Shown here: piece after piece, positions 1 through 48,449 of the stretch
Layout of the letters: each line of letters starts with the position of its first letter
Numbering within the stretch: position 1 is the first letter of the stretch
Source of the DNA: Candidatus Woesearchaeota archaeon
GTDB taxonomy: Archaea > Nanobdellota > Nanobdellia > Woesearchaeales > WAPJ01
NCBI GenBank assembly: GCA_047602765.1
Contig: JBLKOL010000004.1
Location: 1-48,449 of the forward strand
Length of the DNA: 48,449 nt
Direction of reading: 5' to 3'
Made by a program: the position numbers and the translations under genes
The notes under the pieces: generated by a model
Told to the model about the DNA's origin: nothing
The model's input: only the letters and a program-made list of their open reading frames with translations
Databases searched by the model: none

Positions 1-1085
1 GATGCTGGTTCGTATGTGGCTCGTTGTTCGGTTACTGATTCGAGGGGTGTTTCTGCTTCTCGTTCTCGTACGGTTACCGTCTCTGAGCCTGTGGTTCCTA
101 AGGATCCGCTCGGGGTTTCTTTGAGTGTTTCTCCTGTGTCCGGATACGCTCCTCTTACGGTGAGTTATTCGTGCAGTGTATCAGGTGGTCGTGACCCCAT
201 CGACGCTCGTGTTCGTGTCGGTTCGAGTACTTCGTCTGCGCTTTCGGGTGATATCACGTTTGAGAGTTCTGGTGTGTATACGATCGTGTGTGAGGCGACT
301 GATGCTGATGGTGATTCTGCTTCTGATTCGAAGACGGTATCGGTGAGTGCTGCTCCGAAACTCTCGGCGAGCCTCTCAGCGGATCCATCGGAAGGGTTCG
401 CTCCGCTCACGACGAACTACGCGTGTTCCGCCTCTGGTGGTATCGCTCCGTATTCGTATTCTGTTTCGTTCGGTGATGGTTCTTCTTCGACTGATCGCCA
501 GGGTTCGTATACGTACCATGATTCGGGTTCGTACACGATGACGTGCACGGTCCGTGATGCGATCGGTCAGAAAGCCACGCGTTCGAGGACGATCACGGTT
601 GACGAGCAGCCCGCTCCTCTGAAGGTTTCGTATTCGGTGTCTCCTTCTTCTGGTGATGCTCCTCTTTCGACGCAGCATTCGTGTTCTGTGTCTGGTGGTG
701 TTCCTCCGTACTCGTACAGGATCACGACCGGTGATGGTCGTACGATCGGTGCTTCGTCTGCTTCGCACGTCTACTATGATGCTGGTTCGTATGTGGCTCG
801 TTGTTCGGTTACTGATTCGAGGGGTGTTTCTGCTTCTCGTTCTCGTACGGTTACGGTGTTTGAGCCTGAGCCTCCTGTTGATCCACTCGGGGTTTCTTTG
901 AGTGTTTCTCCGGTGTCGGGTTATGCTCCTCTTACGGTGAGTTATTCGTGCAGTGTCTCTGGCGGTCGTGATCCTGTTGATGCTCGTGTCCGTGTCGGTT
1001 CGAGTGCCACGTCTGCTCTCTCTGGTGATATCACGTTTGAGAGTCCTGGTGTGTACACGGTTGTCTGTGACGCTACCGACGCTGA
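1..1085 (+). repeat. Intragenic tandem duplication, period 777 bp (three Ig/PKD modules)
   Basis: gatgctggttcgtatgtggctcgttgttcgg... occurs at 1 and at 778, and high similarity continues for about 300 bp. Confidence 0.85.
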
Positions 1086-2499
1086 AAATAATCACGCATC
1101 TGATTCGGTGACGATCACCGTCGAGAAGCCGGCTCCCGAGCCCTTCTCGCTCTCGTTGAGCGCAACGCCCCAACGAGGAGTCGAGCCGTTCACCACGCGC
1201 ATCGCCTGTGAAGCCCACGGAGGATACGGCACGGTTTCGTACATGCTTGACCCTGCTGTTGGGGACGTGATCGAGGCGAACGCACCGATCGATGAACAGG
1301 TACACTACTCGTCGTACGGAGTCTATGACGTGACGTGCACGGCCACGGATTCGCTCGACCGCTCGGTGAGCGATACGGTTCCGGTCATCGTCATCCCCGA
1401 TAGTGCGGTTTCGATCACGCCTCAAGGCCCGACGTCCGATGACGATCTCTCTTGCCAGGTCGATGCGTATCCGCACGGATCCTTCGATTTCAACTGGTAC
1501 CGCAACGGTGAACTCGTAAGGTCCGACAGCGGCGTTTCGTCATCGGTCGTGAAGAGTGATGAGACTGCTCCCGGTGACGTCTACACCTGTGTGGCGAAGA
1601 TGCCCATCGTCGGTGACGAGATCGGTCGTGATTCGGTCTCGATCGATGATCCAGCACCCGAACCGTTGTCGATGAGCTTCTCGGTTCACCCCGCGAGCGG
1701 TGAAGCTCCGCTCGACGTATTGTACGTGTGCGAGGCGTTCGGAGGTAAGGCTCCGTTCGAGTACGTCGTTGACATCGAGCACACGTGGTTCTCAACGTCG
1801 ATCCACGAGTCCGAGGCATCGATCCGGCTCCATCAACCGGGCACGTACGTCTTCACGTGCACCGCTACGGATGATGCGGGTTCTTCGATCTCTGAGGAGC
1901 GCACGGTCGTCGTAACACCGCGCGACTACGAGGGCGACTGGTCGATCAGTGCTGATCCGCTCTCGGGTCCTGCTCCGCTGCCGGTCTCGTTCACATCGGA
2001 CACCTCGCAGATCCCGATCGTCGGAGGCGTCGAATGGGACTTCGGTGACGGCCACCGGTTCTCCGGTTCGTCGCGCGTTCACACGTTCGCCCGTAAGGGC
2101 ACGTACGAGGTCACCGCTACGGTGCGCCTCGAGGACGGTCAGGTGCTCACGCGTTCGGTTACGATTCACGTGGCCGCGCGTGAGGATCCGATCATCGAGG
2201 TCGATGCGAGCCGTGTGCGTATCACGCGCGCCTTCGCTGAGGTCGTCGGTGATCGCGTCTATGCGACGCTCACCGTGCGTAACGATGCGGGCTTCACCGT
2301 TCGTGGTATGACGGCGACGATGCAGGTGCCCGAACACGGCGTCTGGCGTTCGCAGCCCATGCCGGAGATCCCGCACGGTTCGTCGAGGACCATTTCGTTC
2401 TTCGTGCCGATCGACGACGTCTCGTTCGAGACGTTTGCGGTCTTCAAGGCTGAGAACCGCGACGTGGATCTCGCCCGGACGGTGATTGTGCTCCGATGA
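1..2499 (+). CDS. Large PKD/Ig-like repeat cell-surface protein (5' partial)
   Basis: The frame is open from position 1. It carries repeated ~85-aa Ser/Thr-rich beta-sandwich modules (PxSGxAPLTVxYxC...GxYTxxCxxTD) and a canonical PKD motif WDFGDG near the C-terminus. Confidence 0.85.
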   Translation, partial: DAGSYVARCSVTDSRGVSASRSRTVTVSEPVVPKDPLGVSLSVSPVSGYAPLTVSYSCSVSGGRDPIDARVRVGSSTSSALSGDITFESSGVYTIVCEATDADGDSASDSKTVSVSAAPKLSASLSADPSEGFAPLTTNYACSASGGIAPYSYSVSFGDGSSSTDRQGSYTYHDSGSYTMTCTVRDAIGQKATRSRTITVDEQPAPLKVSYSVSPSSGDAPLSTQHSCSVSGGVPPYSYRITTGDGRTIGASSASHVYYDAGSYVARCSVTDSRGVSASRSRTVTVFEPEPPVDPLGVSLSVSPVSGYAPLTVSYSCSVSGGRDPVDARVRVGSSATSALSGDITFESPGVYTVVCDATDAENNHASDSVTITVEKPAPEPFSLSLSATPQRGVEPFTTRIACEAHGGYGTVSYMLDPAVGDVIEANAPIDEQVHYSSYGVYDVTCTATDSLDRSVSDTVPVIVIPDSAVSITPQGPTSDDDLSCQVDAYPHGSFDFNWYRNGELVRSDSGVSSSVVKSDETAPGDVYTCVAKMPIVGDEIGRDSVSIDDPAPEPLSMSFSVHPASGEAPLDVLYVCEAFGGKAPFEYVVDIEHTWFSTSIHESEASIRLHQPGTYVFTCTATDDAGSSISEERTVVVTPRDYEGDWSISADPLSGPAPLPVSFTSDTSQIPIVGGVEWDFGDGHRFSGSSRVHTFARKGTYEVTATVRLEDGQVLTRSVTIHVAAREDPIIEVDASRVRITRAFAEVVGDRVYATLTVRNDAGFTVRGMTATMQVPEHGVWRSQPMPEIPHGSSRTISFFVPIDDVSFETFAVFKAENRDVDLARTVIVLR

Positions 2500-2523
2500 A
2501 ACCGTTTACCTTCATCACCCATA

Positions 2524-2641
2524 AGTCACGAAATGTGACTACTCGAGAAGAACAAAAAAAGAAACACTTATATATGAACGGGGTATATTCACACAAGAAT
2601 AGTAACGACATTACGCTCGTACCAACAAACAAACTAGGAGG
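2524..2641 (+). promoter_or_regulatory. Promoter region of the S-layer-like gene: inverted repeat, BRE/TATA and SD
   Basis: AGTCAC-N5-GTGACT at 2524-2540, an A-tract then TTATATAT at 2568-2575, and AGGAGG at 2636-2641 before the ATG at 2651. Confidence 0.65.
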
Positions 2642-2650
2642 CTTGAAACA

Positions 2651-3910
2651 ATGAGAAACCTTGTAACAATCATCGCGGCCGTATTCGCACTGCTCCTCGC
2701 AGCGAGCACGGTCACGGCTCTTCCGACCGTCGAACAGATCCGTATCAACGGAAACGTCTTCGAAGCGGGAGACCAGCTCGTCGTCGAGCGCGGAGAGGAC
2801 ATCGACATCCGTGTCCGCCTCTATGCGGACGATGACGTCGATAACATCGAACTCGTAGCTGAGATCCTCGGCTACGAATATAACGACCGCAGAGGAGACC
2901 TCTACGACCGTACGCGCCTCTTCGATATGAGAGCTGGCGATGTGCAGTTCGAGGACCTCTCCCTCTCGATGCCCACTGATGCTGACCGCGACCACTACGA
3001 TCTTCGCGTCCGCGTCGCTGAGCGCACAGGCCCCTCGGAAGAACACCTCTTCCGCATCCGCCTCACCGGTCAGCGCACCAAGCTCGTCATCACTGACGTT
3101 ACGTTCAACCCGAGCGACCAGGTTCTCTCGGGCCGCGCGTTCCTCGGCCAGGTCCGTGTCGAGAACATCGGAGATCGCGACTTGCGCGATGTCAAGGTTT
3201 CGCTGAGCATGCCCAAGGTTGGTGTGACGGCTACCGATTACATCGACCGTGTCCGTGCTGATGAGTCTGAGCGCAGCTCAGACCTCTTCTTGCGTGTACC
3301 CGAATGCCTCGAGACCGGAACGTACGAAGTCAGAGCGACGATCGAATACGACCGTGGATACGAGACGGACAGCTTCACGACCCAGGTCCGCGTCACAACG
3401 GATGCTGAACTGTGCAAGAAGCCCGATGCTGAAGACCGCGTCCTCATCGAAGTCCAGCCGCCCAAGTCCGTCGAAGCGGGAAAGACCACGGTCTTCCCCG
3501 TTATGGTGACGAACACCGGTTCGCGAAGCCAGACGCTCGTGCTCTCAGTTCAGGGAGCTGATGCGTTCGGATCCGCCCGTGTGACGCCGTCAGCATTCCT
3601 CGTCGTCCCTGCAGGTGGCAGGAGCACTGCGTACGTTGAAGTTGCGGCTGATGCAGATGCATCTGAGGGGACCAAGGTTCTCTCGCTCACGCTCGCCACT
3701 GCAGATGGTCAGCAGCTCGGAACCTCCTCGGTCCCGGTCACGGTCAAGGAAGCTGAGCGGATCGGATTCACCGCTGACTGGCAGCGTGTGCTCGAGATAA
3801 GCCTGCTCGTCCTCGTGGTCGTACTCATCGTCCTCGGCATCATCGTTGCGGTGAGCCGGATGCGCGATGACGACCGCAACGGCGGCGAAGGATCCCAAGC
3901 CTACTACTAG
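2651..3910 (+). CDS. Putative S-layer/CARDB-like Ig-fold membrane-anchored protein
   Basis: N-terminal signal peptide, Ig-like VxVxNxG motifs, a C-terminal TM helix and a short tail ending YY; strong promoter and SD. Confidence 0.75.
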   Translation: MRNLVTIIAAVFALLLAASTVTALPTVEQIRINGNVFEAGDQLVVERGEDIDIRVRLYADDDVDNIELVAEILGYEYNDRRGDLYDRTRLFDMRAGDVQFEDLSLSMPTDADRDHYDLRVRVAERTGPSEEHLFRIRLTGQRTKLVITDVTFNPSDQVLSGRAFLGQVRVENIGDRDLRDVKVSLSMPKVGVTATDYIDRVRADESERSSDLFLRVPECLETGTYEVRATIEYDRGYETDSFTTQVRVTTDAELCKKPDAEDRVLIEVQPPKSVEAGKTTVFPVMVTNTGSRSQTLVLSVQGADAFGSARVTPSAFLVVPAGGRSTAYVEVAADADASEGTKVLSLTLATADGQQLGTSSVPVTVKEAERIGFTADWQRVLEISLLVLVVVLIVLGIIVAVSRMRDDDRNGGEGSQAYY

Positions 3911-3955
3911 GTGATCCGATAAAACCGTTTCCAACCATTTTCCCCCTGATCCACC

Positions 3956-4648
3956 ATGAAACACGCATTCCTCGCCATCTTGCTCATCATCCTCATTCCC
4001 TCTGTGGCTGCTGAATGCGACCTCTTCGAACGCTTCGAATACTCGTATACGAACAACGATGAGATCACGCACCGCGTGACGTTCGTACTGCTCAATAAGT
4101 CGTCTGAAGATATGCGCGTCGTTTTCGAACCGTCGACGCTCATCGTTCTCCCTGGAGAGTCGGGAACGTTCGCTGCCACAGCGCGTTCTGATGAACCGCT
4201 CGAAGGCATCCAATCAGCCGGATTCGCGATCAGGCGTGGAGTCGATGTCGTAGCACGAGCGAATGCATACTTCGACCTCTCATGTCCTGAGGAGCCGGTG
4301 GTTGAACGTCCGCTCTGGCGCGACGTGCTCTTCTACGCTTCGATCGTGCTCATCGTCGTCATCCTCATACTCGCTCTCGTCCTCTGGCTGCTCGAACGAC
4401 GCGCTCCGAAGAGCGCGCCTTCACAGAAGACCTTGCCTGAATCGGTGAGCGAGAGAGAGGCTCGTGCGCCGATCAACGTCGATGCCATGATCCGGGCTGA
4501 ACGCGAAGAGAAACCCTCGCTTTGGTGGCTCTGGGTTCTTGCAGCGATCATCATCCTCGTCGTTATCGGAGTGTTCATCTACCTGGCCGTCACCGGAGCG
4601 GGTGTTGAAGGGTTCAGCTTCGGTTCGATGGTCAACGTCACCGAGTGA
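3956..4648 (+). CDS. Membrane protein with signal peptide, Ig-like domain and two TM helices
   Basis: Hydrophobic N-terminus and two hydrophobic segments; follows the S-layer-like gene. Confidence 0.7.
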   Translation: MKHAFLAILLIILIPSVAAECDLFERFEYSYTNNDEITHRVTFVLLNKSSEDMRVVFEPSTLIVLPGESGTFAATARSDEPLEGIQSAGFAIRRGVDVVARANAYFDLSCPEEPVVERPLWRDVLFYASIVLIVVILILALVLWLLERRAPKSAPSQKTLPESVSEREARAPINVDAMIRAEREEKPSLWWLWVLAAIIILVVIGVFIYLAVTGAGVEGFSFGSMVNVTE

Positions 4649-4675
4649 TACGTTTTTCAAGGATAACCCTCTCGG

Positions 4676-5560
4676 ATGCGTATGCACTGGACAGATCCTC
4701 GCATCGCATTCGCCGCAGCGATCGTCTTCGGACTCGCGCTTCCCTCGGTAGCGTCGTTGTTCGAACCGCTCATCGTGCCGATACTCATCGTGATGATGGC
4801 GGTCAGCCTCGCCAAGGTCTCCGCACGACATCCGCACAAACACCACGAGCGACGTACCGTTGTAGGACTCGTCCTCGCCAACTACCTAGGTGCGTCAGTG
4901 CTCTACCTCTTCCTCACGTTCGTCTTCGTACCGGTCGAATACCAGCCGGCGCTCTTCATATTCGCCCTCGCTCCTCCAGCGATCGGCATCATTCCCCTCG
5001 CCCGCATGTTCAAGGGTGATCTTGACGTCGGGTTTCTCGCCGAGATCGTAGGATACCTCGCTGCGCTCGTCATTATCCCGCTCGGAACTTTCCTGCTCTT
5101 CGGATCAGCAGCCTCACCTGCGAAGGTCCTCGAAGTCGTCGCTCTGATCATCGTCGTTCCCTTCGCCCTCTCTCGTATCATACGTCGTCTCCCCTTCTAT
5201 GAGATGATCACACATGACCGTGTGAGCAGGCCTCTCATCAGCATGTCGTATGCGATCACGTTCGCAGCGGTCATAGGGCTCAACCGTGATGCCATTCTCG
5301 ACCCGCTCCTTGTCGTCGTGATCCTCGTTCTGCTCGTCGTGAAACTCGTCCTCACGCTCTCGTCGTGGCTCTCAACCGTGCACCGCACACCACATTCGAT
5401 CAGCGTCCTCTACATGCTCTTCGGTTCGATGAAGAACGGTGGTATCGCGATCGCGATCACCGTCCTCCTCTTCGGACCTGCTTCGACCGTTGCGCTTGCC
5501 GTCAATGCGATCACGCTTCCCTTCCACCTCGTCCTCATGGAACGGCTTGCACGTTCGTGA
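4676..5560 (+). CDS. Bile acid:sodium symporter (BASS/Acr3)-like transporter
   Basis: About 9 TM helices, with APPA and KNGGIAIAI motifs typical of SBF-family transporters. Confidence 0.7.
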   Translation: MRMHWTDPRIAFAAAIVFGLALPSVASLFEPLIVPILIVMMAVSLAKVSARHPHKHHERRTVVGLVLANYLGASVLYLFLTFVFVPVEYQPALFIFALAPPAIGIIPLARMFKGDLDVGFLAEIVGYLAALVIIPLGTFLLFGSAASPAKVLEVVALIIVVPFALSRIIRRLPFYEMITHDRVSRPLISMSYAITFAAVIGLNRDAILDPLLVVVILVLLVVKLVLTLSSWLSTVHRTPHSISVLYMLFGSMKNGGIAIAITVLLFGPASTVALAVNAITLPFHLVLMERLARS

Positions 5561-5597
5561 GCGAGTCCTTGAAAAAGAGGTGCCGTACCCGTATACT

Positions 5598-6227
5598 ATG
5601 TGGCTCGAAGAGTTCTCACGTACGCCCGACATCAGCTTCCTCAGTGATGAGACGATCAGGATCGGGAACGTACGCGACTTCACATGGTCAGGGGAGTCTT
5701 ATACGAAGCGGTGGATCACACGTACCATCACACGCGGAGATGTCGAACGGGCACACGTCCTCTGCGAACACCTGCGCTCATCAGGCACGCACGTGTTCAT
5801 CTGTTTCGAGACGACACTCGACCCGCTCTGTATCTCGATCGAAGCACGACGCACGAGCGGCCAACGATACTCTTCGATAAAGGGCCTTTTCGGAGCCTAC
5901 GAACTCATCTATCTGTATGGGAGCGCGCGTGACATCATCGGTAAACGGCTCGAGCGCATGAGCGAATTCGACTCCTGTGAGCTCATCCTCGACGATGACG
6001 AACGATGGCAGCTCTTCGCCTCACTCGCCCGTGGCGCTGAGCGCACCGTCCGAACTCCGCACAAGTACCACACGCTGCGTCGCAACTGCGTGACCGAACT
6101 CTTCACACACCTCCCGGTGGATAAGACACCGCTCCTCCCACAACGCGCAGGCCCCTTCTTGGTTTCCGTCGGACGAGCGCATCCATGCGATATCTACGAT
6201 GCTGAGCATCCCCCTCCGTTCTACTGA
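5598..6227 (+). CDS. DUF4105 (Lnb N-terminal-like) domain protein
   Basis: NVRDFTW, HVFICF, ISIEARR, YELIY and YHTLRRNCVT motifs; start taken at ATG 5598. Confidence 0.75.
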   Translation: MWLEEFSRTPDISFLSDETIRIGNVRDFTWSGESYTKRWITRTITRGDVERAHVLCEHLRSSGTHVFICFETTLDPLCISIEARRTSGQRYSSIKGLFGAYELIYLYGSARDIIGKRLERMSEFDSCELILDDDERWQLFASLARGAERTVRTPHKYHTLRRNCVTELFTHLPVDKTPLLPQRAGPFLVSVGRAHPCDIYDAEHPPPFY

Positions 6228-6322
6228 ACACTGTCGAACCGAGACCTACGAACGAGTCAGCACGTTCATCGGTGGATGAGGTCTCCACAACGCTTAAAGC
6301 GCATCGAACCCCCTCTGTTCGT

Positions 6323-6763
6323 ATGGGAACGATCGAAGATCTCAACACGCTGCTCGCCGATGAATACGTCCACCTCGTACGCACGCTCTCGTTCCACTGG
6401 AACGTGACCGGACCGCGCTTCCTCGACCTACACGCGCATTTCGAGGAGATCTACAACGAGACGAAAGACGCGATCGACGAACACGCCGAACGCATCCGCA
6501 TGCTCGGAGGAACCCCGCTCTCTTCGATGGCACGGTTCATAAAAGACGCACACCTCTCAGAACTCGAAGACGCTCGCCTCGACCCGGATCGCATGGTGAG
6601 CGCTCTCATCGCTGATCGCGAACACCTCCTCGAGGACCTCAAGCGCTTCGCCTCCGCAGCCGCACAACGCGGTGAGCCGACGGATGAGGATTACTTCATC
6701 GGACGCGCGCGGGATATCGAACTTAGCCTCTACAAACTGCGTTCGATCGCCAAGAAGGTGTGA
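6323..6763 (+). CDS. dps: Dps family DNA-protecting ferritin-like protein
   Basis: HWNVTGPRFLDLH and DEHAERIRMLGG Dps signatures. Confidence 0.9.
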   Translation: MGTIEDLNTLLADEYVHLVRTLSFHWNVTGPRFLDLHAHFEEIYNETKDAIDEHAERIRMLGGTPLSSMARFIKDAHLSELEDARLDPDRMVSALIADREHLLEDLKRFASAAAQRGEPTDEDYFIGRARDIELSLYKLRSIAKKV

Positions 6764-6764
6764 G

Positions 6765-6968
6765 TTAGCTGCGTTCGGAGAACAACCACGATACGGATGT
6801 GAGTGCGGATACGATCGCTACGAGCACGACTACGAATACGATGACGTCCTCGACGATCCAGCTCGCAAGGATGACTCCGATAAGAGCGCACGAGAAAATC
6901 ATCCACCCCTGCCACGTCGTAGGCTGCCATCCCCACCGGTAGGGGTGTTTTCTGAACCATGCACTCAT
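6765..6968 (-). CDS. Small membrane protein (WGWxPxxWQGW family)
   Basis: MSAWFRKHPYRWGWQPTTWQGW followed by two TM helices; TTAAG TATA-like element upstream. Confidence 0.65.
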   Translation of the reverse strand: MSAWFRKHPYRWGWQPTTWQGWMIFSCALIGVILASWIVEDVIVFVVVLVAIVSALTSVSWLFSERS

Positions 6969-7020
6969 ACGCCTGGTGTGATACGCCACACTTAAGAGCC
7001 GAACGGTCCTCCGATCATCC

Positions 7021-8028
7021 ATGGAACACGATCTCGAACAGGCGCGCGAGCGCATCCTCAAACCCTCGGTTACCTTAGATGGTTGGCCGGAGGTGAAAGG
7101 CTACGACTTCAACGACGAGTGGGATTTCGACACGTTCGTCGAATCGTTCGGCACGACAGGATTTCAAGCACACGCGCTTCACCGTGCGATCATGATCGCA
7201 CGCGAGATGCAGGATGCCAAGGCGCACATCTTCCTCGGCTACACGTCGAACATGGTCTCATCCGGATTGCGCGAGCCGATCCGTTGGCTCGTCGAACACG
7301 ACAAGGTCGCGCTGCTCACCACGACGGCCGGCGGGATCGAAGAGGACGTCATCAAATGCCTCAAACCGTTCGTGCTCGGAAGCTACGAGGCGAAGGGAGC
7401 CGTGCTCAGAAGCGAAGGCATCAACCGGACGGGCAACCTGCTCATCCCCAACGACCGCTACCTCTACCTCGAACGCTTCCTCACACCGTTCTTCGAGAAA
7501 CTCCTCGAACGCCAGAAGAAGACGGGCGAAGTGCTCTCCGAATCCGAATTCATCTACTACCTCGGACTCGAGCTCAACGACGAGAGGAGCATCCTCACCT
7601 GGGCGTCACGCAACAACATCCCCTACTTCTGCCCGGGGTTCTACGACGGTGCGATCGGAGACATGCTCTACTTCTTCAAGAAGAAACACCCCGAATTCAT
7701 GATCGATGCAGCAAAGGACGTCGTGCGCGCCTACGATTTCTCGAACAACTGCGAACATGTCGGCATCATCGCTCTGGGAGGATCCGTGCCCAAACACTTC
7801 ATCGCCAATCTGAACATCTTGCGCGACGGTGCTGATTACGCGGTGTACATCACGACGGCACTCGAGTATGAAGGTTCGAACGCCGGTGCGAACACCGAAG
7901 AAGCGATCAGTTGGGGTAAGATATCCGAGGATGCCAAGCATCAGAAGGTCGTCTGCGAGGCGACGCTCGTCTTCCCGCTCTTCGTAAAAGCAGCATTCGT
8001 CGATCACGTCAGAATTGCGAAGGATTAA
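7021..8028 (+). CDS. dys: Deoxyhypusine synthase
   Basis: TTGFQA, GYTSNMVSSGLRE, TAGGIEED, GINRTGN and EAISWGK (catalytic Lys). Confidence 0.95.
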   Translation: MEHDLEQARERILKPSVTLDGWPEVKGYDFNDEWDFDTFVESFGTTGFQAHALHRAIMIAREMQDAKAHIFLGYTSNMVSSGLREPIRWLVEHDKVALLTTTAGGIEEDVIKCLKPFVLGSYEAKGAVLRSEGINRTGNLLIPNDRYLYLERFLTPFFEKLLERQKKTGEVLSESEFIYYLGLELNDERSILTWASRNNIPYFCPGFYDGAIGDMLYFFKKKHPEFMIDAAKDVVRAYDFSNNCEHVGIIALGGSVPKHFIANLNILRDGADYAVYITTALEYEGSNAGANTEEAISWGKISEDAKHQKVVCEATLVFPLFVKAAFVDHVRIAKD

Positions 8029-8083
8029 AACCTCGAACGTTCCAAAGACGCTTATCATCGGCTTTGAGGCGGAGGTGAACATC

Positions 8084-8518
8084 ATGACGACGAAGACGAC
8101 CCGCAAGTCAACGGCGAAGAAGCCCGCGCGTAAACCAGCGAAGAAGGCTCCGGCCCGAAAGACCGCTGCGAAGACCGCGAAGAAACCTGCGGCGAGAAAG
8201 ACCGCCGCCAAAAAGCCGGTCCGCAAGACGGTCAAGTCAGCTGCTCGCAAGACGACCAAGGCGGTGAAGAAGCCTGCTCGCGCTGTCAAGAAGGCAGTGA
8301 AGAAGACGGTTCGATCCGTGAAGAAAGTCGTGCGCAAGCCTGTCAAGAAGGCTGCTGCAAAGAAGCCAGCTCGCAAGACGGCTAAGACTGCGCGCAAGCC
8401 CGCGGCTAAGAAGCCTGTCAAGAAGACAGTACGCAAGGCTGCTGCAAAGAAGCCTGTTAAGAAGGCTGCTGCTAAGAAGCCTGCGCGTAAGACGGCTAAG
8501 AAGCCTGCGAAGAAGTGA
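8084..8518 (+). CDS. Histone H1-like Lys/Ala/Pro-rich basic protein
   Basis: 144 aa made almost wholly of AKKPARKT/KKPVKK repeats with AAG-biased codons; SD GGAGGTGA upstream. Confidence 0.8.
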   Translation: MTTKTTRKSTAKKPARKPAKKAPARKTAAKTAKKPAARKTAAKKPVRKTVKSAARKTTKAVKKPARAVKKAVKKTVRSVKKVVRKPVKKAAAKKPARKTAKTARKPAAKKPVKKTVRKAAAKKPVKKAAAKKPARKTAKKPAKK

Positions 8519-8661
8519 ACCGCTTCTCACACGGGCCCCCGGACAGTTGCTTATTCCAAGACTCGTTCTGCTCCCCGTCCATCGAGGTCATCTTTACGAA
8601 AGGTTATAACCTCGAACAACACTGGAACGGTATCTTCGCATGTGAAGCGGAGGTGAGTGAG

Positions 8662-8703
8662 TTGCCCAAGAAGGCTGCTAAGAAGGCCCCGAAGAAGAAG
8701 TGA
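8662..8703 (+). CDS. Putative 13-aa basic micropeptide MPKKAAKKAPKKK
   Basis: TTG start after SD GGAGGTGA; the upstream promoter closely resembles that of the H1-like gene. Confidence 0.45.
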   Translation: MPKKAAKKAPKKK

Positions 8704-8738
8704 CTGTGCTTCCCTTCACCTCGACGGACAGTTTGATT

Positions 8739-9497
8739 CTACTCGATTTTGATCGTGACCGGACAGTGGTCCGAACCCATCTGCTCGGTATCGTAGTGCA
8801 CGTCCCGTATTCGTTCTACGTCCTTCGCGTCGATGAAGAACGAGTCGATGCGCCAGCCGACGTTCCGCTCGCGTGCTCGACTGATGAGGTGCCAATAGCT
8901 GTAGACGACGCTATCCGGATGCTTCGCACGGAAGGCATCAGCCCATCCCGCTTCGAGTACTCGATCGACCCAGGCTCGTTCCTTCGGGTGGAATCCGATC
9001 TTGCCATCGTTCTCTTTGGGTCGTGCGATATCGATCTCGCGATGGGCTACGTTGAGATCGCCGCACATGATGACGCGCCGCCCCGAGGCTCGCAGTTCGT
9101 TCATATAGGTGAGTATCTGCTCGTAGAAGACGAGTTTGTACTCCCACGCCTCAGGTGATTTTCCGCCGTTGGGGAAATATATGTTGAGCAGCGACCACTC
9201 GTCGATGTCGGTTCTGATGACGCGTCCTTCAGGATCCCCGGCTTCAAGTCCCCGAAGCGTCGTGGTCTCAACGTTCTTTGTCCACGTAGCAACACCTGCA
9301 TAGCCTGCTTTCTCGCCGGTGTGGTACTCTTTCTCGTAGTAGGGGTATTCGTTGTCGAGGAATGTGAGTTGTTCGGCACTCGCTTTCGTCTCTTGCATGC
9401 AGAGGACGTCAGCCTTTTGCGTGTCGATCCATTCTTTGAGCGCTCCTTTGCGTGCCACAGCGCGCAGCCCGTTCACGTTCCACGATGAGATGATCAT
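8739..9497 (-). CDS. xth: Exodeoxyribonuclease III (AP endonuclease)
   Basis: SWNVNGLRA, QETK, YFPNG, GDLNVAH, GWRID and GSDHCP motifs. Confidence 0.95.
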   Translation of the reverse strand: MIISSWNVNGLRAVARKGALKEWIDTQKADVLCMQETKASAEQLTFLDNEYPYYEKEYHTGEKAGYAGVATWTKNVETTTLRGLEAGDPEGRVIRTDIDEWSLLNIYFPNGGKSPEAWEYKLVFYEQILTYMNELRASGRRVIMCGDLNVAHREIDIARPKENDGKIGFHPKERAWVDRVLEAGWADAFRAKHPDSVVYSYWHLISRARERNVGWRIDSFFIDAKDVERIRDVHYDTEQMGSDHCPVTIKIE

Positions 9498-9705
9498 ACT
9501 GCTCGTTCGAGCCGTTCACTGATAAGTGTACCGATGATGGTTCGGTGACGGTTATGAGAGTGAGTGGAGGGGTAACAACGTGCTCCGAAAGCTGGGTTCG
9601 AGAGCTCCAGCACGAAAGGGGAGTGTATGGTGATGAGTATCGGCGTAATACACTGGTGTAAGGGAGCGGTTGTCTGGGCTCTGTCCGTATAAGAAACGGT
9701 ATGCG

Positions 9706-10479
9706 TTAATTGAGTATTCGCTCCTGCGGTGTTCGCGGTTTCTTGTGTATGCCATAGCGGCGCGCGAGTTCTCCTGCTTGTACGTGGAGCATGAGCTCGT
9801 ATTCTCGCCGTTCGGCAGGGTCTTCGGAGTGTTCGATCGCCTTTACGAGTGCGCGGTACGTCGACTCGTGGGTCTCGCGTTCGTCCGTTACTCCTTGTCC
9901 ATGTGTGACTTCGTGTGCGTTGATCCACTTGTGGACGATGTCGGTTGTGACGCCGTGCAGAGCCGCGAGCGATTCGAGTTTTTGTTGGTAGTGTGTCGCA
10001 TCCCGAGTATAGTACCCTTGACCATTGCCGAGGAAGGTTGTTGTCTGTGCGGCTCCCGGCCACTCGTATTCGAGTTCGTCTACTCCGCTCGCGATCGTCT
10101 CGAGCGCCGTGTACGATTTGGTCTCTTCTCGGATCATCTCTCCGAGGATGCTCTCTTCGACCGATTTGACATCGCGCCAGTATGCTTCAGCGAGTCGGAT
10201 GGCCTTCTCTTCTTCTGCTCGGCTACGACCTTCAACGTAGATGGGTCTCCCTGTTTCGTGGTCGACGTAGGCTGCGAGCGGGGTGGTCACTGAACTATGA
10301 GCATACGGGTCGGGAAGCGTGGCTGATGATGGGTCGTTGATGATGGATTCGAGCGGGCCGAAGCCGATCATGATAGAGTCGGAACCGATCCGCATCTCGA
10401 TCCAATACGCTTCGACGCTCCATCCACTGGTTTGGATGTGTGAGGGTCGATCCGTAGCTACGTGAGAATCCAAATGCAT
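9706..10479 (-). CDS. Hypothetical protein with HExxH motif (possible zincin-like)
   Basis: AHEVTH followed by downstream Glu residues; TATA-like TTTTATC about 25 nt upstream of ATG 10479. Start uncertain. Confidence 0.5.
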   Translation of the reverse strand: MHLDSHVATDRPSHIQTSGWSVEAYWIEMRIGSDSIMIGFGPLESIINDPSSATLPDPYAHSSVTTPLAAYVDHETGRPIYVEGRSRAEEEKAIRLAEAYWRDVKSVEESILGEMIREETKSYTALETIASGVDELEYEWPGAAQTTTFLGNGQGYYTRDATHYQQKLESLAALHGVTTDIVHKWINAHEVTHGQGVTDERETHESTYRALVKAIEHSEDPAERREYELMLHVQAGELARRYGIHKKPRTPQERILN

Positions 10480-10514
10480 CAACCAGTGCTACGTGGAGGA
10501 TGATAAAAAGGTTA

Positions 10515-10627
10515 TGGGGGTACTGGGATTCGAACCCAGATCGACCGGTTGCTTCAGGTCATCGGCACGAGGCCTCTGCGCTCCACTACTGGAGCCGGTT
10601 GTACTAGCCAGGTTATACTATACCCCC
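10515..10627 (-). tRNA. trnW: tRNA-Trp(CCA) with 39-nt intron at position 37/38 (intron 10550-10588)
   Basis: Acceptor stem GGGGGTA/TACCCCC, anticodon stem ACCGG/CCGGT with loop CT-CCA-G|A, T-arm GGTTCGAATCC. Confidence 0.92.
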
Positions 10628-10669
10628 GTACGGAGCGGTGCGCCGCGTTCGGTTTTAATGGCTTTCGTC

Positions 10670-11002
10670 TTACGGGTTCGTGTAGTGCACGGTGAGCTGG
10701 AATACGTAGTCTTGCCGTTCGTCTCGGAATACGTCGAGGGGTTTCTCCCCGGTGACCGGCTGGCGACCTTCGAAGGCGAGCGGCACGTGTCTGAACCCCA
10801 TCTCAGAGAGCTCGCGTCTGAGATCTTCTTGGAATCGCTGCGGGACGGTTGTCTCGTATTCTGCTTTGATACCGTCTTCGAGCGACTTGTATCCTGCGAA
10901 CTTTGGATTCGTGATCGGGGTTTCGATGTGGTTCATGAGCGTCTTCGAGCGCATGCCTGCGAGGTCGAGCAGTTCGCTCAGCTGTGTTTCTGTGATTCCC
11001 AT
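10670..11002 (-). CDS. Hypothetical protein
   Basis: ORF from ATG 11002, about 25 nt downstream of a TTATAAA box shared divergently with the Nudix gene. Confidence 0.5.
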   Translation of the reverse strand: MGITETQLSELLDLAGMRSKTLMNHIETPITNPKFAGYKSLEDGIKAEYETTVPQRFQEDLRRELSEMGFRHVPLAFEGRQPVTGEKPLDVFRDERQDYVFQLTVHYTNP

Positions 11003-11053
11003 CTGTCGCGAGCTGAAGCATCTGTTTATAAGGTCGTCGAGGATACACTCGTT

Positions 11054-11482
11054 ATGTACGAGGTCCGTGATTCGGCAGGCGTCTTCTTGCGCCACACTGA
11101 GTCAGGTGATTTCCTCTTCCACCTGCGCGATGCGAAGCCTGACATCGCCGATCCGGGTCGGTGGTCGCTCATCGGCGGGAGCATCGATGACGGTGAGTCT
11201 CCTGAACAGGCTGCCAAGCGCGAGGTCTTCGAGGAGATCGGTATCCGGATCGAGAAGCTGCGCTACCTTGCGACGATCGATGCTGTTGATGTGGTGAAGG
11301 GCGTGCGTCATCCGCTCAGGATCGCGCTCTTCCTCTCCGAGATAGATGGTGATGCGAGCGATATCGCTCTGACCGAGGGTCAAGAGGTCCGCTACTTCTC
11401 GCTCGACGCGATCATGGAGCGCGACCTCAAACCCGAGTTCAAACGGTTCATATTCATGAGGCGTGAGGATCTTGAACGCTAA
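11054..11482 (+). CDS. NUDIX hydrolase
   Basis: Nudix box GGSIDDGESPEQAAKREVFEEIG; start at ATG 11054. Confidence 0.9.
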   Translation: MYEVRDSAGVFLRHTESGDFLFHLRDAKPDIADPGRWSLIGGSIDDGESPEQAAKREVFEEIGIRIEKLRYLATIDAVDVVKGVRHPLRIALFLSEIDGDASDIALTEGQEVRYFSLDAIMERDLKPEFKRFIFMRREDLER

Positions 11483-12059
11483 AGGGTTCGGAGCGGTGCT
11501 CGTCGTCGTGTGGATCCTCTCAAGCATCCAGCTCGTGTTCGCACAGGTTCCGCATGTCATCTTCGCCTTCTGCTATATCGGCATCCTCATCGCAGGACTT
11601 GGATTCGTGTATGTTCGTCCGTCGCTCGTCTATGCGTACGTCTCGGTAGCGCTCTTAGCTCAGATACCGTTCTCAGTCGATCTCGTGCGCGTGTATCTGG
11701 GCCTCGAACAGTTCATCGGGCTCGTTATGTATGATCCCGCGTATCATACGCTTGCCGGGCGCATCGTCGATCTTGCGGTGCACCTGCTTGTGCTTCCGTT
11801 CGTCATTGTCGGCATGAGGTCGATCGGGGTTCCGACCTACCGTTCCTTCGTGAAGTGGTATCTCATCCTGCTCGTAGCCGTCATCGCGGTATCGGTTCCT
11901 TTGGAGAACAACTGTGTGCTCGTAGGATGCTTCGAACCCCTCGCATATGGGGATACGATCATAGGACACCTCGTCTACTTCTCGATCGTCGCACTCTTCG
12001 GTCCACTCGTCATAGCGCGCATCGTGATGAAGATACACTCCCGGCTGCGTCAGCGTTGA
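11463..12059 (+). CDS. Multi-pass membrane protein
   Basis: About 6 hydrophobic helices; overlaps the Nudix stop (translational coupling). Confidence 0.65.
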   Translation: MRILNAKGFGAVLVVVWILSSIQLVFAQVPHVIFAFCYIGILIAGLGFVYVRPSLVYAYVSVALLAQIPFSVDLVRVYLGLEQFIGLVMYDPAYHTLAGRIVDLAVHLLVLPFVIVGMRSIGVPTYRSFVKWYLILLVAVIAVSVPLENNCVLVGCFEPLAYGDTIIGHLVYFSIVALFGPLVIARIVMKIHSRLRQR

Positions 12060-12796
12060 CGTTTCGTGCTTCGCGCCGATGATCGCTTCGCAGATTGAGA
12101 TTTGGAGGGTTTCTTCGTAGGGGTTTTTCGGGTTGATTTCTTGGTGGTGGTCTTTGTGGGAGCCTTCCTCGTTGGTTTGCGTGCGGGCTTCGACACCTTC
12201 TTCGTGGTTTTAGGAGGTGTTTTTCGGGTTGTTTTCGTGGTGGGTTTCGCTGGTTTTTTCGCAGGCGTGCGCTTCTTCGGTTTCGAGCGCACAGGCTTCT
12301 CAGATAGAATGTGCGGTGTCGAAGGCTCATCGCTCTGCGATGCGGGTTTCGTCTTCGCCGTGCGGGTTGCTCCGAGGCTCGTGGTGTGCAGCATCCGTCC
12401 GTGGGGTGCATATCTTCGCTTGCTCGGAGGACTTCGCGTGTCCAAAGAGGGCTTTCCGTGTTCTACGGTGAGTTCGTCTCCGATGCTGATCCCGTGTTCT
12501 TTGATGAAGCCATGGTATGCTTCGAGTACGGTGCTCGAGCACGCCTTCGAATAGTAGAAGGTGAAAGGTCTGAAGCGTTCTTTGAGGTCGACGACGCGCA
12601 TCTGCTTGTCCATGAAGATGATGTCGATCGGATAGAACACGAAGACCATGTGGAATTTGAGCTTCTCCTCCTCGCCGAATTCGAAGAGCACGTCGTGAGG
12701 GCGGGAGAACATCAGGCCGCGGGCCTTCTCCCACTGCGTGCGTGCGAGTCGTGGCTGCGAGACAGGGTTCGATCCCTTGTAGACGGTGAGCTCCAT
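12050..12796 (-). CDS. DUF192 domain protein with Lys/Thr/Pro-rich H1-like C-terminal tail
   Basis: KARGLMF, HMVFVFYPIDIIF, VLE and ISIGDEL DUF192 motifs, then a KKPAKPTTK-type tail; promoter AAAAAGGATTATAAA upstream of ATG 12796. Confidence 0.8.
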   Translation of the reverse strand: MELTVYKGSNPVSQPRLARTQWEKARGLMFSRPHDVLFEFGEEEKLKFHMVFVFYPIDIIFMDKQMRVVDLKERFRPFTFYYSKACSSTVLEAYHGFIKEHGISIGDELTVEHGKPSLDTRSPPSKRRYAPHGRMLHTTSLGATRTAKTKPASQSDEPSTPHILSEKPVRSKPKKRTPAKKPAKPTTKTTRKTPPKTTKKVSKPARKPTRKAPTKTTTKKSTRKTPTKKPSKSQSAKRSSARSTKRQR

Positions 12797-12844
12797 AGCG
12801 GTCCAGGGCGGGGTGGGTTTATAATCCTTTTTCGTCATCCGCAT

Positions 12845-13008
12845 GCGCTACGACGAGTGTTCGGGTTCGTTCGAAGTACTGTCCTGTGTTCTCGAACACG
12901 ATCCGAGTGCCCGAGCGAACGTTCTCGGAATACTCGGCTTTCGGCGTTCGTACCGGTCTCCGCACATCGTAAAGGGCATAGAGCCCGCTCTCAGCCGCTC
13001 TCCAGCGC
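12845..13008 (-). ncRNA. Candidate structured non-coding RNA of unknown family
   Basis: The 5' and 3' ends pair, three internal hairpins are present, G-U pairs favour the minus strand, and it begins just downstream of TTTATAAA at 13026-13033. Confidence 0.4.
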
Positions 13009-13055
13009 CAGACCTAAGCCAAATGTTTATAAAGCGAATCCTTGCCCATCGTCCT

Positions 13056-13451
13056 ATGTCAGTCAAGTTCGCCTCGCCAACGTCGCTCAAGAAGGGCAGC
13101 TACGTCATGATCGATGGAGCGGCCTGCCGCACGCTCTCGATCGCTACGTCTAAGCCCGGGAAGCACGGTTCTGCGAAGACGAAAGTCGAAGGCATGGGTT
13201 TGCTCGACAATAAACGCCGTTCGATGATCGTCGCCGGTGGCGATGATGTCGAGGTTCCGATCGTCGAGAAGCGAAACGCCCAGGTCCTGAGCAAGACGGA
13301 CGTCGGGATCAACGTCATGGATTCGGAGACGTACGAGACGTTCGATCTCAAAGTCGAAGATGACTTCGAAGGCGACGTGAAGGAGGGCGACACCGTCGTC
13401 TATTGGATCATCACCGGCGTGAAGGTCCTCAAACAGGTCAAGAGTGAATAA
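13056..13451 (+). CDS. eif5a: Translation factor aIF5A
   Basis: Hypusination motif SKPGKHGSAK; leaderless ATG 23 nt after the TATA box. Confidence 0.95.
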   Translation: MSVKFASPTSLKKGSYVMIDGAACRTLSIATSKPGKHGSAKTKVEGMGLLDNKRRSMIVAGGDDVEVPIVEKRNAQVLSKTDVGINVMDSETYETFDLKVEDDFEGDVKEGDTVVYWIITGVKVLKQVKSE

Positions 13452-13453
13452 TC

Positions 13454-13615
13454 ATGGGAAAGATCGAAGCAGCCGACCACCGGATGTTCTCAGGCGTATT
13501 CGTCTGCAAGAGTTGCAAGAGCAAGATCCGCAGCACGATGATGAAGGTTCTGCGCGGCAAGGTATCATGCCGCAAGTGCAGCGGCAAAGCCCTGCGCGTC
13601 AAGCGTAAGAAGTAG
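13454..13615 (+). CDS. rpl40e: 50S ribosomal protein eL40 (not in the ORF track)
   Basis: MGKIEAADHRMFSGVFVCKSCKSKIR...CRKCSGKALRVKRKK, a Zn-ribbon with two CxxC pairs, directly after aIF5A. Confidence 0.85.
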   Translation: MGKIEAADHRMFSGVFVCKSCKSKIRSTMMKVLRGKVSCRKCSGKALRVKRKK

Positions 13616-13649
13616 TACCTTTATATCCGAGATCCGCTCGGGGTCATAC

Positions 13650-14623
13650 ATGCGATTCGCGTTCCTCGTTGTTATAGTTCTGTTGGCATCGTCGGTCGTG
13701 AGCGGTGCGCCTGCGCCCCCGGACGAGGCGTACGTTCTGCTCTTCGATAGTGGATTGCTCGTATATCAGGCGAACCATACTCTTTAATTGCATGCGAATG
13801 AATTTGATACACGCGTAGAGAATATGTCGGACAAGACACAGGCGTGGTTTAGGGATTACGCTGTTCGCCCCATCGACAGCTCCGAGGAGATACACTGTTA
13901 TATCGCGGAGAATTTATCATACCAGAAACAGCTCATAGTGCTTTCGTGTACCGTGGTTCGAGCGATGAGCGGTTTGGAGAGGTAGTCGAGGAAGAGCGGG
14001 AGTCGATTCCTCCCGGTACGGTTGATCCGACCCTACGAGGTCTCGCCGTTCGGGAACATCACCAGTCTCACCATCGTCTACACATACAACAGTAGGTTCC
14101 CGGCGCGAATCGCCGAAAGGTGGGCGCCACTCTACATCGCGGACCTTGCTGGTGCGGTGAGATTTTCGGATCGGATCGAAGCAGACGTTCCGTCTTTAGA
14201 ACCTTCAGACGTGCTTTCGGGGCGTGGGATTCCAACATTCGGGTACTACGATGGACGCGTTCGAACGCTCGGATCCTATCCTGAAACGTCTGTTGGGCTC
14301 GAACATTCTTCATCTCGGTGGTCTCTCATCGATTCGGGTGAGTATGCGCGCGTTGCGATCCGCGTCGTCGTCCTTCTGCTCATCGTCCTATCCGCTCCGA
14401 TTACGACGCTTCTCGTGCCGAATCGTGCCTCTTGGATCGGGGTCTAGCAGGTGTTTAGGGTATTGTAGTGCTCGTTGGAGGTCTCTTCTTCTCTCGATCC
14501 GGACCGCTCCAGAACCTGTTCGGCGTACCGATCATACTCGAGGTACTCGTATCGCTCGCCATGTGGCTCCTCTCGATTCTCGCAACGGTGTACCTTATCG
14601 GCTCGAGAAGTCCGAAGAGTTGA
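13650..14623 (+). pseudogene. Decayed secreted/membrane protein gene
   Basis: A signal peptide ORF from 13650 is broken by in-frame TAA (13785) and TAG (13983) and continues in frame to 14447. A frameshifted TM-coding tail ends at TGA 14623. Confidence 0.6.
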
Positions 14624-14629
14624 ACGTGC

Positions 14630-17131
14630 TCAGTTCTTCCGTTCGACTGCTCCAGCGTCCCATCCGGATCCTTGGGGTCTTCTCGTGCCGAAGAAGTCCG
14701 TTGCGACGCTCGGTATCTGCACCCCTGCATTGATCGTAGGCGAGCCTGATACGACGCTGAAGTCGAGTTTGTATGGGTTGCGGTACATCGTTTGCGATGT
14801 TTCGACGTTTCCTTCGAATTGGGTAGTGCTGGCTCGGTCATCGAGGTCCCTGCTGTTGTCCATGAATGCGTTGTTCGCGACGTATGCTCCGTCTCTTCTC
14901 GTACTTAACGCGCTATTGCTCGAAGACATGCCGTTCGCGATGAACGTGTTGTGTACGACGACACCGTCGGGCGTCTGTATCCTGACGCCGTTCCCGTTGT
15001 AGAGGAAGATGTTGTTGCGAACTGCGTTGTTTCCTGCTGATCCGTCGATAGAGACCATGACGATTGCAGGACCTTTCCGTGAACTTGAACTATAATGGTG
15101 CCATGTGAATCTGCCGTTGCGGTAGAACAGGTTGTTCTCGGCAACCATGTTCTCAGGGAAGGGTCCGCCGCTCGTTCGTGATTGTATGGCTCGAACCACG
15201 TCATGGACGATGTTCCCATCCCATACCACTCCGTCTCCTGAGGTGTACCATCCGTATGACGTGCCAGGGTATCCGTTATCGTGGATGTGGTTGTTGCGGA
15301 ACACGAGGTGGTTCGCGTTTCCGCTGAACGCGGTTTCATACATTCCGTGTACCTCCATGTTCTGGAACGTGAGGTGGCTCGAATACTCTCGTGAATCGGT
15401 GCTCAGCATGCGAATGGCGCGCATGGAATCGCTCTTGAGCGTTTCGTCCATGTTCTGCCATTGCTCGTATTCATCGTCATCTCGGATGTCGAGTGCTCGT
15501 GCGTCTAGGATCTGAGGGTTGCTGTCGGTAATCTCGAATCCATCGAATATCCAGTGCTGTGATGGGTTGCTGATGTAGATCACCGCTGCGTCATGGTCGG
15601 TGAGCTGCGCATCGAGCACGACACGCTCTCCAGGATACGCCTGTACGGTGATCGGGTTGGTAGGTTCTCCGCTCTTCTGCAAGATGCGGAATCCACCGTA
15701 CCGTCCTTCTCGTACGAGTATCGTATCGCCTGGGCCTGCTGTATCAACGGCTTTCTGGATCGTCCTGAACGGATCGGTGCTCGAGCCCGACGCGCTATCG
15801 CTCCCGCTCATCGACACGTAGTAGCGGGCTTCAGGTATCGGACCGGGGAGGGGAAGGTCGAGCAGCGTATCGAAGCCGCTCGGATCTCGGGATTCTGAGA
15901 TCACGACCACATCGACACTGCTCCGTGGACCGAGGGGTGTGAGTGATGCCTGTGTTCCTTCGATCGTGCCTCGGTACGCTTCAACCCACTCGTATTCTTC
16001 GTTCGTATCGGGGAGTACGGTTCGTGTGGTGCCTCCGGGAAGTTCGAGGCGCCACCCTGCGCTCGTGTGGTGGTGTGTGTATATGCGTATCCATACCGAG
16101 ACGTCGGTATCGGATTCTTCCAAAGAGAAGGAGAGCGAATCTTGCGAAGGGTATGTGCCTCCGAACGTCTCGTACTTCCACGGCGCGTTCACCGCGAGGC
16201 CTCCTGATGCTCTCCGATCGTGGACGAGTTGGAACGGCCCATCGTGGACCGTCGCATGCTGTGATAGTTCGATCAGCTGTACTTCTTGAGGAGTCTGAGC
16301 AGGGGATTCTTCCTCTACCGTTACGCTTCTACAGTCGCTGCTGCAGTACGTGCAGCTTCCCTCATCAGGTTCGCAGGGGACTCCGTTGAGCTCGCCATCA
16401 TCGCATTCCTCTCCTGCTTCTACGATGCCATTTCCGCAGAAGGGTGGTGTTTCGGATTCAAGCATCACGTCGCTGAACCGAGCTGTGGTGGTTGCTTCGA
16501 CATCGTGGCTTGTCGCTGCAAGTCCTACGAGCACGTTATCTTCAGTTGCGAGTGCGAGTGTTTCCACATGCGTCCATTCTGATCCGTCGGTCGATACGAA
16601 TCCGCTGATGGTGTTACCGCTTCGATCGAGTCGTAGGTAGAGGGGGAACTCGTACCCGGTAACGCGTATGCCGTTAACGGTTGACCCTTCATATTCTGAC
16701 CGGTACTGGAATCCGACTCTTACTCCGTCGCTGCGTGGGGGGTTTACTCTCAGATGAGCGTGTCTGCTGCCTGCGTCGAGCGATTCTCGGATCATGAGTG
16801 ATGCTTTCGCTGATCCATGCGTTTCGAGGATGCTATTGATCCGTGCTCTGATCGAGAAGTCTCCCGATACCTCTTGGTATGCATAGTGGAATTCGTCTTG
16901 TGTGCCGAAGATGTCTGATCCTGAGGCGTTGATCGTGAATATGCCCTGATCGTACGTAGCTGATCCTTCCAGTGATGGTCCCCCTACGTCTGTGTTGGTC
17001 CATGGGGTTGGGAGCGGAACTCCGGTGGGAGCGGATGATTCGTCTTCTCCCAGGGGTGTGATGTAGATACATGCGGAGAGGAGTATGATACAGGATACGA
17101 GTACTATGCCGGCTTTCATACTCTCTCCCAT
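14630..17131 (-). CDS. Multidomain lipoprotein: ConA/LamG-like domain, Cys-rich CGNG repeat, right-handed beta-helix (pectate lyase-like)
   Basis: Lipobox LLSAC; GSDIFGTQDEFHYAYQ and LRLDRSGNTISG; CGNGIVEAGEECDDG; YYVSMSGSDS...PFRTIQKA...GPGDTILVREGRY; ends DAGAVE. Confidence 0.8.
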   Translation of the reverse strand: MGESMKAGIVLVSCIILLSACIYITPLGEDESSAPTGVPLPTPWTNTDVGGPSLEGSATYDQGIFTINASGSDIFGTQDEFHYAYQEVSGDFSIRARINSILETHGSAKASLMIRESLDAGSRHAHLRVNPPRSDGVRVGFQYRSEYEGSTVNGIRVTGYEFPLYLRLDRSGNTISGFVSTDGSEWTHVETLALATEDNVLVGLAATSHDVEATTTARFSDVMLESETPPFCGNGIVEAGEECDDGELNGVPCEPDEGSCTYCSSDCRSVTVEEESPAQTPQEVQLIELSQHATVHDGPFQLVHDRRASGGLAVNAPWKYETFGGTYPSQDSLSFSLEESDTDVSVWIRIYTHHHTSAGWRLELPGGTTRTVLPDTNEEYEWVEAYRGTIEGTQASLTPLGPRSSVDVVVISESRDPSGFDTLLDLPLPGPIPEARYYVSMSGSDSASGSSTDPFRTIQKAVDTAGPGDTILVREGRYGGFRILQKSGEPTNPITVQAYPGERVVLDAQLTDHDAAVIYISNPSQHWIFDGFEITDSNPQILDARALDIRDDDEYEQWQNMDETLKSDSMRAIRMLSTDSREYSSHLTFQNMEVHGMYETAFSGNANHLVFRNNHIHDNGYPGTSYGWYTSGDGVVWDGNIVHDVVRAIQSRTSGGPFPENMVAENNLFYRNGRFTWHHYSSSSRKGPAIVMVSIDGSAGNNAVRNNIFLYNGNGVRIQTPDGVVVHNTFIANGMSSSNSALSTRRDGAYVANNAFMDNSRDLDDRASTTQFEGNVETSQTMYRNPYKLDFSVVSGSPTINAGVQIPSVATDFFGTRRPQGSGWDAGAVERKN

Positions 17132-17195
17132 CTCAGCAGCCTTTTAACCGTTATCGTACACTACCTTTTTATACGCCTGCTTCGGGCGGTGACTG

Positions 17196-18515
17196 ATGGA
17201 TATCGCCTCGGTGCTCTTCGCGAACCTCGACCTCACACTGTTCTTGGTATTCGCGGTTCTCCTCGGTGCCTTCCTGTACTGGGAGTACCGTAGGGGTGAG
17301 AAGCTCGAGATACAGCATCTCATCCCCTTCGTGCTCTATGCGATCATGTACCGTACGAAGTGGGGGCTCAAGCGTATGGACTCGTTCGCCAAGCGGTGTT
17401 CGACGCTCATACGCTTCTCGGTGCCGGTAATCATCTTCGTAGGGATCGCTGGCATGGTCCTCTTCGCTGGTATGACGCTCTACTTGATGATCGAGTACCT
17501 TCAGAGTCCTGCTACTCAGATGGCTCCGCTTCAGCTCGTGCTTCCCTTTGAGAGCGCAGTCACGTTCTACCTTCCCTTCCTTTACTGGGTGCTCGGCATC
17601 TTCTTCATCGCGACGATCCATGAATTCGCGCATGGGGTGATCGCACGCTACTACAAGATGAAGGTGAAGAGCACGGGGTTCGCCTTCTTCGGCATCGTCC
17701 TTCCTGTGATCCCTGCTGCGTTCGTCGAACCTGACGAGAAGGATATGCTCAAGCGTTCGTGGAAGGAGCAGACGGCGATGTACGCTGCAGGTCCGTTCAT
17801 CAATATCGTATCGTTCTTCGCATTGCTCGCGGTCCTCGCTGTCGTCTTCAGCCCGATCGCGGATTCGATCGTCTCAAGCGAATGGCAGGAGGGACTTGTC
17901 ATCACCTCGATCGCAGAGGATTCTGCACTGACCGGACTCGGATTCGTCGAGAACGAGACGCGTATCCTCGCGATCAATGACGAGCCGCTCGGACGCCAAG
18001 AAGCGTTCATACAACTCACCGGAATATTGCATGAGACGAGGCCTGGTGATGTGATGACGATCACCACTCAGACCGATACGTACGAGATCACGCTCATCGA
18101 GACGCCGGATGATCGCGAGCACGGTATGATCGGAGCGAACTTCGCAGCTGACCTTACTGGGAGTCTGAGGGCGAGTCCGTACCGCGTCGCGCAAGGAGCC
18201 CTCGTCGCGAGCGGTATGCGTCAGTTCTACGCTCCGCCCGAGTCGATCCCTGAGCCGCTCCAACACGTCTCGCTCTGGGTCATGGGTCTCATCTTCTGGA
18301 CGGCGATCATCAGCTTGGGTATCGGAGCGTTCAATCTGCTTCCGATCTTCATCGCTGATGGAGGGCGTATTCTGCTCGTAACGCTCGAGAAGATCTTCAA
18401 GCTGAGTCCTGAGCGCTCAGCGTCCGTGGTGATGGCGGTGAGCTGGACGTTCGTGATTCTCATCGTCGTAACACTCATCGCAGGGATGCCCTTCGTACAA
18501 GGATTGTTCGTATGA
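17196..18515 (+). CDS. Site-2 protease (peptidase M50) with PDZ-like domain
   Basis: HEFAH, AAFVEPD, AAGPFIN and FNLLPIFIADGG motifs. Confidence 0.92.
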   Translation: MDIASVLFANLDLTLFLVFAVLLGAFLYWEYRRGEKLEIQHLIPFVLYAIMYRTKWGLKRMDSFAKRCSTLIRFSVPVIIFVGIAGMVLFAGMTLYLMIEYLQSPATQMAPLQLVLPFESAVTFYLPFLYWVLGIFFIATIHEFAHGVIARYYKMKVKSTGFAFFGIVLPVIPAAFVEPDEKDMLKRSWKEQTAMYAAGPFINIVSFFALLAVLAVVFSPIADSIVSSEWQEGLVITSIAEDSALTGLGFVENETRILAINDEPLGRQEAFIQLTGILHETRPGDVMTITTQTDTYEITLIETPDDREHGMIGANFAADLTGSLRASPYRVAQGALVASGMRQFYAPPESIPEPLQHVSLWVMGLIFWTAIISLGIGAFNLLPIFIADGGRILLVTLEKIFKLSPERSASVVMAVSWTFVILIVVTLIAGMPFVQGLFV

Positions 18516-18518
18516 TCA

Positions 18519-18544
18519 CTCGTAGTATTCGATCTCGCTTCCGA
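18519..18544 (+). repeat. 26-bp direct repeat, copy 1
   Basis: CTCGTAGTATTCGATCTCGCTTCCGA, identical to 20871-20896. Confidence 0.85.
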
Positions 18545-18757
18545 ACACGAAGCTTTTTTCGATCCCTACATGGTCTCGGTCGCCTACTCTCCAAAGAAAG
18601 CTCAAGCGTAAACGAGTCGTAGAGGAGCGGACCATAAGATGTCAATCTATTCGTCTGTACGGGTTGCGATCGCGTATTCCCTGCCATGTGGTTGAGGTGC
18701 GCAGCGATGGTGTGCCGCACATGCAACGTCACGCAGGTCAAAGGAGGCTGATCCGCA

Positions 18758-20053
18758 TCACGGTTGCCGTTCCTCTTCATATACTGAGATGAACCGGAAC
18801 GCATTGAGCGGTAGTCTCCTCGTTCTGCTCGATGCCGTAACGTAGGCGCCTTCGGTGACCTCTTCGATGCGTCCCGTCTCGTCCCAGAGTGCGTAGAGGC
18901 CGAACGTGCTGATCGCATAGCGGTTCGCGTTGTTGCGTCCCCGATAGGCGGTCCCTTGCATGCCTTCTACTGTTTTCGCTCCGTCACCATCACCTCCGAT
19001 CACATCGGCTGCGAGCATGAGTGTCGTAGAACCGTAGGGTGGGTCGGTATCGAGGATGAAGTATGCCACGGTGCGCGAGAGCTTCTCCATGACGTGCGGG
19101 TCTTCGAAGCGGTATGCTCCGTCGAAGTGGAGTTCGGCTACCATGGCGAGGAAGTAGCGCGCATATACGCTCGGCGCTGCCGATACGGAGTTGATACCTC
19201 GGTTGTACGGGGTTCCGAACGCCCATATGTATGCGGGTCCGATCGGCGTCTGTGTCGTGACGAATCCTCCTGCTTGTTCGTGGCTTCCGGAAGGGACGTG
19301 CGGTTCTTCGAAAATCTGATCCGTCATTTTCCGTGCTTCTGTGAGGTAGACCTGAGCATCCGGGTCGCCGAGGTCCTCGAGCATACGCCCGACATAGTAA
19401 TGGGTTTTGAGATGCGCCATATTCGTATGTGTGAAGTACCGCTGGAAGTAGGGCATCTCGGGCCATGGGTGATCGTAGCGTTCACGCCACTTCGCTTCGA
19501 AATCGTTGCGCAGGTAGTCGAGCCAGGCATCGGCCATCTCGCCGTAATCGTACCCTTTCGGACTCTCGAGGTCACGGTTCACGTGGAGCGCGTACATGAC
19601 ACCAGCAGCCATACCGTGTGAGAGCGCTTCTTCGAGCCGGTGGTTGTCCCGTCCGCAGTAGATAGTGTCGGCGCTCGAACCCGTTCCGCAATAATTGCGA
19701 TAGCGCCAGTTCCGATAGCCGTCTTGAGCATGGAGCGTCTTGCGCAGGTGCGTATCATAGTATGATGCGCCGCCTTCAGGATCCCAGCGGTCCTCGAGTT
19801 GGTCATACGTGTTCTTCGAGAGTTCGTATATCTCGTCGAGGAGTTCGAGATCGCCGGTCTGTCGGAATACCGTCGAAATCATGCTCAGTCCGATGTAGAG
19901 TCCTCGCCCGTAGTTGTACATGTTCGGGCTCGTGGATTGCTCTACGAGGCTCGGATACGCATCGTTGAGTGAGACGAGGAAGGCATCGTAGCGTTCACGG
20001 GCACGCGGCGAGAGGTCGCCCCGGGAAAAGGACGGGTCTGCGCGCAGGCTCAT
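18758..20053 (-). CDS. Aromatic-rich hypothetical protein (possible alpha/alpha-barrel carbohydrate-active domain); C-terminal part of a split lipoprotein
   Basis: Long Tyr/Trp-rich ORF, in frame with the upstream discoidin ORF through a Pro-rich linker. Confidence 0.65.
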   Translation of the reverse strand: MSLRADPSFSRGDLSPRARERYDAFLVSLNDAYPSLVEQSTSPNMYNYGRGLYIGLSMISTVFRQTGDLELLDEIYELSKNTYDQLEDRWDPEGGASYYDTHLRKTLHAQDGYRNWRYRNYCGTGSSADTIYCGRDNHRLEEALSHGMAAGVMYALHVNRDLESPKGYDYGEMADAWLDYLRNDFEAKWRERYDHPWPEMPYFQRYFTHTNMAHLKTHYYVGRMLEDLGDPDAQVYLTEARKMTDQIFEEPHVPSGSHEQAGGFVTTQTPIGPAYIWAFGTPYNRGINSVSAAPSVYARYFLAMVAELHFDGAYRFEDPHVMEKLSRTVAYFILDTDPPYGSTTLMLAADVIGGDGDGAKTVEGMQGTAYRGRNNANRYAISTFGLYALWDETGRIEEVTEGAYVTASSRTRRLPLNAFRFISVYEEERQP

Positions 20054-20143
20054 ATCACGATTCGATGTGGGAGGAGGCGTCGGAGGGGTGGGTTCGGGAG
20101 GCTGCTCGTATTCGAGGACACGTGTATTCGCGTCTCTGTCTTT

Positions 20144-20608
20144 TCATCTGATGGTTACGGTGGTGATCGAGTTCCATGTGTTCTGATCGTTTCCGTATCC
20201 GATGATGCGTACGTATCGTGCTGCTGCGTTGGTGGGATCGTGTGTTTCAGCTTCGAGTGTTGTGCCGCTTGATGTTCCTTCGTATGCTCGTGCCCAGGTC
20301 TCGCCGTCTTCCGAGTATGAGACTTCGAAGGAAGCTCTGCGCGTATCACCACGGTACCATGAGATATGGACTTCTTGGACTTCGAATACGCCGTCGAGTT
20401 CGAACGTGATCCACTCGCCTGCTCCTTGGCTCGACCATCGGGTTTCGAGATCGCTATCGAGTGTGTTGTGTGGGATATTCCCATCGTCGCCGCTCGCTGT
20501 CACGCTGGTGATCGGAAGCACGAACGTTGGATCGCTTCTGAGCGGAGGCGTATCGATAATACATGATGAGAGGAGCAGAGCGATACCGACCAGAATCACG
20601 AGGCGCAT
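20144..20608 (-). CDS. Lipoprotein with F5/8 type C (discoidin/CBM32) domain; N-terminal part of a split gene
   Basis: Lipobox LLSSC; VTASGDDGNIPHNTLD...TRWS...EWITFEL...ARYVRIIGYGN...WNSI. Confidence 0.85.
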   Translation of the reverse strand: MRLVILVGIALLLSSCIIDTPPLRSDPTFVLPITSVTASGDDGNIPHNTLDSDLETRWSSQGAGEWITFELDGVFEVQEVHISWYRGDTRRASFEVSYSEDGETWARAYEGTSSGTTLEAETHDPTNAAARYVRIIGYGNDQNTWNSITTVTIR

Positions 20609-20864
20609 AGAGTTTTGGATCGTTCAACACTTATAATGATGCCTTCTCAACCGACTGTTGGTTCGTATGTACTGCTTCCGCTCGCGGTGATAGGCGTTCT
20701 TTCCCACGCTCATCGATCAGGAGGCGACTACGACCTGTTCGGCTGTTCGAGGCGAGAGTCCGGCGAATGCCTTGTTCTATGACGCCCTGCAAACATCGGA
20801 GTTGCGCATCTGTATAGGCCGCCCCTTCAAGACGCATGACCGAGCCGAATACGTTCGCACGGCG

Positions 20865-21530
20865 TTAGGGCTCGTAGTATTCGATCTCGCTTCCGAGCAT
20901 GATGCCCTTCTTGAGTTCTACGGGACGCCAGTCGTCTTCGACGAGCTGCGCTTCGAGCCATGAGGCGAGTTGGTCGGGATTGCCGATCGTCGCTGATAGC
21001 CCGAGGATCTGAGGATTCACCGCTTGGCGCAGCCGTGTGATGACGATCTCGAGTGTCGGGCCGCGGGATACGTCGTTGAGCAGGTGGATCTCGTCGACCA
21101 CGACGACTTTGACCTGGGCGAGCCATTCGACCTCGTGGCGCATGAGCGCATCGAGCTTTTCAGATGTGAGTACGATGATGTCGTAATCAGCGAGCTGTCG
21201 GTCCACGGCATCGACGTCTGAAGATGAGAGCGCGACTGTTACGAGGTCCGAATAGCGCTGCGTGAACTGGCGGAACTTCTCGGATGCGAGCGCGCGTAGC
21301 GGCACGATATAGAGTGCTTTTCCACCTTCGTAGAGGAGTGTGTTGAGCATGGCCATCTCTGCGATGAGCGTCTTTCCCGATGCGGTCGGCGTACAGACGA
21401 GTACGTTCTCACGGGCGAGCAATCCGGCATCGAGCGCTTTTCGTTGTGCAGGTCTGAGCGTTGCGAATCCGTATGACTCGACGCGTTCTTTGAGCGTCGG
21501 GTGGAGGAGTTTCTCTGATGAGCCGAACAT
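20865..21530 (-). CDS. Stand-alone Ski2/Hel308-like DEAD/DEAH helicase N-terminal (RecA1) domain
   Basis: Q-motif LRPAQ, Walker A PTASGKT, PLRALASEK, DEIH, GLSATIGN and WRPVEL; no second RecA domain. Confidence 0.85.
   Translation of the reverse strand: MFGSSEKLLHPTLKERVESYGFATLRPAQRKALDAGLLARENVLVCTPTASGKTLIAEMAMLNTLLYEGGKALYIVPLRALASEKFRQFTQRYSDLVTVALSSSDVDAVDRQLADYDIIVLTSEKLDALMRHEVEWLAQVKVVVVDEIHLLNDVSRGPTLEIVITRLRQAVNPQILGLSATIGNPDQLASWLEAQLVEDDWRPVELKKGIMLGSEIEYYEP
20871..20896 (+). repeat. 26-bp direct repeat, copy 2 (3' end of the helicase-domain gene)
   Basis: Identical to 18519-18544. Confidence 0.85.
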
Positions 21531-21623
21531 CAATCGGGTGTTCCGGGATCGTTTAAGATGGTTTGCGGCTCGATCCGCACAACGTTTATATACCTACTCG
21601 GGGACGAAACGTAGGGTGTTTCC

Positions 21624-22892
21624 GTGGAGAACTATCTGAAGATACAATCGATCAAAGGCCGCACGGTCCTCGATAGCCGTGGCTATCCGACCGTTGAAGC
21701 CGTCCTCAAGACCAAGCACTACACCGTATCAGCATCGGTTCCATCCGGCGCTTCGACCGGTACGCACGAGGCGCACGAGTTGCGCGATGGCGGTAAGAAG
21801 TGGGATGGCAAGGGTGTTACCAAGGCGATCGCTTCGGTCGAATACATCGGCAAGGCGCTTGCGGGAGAGCTCGTCGTGCACCAGGAGCGCATCGATTCGG
21901 TGATGTGTAAGCTCGACGGTACGCCGAACAAGTCCAAGCTCGGGGCGAACGCGATGCTCGCCGTGTCGATCGCTGCTGCCAAGGCTGCGGCGCTCCACTC
22001 GCACACGCCGCTCTACCGGTGGATCGACCTCCTTTCCGAGAAGCACGATCAGCCTCGCCTTCCGGTTCCGTTCGCGAACGTGATCAACGGTGGCGAGCAC
22101 GCTTCGAACACGCTCGCATTCCAAGAGTTCATGATCGCACCGGTGGGTGCGAAGAGTTTCATCGAGGCGAGCCGTATCGTATCAGAAACGTATCATGCCT
22201 TGCGCCGCGTGATCCTCGAAGAGGGAGGGCTCGTAGGCCTCGGTGATGAGGGAGGGTTCGCTCCGCAGATCGCAACGCCCGAGGAAGCCCTCGAACTCCT
22301 TGAAAAAGCGATCCGAAGGGCGGGTCATTCGAAGACGCTCAAGATCGCGATCGATGCTGCGGCGAGCGAGTTCTACGACGAACACACGAACCGCTACAAC
22401 CTCGCTCCCGGCATCATGAAGCCCAAGACGAACAAACAGATGGTCGATTACTATGCGGACTTGTGCGCTCACTATCCGATCATCAGCATCGAAGACCCGT
22501 TCCACGAGGACGACTTCGGGAGCTTCGCACAACTCGTCGACCGGCTCGAAGGCGTGCAGGTCGTCGCTGATGATCTTACGGTGACGGCTCCTGATCGTAT
22601 CCGTACGGCGATCACCAAGGGTTCTGCGAACACGCTCCTGCTCAAGGTCAACCAGATCGGAACGCTCACCGAAGCCATCGAATCATACAAGCTCGCGCGC
22701 GACGCTGGATGGGACGTGATGATCTCGCACCGTTCGGGCGAAACCGAGGATCACTTCATGTCGGATTTGTGCGTCGGACTCGGTACGGGTCAGATCAAGC
22801 TCGGTGCTCCTGCTCGTGGCGAGCGTACGGCGAAGTACAACCAGCTCTTGCGTATCGAGGAGAGCCGACGCCTGCCGTATGGACTCCTCTGA
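21624..22892 (+). CDS. eno: Enolase
   Basis: LDSRGYPTVE, VPSGASTG, GDEGGFAP, LLKVNQIGTLTE and SHRSGETED motifs. Confidence 0.97.
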   Translation: MENYLKIQSIKGRTVLDSRGYPTVEAVLKTKHYTVSASVPSGASTGTHEAHELRDGGKKWDGKGVTKAIASVEYIGKALAGELVVHQERIDSVMCKLDGTPNKSKLGANAMLAVSIAAAKAAALHSHTPLYRWIDLLSEKHDQPRLPVPFANVINGGEHASNTLAFQEFMIAPVGAKSFIEASRIVSETYHALRRVILEEGGLVGLGDEGGFAPQIATPEEALELLEKAIRRAGHSKTLKIAIDAAASEFYDEHTNRYNLAPGIMKPKTNKQMVDYYADLCAHYPIISIEDPFHEDDFGSFAQLVDRLEGVQVVADDLTVTAPDRIRTAITKGSANTLLLKVNQIGTLTEAIESYKLARDAGWDVMISHRSGETEDHFMSDLCVGLGTGQIKLGAPARGERTAKYNQLLRIEESRRLPYGLL

Positions 22893-23643
22893 ACGTTCGG
22901 AGACGTGGCTCGTCGTCCGCCTTATCGGACTCCTACTGTTCACGCCGATCGTACTTGTACTCATCCTCTTCGGGAGGCGTTCGTTCTCAGACGTGTTCGA
23001 GCCGTTCCGACTCGTATTCCGATGGCTCTTCGAAGCGCCGCTCACGCTCGCCGTCGCGGTTCTCCTCGGATCCGTCTTCGTACTCCAACTGTTCGTGATC
23101 GACACCACTGCCTTCGTAGCCGGTCCGCATTCTCTGAGCGCTCCGTGGACGCTTCTCACCTCGGGATTCGTCCATGGGAGCGTACCGCACCTGCTCTGGA
23201 ACCTCTTCGCTCTCCTCGTGTTCGGGCGCGTCGTAGAATCGAGTTACGGCGCGGCGCGCTGGCTCGTGGTGTTCTGCACGGCGATCATCGCAGGATCGCT
23301 CCTGCACATCGGAGTCGGCCTGCTCACCGCGGATCCTGTCGGTGTGCTCGGAGCGAGCGGAGGCATCTCAGGACTCATCGCGGCTGCGATGCTCGCCAAT
23401 CCGCTTCGTATCACGTTCGCTCAGATCATTCCGATGCCGATCGCCGCCGCTGCAAGCTTCTATATAATCACCGATACGCTCAGTCTGATCGGAGGCGTGT
23501 CTGACGGTGTGAGTTATGCTGCGCACGTCGGAGGACTCCTCGCAGGCGCTCTCGTTTCGATGGGTGCTGCACAGAACCGCACGCTCGGATGGGTGTGTGT
23601 TGGCATTTTCATAGTGCTCATTCTCGCCCTTGGACTCGTCTGA
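22879..23643 (+). CDS. Rhomboid intramembrane serine protease
   Basis: TSGFVHGSVPHLLWN, GASGG (catalytic Ser) and AHVGG (catalytic His). Confidence 0.9.
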   Translation: MDSSERSETWLVVRLIGLLLFTPIVLVLILFGRRSFSDVFEPFRLVFRWLFEAPLTLAVAVLLGSVFVLQLFVIDTTAFVAGPHSLSAPWTLLTSGFVHGSVPHLLWNLFALLVFGRVVESSYGAARWLVVFCTAIIAGSLLHIGVGLLTADPVGVLGASGGISGLIAAAMLANPLRITFAQIIPMPIAAAASFYIITDTLSLIGGVSDGVSYAAHVGGLLAGALVSMGAAQNRTLGWVCVGIFIVLILALGLV

Positions 23644-23674
23644 AGAACACTACGCCTGAGAGGATGTACTGTTG

Positions 23675-24157
23675 TTATCCGAGGGCTTTGCGGCTTAGGA
23701 TCGTCCACTCTTTGATCGACGCGGCGGTGAGAGGTCCTTTGGTATCCCACAGTTCGAGCCGTTTGAACGAGATGGTGAGTGGGAAGGTGAACGATTGTTC
23801 GATGAGTTCTTTGACAGGCGTGGGGTTCTGAGGAAGGTAGACGAGCGAGAGGTGGATGCGATCAGGGATGCGTCCGCCGAACGATCCGCATGCTTCGTGT
23901 GCGATCTTCGAGTACGCTTCGGAAGGATCGGCTTCGAGCACGACCGCAGGATCATCCGTGATGGCGACGCGCTCGAACGTGAGTTCGAACGGTGCGTGTG
24001 AGAGCTGCGAGAACCGCGGGTCTGATGCGTGGCTCTCGAACCCTTCGAGTATCGTTACGTGCGCAGGGAAATGAGGTGTCTTGAAGCGCTCGGCGAGTTG
24101 TGCGATGATCGTATCGTACACCGGGTCGAGCGGTGTGGCCCAGAGTGAGTGGTGCAT
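23675..24157 (-). CDS. 2H phosphoesterase (cyclic phosphodiesterase-like)
   Basis: Two HxT/S motifs (AHVTI, IHLSLVY), SLW near the N-terminus and ELWDT near the C-terminus. Confidence 0.8.
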   Translation of the reverse strand: MHHSLWATPLDPVYDTIIAQLAERFKTPHFPAHVTILEGFESHASDPRFSQLSHAPFELTFERVAITDDPAVVLEADPSEAYSKIAHEACGSFGGRIPDRIHLSLVYLPQNPTPVKELIEQSFTFPLTISFKRLELWDTKGPLTAASIKEWTILSRKALG

Positions 24158-24158
24158 A

Positions 24159-24232
24159 AGCGAGGGGTGGGATTCGAACCCACGAATAAGAGGGTTGCAG
24201 CCTCTCGCCTTAGACCACTTGGCTACCCCCGC
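24159..24232 (-). tRNA. trnC: tRNA-Cys(GCA)
   Basis: GCGGGGGTAGCCAAGTGGTCTAAGGCGAGAGGCTGCAACCCTCT...GGTTCGAATCC...CCCTCGCT; discriminator U. Confidence 0.93.
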
Positions 24233-24257
24233 ATACACGCAAGCACCCGAATTGGCT

Positions 24258-24917
24258 TTATAAATGCTCCGTGCTTCGGGGATGTGCGAATGCGATGATT
24301 CCAAGAAAGATGAGTCTCACGATGACACCGAACCCGATGAGGGCCGGTATGAGGGTCTCGAACACGAAGGCTTCGCTACGAGGTACTGAGAACAGGTAGT
24401 ATGATATCAGAACGAGGATGACGGGAAGGATGAATGCGAGCGGAGTAGCGAGCAATCCGAAGAACGTGGAATAGTTGTACTCGCGTGCGACACGAATCGT
24501 CCAGTTCGTGAGTATGCTTGTTGTGATGACGAGTGCGATAATGAAGAGCACAGATGCGACTGCTACTCCGTACACCACCACTGGTGGAGCCTCAACGCGC
24601 GCACCCCACGCTGCTAATCCAATAGCGACCATATAGAAGAGCGCTCCTATCAGGAAAAGGATTGAGAGTACGGTGGTCAGAGTCGAAACGATCGCACCGA
24701 TGAGTGTCCATCTAGGAGCGTGTGCGCTCCGGTACGGAACGATGAAACCGACGAGGGGTATGAATGCGAGCCATGCGCTGCGTACTCTTGAACCGCGCCC
24801 TATGAAGAACCATGTGGTGGCAGTGGTGATCCAAGAGAGGAGTGCGAACGTGAGAATCAGACCATGTGGTAGTAAGAGTACGTTTTGTACGATGAAGAGC
24901 GATTCCACGAACGACAT
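24258..24917 (-). CDS. WLAFIP-motif membrane protein (DUF5684-like), paralog 1
   Basis: AWLAFIPLVG motif and multiple TM helices; AAGGAG before ATG 24917. Confidence 0.7.
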   Translation of the reverse strand: MSFVESLFIVQNVLLLPHGLILTFALLSWITTATTWFFIGRGSRVRSAWLAFIPLVGFIVPYRSAHAPRWTLIGAIVSTLTTVLSILFLIGALFYMVAIGLAAWGARVEAPPVVVYGVAVASVLFIIALVITTSILTNWTIRVAREYNYSTFFGLLATPLAFILPVILVLISYYLFSVPRSEAFVFETLIPALIGFGVIVRLIFLGIIAFAHPRSTEHL

Positions 24918-24968
24918 GATATGCTCCTTCGTCGGGGGTTGATAAACATGACGATGCACTAGGTGTGT

Positions 24969-25541
24969 TCAGATCGGTTCCTTCTTGAAAGCGAGCAATC
25001 CGACGAACACGAGGCGTACGATGAACCCGAGGCTTGGTATGAGGCTGGTGAGCGGCGAGGCGAGCAGTCCGACCCAGAGTCCGAAACCCATCTCTTGTGC
25101 GGCGCGCGCATTCCACCACCCGGTCACGATCATCTGCACTGCCCATGCGGCGATGGTCAGAAGCGTGCTCACCGTGGCGATGCCGATGACCGCAGACATC
25201 GATAGTCCTTCGATCACAAGGGGTTCTTCAGCGTACGGTCCGAGTATGAGTACGATGCTTACGATCATTGTGACGATGCCGATGGGTATGACTACGACGG
25301 CGATCATCGCGGCTATGAGTGTCCACAACGGCATCTTCGCCACGCGCCAAGGCACGATCATCCCTATGACTGGTATGAATGCGAGCCATGCTCCCTTCGT
25401 GTCTGTCCTGCGTGCGATAAAATACCAGCACGTCGCGATGAAGATGAATCCGAGCAATACGAAGATGATCCGCAACGCTGCAATGATTGAGTTCGTAGCG
25501 GCGGCTCCTGTGGCGAGTCCGGTGAGCAGTTCTGCACTCAC
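24969..25541 (-). CDS. WLAFIP-motif membrane protein (DUF5684-like), paralog 2
   Basis: IARRTDTKGAWLAFIPVIG; GTG start overlaps the upstream TGA. Confidence 0.75.
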   Translation of the reverse strand: MSAELLTGLATGAAATNSIIAALRIIFVLLGFIFIATCWYFIARRTDTKGAWLAFIPVIGMIVPWRVAKMPLWTLIAAMIAVVVIPIGIVTMIVSIVLILGPYAEEPLVIEGLSMSAVIGIATVSTLLTIAAWAVQMIVTGWWNARAAQEMGFGLWVGLLASPLTSLIPSLGFIVRLVFVGLLAFKKEPI

Positions 25542-26095
25542 GGTTGATCACGCCAGGCGAGGATGCCGATGCCTACGAGCGGTATGATTCCGAATACGAA
25601 TCCGATGTAGGGAATCATGCCGAGGAGCAGCGGGAGGGTGAGGAGCAATCCGAACGCCCCGTGATATCTTCGTTGTGCAGCGATTCGCCACCACCACCAT
25701 GAGAATCCAAGGTATACGAGTGCGATTGTGAGCATAAATATGTTTAGAGTTATCGTCAGCAATAAAGGTGCATAGATCAGCATCAAAAAGAGTGCACCAA
25801 TCACGTTGAGTTCGCCGGCGAACCAGATAAACACACTGAATACGAACGTGGGGAGTGTGAGAAGAAAGAACACTACGGTGAGTGTCCAGAGGGGAGTATT
25901 GCTCATGCGCCATGTGAGGTATATGTTCGCTACGGGTATGAAGGCGAGCCATGCGTTCGGTGTTCCGATCTTGCGTGCGATCGTCATGAGCGCGACAGCA
26001 TAATATGCGTAGATAGCGATCAATACGATGAGTAAGAAGGGTGGGTTGGTAGCAGCGGCTCCTGTGGCGAGTCCGGTGAGCAGTTCTGCACTCAC
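25538..26095 (-). CDS. WLAFIP-motif membrane protein (DUF5684-like), paralog 3
   Basis: ALMTIARKIGTPNAWLAFIPVANIYL and WWWWRIA motifs. Confidence 0.8.
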   Translation of the reverse strand: MSAELLTGLATGAAATNPPFLLIVLIAIYAYYAVALMTIARKIGTPNAWLAFIPVANIYLTWRMSNTPLWTLTVVFFLLTLPTFVFSVFIWFAGELNVIGALFLMLIYAPLLLTITLNIFMLTIALVYLGFSWWWWRIAAQRRYHGAFGLLLTLPLLLGMIPYIGFVFGIIPLVGIGILAWRDQP

Positions 26096-26643
26096 GGTTG
26101 ATCACGCCAGGCGAGGATACCGATTCCTACGAGCGGTATGATTCCGAATACGAATCCGATGTAGGGAATCATGCCGAGGAGCAGCGGGAGGGTGAGGAGC
26201 AATCCGAAGGCGCCGTGATAGTTTCTTCGCTCTGCGACGCGCCACCACCACCATGATGAGAATCCGACATATGTGATTCTGACGAGTATCATCACGAGTG
26301 CGAAGAGCATCAGCATGAGAAAGGCAGCGTTAGAGTCGAGCCCTTCACCGAATACGAGGAGTCCACCGATCCCGAGTATGGGTGTTGCCGAAACGGCGAA
26401 CACGATAATGAGCGTCCAGAGCGGAGTATTGCTCATGCGCCATATGAGGTATATGTTTGCTACGGGTATGAAGGCGAGCCATGCGTTCGGTGTTCCGATC
26501 TTGCGTGCGATCGTCATGAGCGCGATCGCATAGTAGACGTAGAGCGCGAGCCCAAAGAAGAGCACGACGAGCATTACGGCGAGGGGTAGTGCATTAGGCA
26601 TCGGTTGTAACGACTCCGTTGCGAGCCCACTGAGGAGTTCCAT
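26092..26643 (-). CDS. WLAFIP-motif membrane protein (DUF5684-like), paralog 4
   Basis: Shares the core motif and an identical C-terminal ~42 aa with paralog 3. Confidence 0.8.
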   Translation of the reverse strand: MELLSGLATESLQPMPNALPLAVMLVVLFFGLALYVYYAIALMTIARKIGTPNAWLAFIPVANIYLIWRMSNTPLWTLIIVFAVSATPILGIGGLLVFGEGLDSNAAFLMLMLFALVMILVRITYVGFSSWWWWRVAERRNYHGAFGLLLTLPLLLGMIPYIGFVFGIIPLVGIGILAWRDQP

Positions 26644-26700
26644 ACGGTTCTAGGTATGCTCGCGAATATAAGAACATCGAAAAGGGTTTTCGAAATCGTC

Positions 26701-27153
26701 TTACTTACGGTCGACCCACGCGAGCACTCCGGGAAGCGCTAGGCTTACGAAGCCACCGACGACCGGTATGAGCACGAGGAGCACGATCCAACCCGGATAC
26801 CTGCGCTGTTCTGCGATCCTCCACAACCAGTAGAGCGAAATCGCCCCTACTGCAAGCATGAGCACAAAGTTGAGGAAAGGTACCCAGACGAGCAGCATCG
26901 ATACTGCCGCGACGATAATCGTCCACACTGGTGTGCGCGACATCTTCCAGATCAAGTAGAAGTTCGCAATCGGGATCCACGCGAGCCAAGCCGGTTCGGT
27001 GTTCAGTTTTCGTGCGATGGTCATGTAGGCAAGCGAATAGTACACGTAGAGGGCGAGCCCTATGACGATACCGACCACAGCGAACGCTGCCATGGCTGCG
27101 AGTACCGCTCCGAGTCCGCCATCCATCATTATCAAGTCTTCTATAGTTACCAC
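26701..27153 (-). CDS. WLAWIP-motif membrane protein (DUF5684-like), paralog 5
   Basis: YMTIARKLNTEPAWLAWIPIANFYL and WRIAEQRRYPGW motifs. Confidence 0.8.
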   Translation of the reverse strand: MVTIEDLIMMDGGLGAVLAAMAAFAVVGIVIGLALYVYYSLAYMTIARKLNTEPAWLAWIPIANFYLIWKMSRTPVWTIIVAAVSMLLVWVPFLNFVLMLAVGAISLYWLWRIAEQRRYPGWIVLLVLIPVVGGFVSLALPGVLAWVDRK

Positions 27154-27211
27154 CTCTGGTATTTTTTAGGGGAAATACTACAGGCCCTCTATAAAGCTTT
27201 GTATGGGCGTA

Positions 27212-27286
27212 CGGACCAGGGGGGATTCGAACCCCCGACCTACGGCTTAGAAGGCCGTCGCCATATCCAGACTAGGCCACTGGTCC
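27212..27286 (-). tRNA. trnR: tRNA-Arg(TCT)
   Basis: Acceptor stem GGACCAG/CTGGTCC; anticodon arm ACGGC-CTTCTAA-GCCGT; T-arm GGTTCGAATCC. Confidence 0.93.
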
Positions 27287-27328
27287 ATGCAGTGAGAATA
27301 TGTGGAGCGGTTTAAAAGGTCGTTGTTA

Positions 27329-27901
27329 TCAGCGCTGCGGCTCTCGCCATGCTATGATGCCAAAAATCACCATGCCTGTAGACCAGAATAAGAGCGGCAT
27401 GATGATCAGTCCCGGGAGCACTGAGTTCGGCGTGATCGAGAACGACACGAACGCGTTGCTGAACGCAGAGTAGGCGAGGTAGAGGAGGACGGGTACGGAC
27501 GAGCCGGTTACAGCATGGTATCCTCTTCGTTCGGCTAGGTCCGCGAACCAGATGCTCACGAGTATCGCAAGGATGAGTGGGATGGAAGGGAACGCGAGTG
27601 GGAATGCGAGCGGGGAGAGGAGGTAGACGGTGAAGGTTATGATCGTGATAAGCATCCACACCGGTTTTCGGGCGAGTGTGTGGATAAGGTAGAGGTTTGC
27701 GAACGGGACGAATGCGAGCCAGGGGTAGGGTTTCTTGGCGGCTTTTGCGATTGAGTAGAGCGCGAACGCCGTGTAGATGAATGTGACTAGAGTGATGAGT
27801 GCGAACACCTGAGTGGTGAGTATGAACGCTCGCATGTCGAACCCTGTGCTGCCGACACCCTGCGCGACCGCACTCATGAAACCGGTAGGTGAAGCGTCCA
27901 T
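27329..27901 (-). CDS. WLAFVP-motif membrane protein (DUF5684-like), paralog 6
   Basis: ALYSIAKAAKKPYPWLAFVPFANLYL, LAERRGY and a GIIAWRE C-terminus. Confidence 0.75.
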   Translation of the reverse strand: MDASPTGFMSAVAQGVGSTGFDMRAFILTTQVFALITLVTFIYTAFALYSIAKAAKKPYPWLAFVPFANLYLIHTLARKPVWMLITIITFTVYLLSPLAFPLAFPSIPLILAILVSIWFADLAERRGYHAVTGSSVPVLLYLAYSAFSNAFVSFSITPNSVLPGLIIMPLLFWSTGMVIFGIIAWREPQR

Positions 27902-27980
27902 AGCGCAGTTCTGTACGGCACTCAACTTAAACCTTACTGGCTACCGAACGGTTTATAGGAAGCGGTTGTACCCGCGTTCT

Positions 27981-29351
27981 GTGCAATACGATTCCACGCT
28001 CGTCGTCTTCCGACGTGACCTACGCCTCGAAGATAATACGGCGCTCAACGAAGCGCTCGAGCACTCCGAGCGGGTCTCGTGCGTGTTCATCCTCGACCCG
28101 CGCCAAGCGGACCCTCAAAGAAATCCGTACTTCTCGGCGAACGCCTTCGCCTTCATGGTCGAGTCTCTCATCGAAATCGATGAAGAGCTTCAATCGAGAG
28201 GTGCGCGTTTCGCGGTGTTCGAAGGACGCGCTGATGAGGTGATCGCTCAGCTCCTCGAAGCGCACTGCTTCGATGCGCTCTTCGTGAACCGTGATGTGAC
28301 GCCGTTCTCCGAAGCGCGCGATGGTGCGATCGCTGCGGTGTGCGAAGGTGCGGGCTGCGCGTTTCACTCATGCGATGATGTCATGCTCAATCCTCCTGGT
28401 TCGATCCTCACCAGTGGTGATCCGTACCGTGTCTTCACGCCGTACTGGAAGCGGGCACGCGAGATTCCGATCCGCGAGCCGAGGACTTCCGTCGGCGCGT
28501 TCTTCTCGCTCGAAGCATTGAGACCTAGAGCGATTCCCGTCCCCACAGCAGGTCCTGATCGTTCGATCAGAGGAGGACGCAGAAACGCACTGCGCATCCT
28601 CGAAACGCTCGACTCACTCGCAGAGTACGCGAAGCAACGCGACATACCATCGGAACATTCTACGAGCAGGCTCTCAGCACACCTCAAGTTCGGAACGATC
28701 AGCATCCGCGAAGCGATAACCGCCAGCCGGCGAAGCTTTGGCGAAGACCACGAGCTCGAACGACAGCTCTACTGGCGCGACTTCTACCATCAGATCCTCT
28801 TCCACAATCCGGGTGTACTCGGTCGTGAATTCGATCCTTCATACTCTGGGGGTATTGCGTGGAGCGAACCGGGTGAGCGTTTCGAAGCATGGAAGCACGG
28901 ACGAACAGGGTTCCCGATCGTCGATGCGGGTATGCGCGAACTCCTCGCGACGGGGTGGATGCACAACCGTGTGCGGATGATCACAGCCTCATTTCTCACG
29001 AAGGACTTGCACATCGACTGGCGTGAGGGCGAACGGTACTTCGCACAGCACCTTGTCGACTATGATCCGGCCAACAACAATGGGGGGTGGCAGTGGGCGT
29101 CTTCGACCGGTGCTGATGCGGCTCCGTACTTCCGTATCTTCAATCCGTGGCTCCAGCAGAAGAAGTTCGATCCCGACGCCGTCTATATCAAGCGTTGGGT
29201 GCCTGAACTCTCGGATCTCGATGCGAACACCATCCATGCGCTCGAAACCCGACGCCCTGATGGGCTCGCATATCCTGAGCCGATCGTCGATCACGGTGTT
29301 GAACGCGCAGAAGCATTGGCGCGTTACCGGGCGGCGAAGCACAACGGATAA
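27981..29351 (+). CDS. phrB: Deoxyribodipyrimidine (CPD class I) photolyase
   Basis: FRRDLRLEDN, TSRLSAHLKFG, QLYWRDFY, TGFPIVDAGMREL, MHNRVRM and NNGGWQW motifs; GTG start at 27981. Confidence 0.95.
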   Translation: MQYDSTLVVFRRDLRLEDNTALNEALEHSERVSCVFILDPRQADPQRNPYFSANAFAFMVESLIEIDEELQSRGARFAVFEGRADEVIAQLLEAHCFDALFVNRDVTPFSEARDGAIAAVCEGAGCAFHSCDDVMLNPPGSILTSGDPYRVFTPYWKRAREIPIREPRTSVGAFFSLEALRPRAIPVPTAGPDRSIRGGRRNALRILETLDSLAEYAKQRDIPSEHSTSRLSAHLKFGTISIREAITASRRSFGEDHELERQLYWRDFYHQILFHNPGVLGREFDPSYSGGIAWSEPGERFEAWKHGRTGFPIVDAGMRELLATGWMHNRVRMITASFLTKDLHIDWREGERYFAQHLVDYDPANNNGGWQWASSTGADAAPYFRIFNPWLQQKKFDPDAVYIKRWVPELSDLDANTIHALETRRPDGLAYPEPIVDHGVERAEALARYRAAKHNG

Positions 29352-29376
29352 AAGGAGACAGCGTGGTCATCACCGT

Positions 29377-29925
29377 ATGAATATCGTCATCCTCGGACCG
29401 CAGGGTTCGGGTAAAGGCACCCAAGCGAAACTTATCGCCGAATACTTCGGACTCACGCACGTAGATATGGGCGCACAGTTGCGTCAGGTCGCTGCCGAAG
29501 ACTCCGATAGGGGAAAGCGCATCCGCGAGATCATGGACGTCGGAGACCTCGTACCGATCGAACTTACCGTCGAGATCTTCTCCGAAGCGCTCAGTAAGCC
29601 CGATAAGGGATTCGTCATCGAGGGATTCCCTCGCACCCAAGAACAGCTTGCGGCGATCAAGGATCGTATCTCCTTCGATCTCGCGGTCTTCATAGACGTC
29701 TCGGACGAGGAGTCGATGAAGCGCATCATCAAACGCGTCGAACTCGAAGGCCGGAGCGACGATACGCCTGAGGCGATCGCACGTCGTCTTGAGATCTACC
29801 ATACGCAAACCGAACTCCTCTTACGCGACTATACCGATCAGGGTATTCTCGTCCGCATCGACGGCGAGCAGACGCCCGAAGAGGTCTTCGCTGATATCAG
29901 GGATGCGATCGAAGACGTGCAGTGA
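29377..29925 (+). CDS. adk: Adenylate kinase (bacterial-type, short LID)
   Basis: GPQGSGKGTQA P-loop, GDLVP, EGFPRT and GRSDD motifs. Confidence 0.9.
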   Translation: MNIVILGPQGSGKGTQAKLIAEYFGLTHVDMGAQLRQVAAEDSDRGKRIREIMDVGDLVPIELTVEIFSEALSKPDKGFVIEGFPRTQEQLAAIKDRISFDLAVFIDVSDEESMKRIIKRVELEGRSDDTPEAIARRLEIYHTQTELLLRDYTDQGILVRIDGEQTPEEVFADIRDAIEDVQ

Positions 29926-31048
29926 GCGCTTCGAGCACGACCGTCGCATAGCTTCCTTTCGGTAGTGTGAACGAAACGACGAGCTCGTCGTCGAGTTCGA
30001 AGCGTTCGAATACGACCCGTACGAGCGAGGCGCGTTCTACGGGTTCGAACATGAGATCAGGCATCTGCCGTATCGCGAACGAGCGCGGCGAGATGTCGAG
30101 CATCTGTAAGAGCCGCTCTTGAGTTTCGTTGGGTTCTGCTCCGAGCGATACGATCGGGATGGTATCGGGAAGGTCATAGCGGCTCGCATAGACGCGTTCG
30201 TCAGCGAGTCGCGCGAGCGCTCCGATTCGCTCGTCGTTCGGGGCTGCTTCAAGTCGTCCGATTACTCCGGGTTCGATGTGTTCGATGAGTTCGACGTTGT
30301 AAAGAGCTGACTGGAAGGCTGAGATGTAGAACATGCGCTTTCGACGCGAGATCCTCCGCACGAACGAGAGCGGATCCTCATCGGAGTTCGAGAGGAGCGT
30401 GTCGCGTACGAACTCGTAGTCTCCTCTGAGCAGTGCGTATCCGATCGAGGGGTTCTCGCGGTTTCGTCCGAAGCGTTGCGATCCGAAATAGTTTGGTACG
30501 AGAGCCTCCCCTTCTTCGCGATACCGACTGAGAACGGCTCTCTCATCATCCGTGATCGTTGCGCGTATCACGAACCGGTTCGCGTAGAGCGTTCCGATCG
30601 TCATTCTCCGCGGAGTCGAGCCGAGGAGTTCGAGCGTCGCTTCGCCTGTCATGGTAGGGAGTGCGATGATCAGGGGTTCGCTCTCTGCGTCGCTCTTCGC
30701 GGCGTCACGAACGGTGGTTCGAGCACTGTGTTTCGGCTGGCTCGGAGAATCACTGTTCTGATCCTCCGATGGTCCTACGAACGAGTCGCGGATGCGAACG
30801 GCGTTTGGGAGTGTGAGCAGTTGTGTCGTGATGGCTCGGCGGTCTTTGATGCCTCCGATGCCTACGTCTGATTCGGGAAGAACGAAGCGTTTGGTGATCG
30901 CTCGTACGAGGTCGAAGTGAGCGCAGTCGCGTTTGCATGCGCGGACGACGAGGTAGCGTTCTGAGAAGTCTCTCTTCATCGAGCGTTCGAATCCTTCGGT
31001 GGGGATCTCTTCGACGACGAAATCTTCAGGCTGCGCTTTAAGGTTCAT
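29897..31048 (-). CDS. truD: tRNA pseudouridine(13) synthase
   Basis: PEDFVVEE, GIKDRRAITTQ, NRF, PNYFGSQRFG and FTLPKGSYATV motifs. Confidence 0.93.
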   Translation of the reverse strand: MNLKAQPEDFVVEEIPTEGFERSMKRDFSERYLVVRACKRDCAHFDLVRAITKRFVLPESDVGIGGIKDRRAITTQLLTLPNAVRIRDSFVGPSEDQNSDSPSQPKHSARTTVRDAAKSDAESEPLIIALPTMTGEATLELLGSTPRRMTIGTLYANRFVIRATITDDERAVLSRYREEGEALVPNYFGSQRFGRNRENPSIGYALLRGDYEFVRDTLLSNSDEDPLSFVRRISRRKRMFYISAFQSALYNVELIEHIEPGVIGRLEAAPNDERIGALARLADERVYASRYDLPDTIPIVSLGAEPNETQERLLQMLDISPRSFAIRQMPDLMFEPVERASLVRVVFERFELDDELVVSFTLPKGSYATVVLEALTARLRSHP

Positions 31049-31370
31049 CTACGTACGCTCGTGTGTAGGCAGTATCCTGTTCGATCTGATTGATGGTCCG
31101 TATAGCGGAAGCTATCTCGCTCTGAGCATACTTTAAGCCGAAGCCGCTAGCTACTGCAGACCCTAACGCTGCTGTGATCATTACCGCTTCGAGCCATCCT
31201 TCGAGAGGAGAGAATCCGAACGCACCGAGTACGCCGGCGCCAGTAGAGACGCTTGCCCCGAAAACCCAGTTCGCTCGAACTTCACGCATGTAGTTGAGGT
31301 CCTCATAGAGCGAATCGAGGTTCAAATCATGAGTATCGCCTCTACTCTCATACGTTCCTGATGCGGTCAT
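31038..31370 (-). CDS. Small hypothetical membrane protein
   Basis: Two hydrophobic segments; overlaps the truD start. ATG 31370 fits the TATA box shared with tRNA-Arg. Confidence 0.55.
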   Translation of the reverse strand: MTASGTYESRGDTHDLNLDSLYEDLNYMREVRANWVFGASVSTGAGVLGAFGFSPLEGWLEAVMITAALGSAVASGFGLKYAQSEIASAIRTINQIEQDTAYTRAYVDEP

Positions 31371-31423
31371 ACGAGCGAGGAATCCGAGTAGCTTAAAAAC
31401 CACGTGTTCGGTCACCCGAACAT

Positions 31424-31498
31424 GACCCCGTGGCCCAGTCTGGATACGGCGAGAGCCTCCTAAGCTCTAGATCCCGGGTTCGAATCCCGGCGGGGTCG
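31424..31498 (+). tRNA. trnR: tRNA-Arg(CCT)
   Basis: Acceptor stem GACCCCG/CGGGGTC; anticodon arm AGAGC-CTCCTAA-GCTCT; T-arm GGTTCGAATCC. Confidence 0.93.
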
Positions 31499-33175
31499 TT
31501 ACAGTTCGCGTACGAGTCGTATGATGAGTGTTCCTATGACGAGCAGGAGCGTCCAGGCTCCGAGTATGATCCAGTCGTTCCCCGGTATGGTTCCGCCGTA
31601 GAAGATCGCGCGGTCGAAGGCGTTGAGTCCGATCGAGATGGGGTTGATCTGTGAGAGCGATGCAGCCCATTCGCTCATGCGTTCGATCGGCAGTATGAAT
31701 CCCGATGAGAACAGCGTCGCTATGAGCGCGAACATGGCTACGATCACCGACATGGATTCCGACCAGACGACGTGCACGATGAGTATGCCTATGAGTGAGA
31801 GCACGACGAGTATCATGAAGAGCAATCCTGCGAAGGTCGTCATGTTCTCGATGGGTATGTGGAAGAGGTAGATGCCGATTCCGAGTACGATTCCGATCAT
31901 CACGCTTGAGACGAGTACGGTTGCGATGATCATAGCGAAGAAATCCTTATACCATGATCCGTCTACGAGTCTGAGACGTAGGTGTGCGGGTGTGGTGATG
32001 TGGGTGAGCATCATGAACGAAGAGAGCAGGATTCCGAAGAAGAGTACGACGAGCATGAGCAGTGATGGGAACATCGTTTGGAGCATGAGAACGCTCAATC
32101 CGTCGAAGTGTTCGTATTCGGCTCGTACGTCTACGTCGGGAACGTATGAGGGGATGTTCGAGAGTCGGACCGAGTCGACGAGGATGGTGCCTTCAAGTAC
32201 CGTTTCGAGTTCCATGCTCATCTGATGAGCCGTGCGTGCCATCGAATCGAGGTCCGAACCGAATCCTCCGAGTTCGATGTTGAACGCTGCAAGGCCTTGT
32301 TCGTGTTCCGAGATCCGAGCGATCATATGGTTCGCCTGATGGGACCGCAAATCGTACTGGTCGATCTGGTTGTCGAGCGTATTGAGTCGTCTCACCGTTC
32401 TCCGATCGTAGTCTGTGAGATCGGTGTGTGCCTGGTTGACGAACGCCTGCACATGGTGCGTACTGACGTTCATCGACTCGAGCAGGGCGAGTTGGTGTCC
32501 GATCTGTGTGAGCGTCGATCGTATCTCATTCACGTTACGGTGGTGTTCCGATCTCATTTCGCTCGTTTCGCTGCGCGCACGTGCGACGTCCTGATCGATC
32601 TGTGCGATCATCGTCGTGAGTTCTCTTCGTGATGCTGAGAGCTCGTCGCGGAGCGCTGAGATGTCTTCTTGGTATGACTCGATCTGTCCCTTATGTTGTT
32701 CGGATTCCTCTGATAAAGATAGGAGGTAGTCGTCGACGCTTCCGAGCGATTCGAACAAGTGACTCGCCGCCTCGCTCGTACGTGCCCGTTCGACGCTTCT
32801 GAGTGTTTGTTCGACGCGTGTGACGATCTCCCAGATCACCGGTTCTCGTGTGTTATCGAAGAATACTTCGAAGATTACTTGGTCGTCTCCATACACGTTC
32901 ATGCAGACATATTCGTTGCCGGTCCGCATACGCATAAGACATGCTTCGACATCATCGTATGAGGTGAGTTCGAGCCATTCGAAGAGTTCGTTCGCTTCGT
33001 CCTGTGTGATCCCTGAGTCGATCGCGATTCCTCCAGGGACTTGTTTGAGGCCTTCAGGGTTGAAGCTGAGGAATATGAAGAATATGAGGATGATCGGAAG
33101 TACGAAGAGGATGAGCAGCGTCCGTCTGGATCTGAGAAACGATTTGAGGGTTGCGAGGACGACGGGAAGGATCAT
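31499..33175 (-). CDS. ABC-2 type permease with a long extracellular coiled-coil insert (YhgE/Pip-like architecture)
   Basis: N-terminal TM, a ~200-aa helical heptad region and C-terminal TMs with SGFILPIERM...NP. Confidence 0.8.
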   Translation of the reverse strand: MILPVVLATLKSFLRSRRTLLILFVLPIILIFFIFLSFNPEGLKQVPGGIAIDSGITQDEANELFEWLELTSYDDVEACLMRMRTGNEYVCMNVYGDDQVIFEVFFDNTREPVIWEIVTRVEQTLRSVERARTSEAASHLFESLGSVDDYLLSLSEESEQHKGQIESYQEDISALRDELSASRRELTTMIAQIDQDVARARSETSEMRSEHHRNVNEIRSTLTQIGHQLALLESMNVSTHHVQAFVNQAHTDLTDYDRRTVRRLNTLDNQIDQYDLRSHQANHMIARISEHEQGLAAFNIELGGFGSDLDSMARTAHQMSMELETVLEGTILVDSVRLSNIPSYVPDVDVRAEYEHFDGLSVLMLQTMFPSLLMLVVLFFGILLSSFMMLTHITTPAHLRLRLVDGSWYKDFFAMIIATVLVSSVMIGIVLGIGIYLFHIPIENMTTFAGLLFMILVVLSLIGILIVHVVWSESMSVIVAMFALIATLFSSGFILPIERMSEWAASLSQINPISIGLNAFDRAIFYGGTIPGNDWIILGAWTLLLVIGTLIIRLVREL

Positions 33176-33846
33176 CGCTTCTCGCCTCTAAACACCGCGC
33201 GTAGCTCGTCTTTCTCGATCCGGTGAACCGTCTGGTTCGCTACGAGTGCGAAGTGTGTTGCGTACCGTTCGAGATCTTCGATGAGGTGTGATGAGATCAT
33301 GATCGAAGACCCTGCTTGTGCGATCTCGTTGAGGAACTCCCAGAGGAACGAGCGCAGTTGCGGGTCGAGTCCGGTGAACGGTTCGTCGAGCACGAGCACG
33401 CGCGGCATGTGGATGAGTCCCACGGCGAGATCCGCACGGCGACGCATGCCTCCTGAGAGTTGGTTGATGCGTTTGTGTTCGTGTCCTTCGAGTTCGAGCC
33501 TGCCGAGGATGACCTTCGTCCGTCGTTTGATCTCGCTTCTGCGTACACCGTAGATGCGCCCGAATACCGTGAGGTTCTCAACCACCGAGAGGTACTCCCA
33601 CAGAGCGCTCGACTGGGGCACGAATCCGAGTTCTGACATGTGGTTGTGTACGGGTGAGCCGTCGATGAGCACACGACCCTTACGCGGATGGTGGAGTCCG
33701 ACGATCGTCTCGATCATCGTGGTCTTTCCTGATCCTGAGCGTCCGAGCACGCCGAGGATCGATCGCTCCTCGACGAAAAGGTCGTTACAGTCGACGGTGA
33801 ACGTTCCTTTTCCCGCGACCAACCCATCCGTTTCGAGGACCGTCAT
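33172..33846 (-). CDS. ABC transporter ATP-binding protein
   Basis: GRSGSGKTT, LSGGMRRR, LVLDEP and SSH motifs. Confidence 0.93.
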   Translation of the reverse strand: MTVLETDGLVAGKGTFTVDCNDLFVEERSILGVLGRSGSGKTTMIETIVGLHHPRKGRVLIDGSPVHNHMSELGFVPQSSALWEYLSVVENLTVFGRIYGVRRSEIKRRTKVILGRLELEGHEHKRINQLSGGMRRRADLAVGLIHMPRVLVLDEPFTGLDPQLRSFLWEFLNEIAQAGSSIMISSHLIEDLERYATHFALVANQTVHRIEKDELRAVFRGEKR

Positions 33847-33930
33847 ACCATGATTTCCCGGAACCGGTTTTAAGAAGGTATGTCTGACTTTGACCATACA
33901 CTTTTGAAGAGATGCCGTCTCGAACGCTCC

Positions 33931-34317
33931 ATGAATCGAGCGAACCGTCAAGCGATCATCCTCGGCTTTGTCATCGTAGCCATCATAGCTCTCGCCATGT
34001 ACGGCCTGCCCCAGTACCGCGTGTACTCGCAAGAGCTCGCCGGCAAGGCGCAGCTGCGCGAAGCCGATTGGAACCGTCAGATCCAGATCCGAGAAGCCGA
34101 AGCGGCTCGTGAGAGTGCGAGGCTCCTCGCTGAGGCAGAAGTCGAACGCGCGCGCGGTGTTGCTGAGGCGAACCTGATCATCGGGGATTCTCTCAAGGAC
34201 AACGAAGCGTACCTGCGCTACTTGTTCATCCAGAGCCTGAAGACGAGCGATAGCGACGTCATCTACATTCCGACTGAGGCGGGTCTGCCGATCCTCGAAG
34301 CAGGGCGACTCGGATGA
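33931..34317 (+). CDS. Small single-TM coiled-coil protein resembling the C-terminal part of SPFH/band-7 proteins
   Basis: TM helix, AEAEVERARGVAEAN coiled coil and YLRYL...VIYIPTEAGLPILEA tail. Confidence 0.7.
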   Translation: MNRANRQAIILGFVIVAIIALAMYGLPQYRVYSQELAGKAQLREADWNRQIQIREAEAARESARLLAEAEVERARGVAEANLIIGDSLKDNEAYLRYLFIQSLKTSDSDVIYIPTEAGLPILEAGRLG

Positions 34318-35471
34318 GCGAGCGCATACTCGAGCTCGCGCTCAAAACGCTTCGTGCATGTGAAGGATCCGATTCGGTCGTTGCCGGCCGGCGTCACTTC
34401 GCACAGTACTGGCTGCGTGATGCGTGCTTTGCGCACTGGGGTCATCTGGCGCTCTCAGAACACGATGTCGTCGAACGTGCTTTGACGCTCTTCACTTCCG
34501 GTGTCAACGGAGGACACCTTCCGCTCCGCTATGGGAGTTGGAGCATGTTCGTTGCGCTCTCACGAGACGTGCTCTCAGGGTTCACCGCATACCGCGATAA
34601 GGACCCGGTACTCATCGCACGATACCAGGATGACAAGGGGTGGGCTGAGGTGATCGATTCGACGCCGCTGCTCGTCATACTCGCTGGCTTGTGCGCGTTG
34701 AGCGGGGGTCGCACGATCGATTATGAAGCGCTCCACCGCGCGATGGACACGATCGCGAAACGGGAACGCTTCGGACTGCTCTCGCAACGCCCGTACGCCG
34801 ACTGGTGTGACAGCGTCAAACGGCGCGGGTACGTCACGTATACGAACGCCCTCTACTATGCGGCTCTACGGGTGATGAGCCTGCTCGCTCCTGATGACCG
34901 GCGCGACTCGTACGCTCAGAAGGCTGTCGAGGTACGTGCGTTGATCAACGAACGGCTCTGGATCCGATCACACTACGCAGAGTACTATGAGGATGAGCGT
35001 TTCGACCAGTTCTCGGTGGAATCGAACTTCTTGTGCGTGCTCTTCGGGATCGCCGATGAGCGTCAGACGCGGCTCATCTTCGCATCGTTCGACCGCCATC
35101 CCGAACTGCTCGAATACATCGGACGCCGCGTTGCGCAGCGTTATCCTCCTTCGGAAGTGTCGTTGCGATTGCGGCTTGTGGGCATGCGAGACTACCATGA
35201 TCGGATGCAGTGGATCTGGACGACCGGACTCGTGCTCCTCGCCGACCGTCAATGCAACGGTTCGTCTCGTACGCCTGCTATCATCGAACGCCTCGAGAGG
35301 CTCCTTGAAGGATCCGAATGGGTGAGTGAGGTGTATGCCGATAACAAGCCGTTCAAGACGTTGCTCTACAAGAGCGAAGAACCCTTCGCCTGGAGCGCGG
35401 GCATGCTCATCGCCGGTCTCACTGAGAACCGCGACTTGGACGCTGCCTTCGCGAAGATCAGGGGCGTGTGA
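34314..35471 (+). CDS. Six-hairpin glycosidase (amylo-alpha-1,6-glucosidase/invertase-like)
   Basis: AGRRHFAQYWLRD, IDSTPL, DWCDS, NALYY, DYH..W.W and PFAWSAG motifs. Confidence 0.75.
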   Translation: MSERILELALKTLRACEGSDSVVAGRRHFAQYWLRDACFAHWGHLALSEHDVVERALTLFTSGVNGGHLPLRYGSWSMFVALSRDVLSGFTAYRDKDPVLIARYQDDKGWAEVIDSTPLLVILAGLCALSGGRTIDYEALHRAMDTIAKRERFGLLSQRPYADWCDSVKRRGYVTYTNALYYAALRVMSLLAPDDRRDSYAQKAVEVRALINERLWIRSHYAEYYEDERFDQFSVESNFLCVLFGIADERQTRLIFASFDRHPELLEYIGRRVAQRYPPSEVSLRLRLVGMRDYHDRMQWIWTTGLVLLADRQCNGSSRTPAIIERLERLLEGSEWVSEVYADNKPFKTLLYKSEEPFAWSAGMLIAGLTENRDLDAAFAKIRGV

Positions 35472-35536
35472 ATCGCCTGCACTGCTCGATGTCGAGCCAT
35501 TGTGATGACAAGGCCTTTTAACGAAGATTCGTACCT

Positions 35537-36409
35537 ATGAGCATGGAACACAAGGTGCTCGCAGGCTCGGTTCGGATTCCGGTCATCGGACTGGGAACCT
35601 GGGGCGTCGGGGGCTTTTGGGATTCTGATGGTTCGAGGGATGACCAAGCGGTATACACTATCAGAACCGCTCTCGACCTCGGCTATTCGCATATCGATAC
35701 GGCAGAGGTGTACGCCTCAGGGCACGCAGAAGAACTCGTCGGCGAAGCGATCCGTGGATACGAACGATCGCGCCTTCTTATCACGAGCAAAGTCGGCAAG
35801 AAGAACCTCGCACATGACGATGTCATCGCATCCTGTACGAAGAGCCTTACACGACTCGCAACACCTTACATCGACGTGTATCTCATCCACGCTCCGAATC
35901 CTGACGTGCCGCTCGAAGAGACGATGCGTGCGATGGATGTTCTCGTTGAGCACGGTATGGTTCGGTACATCGGCGTGAGCAACTTCTCGGTCGGACAGAT
36001 GCGAGAAGCTCAGCGGTATTCGAAGAACCGTATCGTTGTGAACTAGATACCCTACAACCTCGCGACGAGAAAAACCGATCTGCATCGCACGAGCAAGAAG
36101 CTCGGGAGCCTGACCGGTATGGAATCTGAGATCATTCCGTACTGCCAGGAGAACGACATCATCGTGATGGCATACCGTCCGATCGAACGCGGATTCTTGC
36201 TCCAGCCACATAGTACACTCGATCGGATCTGTGAGAAGTACGGCAAGACGAAGGCTCAGATCGCGCTCAACTGGCTCATCGCAAAAAAGAACGTCATCGC
36301 TATTCCCAAGTCCCTCGATGCAGATCACCTCGAAGAGAATCTGGGTGCTGTCGGATGGCGCTTGGATGATGAGGATATCGCTGTCTTGGACGCGCTCAGG
36401 TTCGAATAG
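35537..36409 (+). pseudogene. Aldo/keto reductase interrupted by a single in-frame TAG (36044-36046)
   Basis: GLGTWG, IDTAEVY, YLIHAP and IGVSNF, then N*IPYNL (usually NQ..Y), continuing in frame through AQIALNW and IPKS to TAG 36409. Confidence 0.8.
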
Positions 36410-36441
36410 GAAGGCGCTTTGGTAATCTGGAACTCAGAACC

Positions 36442-37044
36442 TCATACGCCTTCCCACTTGCGGTGGATGAGTTGGTCTTGTCCGAATACGGATCCGTGCG
36501 AGTCGAGGTATGATTTTGCGAGGTCGTGCACTTCTTTGGCCTTGCTGTAGCAGTAGGCGCTGATCTGTTCGTTGACTTCGCTCGTGTAGCGTCCGAAGAA
36601 CGGCCGTTTGATGCGTCTGAGGAAGGGACTCTCATCGAAGGCTTTACTCTTAAGGAGTTCTACAGAGGGTCTGATGAACATGTTGAACTCGCCCGATTCT
36701 CCTTTGACTTTCCTATCTCCGATGCGTCGCTCTTCGATCTTGCCACCGAGCAGTACGAATTCGACTTGCATCTTCATGCGGAAGTTCGTGTTCCAATACG
36801 GCTTGTACCACTCCCAGAGGATCGTGATGTCGTAGAATCCTCCTCCGGTTTCGCGGTGGATGTAGTAGATCTCGAAGAACTGCGCTCCGGTAGGGCCGGT
36901 TCCGCTCTTCCCGTACTGGTCTTGCCAGTTGTTCTCGCAGTACCATTTGTGCAGGACGCGGTAGAGCGGCTTGAACACGAAGAGGTCTTTGTACGTCAGG
37001 CGGAACTCTTCGAGTTTGAGCTTGACGTTCTCCGGCTTGGCCAT
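36442..37044 (-). CDS. Hypothetical protein co-oriented downstream of recJ and rps15
   Basis: Clean 200-aa aromatic-rich ORF with typical codon usage. Confidence 0.7.
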   Translation of the reverse strand: MAKPENVKLKLEEFRLTYKDLFVFKPLYRVLHKWYCENNWQDQYGKSGTGPTGAQFFEIYYIHRETGGGFYDITILWEWYKPYWNTNFRMKMQVEFVLLGGKIEERRIGDRKVKGESGEFNMFIRPSVELLKSKAFDESPFLRRIKRPFFGRYTSEVNEQISAYCYSKAKEVHDLAKSYLDSHGSVFGQDQLIHRKWEGV

Positions 37045-37067
37045 ACGCCGCCTACGCGCTCCGGCGT

Positions 37068-38480
37068 TTATATTCGTTTGGAGTGTACGAGCGATGAGAG
37101 CACGCTTCGTGCGGATCCGATGAAGGCGTCTTCATGCGCTCGGGGTACGAGCGCTCCTGCTGCGTTCGTGTGGCCTCCTGCTCCCCCGATGTCTTCGACG
37201 ATGCGCATCATCACAGCATGCAGGTCGTGTCCGGTGTCTCCGTGTGCTCTGAGCGATGCTTTGAGGTCTCCGTTCTCGAGGTACGCGTACGAGCAGATGA
37301 GCGCTGGGCCTTCGACTTCGTCCATCCGCGAGGCGATGGATGCGAGCGTTCCGATGATCGGTGCTTCGATCTGACCACGACCATCGACCAGGTAGTATCC
37401 TGGTCCGCGTTCGATGTTCTCTTCGAGGACGAGTTGTTCTTTGAACCATCCGATCGCGCGTCCGATCGCGCGTTTGTACGTTTTTTCGACGAGGAGCGCT
37501 TCTCGTTTGAGCTCTGCGATTCCCATCGCTGCTCCTACGCCGACCGATGCTTTGTCCATCCGGCCGCATGCGTTGAGCAGCGTTGAGAATTCGCGTGCGT
37601 CACGGAAGGGTGTTCCTTCGTCTTCGTCGATGAGCGTGTAGTTGTATCCGATGATCGATTCGGGTTCGGGCAGGTGGCTGCGTCTGATGAGGATGCCCGA
37701 GAGGAGTTTCATGCGTTCGTCGGGTTCGAGGTCGATGTATCGTCTCTCTCCGCGCGAGTGGTATATGCGTATGCCCAGCGAGTCGACGAATCGGTATGCT
37801 GCGTCAGGGTCTCCGGTGATGCCTTCGAGTTGGAGGTCGTGGTTGTATGCGAGCAGCCTAGTGAGTGGCCGAGTCTGTGCTCCGAAGAGCCTGATGCCTC
37901 GTTCAACCTTGATCGAGCCGTTCTTCATCGCGTCTTCGAGTATGATCTGGTTCAATCCTGTGAATCCGTTGTTCTCCTGGATGTCTCCGATGGCTCCTAT
38001 GATGGCGAGGCGTGCGAGGTCGTCGTATCCGAGCCTGCGTGCGAGCAGGTAGACGACTCCGGCTCCGCTGATACCGCTGTTCCCATCTTCTCCGTAGAGG
38101 AGCGGGTTGATGTGTACGTAGCCTTCGGGTGCCTCTGCATCGCTCTCGTGATGGTCGAGTATGAGTGTCGGCTTCGTGATATGGCGTGCGATCGATGAGA
38201 GCTGTCCCGATCCTATGTCGACGAATATGTAGCGCGGCGCGTCGAGGCGTGCGATCGTATGTGCGTGCTCGTCGTCGATCGTGTGTACGACGCTCAAATC
38301 GTATTCGATACCGCGTCGTCGCAGAATCTCGAGCATGATCGCGGCGCTCGTCAGTCCATCTGCATCGAGGTGGCTTACGACTCTGACGCGTTCGCCTGCT
38401 GCGTCGGTGATGAAGCGTTCTGCGCGCTCGTAGGCTGCGAGGAATGCGTGAGCGTCGTTGGTGGTTCCGCTGGTGGGCAT
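37068..38480 (-). CDS. recJ: RecJ/GAN/Cdc45-like DHH phosphoesterase
   Basis: SHLDADG, DIGSG, LDHH, GAIGD, LLNACGR and GGHTNAAG motifs; follows rps15, a common archaeal arrangement. Confidence 0.9.
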   Translation of the reverse strand: MPTSGTTNDAHAFLAAYERAERFITDAAGERVRVVSHLDADGLTSAAIMLEILRRRGIEYDLSVVHTIDDEHAHTIARLDAPRYIFVDIGSGQLSSIARHITKPTLILDHHESDAEAPEGYVHINPLLYGEDGNSGISGAGVVYLLARRLGYDDLARLAIIGAIGDIQENNGFTGLNQIILEDAMKNGSIKVERGIRLFGAQTRPLTRLLAYNHDLQLEGITGDPDAAYRFVDSLGIRIYHSRGERRYIDLEPDERMKLLSGILIRRSHLPEPESIIGYNYTLIDEDEGTPFRDAREFSTLLNACGRMDKASVGVGAAMGIAELKREALLVEKTYKRAIGRAIGWFKEQLVLEENIERGPGYYLVDGRGQIEAPIIGTLASIASRMDEVEGPALICSYAYLENGDLKASLRAHGDTGHDLHAVMMRIVEDIGGAGGHTNAAGALVPRAHEDAFIGSARSVLSSLVHSKRI

Positions 38481-38545
38481 CTGTGCTCGCTCGTCTCACC
38501 CTCCTTAAGAAGGGTTCGGAGGAAAGAAACGGTTTGGGGATCCTA

Positions 38546-39001
38546 CTACTGGATGAGCAGTTTGATCTTCGCAGGGTCGTACGTCCAGTCGGCTGCGAGC
38601 CGTCCGTTCTCCTTGTAGTATGATACGAGTCTTCGGATTTTGCTCTCTGTCAGGCTAAGCGCTCGTTTGGAGACGCGGTCCTGTCCGTTCTCTTCGATGT
38701 GCGCTTTGATCTTCACCGACTTCTTGATGAGGTCCATCAGGTCCTCAGGTACGTCTGGTGCTGCGCGCTTCTCGGTGAGGATGGCGAGCATCGTCTTTCC
38801 GGTGAGCGAACGTACGTCTGGGATGCCGTACTGGTCGCGCAGTACGAGTCCGATGCGGCTCGCGCTCATCCCTTCGCGTGCGAGTTTGTGTATGATGTTC
38901 TCTACTTCACCTGGGCGGTAGCGTACCCATTCAGGGTTGCTTCGCTCTGCGGGTCGTTTCGAAGCCGAACGACCGCCTCTTCGTGTGTGCATGCGTGCCA
39001 T
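38546..39001 (-). CDS. rps15: 30S ribosomal protein uS15 (archaeal S15/S13e)
   Basis: MARMHTRRGGRSAS, IGLVLRDQYGIPDV, PEDL and ESKIRRLVSYYK motifs. Confidence 0.97.
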   Translation of the reverse strand: MARMHTRRGGRSASKRPAERSNPEWVRYRPGEVENIIHKLAREGMSASRIGLVLRDQYGIPDVRSLTGKTMLAILTEKRAAPDVPEDLMDLIKKSVKIKAHIEENGQDRVSKRALSLTESKIRRLVSYYKENGRLAADWTYDPAKIKLLIQ

Positions 39002-39015
39002 TGGTAACCTTCCGA

Positions 39016-39074
39016 TCCAAGAATGAGCTGGTGGTCCGCCAGCGTGGAACCGCAGCGCGGCGCCACCTCTTGGA
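39016..39074 (-). promoter_or_regulatory. Structured 5' leader of rps15 (candidate r-leader)
   Basis: Closing stem UCCAAGA/UCUUGGA encloses two hairpins, between a TTAAAAA box (~39097-39103) and the start codon. Confidence 0.55.
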
Positions 39075-39126
39075 ATGCCTGGTGGTCAGAAGAGGACTTT
39101 TTAAGCGTAGCGGCTCGCTCATTCTC

Positions 39127-39384
39127 ATGGTTTCGAGGGTGCGATACGTCTGTGAAGGGGTGAGTATCATCACAGGCCTTGGAGCGCTCGCGGTGGGGGC
39201 GTACCTCTCGTACGAGTCTCCGATCACCGGCTCGTGGGTCGCACTCACCGGCTCTGCAAGTGCGGTTTGCGGGGCCGTTTCGCGCTCGTGGCGCATCCGT
39301 GCGTATGATGGGCTTGATGCGATCGTTGAGAGTGATCTCGAAGACGCTCTTGAAGGTGACGCTACGCAGTATTCGGATCGATGA
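39127..39384 (+). CDS. Small hypothetical membrane protein
   Basis: Two hydrophobic segments and an acidic tail; ATG about 24 nt after TTTTTAAG. Confidence 0.45.
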   Translation: MVSRVRYVCEGVSIITGLGALAVGAYLSYESPITGSWVALTGSASAVCGAVSRSWRIRAYDGLDAIVESDLEDALEGDATQYSDR

Positions 39385-39426
39385 AAGGTACGCAACGGTT
39401 AAAAGTGGACGCTCCGCTCATAGGCT

Positions 39427-40527
39427 ATGGCGAACCGTACCGCTGTTGAGATTGTCGAGTCGTTCGGCTGGAGCGTTCCTGAAGCGCTCCAAGTCGTGGT
39501 CTTGGGTAATTCGGTGCTCAACTACCTCTTCGCCATCGGTATCTTCGCTGTGATGACGCTCGTCCTCTGGTTCTTCAGGACGGTCGCGCTCAAGAGGCTC
39601 AAGGCCTTCAGTCTGCGTACGCGTACGGACATCGATAATGCGATTGTCGCGGCGATCGAGAAGCTCGGCGTTCCGTTCTACTTCGTGTGGAGTCTGCTTG
39701 CAGCCCTCACGTATCTCGACTTGGCGGCGTGGCTCGAGGCCGCGGTGTCGCTCGCATGGTGGATCATCGGAGGGTTCTACCTGATTAGGGTAGCGCTCAC
39801 GATCGTGGATTATGTGCTTGGCAAAGCGACTCATAAGGCGCGCGAATCCGAGGAGATGGATGATGCGATCGTCGAACTGCTCGGTAAGCTCATCAAGGGC
39901 GTCGTGTGGATCCTCGCACTGCTTTTCGTGCTCTCGAACTACGGTGTGAACATCACCGGGCTCCTCGCCGGTGCGGGTATCGCCGGTCTTGCGCTCGCCT
40001 TCGCCTTGCAGCAGGTGCTCAGCGACATCTTCGCGAGCTTCTCGATCTACCTCGATAAGCCCTTCCGTCGCGGTGATTTCATCATCGTCGGCACGGACAT
40101 GGGTGTCGTAGAGCACATCGGTGTGAAATCGACGCGTATGCGCACGCTCCAAGGTCAAGAGCTCGTCATCTCGAACCGGGAGCTCACATCGGTACGCGTG
40201 AACAATTTCAAGAACCTCGAGCGCCGTCGTGTCGTCAAGGAGATCGGGGTGACGTACGATACGCCTGCGAGAAAGCTCGAGAAGATACCCAAGATCATCG
40301 AGACGATCATCGATGAGGTTGACGACGTCGATTTCGACCGTGCGCATTTCAAGGATTTCGGAGCCTCATCGCTCGACTTCGAATACGTGTTCTTCGTCAA
40401 GACGGGTGACTTCACGCTCTTCATGGATGCCCAAGAGAAGATCAATCTCGGATTGGTCAAGGCGTTCAAGAAGGAGAAGATCGAGTTCGCCTATCCGACA
40501 CAGACGCTCTACGTGCACAACGAGTGA
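39427..40527 (+). CDS. mscS: Small-conductance mechanosensitive channel
   Basis: LLAGAGIAGLALAFALQ, DKPFRRGDFI, GVVEHIG and IEFAYPTQT motifs. Confidence 0.93.
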   Translation: MANRTAVEIVESFGWSVPEALQVVVLGNSVLNYLFAIGIFAVMTLVLWFFRTVALKRLKAFSLRTRTDIDNAIVAAIEKLGVPFYFVWSLLAALTYLDLAAWLEAAVSLAWWIIGGFYLIRVALTIVDYVLGKATHKARESEEMDDAIVELLGKLIKGVVWILALLFVLSNYGVNITGLLAGAGIAGLALAFALQQVLSDIFASFSIYLDKPFRRGDFIIVGTDMGVVEHIGVKSTRMRTLQGQELVISNRELTSVRVNNFKNLERRRVVKEIGVTYDTPARKLEKIPKIIETIIDEVDDVDFDRAHFKDFGASSLDFEYVFFVKTGDFTLFMDAQEKINLGLVKAFKKEKIEFAYPTQTLYVHNE

Positions 40528-40959
40528 CGGCATCCATACTCTGAGACCTGTTCATTGTTGCGCGGTGCTCGTCTTCGGATGGTACGGCCTCGAAGCCTTG
40601 ATAGGCTCGAGATAGGATGAATCTCACGTCTGCAGGGTCTATATACGATTGCGAGGAGCGATGATCGTCTGGGTGGAACGCCTATTTCGTCGTCCACAAG
40701 CCTTCGACTTTCATGCACGTCTGGCAGACGGGCTCATCGTAGAACATGAACCGTGATACGGGCAGGGTGAGCCTGTTGCACACCGAGCACCGGAATGGAT
40801 GCATGGAACCTCACCGAACGGGCACTATTTTTAACCGTTTCGGCGGTTCTGTGTCTTTTCGACGCGTATTCTCGTCGGCGAGGGGGTTTGGAGGTTTCAT
40901 CCGCTCACGTTACCGCAACACTTTATGCAGGCAAAATATGCTACTGGTTAGTGATTACT

Positions 40960-41388
40960 ATGAATTCAAGGAAGTCGATTGGTGGATATTTGAAAGCCGC
41001 AGCTCTTACAACGATTGGTGCACTAGCAGGTTACGTAACCTTCGGGGGGCAACACGCCTCGCCCTCAGCCGGGCAACCCGCTCCTGTTCAACCAGCCTCA
41101 TGCCACGTCTTCTATATTGAGGATAGTGCGCAGATGAGTGATGGTGGGAACGGAGTACTCGCCTATCCCGTCCATGGTGGCGAGGTTGGTGGTGTGCGCC
41201 ATTTGGGTATCGAGAACTTTGTCGATGACAACGGGAATAGGCTCCAGTTTTCTCCTGTTGGTACGGTGGTCGTTGCAACCGTTGGGGTTGGTGCTAATGG
41301 TAAGCCCACGATAACGAGCTTGGACCAACTTACGAGCGAACAAGTTGAGGGCATCGGTCAAAGAGTTCGTGAAGGCTGGGGACAATAG
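40960..41388 (+). CDS. Hypothetical exported/membrane-anchored protein
   Basis: Basic N-terminus plus hydrophobic helix from ATG 40960; more A/T-ending codons than neighbouring genes. Confidence 0.5.
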   Translation: MNSRKSIGGYLKAAALTTIGALAGYVTFGGQHASPSAGQPAPVQPASCHVFYIEDSAQMSDGGNGVLAYPVHGGEVGGVRHLGIENFVDDNGNRLQFSPVGTVVVATVGVGANGKPTITSLDQLTSEQVEGIGQRVREGWGQ

Positions 41389-41488
41389 CGCTGATCGTGC
41401 TCATCGATTGTACGCTGAACGCCATCTGAGAAGGGTTGGTAGGCGAACGCATAACGTTTAAGAGCACCACAGGATTCTCTGCGGTTCT

Positions 41489-42418
41489 ATGCAGTTCGTC
41501 GACCACCTCAAAGAGTACGAGACCGCGTTCTCGGGCATCATCGGCCAATCTGAGGCGAAGCGTCAGATCGCCTCAGCGCTCATCGCCCGGCGCAACATCA
41601 TCATATCGGGACCTCCGGGTATCGGGAAGACGTCGATCGCTAAGAGCGTCGCTCGGCTCCTCGCCGCTGACGGTTCGGCTCCGTTCGTACGCGTCCAGGG
41701 TTCGCCTGATCTTACGGCTGAGGATCTTATCGGCGACCTCGACCCACAGATAGCCCTTGAGAAGGGTGCTTCGGCGATCGAAGCCTTCGTTCCGGGCAAG
41801 ATCTTCAAGGCCTCAGGAGGGGTTCTCTTCTTCGATGAGATCAACCGTGCTCCTGAACGCTTGCAGAACGCACTGCTCCAAGTCCTCGAGGAGCGCGTCG
41901 TCACGGTCGGTACGTACGAGATGGATTTCGACGTCGACTTCGTGCTGATCGGTACGATGAACCCGAAGGATACGTCTACCGAGAAGTTGAGCGAGGTATT
42001 CTTGGATCGCTTCGACATCATCACCATGGATTATCCGGGTTCGGTCGATGAGGAGCAGCGCATCGTCGATGCCGTAGCCCTCTCAGAGCACGCGCAGCTC
42101 TCGGATCAGATGACCGGTTCGATCGTGGGGTTCGTGCACGAATTGCGCAGGCGTCCCGAGGTTCTTTTCGGTCCGTCGGTTCGTGGTACGATCGGCGTCG
42201 CTGAGCGTTCTCGTACGCATGCGATGCTCGCCGGGCGCTCAGACGTCACGTGGGAGGACGTGCGCGCTGTTGTCGGCTCGGTTCTGGGCCACCGCCTCGT
42301 GCTCAAGCCGAGCGCTGGATTCGAGACCGCTGCATCAGAGTTCGTCGAACAACGGTTCGACGTGTTCAGTGAGGAAGGGTTCGAAGCCGGTGAAGGTGTT
42401 CAAGGCTTTCGAGTCTGA
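41489..42418 (+). CDS. MoxR/ChlI-like AAA+ ATPase
   Basis: GPPGIGKT, VQGSPDLTAEDLIG, FFDEINR, GTMNP and LDRF motifs. Confidence 0.9.
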   Translation: MQFVDHLKEYETAFSGIIGQSEAKRQIASALIARRNIIISGPPGIGKTSIAKSVARLLAADGSAPFVRVQGSPDLTAEDLIGDLDPQIALEKGASAIEAFVPGKIFKASGGVLFFDEINRAPERLQNALLQVLEERVVTVGTYEMDFDVDFVLIGTMNPKDTSTEKLSEVFLDRFDIITMDYPGSVDEEQRIVDAVALSEHAQLSDQMTGSIVGFVHELRRRPEVLFGPSVRGTIGVAERSRTHAMLAGRSDVTWEDVRAVVGSVLGHRLVLKPSAGFETAASEFVEQRFDVFSEEGFEAGEGVQGFRV

Positions 42419-43541
42419 AGACACGGTTGAATCACACTCGGGTTCTGAGAAGGGCGCGTACCGTCCGAGCGAGTCTGAGCGTTCCGAACGCGAGGAGGGT
42501 ATGCTCGTCGAGGAGCTCGCAGCTCAGGGCCTTGGCCATTTCAATCCTGATCTCTTCTTCGAGAATCTGACGAGCGATTATCGAAGCGCGAAAGAACTCT
42601 ATGGTGAGCGCCTCATCAGCTTGGCTACCGGTGAGTCGGCCGAATACGTCCAGCGTAACATCAGAATCCCCGAATTCGAGAAGGCCTTGCGTGAGAAGCT
42701 GAAAAAGCAGAAGCGCGAGCTCGAGAAGCGCGGTCTCGTCAAGGGTGATTCGCTCACCGAAGCGGCGTATACGATGGCGGCTCAGAACTTCCTCTCCGAT
42801 GCCCTCGAACAACTGTACCGTTCGAGCTTCAACGAGTCGCACGGAGCGTCATCCTCTATCCTTGGTATGCGTGCCGATGCGAAGCCCTACCGCGGCGAGG
42901 CCTACCGTGATATCGACGTGCGCAAGACGCTGCGCAACGCTGCGCGCCGCGGCCATGCGAAGGTCGAGTGGGGTGATCTGCGCGCCTCTGAACGCACGTC
43001 CCGGCCTAAGCGCGAGATCGTATTCTGCGTTGACGCTTCGGGTTCGATGAAGGGTGAGAAGATCGCTCAGGCGCGCAGAGCCTTCTTCAGTCTCGCCGCC
43101 CGGGCGATGCGCGATCGCGACCGCGTCGGACTGCTCACGTTCAGCTCCGAAGGCGAGGTGGCTCATGCTACGTCGACGCCGCTTCCGACGATGCTCGTAT
43201 CCATGGTCGAGGCTGCACCGCGTGGTAAGACGTCGCTCTCCCGTGCGATCAATGATGCGCAAGAGCTCTTCACTGAGCGCGATGCCGACCGCCATATCAT
43301 TCTCATCACTGATATCAATCCGACCGAGGGGCTCAAGCCCGAGCAGGATGCGCTCGATGCTGCGGGGCGTGCGCGTGAGCGTTCGATCACCATTAGTGTT
43401 GTCTCGATCCGTGCCGAGCCGCAAGCTGTTGAGCTCGGTCAGCGTATCGCTGCGATCGCTCGCGGCCGCTACTATGCTGCTGAGGCGAGCGCGCTCGGAG
43501 CTATCGTCCTCCACGACTATGACGTGTCTCGTAAAGGTTAA
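42390..43541 (+). CDS. von Willebrand factor A (MIDAS) domain protein, partner of the AAA ATPase
   Basis: DIDVRKTLR, MIDAS DASGSM, DRVGLLTF and ILITD motifs. Start uncertain (GTG 42390). Confidence 0.85.
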   Translation: MKVFKAFESEDTVESHSGSEKGAYRPSESERSEREEGMLVEELAAQGLGHFNPDLFFENLTSDYRSAKELYGERLISLATGESAEYVQRNIRIPEFEKALREKLKKQKRELEKRGLVKGDSLTEAAYTMAAQNFLSDALEQLYRSSFNESHGASSSILGMRADAKPYRGEAYRDIDVRKTLRNAARRGHAKVEWGDLRASERTSRPKREIVFCVDASGSMKGEKIAQARRAFFSLAARAMRDRDRVGLLTFSSEGEVAHATSTPLPTMLVSMVEAAPRGKTSLSRAINDAQELFTERDADRHIILITDINPTEGLKPEQDALDAAGRARERSITISVVSIRAEPQAVELGQRIAAIARGRYYAAEASALGAIVLHDYDVSRKG

Positions 43542-43566
43542 GAGCTCGTGAGGCGGACGTACGCGT

Positions 43567-44184
43567 ATGCGCCTGCTCGCTCTTACCGATCTGCACAACG
43601 ACTTCAAGGCTCTCGAGCGCTCCATCACACGAGCGGGGGCGTTCGATGCGATCCTCGTACTCGGAGATGTCGGTGTGACGCGCTCGTCCATCTCACGCGC
43701 CTACCGTCGGCTCGCCCGTGAGCAGCGTCCCGTTTATGTGATCCACGGCAACCATGAGGATGAGGACGATGCGCGCGAGCTCGCCGGTGTCCACGGATTG
43801 CTCTTCGCCCACCGCGCCGTCGTGCCCCTCGAGGACGTGTTCGTCGTGGGGTATGGTGATGACGGATTCTCGCAGGAGCGCCCTGACCTTGATGCCTTCA
43901 CTGAGCAGCTTCCTGATCTTGCGCATCGTTCGATCGTACTGACCCATGCGCCTCCGCTCGGCACACCCCTCGATGATCTCGATGGTGATCATGTCGGTGA
44001 TATGAGTGTGCGTCGGCTCATCGAGCGCGTAAAGCCCCTCGTAGCCCTCTCAGGACACATCCATGAGAACTTCCATGCGGGTGGTACGCTCGGTGATTCG
44101 ATCATCGCCAATCCCGGTCTTGGCACGATTGTGGTGATCACCAAGACGGCTCAGGGCTATGCGGTGAGCCTCAAACGCCTCTGA
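43567..44184 (+). CDS. Calcineurin-like metallophosphoesterase
   Basis: TDLH, GD, GNHE, THAPP and SGHIHE motifs. Confidence 0.92.
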   Translation: MRLLALTDLHNDFKALERSITRAGAFDAILVLGDVGVTRSSISRAYRRLAREQRPVYVIHGNHEDEDDARELAGVHGLLFAHRAVVPLEDVFVVGYGDDGFSQERPDLDAFTEQLPDLAHRSIVLTHAPPLGTPLDDLDGDHVGDMSVRRLIERVKPLVALSGHIHENFHAGGTLGDSIIANPGLGTIVVITKTAQGYAVSLKRL

Positions 44185-44322
44185 ACGGGAATCTCGGTGG
44201 GTGTGCGGGTTCTGTGTCGTGCGGTTCTGTTCAAAGCGTTCTACGGTGTATTCGCGGAGCGTTCATACAACGTATCAGAACTTTTATATACGCCATATCT
44301 ATATCTGTATATGTGAACTCAT

Positions 44323-44562
44323 GTGGTACAAGCGATGATCGCTATCGGAGAGCGGACGAACCGCGTCCTCAACATCGTGAAGGCCAAGTACGGCCTTAAG
44401 GATAAGTCACAGGCGATCGAACTCGTCGTCTCTGACTACGAGGCGCAGTTCCTCGAGCGCGAACTCCGTCCCGAATTCGTCGAGAAGATCGAGCGGGTCG
44501 AGAAGGATGGGTTTCGCCATCAGAGCCTTGACGCCTTGAGAGACGAGACTGAGAATGCGTGA
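44323..44562 (+). CDS. Putative antitoxin (DUF2683-like, RHH-type)
   Basis: MVQAMI...NRVLNIVKAKYGLKDKSQAI...ELRPEF; overlaps the toxin start. Confidence 0.8.
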   Translation: MVQAMIAIGERTNRVLNIVKAKYGLKDKSQAIELVVSDYEAQFLERELRPEFVEKIERVEKDGFRHQSLDALRDETENA

Positions 44563-44830
44563 ATCCGCGTTCTCCGATCACCTTACCAAGCTCCTCGCGA
44601 AGCTCTCCAAGAAGGACCGAACGCGCTATCATGCGACGCTCAAGAAGATCGAGGAGATACTTACCTGTGAGAACATCGACCACTACAAGAATCTGCGTGC
44701 ACCGCTCCAACACCTCAAACGCGTCCATATCGACTCGAGCTTCGTTCTGACGTTCCGGTTCGATAAGAACGATGATACGGTCTATTTCTACGACCTCGAC
44801 CATCACGACCGCATCTACCGTGCACCGTAG
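44555..44830 (+). CDS. RelE/ParE/YafQ-family toxin
   Basis: KLSKKD, HYKNLRAPL, RVHIDSSFVLTF and DHHDRIY motifs; 91 aa, downstream of the antitoxin. Confidence 0.85.
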   Translation: MRESAFSDHLTKLLAKLSKKDRTRYHATLKKIEEILTCENIDHYKNLRAPLQHLKRVHIDSSFVLTFRFDKNDDTVYFYDLDHHDRIYRAP

Positions 44831-44931
44831 CGAGAGATCGTTCTCGCTTCGCTGACGCAGCTATCTTCGGTTTCGCTCAGCTGCTTCGGAAACATCTGCT
44901 CTTTATCCGCTCGCACAGCCGAGCTACGCTT

Positions 44932-44953
44932 CAGCGCTCAGGTTTGGGCGCTG
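44932..44953. terminator. GC-rich hairpin downstream of the toxin-antitoxin operon
   Basis: CAGCGCTCA-GGTT-TGGGCGCTG. Confidence 0.35.
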
Positions 44954-44978
44954 TATGGCTTCGAACGATCCGTACAGG

Positions 44979-45245
44979 GTCTCACTATCGTATTGAGATT
45001 GTCTCTGAGACGCCTCGGGACTGGATCGGGACCGTTCCATACGACAGAGACTGCATAGGTGAATAGATATATAAATAACTTAAGAATAAAAGGGGTTAAT
45101 GAGGGGTTTATCGTGGTCAAAACGAGTTCCATCGGAAATGAAGGGGTGGCGTGCGAACGTCTTGAGACTGTCTCAGAAACGTCTCACATTTCCGAAAGAT
45201 TCTTATATGAGTGTTCCACAGATGTTCCATGGAAGGGTTCGGGGA
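44979..45245. other. Candidate replication origin: ORB-like box, AT-rich unwinding element and TGAGAC repeats
   Basis: GTTCCATCGGAAATGAAGGGGT at 45126-45147 resembles the archaeal ORB (TTCCA.TGGAAA...GGGG). An AT-rich stretch lies at 45061-45090, with TGAGAC/GTCTCA clusters on both sides. Confidence 0.6.
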
Positions 45246-45672
45246 TGACGCTGATGCGTCACCATCAGACTTACTACGAGAAATAACCGAACTGAAGAGG
45301 AGCAACCAGAGGCTCGAAAGGGCCTTTGTTGCTCTCTCTCAGATCCTCGAGAACCAGCAGAGCATCCTCAATTCCATCGCCCCGCAGGGCGTTCAGACTC
45401 ACCCCCACGATACGTTGCGAAAAGAGTTCGAGCGGAAACTCAAGCGGGGAAGGGCTTCGATCGTCAAAGAGAAGATCCTCGCGCACCTCGAGCGCGCGGG
45501 AACCGTAGAGCTCTCAGAGCTCAAATTCCTCTTCGTCGACCAACTCTCATACACCTCCAAAGCGTCCTTCTACCGCTATGTTTCCGATCTCTCCAAGAGC
45601 GGTGCGATCGCCGAATCGGATGTGAACGGCCAAACCTACTTGAGCCTTGGTCGGATCGAGCGGACGCACTAG
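45229..45672 (+). CDS. Coiled-coil plus C-terminal winged-helix DNA-binding protein
   Basis: Heptad N-terminus (LREITELKRSNQRLE) and a C-terminal KILAHL...LSELK...SKASFYRYVSDL...G.I wHTH pattern. Confidence 0.65.
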   Translation: MEGFGDDADASPSDLLREITELKRSNQRLERAFVALSQILENQQSILNSIAPQGVQTHPHDTLRKEFERKLKRGRASIVKEKILAHLERAGTVELSELKFLFVDQLSYTSKASFYRYVSDLSKSGAIAESDVNGQTYLSLGRIERTH

Positions 45673-46343
45673 TGGTTCTTGAGGTAGCGTCCGATCTCTG
45701 CATCGATCGCTTCGTAGTCTTCGAAGAGCCGCTCCATGCGCCTGAACCGTGACGTATGGTGGTGGTTTCGTTGTCCTTTCTCCTCGTACTTGAGCAGTTT
45801 GTGCAGGCTCTCATGGTAGACGAGAAACGCCAAGATGCGCCTCGGAGCGCCTCTAAACACTTCTGAGACGCGGATCGTATCGTCGTGGTAGTTGTAGGTT
45901 GCGAGCGTGCGCCTCCCCTGCCCTTTGAAGATGAGGTTCGGAGCGTCAAGAGTTCCTTCGAAGTAGCGCGCGTTCACCTCGTCGAAGATCGATTTGAGCA
46001 GCGGATCATGCTCCTTATCCCCTCCGGTACGGTCGAGGCGTTTGATGAAGTTGTTGTAGAGGTCGATGTTGATCGTCGAGCGGTGATGATCGCCTTCGAG
46101 TTTGAGGAGCAGGTGTTGTAAGAGTCCGATGACGATCTCAGGACTCACGGTGCGCCATGAGTGGCTCAGCGAGAAGATGACGTTGCGTCCTCGTTTGCGC
46201 ACGTTCGCGTTGTAGGGTCTGAATCGTCGGCTGTAGGTGACGTCGAGGATGTAGTCTTTGCCGATCTCATCGTAGAGGAGCGAGTAGGCGAGCTGTGCGA
46301 TCTCGCGTTCGCGACCCATACCCGCTCCAAGCGCTTCGGGCAT
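45669..46343 (-). CDS. SprT/M48-like zinc metallopeptidase domain protein
   Basis: FDEVNARYF, LATY, LVYHESLH and HTSRFRRME motifs. Confidence 0.8.
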   Translation of the reverse strand: MPEALGAGMGREREIAQLAYSLLYDEIGKDYILDVTYSRRFRPYNANVRKRGRNVIFSLSHSWRTVSPEIVIGLLQHLLLKLEGDHHRSTINIDLYNNFIKRLDRTGGDKEHDPLLKSIFDEVNARYFEGTLDAPNLIFKGQGRRTLATYNYHDDTIRVSEVFRGAPRRILAFLVYHESLHKLLKYEEKGQRNHHHTSRFRRMERLFEDYEAIDAEIGRYLKNH

Positions 46344-46391
46344 ATAAGCGTTCAGGACAGGTTTATGAACGGGACCTTCCGAGCATGCGGT

Positions 46392-47150
46392 ATGAAGGAC
46401 TTCGCCATCTCGCTCGCCCGTGAAGCGGGTACGATCATGCGCTCGAGCTTCCGCTCAGGAGTCGACCGCAGGGTCAAGGATGACGGTTCGTTCGTCACTG
46501 AAGTGGATGATCGTATCAATGCGCTCGTCATCGAACGCGTCAGAGAACGGTTTTCGGATCATGACGTGTATGGTGAGGAGTCGAGTTCGCGCTCAGGGTC
46601 CGAGTACGTGTGGGTCTGTGATCCGATCGACGGTACGAATCCCTTCGCGCATAACGTTCCGACCTTCGTATTCTCGCTTGCGCTCACGCATCGAGGTGTT
46701 CCTCTGCTCGGCGTCATCTACGATCCGATGCTCGAACGCCTCTACGTCGCTGAACGCGACGGTCCGGCCCTGCTCAACGACGAGCGGATCAGCGTATCTC
46801 AGGCACCTTCACTGAACGGGACTTTGGTGGGAGCGTGCATGTTCCACAATGCACACCGAGAACTCTCGGGTGTGATCCCGCGTCTGATCGATGCACGCGG
46901 TCACGTGCAGAATTACGGTTCGATCGCCTACATGGCGATGCTCGTAGCATCCGGTGAACTCAGTTGCGCGATCTACCCGGGTACGAAAGGACACGACATC
47001 GCCGCAGCCAAGATCATCGTCGAGCGAGCAGGTGGCACCGTTACCTCGTTCGAGAACGCCGACCAACGCTACGACGGGCGCATCGACGGAGCGATCCTCT
47101 CGAACGGACGCGTGCACGATGAAGTGCTATCGCTGACCAACAAAATGTGA
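46392..47150 (+). CDS. suhB: Inositol monophosphatase family protein
   Basis: VTEVD, GEE, WVCDPIDGTNPF and HDIAAA...ERAGG motifs. Confidence 0.9.
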   Translation: MKDFAISLAREAGTIMRSSFRSGVDRRVKDDGSFVTEVDDRINALVIERVRERFSDHDVYGEESSSRSGSEYVWVCDPIDGTNPFAHNVPTFVFSLALTHRGVPLLGVIYDPMLERLYVAERDGPALLNDERISVSQAPSLNGTLVGACMFHNAHRELSGVIPRLIDARGHVQNYGSIAYMAMLVASGELSCAIYPGTKGHDIAAAKIIVERAGGTVTSFENADQRYDGRIDGAILSNGRVHDEVLSLTNKM

Positions 47151-47165
47151 TGGCGAACGGCAGAA

Positions 47166-48449
47166 TCACTCCTGCATCTCGTACCGTAGGATCGCGGCTA
47201 CCTTGCCGATCTGATCGAGCTGGTGTCCTTCGCGCGTCTCGGGACTTGTGAGCATGATCGTCGATCCGTACTGTTCTGCGAGAGCGCTGAGCTCTTCGAT
47301 GACTTCGTCCGGGGTTGATTCTGAGAGTACGAGTGTGTCGACGGCTCCCATCTCGAGTTTCGCCTTCACATCAGCGGTTCCGTACGCGACCATCCCTGGC
47401 TGGGTGTTGAGGTAGGTGAAGAATCGGTTGAGCATGTCTTTTTCAGCGGCGATCTCTTCTTCTGCGAGGAGGTCTTGGCTCTTGTCGACGAGCTCTTGCA
47501 GGCCGAACTCATCTGTGTACGAGAGGTCTTTGATGCCGATGATCTTCTGTTTGACTTGGTCGGTGATGTAGTTCCCGTCGACGAACTCGTACTTGGTGGG
47601 TCCTGGTCCTCCGACGATGATGCCTTTGAGTCCTTCGCGGTTGAGGAATTGTTCTTTGACGTACTCGGCGACTTTCTTGTAGTGGTCTTTGGCTGCTCCT
47701 TCGCGAAGCCGAGCGAACCGTTGTGCTGAGTTGTGGACGACGAGTCCTTGCGCGATGAAGCTCTCGCTCGTCGTCGAGATGTCGATGAGGCGTTCTGTTG
47801 TTCCTCGTTCGATCGTTGCGATGCGCACCGGCAGGTAGTCGAATCGCAGGATGGGTTCGAGGGCTCGTTTGACGCTCTCGCTGCTCTCCGAGTAGATGCT
47901 CCGCTCGAACGTGTCGATGCTCATGCGTCGCTCTGAGTTGAAGAAGTTCGAGACGCGAGGATACTCGGATACGCGTCCTCCTGCGGCTTCGATGATGCTC
48001 CGGACGGCTCGTCCTTCGAATGCGATCCGTCTCGAAAGGCTCTTCGTACGGCATTTGCTGATCTTCTCGAGGAGTTCGTGTTTGTCGCATGCGGTGAATC
48101 CGATCGTGTTCGAGAACGTTCGCAGCGAGGTTTGGTCGCTGATCTCGATCGTCCACCGAGTGTTCGAGCTGTACGGGTTCTTCCGGTTGTCGTATGATCG
48201 TCTTGATGCGACGATGCCGAGCCTGAGAAGCGCGGTTTGGATCTGTGCGCTGAGGATCTCGTTGTTGATCCCCAACCCGATGCGATTCGAACGTACGTAT
48301 CCTTCGGCGTCGAAGAATCCGCGTAGGTATCCTGCGAGCACTTCGTTTGAACTCGTGAGTACGAGTTCGGGGATTCGGCTTTCGAGTGCGGTGGTGATTT
48401 CTCGGAACCGGTCGCGTATGAGCCTGACGAGGGGTCGTGACGTTGCTCT
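47166..48449 (-). CDS. prf1: Peptide chain release factor aRF1, intein-containing (5' partial)
   Basis: SAQRFARLRE, IIVGGPGPTK, AYG, GAVDTL and ETREG...AAILRY motifs; the frame is open to the window edge. Confidence 0.92.
   Translation of the reverse strand, partial: RATSRPLVRLIRDRFREITTALESRIPELVLTSSNEVLAGYLRGFFDAEGYVRSNRIGLGINNEILSAQIQTALLRLGIVASRRSYDNRKNPYSSNTRWTIEISDQTSLRTFSNTIGFTACDKHELLEKISKCRTKSLSRRIAFEGRAVRSIIEAAGGRVSEYPRVSNFFNSERRMSIDTFERSIYSESSESVKRALEPILRFDYLPVRIATIERGTTERLIDISTTSESFIAQGLVVHNSAQRFARLREGAAKDHYKKVAEYVKEQFLNREGLKGIIVGGPGPTKYEFVDGNYITDQVKQKIIGIKDLSYTDEFGLQELVDKSQDLLAEEEIAAEKDMLNRFFTYLNTQPGMVAYGTADVKAKLEMGAVDTLVLSESTPDEVIEELSALAEQYGSTIMLTSPETREGHQLDQIGKVAAILRYEMQE
47730..48449 (-). 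mobile_element. Intein with LAGLIDADG homing endonuclease (partial) inside aRF1
   Basis: YLRGFFDAEG endonuclease block, F-block LIDISTTSESFIAQG and terminal VVHN followed by Ser(+1). Confidence 0.9.

Follow-up and report, generated by a model that had tools for sequence, protein, structure and literature searches.

Two copies of one expression unit

The window, by which we mean the whole stretch of 48,449 nucleotides that was analysed, belongs to an archaeal genome of about 1 Mb with mostly leaderless genes. In it a whole expression unit was found twice, with the copies 579 bp apart. In each copy the order is a BRE/TATA element, the box AACCTCGAAC, a perfect 8-nt Shine-Dalgarno (SD) sequence, a start codon after 5 nt, a K/A/P frame, TGA and the box CGGACAGT. 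The predicted product has 144 aa for copy 1 and 13 aa for copy 2. Since most genes of the genome are leaderless, such a leadered, SD-driven layout is a minority design there. The following features were read from the sequence:

8017-8038, plus strand: copy 1 promoter, BRE/TATA (TTAAAA at 8025-8030) and then box AACCTCGAAC; supported by PWM, and a composite motif found only twice in the genome
8025-8038, plus strand: copy 1 block TTAAAACCTCGAAC
8065-8078, plus strand: copy 1 SD block TGAGGCGGAGGTGA, with the 5-nt spacer ACATC to the ATG at 8084
8084-8518, plus strand: long paralog, a 144-aa K/A/T/R/P/V repeat protein
8540-8547, plus strand: copy 1 3' box CGGACAGT, 21 nt past the stop
8596-8617, plus strand: copy 2 promoter, BRE/TATA (TTATAA at 8604-8609) and then box AACCTCGAAC; supported by PWM
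8604-8617, plus strand: copy 2 block TTATAACCTCGAAC
8631-8643, plus strand: predicted transcription start (about 8632-8633) and conserved leader word TATCTTCGCATGT, placed by TATA-to-start distance
8643-8656, plus strand: copy 2 SD block TGAAGCGGAGGTGA, with the 5-nt spacer GTGAG to the TTG at 8662
8662-8703, plus strand: micro-ORF, TTG, 12 codons and TGA (8701-8703), read (M)PKKAAKKAPKKK
8725-8732, plus strand: copy 2 3' box CGGACAGT, 21 nt past the stop, followed by a T-rich stretch (TTT, TTTT) to about 8747

The promoter of copy 1 overlaps the stop codon of a deoxyhypusine synthase (DHS) gene (7021-8028). At the other end, the T-rich stretch after copy 2 runs into the 3' end of a convergent exonuclease III-like gene (8739-9497, minus strand), whose stop lies just 7 nt past the 3' box. 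With a PWM built from 104 promoters of the genome (training median 9.25 bits), copies 1 and 2 reached 9.8 and 9.9 bits, respectively, at their best registers. Thus, both BRE/TATA elements score like typical promoters of the genome, at about the median. In copy 2, TTATAA sits 58 nt ahead of the TTG, and the transcription start was placed using the TATA-to-start distance of the leaderless genes of this genome. Near this predicted start, the leader word TTCGCATGT is found at 8635-8643; it is missing from copy 1. The SD sequence GGAGGTGA is complementary to the 3' end of the 16S rRNA, which was read on contig C6, and in copy 2 (8649-8656) it matches at 8/8 positions. Bacterial-type promoter and terminator scans returned nothing relevant.

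An earlier note on this DNA had described the duplicated signals, and these are real: all the strings it quoted are present in their places. The composite motifs TTA[AT]AACCTCGAAC and TGA[AG]GCGGAGGTGA each occur twice in 963,730 bp, counted on both strands, and in both cases at the duplicated unit, whereas GGAGGTGA occurs 24 times. Similarity between the copies begins near 8008, within the 3' end of the DHS gene, and picks up again past the stops, where CGGACAGT follows both TGA codons at the same distance of 21 nt (at 8540 and 8725). The note had also seen the TATA box, spacing and SD as retained. This is correct for the two blocks and the perfect SD, but the gap between the TATA-side and SD-side blocks differs by 1 nt (26 nt in copy 1, 25 nt in copy 2). 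Aligned, the 5' regions are identical in 49 of 76 columns (64%), including two runs of 10. Shuffling gave p of about 0.05 for the summed length of the two longest identity runs and about 0.01 for two runs of at least 10, in a test that was chosen after the data were seen. The evidence for clustering of identities within the genome is thus marginal, and the suggestion of selection that the note had drawn from conserved blocks in a diverged spacer holds only weakly at this level. Gene conversion between the tandem copies could be an alternative source of such clusters. The box that both copies have beside the TATA element may point to co-regulation of the micro-ORF with the long gene, as the note had proposed.

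The long paralog contains 50 Lys and zero acidic residues, and its coding repeats have an internal period of 12-54 nt. The name 'H1-like' refers to composition only. In the Pfam and NCBIfam libraries it touched two families, both below their cut-offs: HC2 (PF07382; 12.4 bits against a cut-off of 40, E 0.17) and NF038053 (9.9 bits against 80, E 0.8). No other Pfam domain was reported at E up to 10, so the linker-histone H1/H5 winged helix is not among its matches; in the domain search a globular winged-helix domain was absent from both copies. A protein search with the long paralog gave zero matches, probably owing to composition filters, and genome searches gave two weak matches only.

The micro-ORF encodes K, A and P only, with 8 Lys, 0 Arg and no acidic residue, and ends in KKK-TGA. 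All eight Lys codons are AAG. Its N-terminus, TTG-CCC-AAG-AAG, reads (M)PKK and lacks the MAAKKK that is conserved in relatives. Counting TTG after SD-like words in the genome (122, against 141 for the control CTG) gave no signal above the coding sequence that swamps both numbers. The micro-ORF alone is below the 20-residue minimum of the profile-search tool. The note's view that it was missed by ORF callers turned out half right, as callers do emit a 62-aa frame (8515-8703, P0001), whose upstream part covers the promoter and whose last codons are the micro-ORF. This frame is on record from 6 contigs; a protein search with it matched its own sequence only, and no Pfam or NCBIfam family was found for it (8515-8700).

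Short K/A/P genes in related genomes

To look for relatives, 41 genomes of the order were searched with the pattern GGTGA-N3-9-ATG-SCN-GCN-AAR-AAR-AAR, i.e. an SD followed by M-(A/P)-A-K-K-K. Nine matches were obtained in 5 of the 41 genomes, against 0 in the reversed control. The matched frames have 11, 18, 22, 25, 26, 53, 76, 79 and 150 aa. An SD site precedes every one of them, and in most cases a TATA-like element is located some 50-70 nt upstream and a T-run follows shortly after the stop. The micro-ORF of the window, with its TTG start and (M)PKK, is not retrieved by this pattern. It is the second shortest of all these frames, after that of G008 with 11 codons, and it starts with TTG where the five short relatives compared start with ATG. 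It shares the family traits of an own TATA promoter, a strong SD 3-9 nt ahead and a frame of up to about 30 codons for K, A and P (in some members also T or V) that closes with a run of K. Thus, the search of relatives for an SD and short K/A/P frames, which the earlier note had suggested, did reveal free-standing genes of the same layout. The note had regarded the micro-ORF as a collapsed duplicate remnant in case of no transcript or translation and no conservation in relatives, and relatives do keep such genes.

The most informative relative is G003, which is of the same family as the window's genome and whose deoxyhypusine synthase is 69% identical. It contains a free-standing 22-codon K/A/P gene with the product MAAKKKAAAKKPAAKKPVKKKK. 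Upstream are a TATA element, TTCGCATGT, AGGAGGTGA, a 5-nt spacer and ATG, and CGGACAGT follows 2 nt past the stop. In the window's genome (1.93 Mb, both strands) CGGACAGT occurs 25 times and TTCGCATGT 10 times; because both are this rare, sharing them with G003 by chance is unlikely. Additionally, the frame of the window is co-linear with that of G003 (KK-AA(A)-KK-(A)P-...-KKK(K)-stop). In G003 the micro-gene is flanked differently from the window's copy, and the gene it faces is again convergent. For the long gene, orthology between the window and G003 cannot be shown (BLASTP E 2.2). The 3' box is not an order-wide element: in 401 genomes its pattern gave 4 matches against 9 in the reversed control, and CGGACAGT after a K-rich frame was seen in G000 and G003 only.

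Two further organisms were reached through caller-extended frames, which end in MAAKKKAAKKPAAKPAKKKK (P0003) and MAAKKKAAKKPAAKKKAAKKK (P0005). The distance from TATA to ATG is the same in P0003 and G003, and their similarity stops upstream of TATA. An 18-codon gene in G039, a genome of a different family from G003, has the word ACCTCGAA of the copy 2 promoter after a TATA-like element, 67 nt upstream. Over the first 15 codons of the G039 and G003 genes, 5 codons are identical, 10 differ synonymously and 0 differ non-synonymously, so that the residues are identical (third versus first and second positions, Fisher p of about 1e-6). Judged by this codon pattern, the peptide is under purifying selection in these relatives. 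Length differences among the relatives are all in frame.

With the patterns used, no homolog was obtained from G001 or G002, the remaining genomes of the family, which are 91% and 77% complete, respectively. Candidates for an SD-plus-KK start in G000, G001 and G002 were rejected as ordinary longer genes, and broad K-codon patterns did not exceed reversed controls in AT-rich relatives. K/A sequences of low complexity are able to converge, and composition could thus account for some of the family signal. All 41 related genomes contain DHS; at the 29 loci of relatives that were examined no K-rich gene lies beside it, and synteny is lost even within the family. A metagenome scan with DHS yielded 46 loci, the best 71% identical (L045), and was uninformative; at the L045 locus an intron-containing tRNA follows DHS. 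A two-box pattern run against the genome collection gave 45 matches, apparently by chance, 43 of them bacterial and two archaeal (L090, L112).

Transcripts, assembly and rival readings

RNA-library contigs with 100% identity cover parts of the long gene (8075-8266, 8212-8427 and 8305-8544), and two metatranscriptome runs of one study contain 100% identical contigs on DHS and the long gene. No RNA contig was found on 8545-8739 in these two runs; their contigs are of low depth and could readily miss an RNA of about 100 nt, which makes this result uninformative. In an independent study, run X8 yielded a contig of about 93% identity that spans 8336-8672, that is, the end of the long gene and the second promoter. 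Hence the second promoter and the frame start are present in a relative that is about 7% diverged, with coverage up to 8672. In the same run, joints at 8008->8630 and 8555->8630, each from a single contig (depth 4.2), resume right where transcription is predicted to begin; with 85% likeness they possibly come from another organism or from repeats, and they were not used as evidence. The predicted transcript of copy 2 folds no better than shuffled sequences (z +0.48 and +0.26), and the SD-sequestering pairing in the minimum-energy fold was accordingly dismissed as a composition effect. No Rfam family was found for it at E up to 1.

On balance, we think that the 13-codon frame at 8662-8703 is probably a real, separately promoted micro-gene in tandem with its 144-aa paralog. 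It appears to belong to a family of K/A/P peptides of 11-26 residues in this order of small-genome archaea. A decaying remnant was favoured at first, and it was the relatives that changed our reading. The remnant explanation still has to be taken seriously, even though we consider it unlikely. It holds that copy 2 descends from a working micro-gene or from the long gene and has lost the ATG (now TTG) and part of the frame, so that its intact-looking signals have either not yet decayed or been kept alike by gene conversion with the long copy. Consistent with it, TTG stands where the five short relatives have ATG, MAAKKK is gone and the frame is the second shortest of those found. Furthermore, slippage between 3n-periodic repeats would shorten a frame in phase without any selection, and block conservation within the genome is statistically marginal. 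However, the flanks, at 64% identity (49/76), indicate that the duplication is not recent, and yet the signals persist: copy 2 still has TATA, the predicted start word, the 8/8 SD, the 5-nt spacing, an in-frame start-type codon, eight intact AAG codons, its stop and its 3' box. The word TTCGCATGT is shared by copy 2 and G003 but not by copy 1, so copy 2 was not simply overwritten by copy 1, and the relative at about 7% divergence has the second promoter and the frame start.

Three other explanations carry less weight. An improbable one is that the peptide is irrelevant and the site acts as a non-coding RNA of about 100-120 nt, antisense into the exonuclease III-like 3' end, or, through its duplicated promoter, as an additional site for a regulator of the long gene. 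Non-coding words are indeed kept (TTCGCATGT at the predicted 5' end, CGGACAGT past the stop, ACCTCGAA beside TATA), and the stop of the convergent gene is only 7 nt past the 3' box. Nevertheless, the constraint seen in relatives is on the peptide (0 non-synonymous versus 10 synonymous differences), changes in length preserve the frame throughout, another gene lies next to the micro-gene in G003, and neither the fold z scores (+0.48, +0.26) nor Rfam (E up to 1) point to a structured RNA. Very improbable is the 62-aa frame as the true product, whose translation would be coupled to that of the long gene by the overlapping GTGA and whose tail would be the K-rich stretch. Upstream of the TTG it stays open over 54 codons, its GTG overlaps the long gene's stop, and comparable extended frames are open in G003, P0003 and P0005. 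Against this, its upstream part is the duplicated promoter, aligning to copy 1 with a 1-nt indel, and the equivalent stretch in copy 1 overlaps the end of the DHS gene; the similarity between G003 and P0003 is limited to the TATA, GCATGT and SD blocks, with none upstream; and the frame has no Pfam or NCBIfam family, its sole database match being the window's own sequence. That a repeat-induced mis-join created a truncated second copy is hardly credible. Assemblers do break on such coding repeats, and several contigs end or jump inside 8336-8507, but the independent contig crosses 8336-8672, the spanning 62-aa frame is recorded from 6 contigs, and the copy flanks differ at 27 of 76 positions, which is impossible from a mis-join of one copy. 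An amino-acid-sensing leader peptide or attenuator was rejected, as the next gene (8739-9497) is convergent and there is no same-strand target downstream.

Possible mechanism and known basic peptides

If the 13-codon frame is a working micro-gene, the archaeal BRE/TATA promoter would start a short leadered mRNA near 8632, and the perfect 8-nt SD, 5 nt ahead of the TTG, would recruit the ribosome. The product would be a polycation of 13 residues, 8 of them Lys and none acidic. As far as composition can indicate, it may bind polyanions (DNA, RNA, ribosomes) by charge, in the manner of H1-type tails. Long and short forms would interconvert by tandem duplication together with in-frame expansion and contraction of the 12-54-nt coding repeats. 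Copy 2 preserves a larger number of the features held in common with relatives; the long gene may therefore have arisen by expansion, rather than the micro-ORF by collapse. A more speculative extension, which we regard as rather doubtful, is a tunable polycation system in this order, made up of oligolysine genes of 11-26 residues and long paralogs. Here the 13-codon gene would be the ancestral-type seed and the 144-aa gene a recently expanded copy, with long paralogs born from micro-genes and collapsing back by repeat expansion and contraction. In these cells, whose biosynthesis is very limited, the oligolysine peptides would act on DNA or ribosomes as bulk counter-ions.

Should the frame and its relatives of 11-26 codons be translated, they would rank among the shortest genes that stand alone, have a promoter of their own and are under purifying selection. 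Gene callers either overlook such micro-genes or put a spurious longer frame in their place, with the promoter inside it, and small-genome archaea may hold an abundant basic component that is invisible to trypsin proteomics. If true, this would be a new minimal class of prokaryotic chromatin- or ribosome-associated polycations, as well as a natural example of a family with a more than ten-fold length change through coding-repeat slippage, a process that bears on the origin of low-complexity proteins such as H1-type tails.

The C-terminal tail of eukaryotic linker histone H1 and the tail-only H1 of some protists are K/A/P-rich, with words of the AKKA/KKP type, and are presumed to neutralise the charge of nucleic acid. 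Unlike in histone H1, a winged helix was found in neither copy; the micro-ORF has only 13 residues, and homology cannot be shown. Protamines are very short, very basic, arginine-rich and DNA-condensing. The micro-peptide is likewise short and basic, but with 8 Lys and 0 Arg the term 'protamine-like' used in the earlier note is a poor label. The long paralog resembles bacterial H1-like proteins (chlamydial Hc2, PF07382; NF038053) in its low-complexity K/A/P repeats and in lacking both acidic residues and a globular domain; it differs in scoring far under their cut-offs (12.4/40 and 9.9/80 bits) and in its archaeal host. The micro-ORF is about one tenth of their length and has its own promoter. 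Pseudomonas AlgP (PMC9239181) is counted among the same bacterial lysine-rich proteins. Small archaeal proteins offer another comparison: unannotated frames of up to 70 codons are reported to be translated in Haloferax volcanii (PMC10117724) and Methanosarcina mazei (PMC11456600), by ribosome profiling or peptidomics. In contrast to the small proteins mapped there, the case for the micro-ORF is one of comparative sequence only.

A comparable gene design is that of very small basic ribosomal proteins such as eL41, bS22, bL37 and Thx: stand-alone genes of about 24-33 codons that encode almost purely basic peptides and are often missed in annotation. These ribosomal proteins are Arg/Lys-rich and fixed in sequence and length, whereas the micro-gene family is K/A/P only and variable in length. 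By analogy with them, rRNA would be a plausible alternative target of the micro-peptide.

Duplicated expression units behind the deoxyhypusine synthase gene

Every string quoted by the earlier note was found in the window sequence, and its observation of a repeated TATA box and Shine-Dalgarno (SD) site is confirmed. The two copies, one with a lysine-rich long gene (the long paralog) and one with a 13-codon micro-ORF, consist of the following elements:

8025-8038, TATA plus box of copy 1, TTAAAACCTCGAAC
8604-8617, TATA plus box of copy 2, TTATAACCTCGAAC
8065-8078, SD block of copy 1, TGAGGCGGAGGTGA
8643-8656, SD block of copy 2, TGAAGCGGAGGTGA
8084, ATG start of copy 1 after the spacer ACATC
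8662, TTG start of copy 2 after the spacer GTGAG
8084-8518, frame of copy 1, 144 aa
8662-8703, frame of copy 2, TTG and 12 more codons with TGA at 8701-8703, peptide (M)PKKAAKKAPKKK

Both composite words (TATA plus box, SD block) occur only at these two sites each in the 963,730-bp assembly (approximately 1 Mb, 50 contigs, 56.6% G+C). The whole assembly, both strands included, has only 24 occurrences of GGAGGTGA, which is exactly complementary to the 16S rRNA 3' end as read on contig C6. The duplication is wider than noticed at first. On the 5' side, similarity starts near 8008, within the 3'-terminal codons of the gene for deoxyhypusine synthase (DHS; 7021-8028, Pfam PF01916, E 6e-100), and it resumes past both stops, as CGGACAGT lies exactly 21 nt after the TGA of either copy (8540, 8725). 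As signals, frames and 3' box are all duplicated, the window carries two full expression units in tandem at a distance of 579 bp, one with a frame of 144 codons and the other with 13. Imperfect repeats, whose periods are divisible by 3, make up the coding sequence of the long copy, and the micro-ORF matches these repeats at 76% over 33 nt.

The earlier note took the conserved blocks in a diverged spacer as a sign of selection. In the 5' alignment, 49 of 76 columns are identical, including two runs of 10, and shuffling places this weakly above chance within this genome (p ~0.05 when the lengths of the two longest runs are added, p ~0.01 for a pair of runs of at least 10, the test having been picked after the data were seen). 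Tandem copies can also exchange sequence, an alternative source of such likeness. On the within-genome blocks alone, a decaying remnant was first rated the most likely reading, a picture that was altered by the relatives.

Promoters and leaders

Regarding the expression signals of this genome, TATA-like hexamers in front of 779 long frames are concentrated between -30 and -27 relative to the first ATG (35, 48, 48 and 17 counts, background 0-9), indicating that most first genes are leaderless; SD-like pentamers peak at -13 to -10. The consensus of 104 promoters shows an A-rich BRE, then TTTTAAAA, and a T at -1. The lysine-rich unit is a minority leadered design: its TATA lies 58-59 nt ahead of the start codon, and its SD site is strong. 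With a weight matrix built from those 104 promoters, copy 1 scored 9.8 bits and copy 2 9.9 bits in the best register (training median 9.25); in the nominal register, less than 0.1% of genome positions reach the scores of the two promoters. Transcription starts are thus predicted near 8054 for copy 1 and at about 8632-8633 for copy 2, with leaders of about 30 nt.

At 8640-8645, an ATG inside the conserved leader word TTCGCATGT runs straight into TGA; this start-stop pair lies some 8 nt from where transcription is predicted to begin. The same ATG in G003, a genome of the same family, opens an 11-codon frame ending 1 nt before the ATG of a micro-gene. It may represent a tiny upstream frame or merely part of the initiator region.

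Free-standing micro-genes in related genomes

The nearest genomes belong to other genera of the family (DHS 69%, 68% and 58% identical), and gene order around DHS showed no conservation in the related genomes compared. A scan of the family genomes for lysine-codon words revealed a free-standing micro-gene on G003 contig C16. It comprises a TATA-rich promoter, ...ATATTCGCATGT..., CAGGAGGTGA, a 5-nt spacer, an ATG and 22 codons (MAAKKKAAAKKPAAKKPVKKKK), followed by TAA, 2 nt and CGGACAGT. Its neighbours are a convergent protein gene and a tRNA-Gln, and any long paralog is far off. TTCGCATGT is common to this micro-gene and copy 2, at the predicted transcript start in both, and is absent from copy 1; the 3' box is shared with both copies. 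Because leader word and 3' box are rare in the window's genome (10 and 25 occurrences per 1.93 Mb, both strands), the match argues for homology rather than chance. The same contig also carries a long K/A/T/R/V repeat gene of at least 72 aa, cut by the contig end; BLASTP (E 2.2) gave no support for treating it as an ortholog of the long gene in the window.

Gene-caller output renders the G003 unit as a 60-71-aa frame running through the promoter. Searching with this extended frame gave two more organisms, with protein records P0003 (C-terminal end ...QEVNDMAAKKKAAKKPAAKPAKKKK) and P0005 (...EKEVNMMAAKKKAAKKPAAKKKAAKKK). The stretch from TATA to ATG is equally long in G003 and P0003 (26 codons), with identity in three blocks, namely the TATA element, GCATGT and the SD-plus-start region, and no similarity 5' of the TATA element. 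Block-wise identity ending at the TATA element points to a promoter and leader signature, not a coding N-terminus. In the window, gene callers likewise give a 62-aa frame at 8515-8703 (P0001, 6 contigs) that crosses the duplicated promoter and has the micro-ORF as its last part. Such false extensions, also seen in the G003, P0003 and P0005 units, are the sole form of these micro-genes in protein databases.

Across the order, the pattern GGTGA-N3-9-ATG-SCN-GCN-AAR-AAR-AAR gave 9 matches in 5 of 41 genomes, and the reversed control gave 0:

G008, frames of 11, 25, 26 and 150 aa, the last a lysine-rich N-terminus fused to a globular part
G039, frame of 18 aa
G003, frame of 22 aa
G027, frame of 53 aa
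G019, frames of 76 and 79 aa

All nine frames have an SD site; in most of them, a TATA-like element lies some 50-70 nt upstream, and a T-run comes shortly past the stop. The first 15 residues of the G039 peptide (MAAKKKAAAKKPAAKKKK) are identical to those from G003, although the genomes represent different families. Among the 15 codons, 5 are identical and 10 differ synonymously, with no residue changes (third against first and second positions, Fisher p ~1e-6), which indicates selection on a translated peptide, with the caveat that K/A-rich sequence is compositionally constrained. The G039 promoter (...TTTAGACCTCGAAG..., 67 nt 5' of the ATG) holds ACCTCGAA, the word that follows the TATA in both window copies. 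In genome G008, three separate micro-genes for oligolysine peptides (11, 25 and 26 codons) are present besides the 150-aa protein (loci L193, L197, L198 and L199); the first ~65 residues of that protein are the same K/V/A repeat, and its C-terminal part is globular.

Standing of the micro-ORF and its surroundings

The micro-ORF is co-linear by codon with the G003 gene (KK-AA-KK-AP-KKK-stop in the window, K-KK-AAA-KK-P-(AAKKPV)-KKKK-stop in G003), and the SD site and 5-nt spacer ahead of it are likewise the same. Its departures are a TTG instead of ATG and the missing MAAK start. Five family-defining features are present in it and one (ATG/MAAKKK) is absent. We consider it probably a genuine micro-gene, belonging to a conserved family that is as yet undescribed. 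Inactivation of a family member, to which the changed start would correspond, is less likely; all other readings, even taken jointly, are less probable still. A contig of run X8, the only close relative (~93% identical to the window), covers 8336 to 8672 and ends in the repeats; the second promoter and first codons therefore exist there too. Copy 2 also has all four words of the relatives (ACCTCGAA box, TTCGCATGT, SD context, CGGACAGT), whereas copy 1 lacks one. By these shared words, the micro-gene may be the ancestral-type copy and the long gene its expanded derivative, the reverse of a collapsed remnant.

The micropeptide interpretation is partly supported, by the duplicated complete unit with its promoter-grade BRE/TATA elements, perfect SD at working distance and intact in-frame K/A/P frame, and by homologous free-standing micro-genes in relatives, where constraint acts at the peptide level. 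Transcription would start near 8632 and initiation occur at TTG 8662, releasing a polycation of 13 residues, 8 of them Lys and none acidic. By analogy to H1-type tails, this peptide might bind DNA, RNA or ribosomes by charge. Co-regulation of both copies via the shared box is plausible. With a convergent gene coming next, the peptide is unlikely to act as a leader peptide. The proposed term protamine-like is inexact, as the peptide has no arginine. The label H1-like for the long paralog holds by composition but not by membership: its only matches are to Pfam HC2 (12.4 bits against a cut-off of 40) and to NCBIfam NF038053 (9.9 bits against a cut-off of 80), and as no winged-helix domain was found in it, it does not belong among the linker histones. 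Judged by listings, full-text literature searching met no description of free-standing oligolysine genes in archaea.

Within the long gene, contigs of runs X5, X7 and X8 (other samples) show other repeat arrangements at 8336-8507, with skips of 67 and 93 nt and 28-30 replaced letters; a 3-nt deletion is also seen, at 8140. These differences point to an array whose length changes from strain to strain, or to similar genes from other organisms having been matched there.

The window also holds an intron-containing tRNA (10515-10627, minus strand, 113 nt, Rfam tRNA); a spurious 329-aa frame, which begins at 10493, overlaps it. In L045, a relative from a metagenome, a similar tRNA (about 723-835) lies directly 3' of DHS, so the stretch 8029-10500 may have been rearranged or inserted in the window's lineage. 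A ferritin/Dps-like gene (6272-6763, PF00210, E 1.5e-21) is located just 5' of DHS. DNA-associated functions are frequent here (ferritin/Dps-like, lysine-rich and exonuclease III-like genes), though they need not be linked.

Outside the window, contig C41 of the same genome carries at 5280-5627 a second gene with a K/A/P tail, conserved in G003 (ortholog L033 on C47). It encodes two copies of a ~40-residue module (VGVKKESGFLYFVD...GDVSRA), then KKAAKKPAARKKPAARK..., behind a TTTATATA promoter and a AGGTGATC SD site. The product may bind DNA, as a small protein whose tail is H1-like.

Follow-up and report, generated by a model that had tools for sequence, protein, structure and literature searches.

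The intergenic stretch from 44979 to 45228 is a single-copy module in which Orc1 boxes (ORBs) stand in fixed register to the presumed sites of a winged helix-turn-helix (wHTH) factor encoded by the adjacent gene. We read it, with a probability of roughly 0.45, as the cis partner of this gene and as a locus, other than the primary origin, that would hold Orc1 or serve in its control. The window, i.e. the whole stretch of DNA that was analysed (48,449 nucleotides), is an entire contig (C14) of a Woesearchaeota assembly (G000) that comprises 963,730 bp in 50 contigs, with 56% G+C and a completeness of 69%. The segment 44831-45228 separates a toxin-antitoxin pair from the 147-aa ORF at 45229-45672, and the region contains the following features:

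44323-44562, DUF2683-like gene of the toxin-antitoxin pair
44555-44830, ParE-like gene of the toxin-antitoxin pair
44979-44984, plus strand, GTCTCA hexamer, the outermost left iteron, 22 nt ahead of the next GTCTC
44989-45016, plus strand, left copy of a 28-nt repeat, with the palindrome GTCTC-T-GAGAC at 45001-45011, unique in the genome
45034-45051, plus strand, degenerate half ORB GTTCCATACGACA followed by AGAGAC, sharing the strand of the full ORB and recurring in a relative of the same family (G003)
45062-45091, no strand assigned, AT-rich patch (90% A+T) containing TATATAAATA at 45068-45077, candidate unwinding or bending element
45092-45107, plus strand, pair of orphan G-strings, GGGGT at 45092 and at 45103, neither accompanied by a mini-ORB
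45126-45147, plus strand, full ORB with G-string, GTTCCATCGGAAATGAAGGGGT, the sole perfect one in the assembly
45158-45186, plus strand, right copy of the 28-nt repeat together with GTCTCA at 45181-45186, 11 nt past the GTCTCA at 45170
45193-45208, plus strand, putative promoter resembling BRE/TATA (CGAAAG...TTATAT), with the ATG 21 nt further on
45229-45672, plus strand, gene of the 147-aa coiled-coil/wHTH protein
45669-46343, convergent gene of a 224-aa HExxH protein, neighbor of the wHTH gene

The ORB at 45126-45147 is genuine and does not represent a chance match, in agreement with the first-pass annotation, which had pointed to an ORB-like box with a G-string at this position. Its core GTTCCANNGGAAA is found once in the 963,730-bp assembly, at 45127-45147, and the degenerate pattern TYCCANNGRAAWNNARGGGGT, with at most one mismatch, matches the window once and none of 100 shuffled versions. 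The box is identical at 20 of 22 positions to ORB3 of “Ca. Methanomassiliicoccus intestinalis” (GTTCCAGTGGAAATGA-AGGGGT) and fits the archaeal ORB consensus CTTCCAGTGGAAACGAAAGGGGT as given in Table 2 of PMC4153887. Three partial GTTCCA boxes had also been listed; those at 45034 and 45213 are present, and the third starts at 45224 rather than at 45223. The last two fall in the interval from the TATA-like box (45203-45208) to the ATG (45229), and were not seen in relatives. The window harbors one full ORB and a half box on the same strand, with no inverted ORB pair around a DUE.

The AT-rich patch had been reported at 45061-45090 as the most AT-rich nearby, and is stronger than this: 45062-45091 is the only 30-nt window with at least 90% A+T among 962,280 positions of the whole assembly. 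It sits on the TTCCA side of the ORB, the side that also faces the intervening region in the Orc1-adjacent ORB pairs of three relatives (G025, G031 and G028). Patch and ORB are together bracketed by a direct repeat of 28 nt, whose two copies (44989-45016 and 45158-45185) are 82% identical and made up of GTCTC/GAGAC hexamers, seven of which occur in the module. The right copy includes the palindrome TGAGAC-T-GTCTCA at 45163-45175, the core of which (45164-45174) is found once in the genome. Hexamers follow each other at helical spacing, 11 nt from 45170 to 45181 and 22 nt from 44979 to 45001, and nowhere else in the assembly is GTCTCA as dense as in the module (5 in 250 bp, versus 0.43 per kb). 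A GTCTCA cluster on another contig (C2:77) was dropped as coding-looking sequence. The 28-nt repeat, the GTCTC/GAGAC hexamers, the GTCTCA density and the position of the Orc1 gene on another contig had escaped the first-pass annotation. The element at 45193-45208 is presumably a BRE/TATA promoter, and an A/T-rich box occurs at equal distance from the ATG in relatives. No RNA gene was identified in 44100-45800, where Rfam gave nothing better than E 3.9 and ARAGORN no tRNA.

The one long relative contig (X7) differs from the window at only 42 of 1678 positions, which is not enough variation for footprinting. Related metagenome contigs come from lake, soda-lake and salt-lake habitats in three studies, four of the entries being possibly the source itself, which is given as context only. 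A metallophosphoesterase gene lies 1 kb ahead of the module in the window and also precedes it in the loci of family f21. The convergent HExxH gene was examined as a possible counterpart of the convergent neighbor in these f21 loci and rejected, there being no homology between them.

The adjacent gene had been described as an uncharacterised 147-aa coiled-coil plus wHTH protein, and it indeed matches no Pfam or NCBIfam family; its relatives are named only as hypothetical proteins of Woesearchaeota or Nanoarchaeota. The AlphaFold model (pLDDT 83.9) predicts a long N-terminal helix (12-50), then a second long helix of basic character (62-90), followed by a wHTH, wing included, at 95-140. In this model the helix 12-50 would form a coiled coil, the motif SKASFYRY would lie within the recognition helix, and a single WH domain is predicted. 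No similarity to Rep, to Cdt1/WhiP or to the WH domain of Orc1 was found among the Pfam matches listed, by Foldseek or by hhalign: the hhalign probability of kinship to Orc1 was 0.55%, and Cdt1 was not among the best 25 of 121 weak Pfam families. The search for relatives with solved structures returned coiled-coil noise only, and no homologue was found on viral contigs.

A profile built from 11 homologues was searched in 401 genomes of the order, labelled Woesearchaeota by their sources and including some unpublished ones. The family is present in 204 of them at E<=1e-8 and in 56 at E<=1e-28; where its gene adjoins the module, the protein has 125 to 160 aa with a coiled coil and a winged helix. 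A phylum-wide search matched 45 of 301 genomes, all of the same order, which also makes up most of that sample. Atlas look-alikes belong to Thor- and Bathyarchaeota clusters (scores 0.91-0.93) and serve as leads only.

The pairing of ORBs with wHTH orthologues, which the first-pass annotation had put forward as a check, is conserved. Of the 30 best loci, 25 have ORBs with at most two mismatches adjoining the gene, as do 23 of 28 once the unpublished G274 and G335 are set aside; one to three such ORBs lie within -300 to +60 of the start in 23 of 30 (21 of 28 without these two genomes). The two further loci have their ORB at -432 (G380, a locus with a run of N) and just 3′ of the gene (G007). 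ORBs are absent from the loci of G058, G166, G231 and G049, and the ORB of G003 is degenerate. Four metagenome loci, distant at 34-43% identity, were left out of the footprinting.

The window ORB belongs to a conserved module in which one to three mostly direct ORBs are sandwiched by GTCTCA hexamers in 11-nt register. Its usual layout is three to four GTCTCA, two ORBs, two to three GTCTCA ending in GTCTCA-n-TGAGAC, an A/T box and the ATG, the last inverted hexamer pair lying directly ahead of the TATA-like box in most loci. GTCTYA reaches 15.7 per kb near the start, compared with 0.95 per kb over the remainder of these loci, and successive hexamers on the same strand are spaced by 11, 22 or 33 nt in 68 of 78 cases. 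The G-string often abuts the first hexamer, and GTCTCA directly follows 12 of 43 ORBs. All 20 ORB pairs measured are direct; 16 have start-to-start distances of 24-34 nt, too short for a DUE to fit in between, and the remaining four, from families f53 and f48, have distances of 51-107 nt with A/T-rich spacers. ORBs abut without a spacer in most families, and in the window an AT element lies beside the ORB. Three other genomes of the window's own family were searched and share its arrangement, in which GTCTC repeats precede a half box, a long spacer rich in A/T and a single ORB, and further GTCTC repeats follow. The module is inverted relative to the gene in G099, G390 and G335 and 3′ of it in G007, so a strict promoter-operator role of the ORBs is not required. 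The phased pair GTCTCA-N5-GTCTCA is found genome-wide at the module only (1 of 1 in G087, 3 of 3 in G007), and is missing genome-wide from three f56 genomes whose wHTH genes lack the module. In the complete genome G087 the module is the top GTCTCA cluster, with 6 in 200 bp against 2 for the next best; in G099 its count of 3 in 200 bp is equalled at one other place.

The module is separate from the origin-like sites at Orc1 genes. Orc1 is present in 398 of 401 genomes of the order, most of which have two paralogues. The long one, Orc1-A, measures about 400-445 aa and scores about 430 bits against TIGR02928, compared with about 358 aa and 170-210 bits for the short one. A co-variation of the module with the short Orc1 was considered and rejected on this near-universal, mostly two-copy distribution. 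A fast-evolving second Orc1 is described for Methanomassiliicoccales in PMC4153887, and Table 2 of that paper includes orphan ORBs away from orc1 in other archaea. ORBs adjoin the long Orc1 as inverted pairs in G025, G031, G028 and G003 and singly in G019, G001 and G002; G001, G002 and G003 are of the same family as the window's genome, and all three have a long Orc1 with ORBs. The long gene is followed by that of the PolD small subunit, according to the ORF reading. The only Orc1 found in the window's own genome is of the short type, on contig C46 and with no adjoining ORB; since this assembly is 69% complete, its long Orc1 is most simply explained as unassembled. The claim of an origin paired with the wHTH gene instead of cdc6/orc1 is thus not supported.

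In the complete genomes G087 and G099 mini-ORB clusters lie at the long Orc1 and at the module. G087 has a further direct mini-ORB pair about 7 kb ahead of the long Orc1, and scattered two-hit pairs of one-mismatch mini-ORB matches occur elsewhere, one in G087 and seven in G099. The module lies 100-400 kb from Orc1-A. Its distance to the short Orc1 is 18-30 kb in G023, G003 and G165 and 120-540 kb in G087, G390 and G099. In G087, G099, G165 and G390 the module ORBs match the consensus at least as well as those at Orc1-A, a comparison biased by a pattern derived in part from the module ORBs themselves. The G-string end of the module ORB faces Orc1-A, by the shorter or same-contig path, in seven of eight genomes (G087, G099, G390, G165, G150, G177 and G100, with the atypical G104 as the exception), a count for which the two-sided chance is about 0.07 and in which four genomes rest on unclosed contigs. 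The polarity is also kept in G099 and G390, whose genes are flipped with respect to the ORB.

A skew inflection at the module had been suggested as a further check. In G099 (1,131,583 bp) the cumulative minimum lies at 412 kb, the coding-strand switch at 438,782 and Orc1-A at 439.8 kb, with the other turn at about 940 kb; neither skew nor coding strand turns at the module (640.7 kb), and the genes flanking it on both sides are co-directional with forks from Orc1-A. In G087 (909,956 bp) the skew turns at 93 and 602 kb and Orc1-A lies at 587.8 kb, with no turn at the module (868.8 kb). GC-skew turns are thus found 14-28 kb from the long Orc1 in both complete relatives, in opposite polarity (a minimum in G099, a maximum in G087), which makes skew a weak ruler. 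The analysis of G100 covered 600 kb of its 1,000,545 bp. Between 352 and 388 kb the cumulative skew of this genome has a local plateau or minimum, within which the module (379.6 kb) falls, and Orc1-A (495 kb) is at no turn. The positive skew after this plateau coincides with a run of same-strand ORFs (387.5-424.4 kb), so the G100 signal is ambiguous and leans slightly to an origin.

These data bear most directly on a close second to our reading, a true secondary origin of iteron type, minor or conditional, with the wHTH protein as its locus-specific initiator or accessory factor, which we regard as a serious though tentative possibility. Through the inverted repeat the wHTH protein would repress its own expression, ORB-bound Orc1 would recruit MCM, and the AT patch would melt. 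The parts of an iteron replicon are all present (phased direct repeats, initiator boxes, a promoter inverted repeat and an AT stretch), the AT stretch is on the correct side of the ORB, and site and factor stay linked whatever their relative orientation. The two Orc1 paralogues of most genomes, the consensus match of the module ORBs (subject to the bias of the pattern) and the G100 plateau point the same way, and WhiP at oriC3 is a precedent for a non-Orc1 WH initiator in the account of PMC4010727. However, the ORBs are direct and in most families adjacent without a spacer, the short Orc1 is not adjacent to the module, and neither a viral-contig homologue nor a similarity to Rep, Cdt1/WhiP or the Orc1 WH domain was found. 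Skew and coding strand, moreover, do not turn at the module in G099 and G087, and the positive skew of G100 coincides with its gene run. The earlier idea of an origin with an undescribed accessory protein fares unevenly: the genuine ORB, the conserved pairing and the lack of a known family agree with it, whereas the direct ORBs and the turnless skew of the two complete genomes do not. A wider version is likewise a tentative possibility, namely that DPANN archaea of the Woesearchaeales type have an Orc1-dependent, iteron-type second replicator whose firing is licensed or gated by the new coiled-coil/WH family on 11-nt-phased GTCTCA iterons around the Orc1 boxes. If true, plasmid Rep/iteron origins would gain their first chromosomal counterpart in archaea, and the polarity toward the main origin in seven of eight genomes could point to loading in one direction or to control of the fork.

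The most AT-rich 30-mer on the DUE side and the spaced ORBs of f53 and f48 are origin-like and count against a control locus, as does G100, where the module lies in a skew plateau and Orc1-A at no turn. Weighing the direct abutting ORBs and the two clean skews against the AT patch, the spaced ORBs, the linkage and G100, we place the Orc1-holding or control locus first. From the layout we infer which protein would bind which element and how replication might be affected. The wHTH protein, presumably a coiled-coil dimer, would occupy the GTCTCA hexamers on both sides of the ORBs, which the 11-nt register would align along a single side of the DNA. Binding to the inverted pair that immediately precedes its own BRE/TATA element would make it an autorepressor. 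Orc1 would occupy the ORBs, and the resulting nucleoprotein block would keep it at a non-main site that does not fire, or fires at most weakly or conditionally. Orc1 occupancy would in this way be coupled to expression of the wHTH gene, and in many relatives also of DUF192. The module possibly buffers or titrates free Orc1, by analogy with bacterial datA or the ORB cluster at Haloarcula hispanica oriC2.

A centromere-like segregation site, on which the wHTH protein would coat the iterons like ParR, TubR or AspA, a motor would pull and the ORBs would tie segregation to replication, is improbable. Phased iterons do flank the promoter of the binder's own gene, and the centromere binder AspA (5k5q, 4rs8) is among the Foldseek matches; these are, however, generic wHTH regulators only, with a best E of 0.017. 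A ParA-like ATPase gene (AAA_31/CbiA, E 1e-47) precedes the wHTH gene in G166 and G231, two of 28 loci scanned, and in none of the others; both of these loci lack ORBs and GTCTCA arrays, and their genomes contain no phased pair. A family search of the window ORFs found no NTPase gene adjoining the module.

Even less probable is an ordinary autoregulated promoter of a wHTH(-DUF192) operon, in which the ORB-like boxes would be operators, possibly of the short Orc1, and would have no role in replication. In its favor are the constant spacing of ORB and ATG among families, with ORB1 placed at -141 to -143 in nine loci, and DUF192, which lies within about 1 kb of the wHTH gene in 15 of 28 loci scanned. 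In the window's genome the DUF192 gene is 32 kb away. Contig pieces from two RNA libraries overlap the wHTH coding region, which is compatible with such a promoter and is not proof of transcription; among the RNA-library pieces listed none spans 44866-45314, to which no weight is given. However, the presumed wHTH sites occur nowhere else in the genome, so the protein would regulate only itself; the orientation of the ORBs relative to the gene flips in G099, G390, G335 and G007; and the boxes share the ORB pattern that flanks the Orc1-A origin. A primary chromosome origin with the wHTH gene as neighbor in place of cdc6 is the least credible, since the sole perfect ORB and the most AT-rich patch of the assembly, and the lack of an ORB beside its one Orc1 gene, are set against a 69% complete assembly without a long Orc1, three family genomes with a long Orc1 and ORBs, and the skew turns and mini-ORB clusters of the complete relatives at or near the long Orc1.

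No published description of this module was found, nor any literature combining ‘origin recognition box’ with DPANN or Nanoarchaeota. In the accessible part of a 2026 preprint on 208 complete Nanobdellota genomes, ORC1 is used only for rotation, and the terms ‘ORB’ and ‘skew’ do not occur. Replication control in DPANN is unstudied, and a conserved ORB cluster with a presumed dedicated binder away from the Orc1 gene represents a concrete handle. The module would represent a secondary origin of a new kind or, failing that, the first archaeal candidate for a locus of initiator control.

Among known systems, the canonical archaeal oriC (ORB-DUE-ORB beside orc1/cdc6, a definition also given in PMC4010727) has the same Orc1 box and, as in the window, an AT-rich TTCCA side. 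It differs from the module, whose ORBs are direct, whose neighbor is no initiator gene, which lies 100-400 kb from the Orc1-adjacent origin and which shows no skew turn in two complete genomes. Iteron plasmid origins (RepA/RepE/pi) combine phased direct iterons, host-initiator boxes, an AT stretch and an inverted repeat at the rep promoter. Phased repeats, initiator boxes, an AT stretch and an adjacent WH gene with a promoter inverted repeat recur in the module, which however is chromosomal and single-copy, has 6-nt cores at 11 nt instead of iterons of about 20 nt, and encodes a protein without a Rep family match or a copy on viral contigs. In the parC-ParR, tubC-TubR and AspA centromeres, phased iterons surround the promoter of the gene of a small dimeric binder. 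The module shares this layout apart from its ORBs, which a centromere role leaves unexplained, and no motor gene adjoins it in 26 of 28 loci.

Sulfolobus oriC3 was reportedly paired with WhiP by Robinson and Bell in 2007. As in the module, an origin-type site is joined there to the gene of a WH protein and not to cdc6, and by analogy this linkage of replicator and factor suggests the capture of an element. WhiP, Cdt1-like and with two WH domains, differs from the module protein, with its single predicted WH and coiled coil, and no similarity between them was found among the Pfam matches listed or by Foldseek. According to the description of oriC3 in PMC4010727, it lacks a classic ORB or mini-ORB, whereas the module ORBs are classic.

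A cluster of initiator boxes may also serve control away from a firing origin, and the module resembles two such cases by analogy. Escherichia coli datA combines an initiator-box cluster with IHF as an accessory, DNA-shaping protein. In H. hispanica, the ORB cluster downstream of oriC2 is presented in PMC4010727 as a non-origin cluster that regulates an origin. The module, a candidate for such a role, differs from both by the gene of its own presumed dedicated binder. Finally, UBP of Sulfolobus, which recognizes the ucm motif, is described in PMC12141716 as a nucleoid protein of high abundance that has more than 300 sites and whose motif lies within the DUE. It resembles the presumed factor of the module in being a DNA-binding protein other than an initiator, with a specific motif that adjoins Orc1 sites, whereas the sites of the module are limited to a single locus, on either side of the ORBs. 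The authors of PMC12141716 ask whether divergent archaea have analogues of UBP, and the module bears directly on this question of whether such archaea have origin-associated factors of their own.

Beyond the ORB-iteron module (44979-45228), in which Orc1 boxes (ORBs) lie among phased GTCTCA hexamers beside the winged-helix (wHTH) gene, the window and its genome show the following features (window coordinates, except for the Orc1 gene):

10515-10627, minus strand: tRNA of 113 nt (Rfam, 51.9 bits)
41489-43541: MoxR-type AAA ATPase gene paired with a gene for a VWA protein, upstream of the module
44323-44830: toxin-antitoxin pair, between a metallophosphoesterase gene and the module
45099-45248, plus strand: 49-aa ORF passing through the ORB and the repeats
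C46:62242-63231, another contig of the same genome: Orc1 gene

The antitoxin-toxin pair gives a DUF2683-like match (E 1.9e-7) and a ParE-like match (E 0.002, below the Pfam cut-off). It looks like an insertion, judging from gene order, because the metallophosphoesterase gene directly precedes the module in the relatives of family f21. In one compared genome, G003 (locus L010), the VWA gene lies directly 5' of the module. The 49-aa ORF starts 22 nt past TATATAAATA (45068-45077), and the AT patch upstream of it might double as a promoter. Elsewhere in the window, the tRNA, which is missing from the ARAGORN output, probably contains an intron. By reading of its translation, the ORF at 47166-48449 (minus strand) resembles an aRF1 peptide chain release factor broken by a putative intein with LAGLIDADG-type motifs.

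Several orthologues of the wHTH gene carry in-frame stop codons (L009 of G001, and those of G390, G171, G327, G504 and G218), for example in G001, where a TAA leaves two parts of 31 and 109 aa. Such genes may represent pseudogenes, assembly errors or recoding. In family f56 (L087 and L089, of G166 and G231), the wHTH gene is found directly 3' of a ParA-like ATPase gene and 5' of DUF192, and ORBs and GTCTCA arrays are absent at these two loci; this arrangement is the same wHTH protein wired differently.

Nearly all genomes of the order carry both a long and a short Orc1 paralogue, and ORBs adjoin the long paralogue only. The distance between the short Orc1 gene and the module is 18-30 kb in G023, G003 and G165 but large in G087, G099 and G390. 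In G100, a genome of 30% G+C, the GC skew deviates strongly (+0.12 to +0.15) over one stretch (G100:C1:387500-424400) owing to a run of about 36 ORFs, with one opposite-strand ORF of at least 120 aa within the range. Among the eight genomes compared for orientation (G087, G099, G390, G165, G150, G177, G100 and G104), the polarity of the module ORB relative to the origin at Orc1-A, the long paralogue, is the same in seven, including those in which the gene is flipped. One possible explanation for this shared polarity is that the module acts in a direction-dependent way, for instance in fork control or in one-way loading.

Follow-up and report, generated by a model that had tools for sequence, protein, structure and literature searches.

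In the iteron-type plasmid origins (RepA, pi, and TrfA), phased direct repeats are accompanied by inverted copies near the rep promoter that serve autorepression. The iteron units of these origins are about 17–22 bp, and the Rep proteins, which have two winged-helix domains, are themselves initiators. Among the proteins that bind partition sites, ParR is a ribbon-helix-helix protein and TubR is a winged-helix protein. In E. coli, datA and DARS are non-origin sites that combine initiator boxes with sites for accessory proteins and modulate the initiator away from the origin. To our knowledge, essentially nothing is known about the control of archaeal Orc1/Cdc6 away from the origin, and the literature searched contained no experimental replication study in very small DPANN archaea. 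The parC site of plasmid R1, as described in PMC2241845, consists of two sets of five 11-bp iterons flanking a core and is both an operator and a nucleoprotein scaffold for ParR. TubR, a small DNA-binding protein, is described as spreading over split sets of short iterons, which overlap a part of the promoter predicted for its own gene (PMC6009700). For Sulfolobus, the account in PMC12141716 presents ucm as one 11-bp element that lies within the region of active origins where the DNA unwinds, and UBP as a basic protein of about 111 aa with a beta-hairpin saddle fold, which binds as a monomer and has more than 300 genomic binding sites.

Here, we analyzed a locus near the end of a 48,449-nt stretch of DNA from a Candidatus Woesearchaeota archaeon (hereafter, the window). 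As judged from the sequence, this locus is a one-per-genome Woesearchaeota module, in which conserved, evenly spaced repeats bracket an initiator box ahead of a gene that encodes a small DNA-binding protein. An earlier note had reported five groups of TGAGAC/GTCTCA motifs on either side of an AT-rich core with an origin recognition box (ORB), and had interpreted them as iteron- or centromere-like sites of the neighboring winged-helix (wHTH) protein. All five groups were confirmed: GTCTCA at 44979–44984, TGAGAT-T-GTCTCT-GAGAC at 44994–45011, AGAGAC at 45046–45051, TGAGAC-T-GTCTCA at 45163–45175, and GTCTCA at 45181–45186. The two clusters indeed bracket the AT-rich spacer (45052–45091) and the ORB (45126–45146). 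The motif copies are direct repeats with an exact 11-bp spacing, for which the term iteron-like was appropriate. The palindromes are secondary to this register; TGAGAT-T-GTCTCT is not a true palindrome, whereas GTCTC-T-GAGAC is. Since 11 bp corresponds to one helical turn, all hexamer copies are placed on one face of the DNA. The coordinates of the features are summarized in Table 1.

Table 1. Features of the repeat/ORB/wHTH locus (positions in the window)
Feature	Positions	Strand	Remarks
Left iteron array	44979..45017	+	11-bp slots in the register of the family arrays: GTCTCA 44979, GTATTG 44990 (degenerate), GTCTCT 45001, GCCTCG 45012 (degenerate); register continues with GGATCG 45023 and GTTCCA 45034
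Interleaved opposite-orientation copies	44994–44999, 45006–45011	-	TGAGAT and TGAGAC, in the left array
GTCTC-T-GAGAC palindrome	45001–45011		sole one of its kind in the genome
GTTCCA	45034..45039	+	ORB 5′ half without G-string
AGAGAC	45046..45051	-	GTCTCT on the opposite strand; isolated, out of register
AT-rich spacer	45052..45091		40 bp, 20% GC (genome, 56.6%)
Two G-strings	45091–45094, 45102–45105		after the AT-rich spacer
ORB GTTCCATCGGAAATGAAGGGG	45126..45146	+	matches the ORB pattern found in relatives at the module and beside orc1
Right iteron array	45148..45186	+	begins 1 nt past the ORB G-string; slots GGCGTG 45148 (degenerate), GTCTTG 45159, GTCTCA 45170, GTCTCA 45181
TGAGAC-T-GTCTCA, perfect palindrome	45163..45175		no other in the genome
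Probable BRE/TATA element (GAAAGATTCTTATAT) preceding the wHTH gene	45195..45208	+	read from the sequence
ORB-like GTTCCATGGAAGGGTTCGGGG	45224..45244	+	over the start codon; uncertain, possibly chance
wHTH gene	45229..45672	+	147 aa; start set from aligned relatives

The box GTTCCATCGGAAATGAAGGGG was identified as an origin recognition box by means of the ORB consensus. All ORB-like boxes in 44831–45250 (at 45034, 45126, 45213, and 45224) are on the + strand. The GTTCCA element is located exactly 5 × 11 bp past the first left hexamer and therefore probably represents a first ORB in degenerate form. In the other orthologue loci compared, no ORB-like box was present on the start codon. Several slots of the window are degenerate (GTATTG, GCCTCG, and GGCGTG), and, in contrast to most relatives, 110 bp separate its left block from the full ORB. 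The putative promoter was assigned according to archaeal promoter geometry, i.e., the placement of BRE/TATA relative to the start. Its TATA lies 21 nt ahead of the ATG, which would imply a leaderless or near-leaderless mRNA, and TTTAAATA or TTTATATA occupies the equivalent position in orthologue loci.

The distribution of the motif over the 963,730-bp assembly was in accordance with the clustering that the earlier note had claimed. The region 44979–45186 (208 bp) contains seven GAGAC/GTCTC copies, the maximum among all 208-bp segments of the genome, against a genome-wide density of 2.29/kb (2210 GAGAC plus GTCTC copies). The Poisson probability of seven copies in 208 bp was 7e-7 (uncorrected). 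Just two other segments, on contigs C27 and C20, reached five copies, and neither displayed phasing or palindromes on inspection; the region is the sole GAGAC/GTCTC cluster of the genome. GAGACNGTCTC, GTCTCNGAGAC, and TGAGACNGTCTCA are each represented by a single genomic copy, which in all three cases lies in this region. The observed genome-wide frequency of 2.29/kb is near the composition expectation of about 2.1/kb; the genome shows neither avoidance nor proliferation of the word. Some 5-mer pair, mostly a common coding word, is present in at least seven copies in 263 of 18,357 segments of 208 bp (1.4%), so that density by itself is a weak argument and cross-genome conservation carries the case. 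The two motif clusters form a 28-nt direct repeat (44989–45016 and 45158–45185; 82% identical, 169 bp apart), and no second copy of the repeat unit was present in the assembly. An Rfam search of 44700–45400 yielded no RNA family.

To assess conservation, we used 47 distinct Woesearchaeota loci with a wHTH orthologue and at least 280 nt of upstream sequence. At least three exact GTCTCA/TGAGAC hexamers within 600 nt upstream were found in 38 of the 47 loci, a phased GTCTYA-N5-GTCTYA pair likewise in 38, and an ORB within 300 nt upstream in 37. The upstream regions contained 244 hexamers in 27,414 nt (8.9/kb), compared with 71 in the remaining 191,403 nt of these loci (0.37/kb); the link of the motif to wHTH orthologues, which had been proposed from the window, was thus recovered. 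Among 138 spacings of 40 nt or less between same-strand neighbors, 83 were exactly 11 nt, 22 were 22 nt, and eight were 33 nt. The copies form two blocks, from -260 to -150 and from -105 to -45 relative to the start codon, which abut one to three ORBs placed between them, next to a gene encoding a coiled-coil and winged-helix protein. The ORBs are mostly tandems in the same orientation. The first downstream hexamer begins exactly 1 nt after the G-string in 16 of 38 measured cases (≤40 nt), as it does in the window, and the last upstream hexamer lies 9–12 nt before the ORB YTCCA in 26 of 36 (≤40 nt). The hexamer, the phase, and the ORB junction are kept across families at 25–45% protein identity. 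On sequence comparison, the copies in the window are the local version of a conserved (A/T)GTCTCA array with exact 11-bp spacing.

A search of 61 related genomes for exact GTCTCA-N5-GTCTCA gave 30 matches in 14 genomes, compared with five for the reversed control, and 26 of the 30 were within about 1 kb of a wHTH homologue. In the single-contig genome G061, the module contains the only hexamer cluster or phased pair, and in the single-contig genome G261 the local hexamers sit in the module. Woesearchaeales genomes carry essentially one such unit each. Nine of the 47 loci had fewer than three upstream hexamers, and no array was present in the locus DNA examined for L010, L039, and L042. In four other loci (L012, L050, L056, and L064), the complete array and ORBs were inverted and adjoined the 3′ end of the gene, which indicates that linkage to the gene is kept without any promoter role. 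No description of a repeat/ORB/wHTH module was found in the papers searched, and the terms 'ORB', 'iteron', and 'GC skew' had no occurrences in the main text of a preprint on complete Nanobdellota genomes.

The 147-aa protein was predicted by AF2 (mean pLDDT, 86.9) to consist of a long N-terminal helix (residues 12–50), a flexible linker, and a C-terminal winged helix (62–140). The predicted winged helix contains helices 95–105 and 111–124 and strands 127–132 and 135–140 with pLDDT >90, i.e., a helix-turn-helix with a beta-hairpin wing, and the recognition helix contains SKASFYRY. The VIA-align matches were winged-helix domains with closely similar Z of 9–10.5 (best, Z 10.5, rmsd 1.2 Å over 62 residues), and Foldseek against the PDB gave nothing at E ≤0.001, with an HlyU/ArsR-type protein as the best match (8.8e-3) and AspA at rank 25. 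A Pfam search yielded no family, and a PDB profile search yielded coiled-coil matches only (residues 5–80, E ≥0.005). The predicted fold is that of a generic winged helix, with no subfamily, Orc1-WH, Rep, or TubR assignment among the fold matches. The two-copy structure prediction (alignment A2) gave no call either way, with a score of 0.29 against a mark of 0.42, and the possible dimerization that the earlier note assumed is suggested by the predicted long N-terminal helix. Proteins 66–78% identical to the wHTH protein exist, and a metagenome scan for close relatives of the locus gave only relatives with 34–43% identity. The neighbors in the window are genes for a metallophosphoesterase, which is common to seven other loci, an inositol monophosphatase, and aRF1, and the gene downstream of the wHTH gene is convergent and encodes an HExxH protein. 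The usual neighbor is DUF192 (32 of 50 loci), and most relatives have a wHTH-DUF192 operon.

The motif changes together with the protein, a covariation that the earlier note had proposed to test. Among 63 loci with an SKA recognition helix, 48 had at least three GTCTCA and none had at least three (G/T)TCCCA, and among 10 loci with an SKS recognition helix, eight had at least three (G/T)TCCCA. The (G/T)TCCCA arrays replace GTCTCA in one protein clade, in which the recognition helix has Ser instead of Ala (residue 112 of the protein in the window). In a quick tree, the Ser-type proteins formed this single clade (SH-aLRT 93), and the covariation therefore represents one evolutionary event rather than repeated co-change.

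On balance, it seems probable that the module is a cooperative, autoregulatory array for the neighboring wHTH protein around an Orc1-bound ORB, and that it acts as a replication-control site and not as the main origin. The recognition helix of the wHTH protein would read each hexamer, and the long N-terminal helix would allow cooperative loading along both blocks. The copies nearest the promoter, among them the inverted pair, lie just upstream of BRE/TATA and suggest repression or tuning of the wHTH gene by its own product, which makes the autoregulation proposed in the earlier note plausible. The position of the blocks, 1 nt past the ORB G-string and in register to GTTCCA, would place the wHTH protein shoulder to shoulder with Orc1/Cdc6. 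Together with ORB-bound Orc1/Cdc6, it may thus form one Orc1-containing nucleoprotein complex, and we infer that this complex would affect replication as a control site or a conditional secondary initiation site. Against this reading stand the single-clade covariation, the loci with few or no upstream hexamers, the degenerate slots and distant left block of the window, and the frequency of equally dense 5-mer pairs. Moreover, the AT-rich spacer of the window and its ORBs, the only ones with a G-string in the assembly, which is 69% complete, would also fit a true origin, and another factor, e.g., a second Orc1 paralogue, could read the hexamers. A more specific version, which is possible but should be regarded as tentative, is that the module is a dedicated chromosomal site for handling the initiator besides the orc1-linked origin. 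The wHTH protein would polymerize on the phased hexamers to either side of ORB-bound Orc1 and thereby sequester, inactivate, or license the initiator, as an archaeal counterpart of datA/DARS or a gated back-up origin that is encoded along with its reader.

The hexamers could instead constitute a plain operator by which the wHTH gene, or the wHTH-DUF192 operon, is autoregulated, with the ORBs as Orc1 promoter elements and no role in replication or segregation; we consider this unlikely. In the window, the array ends 9–16 nt upstream of BRE/TATA, and in relatives the inverted hexamer pair abuts TTTAAATA, both as expected for an operator. Transcriptional regulation by Orc1 paralogues is known as well (Orc1-2; PMC9738581), and the module is off the skew turning points in both G061 and G261 and off the gene-orientation turning point in G261. 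However, the two-block arrays reach about 200–260 bp upstream, which is far more than an operator needs, and four loci carry the whole module inverted at the 3′ end of the gene, as noted above. A regulator that has essentially a single cluster of sites in each genome is reminiscent of proteins serving one cis-acting site only, and the fixed 1-nt junction between ORB and hexamer suggests a built complex.

It is rather more doubtful that the module is a true origin, either secondary or, given the incomplete genome, main, where Orc1 would bind the ORBs, the AT-rich DNA would melt, and the wHTH protein would be an origin-specific activator or repressor. The earlier note had proposed a role in origin control. 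In favor of an origin, a well-formed ORB and a 40-bp stretch with 20% GC are present in a genome with 56.6% GC, and the module has the only ORB-plus-G-string sites of the assembly. Origin-specific extra factors, WhiP and UBP, are described in archaea (PMC12141716). The only orc1/cdc6 match in the assembly was found by TIGR02928 on a different contig, C46, and a Cdc6_C (PF09079) search of the assembly gave no match. Neither an ORB nor an AT-rich tract was present upstream of this paralogue, which is compatible with an origin at the module. On the other hand, orc1 is not on the contig of the module, and it was away from the module, by roughly 100–400 kb, in all seven relatives checked. Skew and gene orientation were analyzed in the two single-contig relatives, G061 and G261, as the assembly of the window was too fragmented. 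In G261, the minima of gene orientation (438.8 kb) and GC skew (412 kb) are at orc1 (439.8 kb), a gene accompanied by ORBs of its own and by a long AT-rich tract, whereas the module, at 640.7 kb, is mid-replichore among co-oriented genes. The skew extremes of G061 are located at 93 and 602 kb, away from the module (868.8 kb), and the gene-orientation profile of this genome was too noisy for origin placement. The polarity of the skew was inconsistent, with orc1 near the maximum in G061 and at the minimum in G261, and the placement of the origin thus relies mainly on G261. The phased hexamer motif was absent from the orc1-adjacent origin of G061. In the family, 11 of 23 neighboring ORB pairs are 26–28 bp apart without an AT-rich spacer, which leaves no room for an unwinding element; L008, the other higher-GC member, has a comparable AT-rich spacer between two ORBs. 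Furthermore, the ORBs lie on one strand, and canonical origins are described as having inverted ORBs around the unwinding element (PMC12141716). The main chromosomal origin is thus unlikely to be at the AT-rich/ORB core.

A chromosomal centromere, in which a coat of wHTH protein on the phased repeats would make up a motor-moved partition complex like ParR/parC or TubR/tubC, is very improbable, and the partition role proposed in the earlier note found little backing. The build is parC-like, with two 11-bp repeat sets around a core upstream of the binder gene and an operator function as well, as described for R1 (PMC2241845), and the split iteron sets of TubR are reported to cover part of its promoter (PMC6009700); a single site per genome would also be in keeping with a centromere. 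In L039 and L042, a gene for a ParA/Soj-type ATPase (AAA_31, E 3e-47) directly precedes wHTH-DUF192. However, these near-identical loci are the only two of 95 searched with a ParA-like neighbor, both lack the array, and no arrays were found upstream of parA in L042. The usual neighbor is DUF192 and not an NTPase, and the assembly of the window, 69% complete, gave no tblastn match to the ParA of L039/L042 and a marginal partial AAA_31 hit (27.3 bits). In addition, known centromeres offer no precedent for embedded ORBs. Overall, the interpretation as iteron or centromere sites was partly borne out. A chance or non-functional repeat (remnants of restriction sites, as type IIS enzymes recognize GTCTC; a miniature transposon bounded by terminal repeats; or a simple duplication) could account for the 28-nt direct repeat and for a copy number that some 5-mer pair attains in 1.4% of segments, but it is hardly tenable, being already contradicted by the conservation of hexamer, phase, and ORB junction across families, besides the near-expected genomic frequency of the word, the single copy of the unit, and the lack of an Rfam match.

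The module offers a testable handle: 250 bp of DNA in which a textbook ORB shares its register with another, phased motif, and an adjoining gene for a 147-residue candidate reader. The natural specificity switch, Ala with GTCTCA and Ser with GTCCCA, predicts the outcome of a swap. Motif-based predictors would call the ORB and AT-rich stretch 'the origin', whereas skew and gene orientation in relatives put the main origin elsewhere.

Compared with the known systems, the module shares with canonical archaeal oriC the class of ORB found beside orc1 in relatives and, in the window, an AT-rich stretch. It differs in having one-way rather than inverted ORBs, in the location of orc1 elsewhere, in its position off the skew switch in the relatives G261 and G061 and off the orientation switch in G261, and in the extra phased motif. 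As in the described ucm/UBP pair, a non-ORB accessory motif occurs at ORB-bearing DNA with a candidate small reader other than Orc1; unlike ucm/UBP, the motif forms multi-copy phased arrays at one locus per genome, with a winged-helix protein encoded alongside. Membership of the wHTH protein in the UBP family was considered and rejected on the basis of its predicted helical and wing fold, as opposed to the saddle fold of UBP. datA and DARS are comparable by analogy only, as they act on bacterial DnaA with the global accessory proteins IHF and Fis, which are not encoded alongside. Like the Rep/iteron origins, the module has phased direct repeats and inverted copies near the promoter of the binder gene. 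It has one predicted winged helix instead of a tandem winged-helix Rep, 11-bp units, and ORBs for Orc1, and it is a single-copy chromosomal locus among housekeeping genes and not a plasmid. In a general sense, it has the features of iterons, namely, direct repeats at a fixed helical phase, gene linkage, and a co-change of motif and protein, the last in a single clade. Unlike TubR/tubC, it has no TubZ-like GTPase gene, its iteron words and spacing are different, and it has embedded ORBs; the fold similarity of the predicted protein to TubR does not go beyond that of a generic winged helix. With respect to R1, parC is a plasmid site with the ParM motor, and its core is described as holding the promoter, whereas the module is chromosomal and has Orc1 boxes in the core, DUF192 as the partner gene, and, except for the ParA gene of L039 and L042, no gene for a cytomotive NTPase (ParM, TubZ, or ParA) in the operon. 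Unlike ParR, its protein is a predicted winged helix with a long N-terminal helix. In overall architecture, the module resembles parC/ParR as described for R1: two sets of 11-bp direct repeats surround a short core, and a gene encoding a DNA-binding protein follows directly.

All TGAGAC/GTCTCA elements that an earlier note had listed at 44979–45186 were found at their positions in the sequence. Across the 963,730 bp of the source assembly, the words GAGAC and GTCTC add up to 2210 occurrences (2.29/kb). The 208-bp span contains seven of them, the maximum over all 208-bp windows of this genome; only two other windows reached five, and neither showed a pattern. The palindromic forms GAGACNGTCTC, GTCTCNGAGAC, and TGAGACNGTCTCA occur once each in the genome, all inside the module formed by the hexamer array, the origin recognition boxes (ORBs), and the neighboring winged-helix (wHTH) gene. 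The Poisson estimate for seven copies in 208 bp was 7e-7, uncorrected. In a look-elsewhere control, at least seven copies of some 5-mer pair were observed in 263 of 18,357 windows of 208 bp, indicating that density alone cannot carry the case for the module. The strongest short-word cluster of the genome, 13 ACCCT/AGGGT in a 208-bp window, lies on contig C40 (approximately 11597–11900) and may be a tandem repeat.

The palindromes, which the earlier note had emphasized, are not the primary organization of the module; the hexamers are arranged in an 11-bp register. This register was revealed by an 11-bp ruler placed on the window sequence, and a repeat search identified the two clusters as a 28-nt direct repeat (44989–45016 versus 45158–45185, 82% identical).

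Coordinates of the module and of nearby or related genes (window positions unless a locus is named; blank, not given)
Feature	Position	Strand	Remarks
DUF192 homologue	12050–12844	−	E 2.2e-18; 263 aa, about twice the usual length
DUF2683 protein and ParE-like ORF	44323–44830		E 1.9e-7 and E 0.002 (below Pfam cut-off), respectively; 8-nt overlap; between metallophosphoesterase and module
Left block, 11-bp slots	GTCTCA 44979, GTATTG 44990, GTCTCT 45001, GCCTCG 45012, GGATCG 45023
Slot after left block	GTTCCA 45034		first half of an ORB
AT-rich stretch between blocks	45052–45091		40 bp; 20% GC versus 56.6% GC in the genome
Full ORB	45126–45146		GTTCCATCGGAAATGAAGGGG
Right block	GGCGTG 45148, GTCTTG 45159, GTCTCA 45170, GTCTCA 45181		starts 1 nt after ORB
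wHTH ORF	45229–45672		147 aa; downstream of array, after TTATAT box 21 nt before ATG
Convergent ORF	45669–46343	−	224 aa; HExxH-like YHESLH; no Pfam family
aRF1 gene	47166–48449	−	eRF1 domains 2 and 3, LAGLIDADG_3; continues beyond window end
ParA/Soj-type ATPase gene, locus L039	466–1287
ParA/Soj-type ATPase gene, locus L042	1742–2566

Of 61 related genomes, 30 encode a homologue of the wHTH protein. In a sample of the phylum, a 48-sequence profile matched 113 of 301 genomes (a tally that includes two unpublished ones), mostly with one copy per genome, and all listed matches belonged to the same order. The titles of 65 public wHTH loci name Woesearchaeota, Nanoarchaeota, or Nanobdellota MAGs. 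Many module-carrying records are titled "uncultured Methanosarcinales archaeon," a label that looks inconsistent with their gene content. In the accessible text of a 2026 preprint on 208 complete Nanobdellota genomes, the terms ORB, iteron, and GC skew do not occur; the same text mentions a winged-helix marker present in single copy across the phylum, which could be this wHTH family or another one.

To count conserved elements, the gene was placed in each locus by HMM and identical genes were removed, which left 47 distinct loci of the short type for which 280 nt or more of upstream sequence was available. At least three exact GTCTCA/TGAGAC within 600 nt upstream, an ORB within 300 nt, and a phased GTCTYA-N5-GTCTYA pair were present in 38, 37, and 38 of these loci, respectively. 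Upstream sequence totaling 27,414 nt contained 244 hexamers, versus 71 in the remaining 191,403 nt of these loci. Same-strand neighbors up to 40 nt apart (n = 138) were spaced by exactly 11 nt in 83 cases, 22 in 22, and 33 in 8, and the repeat unit was (A/T)GTCTCA plus four or five A/T-rich bases. The hexamers are grouped into two blocks, of which the distal one spans −260 to −150 and the proximal one −105 to −45 relative to the start codon; the ORBs occupy the gap, and opposite-strand hexamers are concentrated beside the promoter. The junctions are also fixed: the last upstream hexamer lies 9–12 nt before the YTCCA of the ORB in 26 of 36 cases, and in 16 of 38 measured cases a single nucleotide separates the ORB's G-string from the first downstream hexamer. 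The window conforms to these two spacings, its right side having one degenerate slot and its left side five slots. Spacer sequences are common to both blocks within each of L009, L016, L017, and L097, as in the 28-nt repeat of the window. Exact GTCTCA-N5-GTCTCA matched 30 times in 14 of the 61 related genomes (reversed control, 5), and 26 of these matches lay within about 1 kb of a wHTH homologue; the other four were in G010:C11, G052:C5, G030, and G043. In G061, a related 910-kb single-contig genome, the module contains the sole phased hexamer pair and is the only 300-bp window with at least four hexamers (6 versus a genome mean of 0.066).

A Pfam search assigned no family to the 147-aa protein. 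Its AF2 model (mean pLDDT 86.9) consists of a long helix (residues 12–50), a low-confidence linker, helices 62–90, 95–105, and 111–124, and a beta hairpin (127–140). The C-terminal part is a predicted winged helix; structure comparison confirmed the fold of the model, returning winged-helix domains without a clear leader (Z up to 10.5, rmsd 1.2 Å over 62 residues), from which no subfamily could be assigned. The best Foldseek E-value was 8.8e-3, and a PDB-sequence profile search matched only coiled coils, in the N-terminal part. Given the long N-terminal helix, the protein may be dimeric, as the earlier note had proposed.

The recognition helix, SK-A-(T/S)-FYRY, is nearly invariant in the family. 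Among 63 loci with the Ala helix (SKA), 48 had at least three GTCTCA and none had at least three (G/T)TCCCA; among 10 loci with the Ser helix (SKS), the numbers were 2 and 8, respectively. L017, whose protein is of the short type, carries seven GTCCCA; they flank two normal ORBs in the customary two-block arrangement. All ten Ser-helix proteins fell into one clade in a quick tree (SH-aLRT 93), and the change therefore represents a single co-transition without statistical weight. The switch is suggestive of direct readout of the hexamer by the neighboring protein. Loci L024, L025, L026, L028, and L029 encode long homologues (210–275 aa), which have a longer coiled-coil region and the helix SKSSFYRL. 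Phased GTCCCA/TTCCCA arrays precede these genes, and the pattern used recognized no ORB there.

The window is contig C14 of a 50-contig assembly rated 69% complete. Upstream of the module, Pfam identified a metallophosphoesterase, a DUF2683 protein, and a weak ParE-like protein; the latter toxin-antitoxin-like pair looks like an insertion, since L009 and L037 have the metallophosphoesterase immediately next to the module. DUF192 is the usual downstream partner of the wHTH gene (32 of 50 loci; first same-strand gene in 22 of those). Its slot is occupied here by the 224-aa ORF, and the DUF192 gene lies 32 kb away on the same contig. The LAGLIDADG_3 domain in the aRF1 gene suggests an intein or homing endonuclease insertion.

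The earlier view of the repeats as iteron-like sites of the adjacent winged-helix protein is the reading best supported by these sequence comparisons, and the most likely function of the module would be autoregulation together with Orc1-linked control. In L012, L050, L056, and L064, the complete array and ORBs lie immediately 3′ of the wHTH gene in inverted orientation, indicating that the association of gene and site persists even where the site is not positioned to serve as that gene's promoter. The AT-rich spacer of the window, which has a counterpart in L008, the other higher-GC member, leaves some room for a secondary or conditional origin.

A role as the main origin is unlikely. In G261, a related 1.13-Mb single-contig genome, gene orientation has a sharp cumulative minimum at 438.8 kb, and GC skew is lowest at 412 kb. 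Upstream of orc1 (439.8 kb) are ORBs and a long AT-rich tract, and the module lies mid-replichore at 640.7 kb among co-oriented genes. G061 (skew extremes at 93 and 602 kb, orc1 at 588 kb, module at 869 kb) is weaker evidence, since its orc1 is close to the skew maximum instead of the minimum and its gene-orientation profile is noisy. The source assembly has one orc1/cdc6 match, a paralogue (196 bits) on contig C46 next to which neither an ORB nor an AT-rich tract was found; relatives have an additional paralogue of approximately 420–435 bits that is missing from this incomplete assembly. In none of seven relatives does the high-scoring orc1 adjoin the module, and in at least G061, G062, G063, and G064 ORB-like boxes of its own lie no more than a few hundred bp from it. 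AT-extreme tracts of 500–600 bp with short tandem-like repeats and flanking ORBs adjoin orc1 at 586900–587500 in G061, where the adjacent region lacks GTCTCA arrays, and at 439100–439700 in G261; these regions are likely the main origins. Furthermore, ORB-like boxes in the window all share one orientation, whereas those of characterized archaeal origins are inverted (PMC12141716), and 11 of 23 neighboring ORB pairs in the family are only 26–28 bp apart, too close to accommodate an unwinding element. Cumulative GC skew of the window has its minimum near 7–8 kb (within 1–9000) and then rises steadily to the end; this turning point has nothing to do with the module, which lies at 45 kb.

As for partition, among the 95 loci searched, a ParA/Soj-type ATPase gene directly precedes wHTH-DUF192 only in L039 and L042, near-identical loci of one small clade with no GTCTCA array in the sequence examined, and no clear ParA was found in the source assembly.

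A literature search found no paper describing the module. Analogies can be drawn with Rep/iteron plasmids and with the E. coli datA/DARS loci. Among the systems compared, the closest in build is the R1 parC centromere, in which a 39-bp core upstream of parR has five 11-bp iterons on either side and which serves as both operator and partition scaffold (PMC2241845); next comes tubC, whose split iteron sets are bound by TubR (PMC6009700). The closest in setting is Sulfolobus ucm/UBP, an accessory origin motif with its own protein, although the two differ in fold, copy number, and genomic distribution (PMC12141716). In the module, initiator boxes are held in register within the phased array of a putative second reader; none of parC, tubC, ucm/UBP, Rep/iteron, and datA/DARS is known to show such an arrangement.
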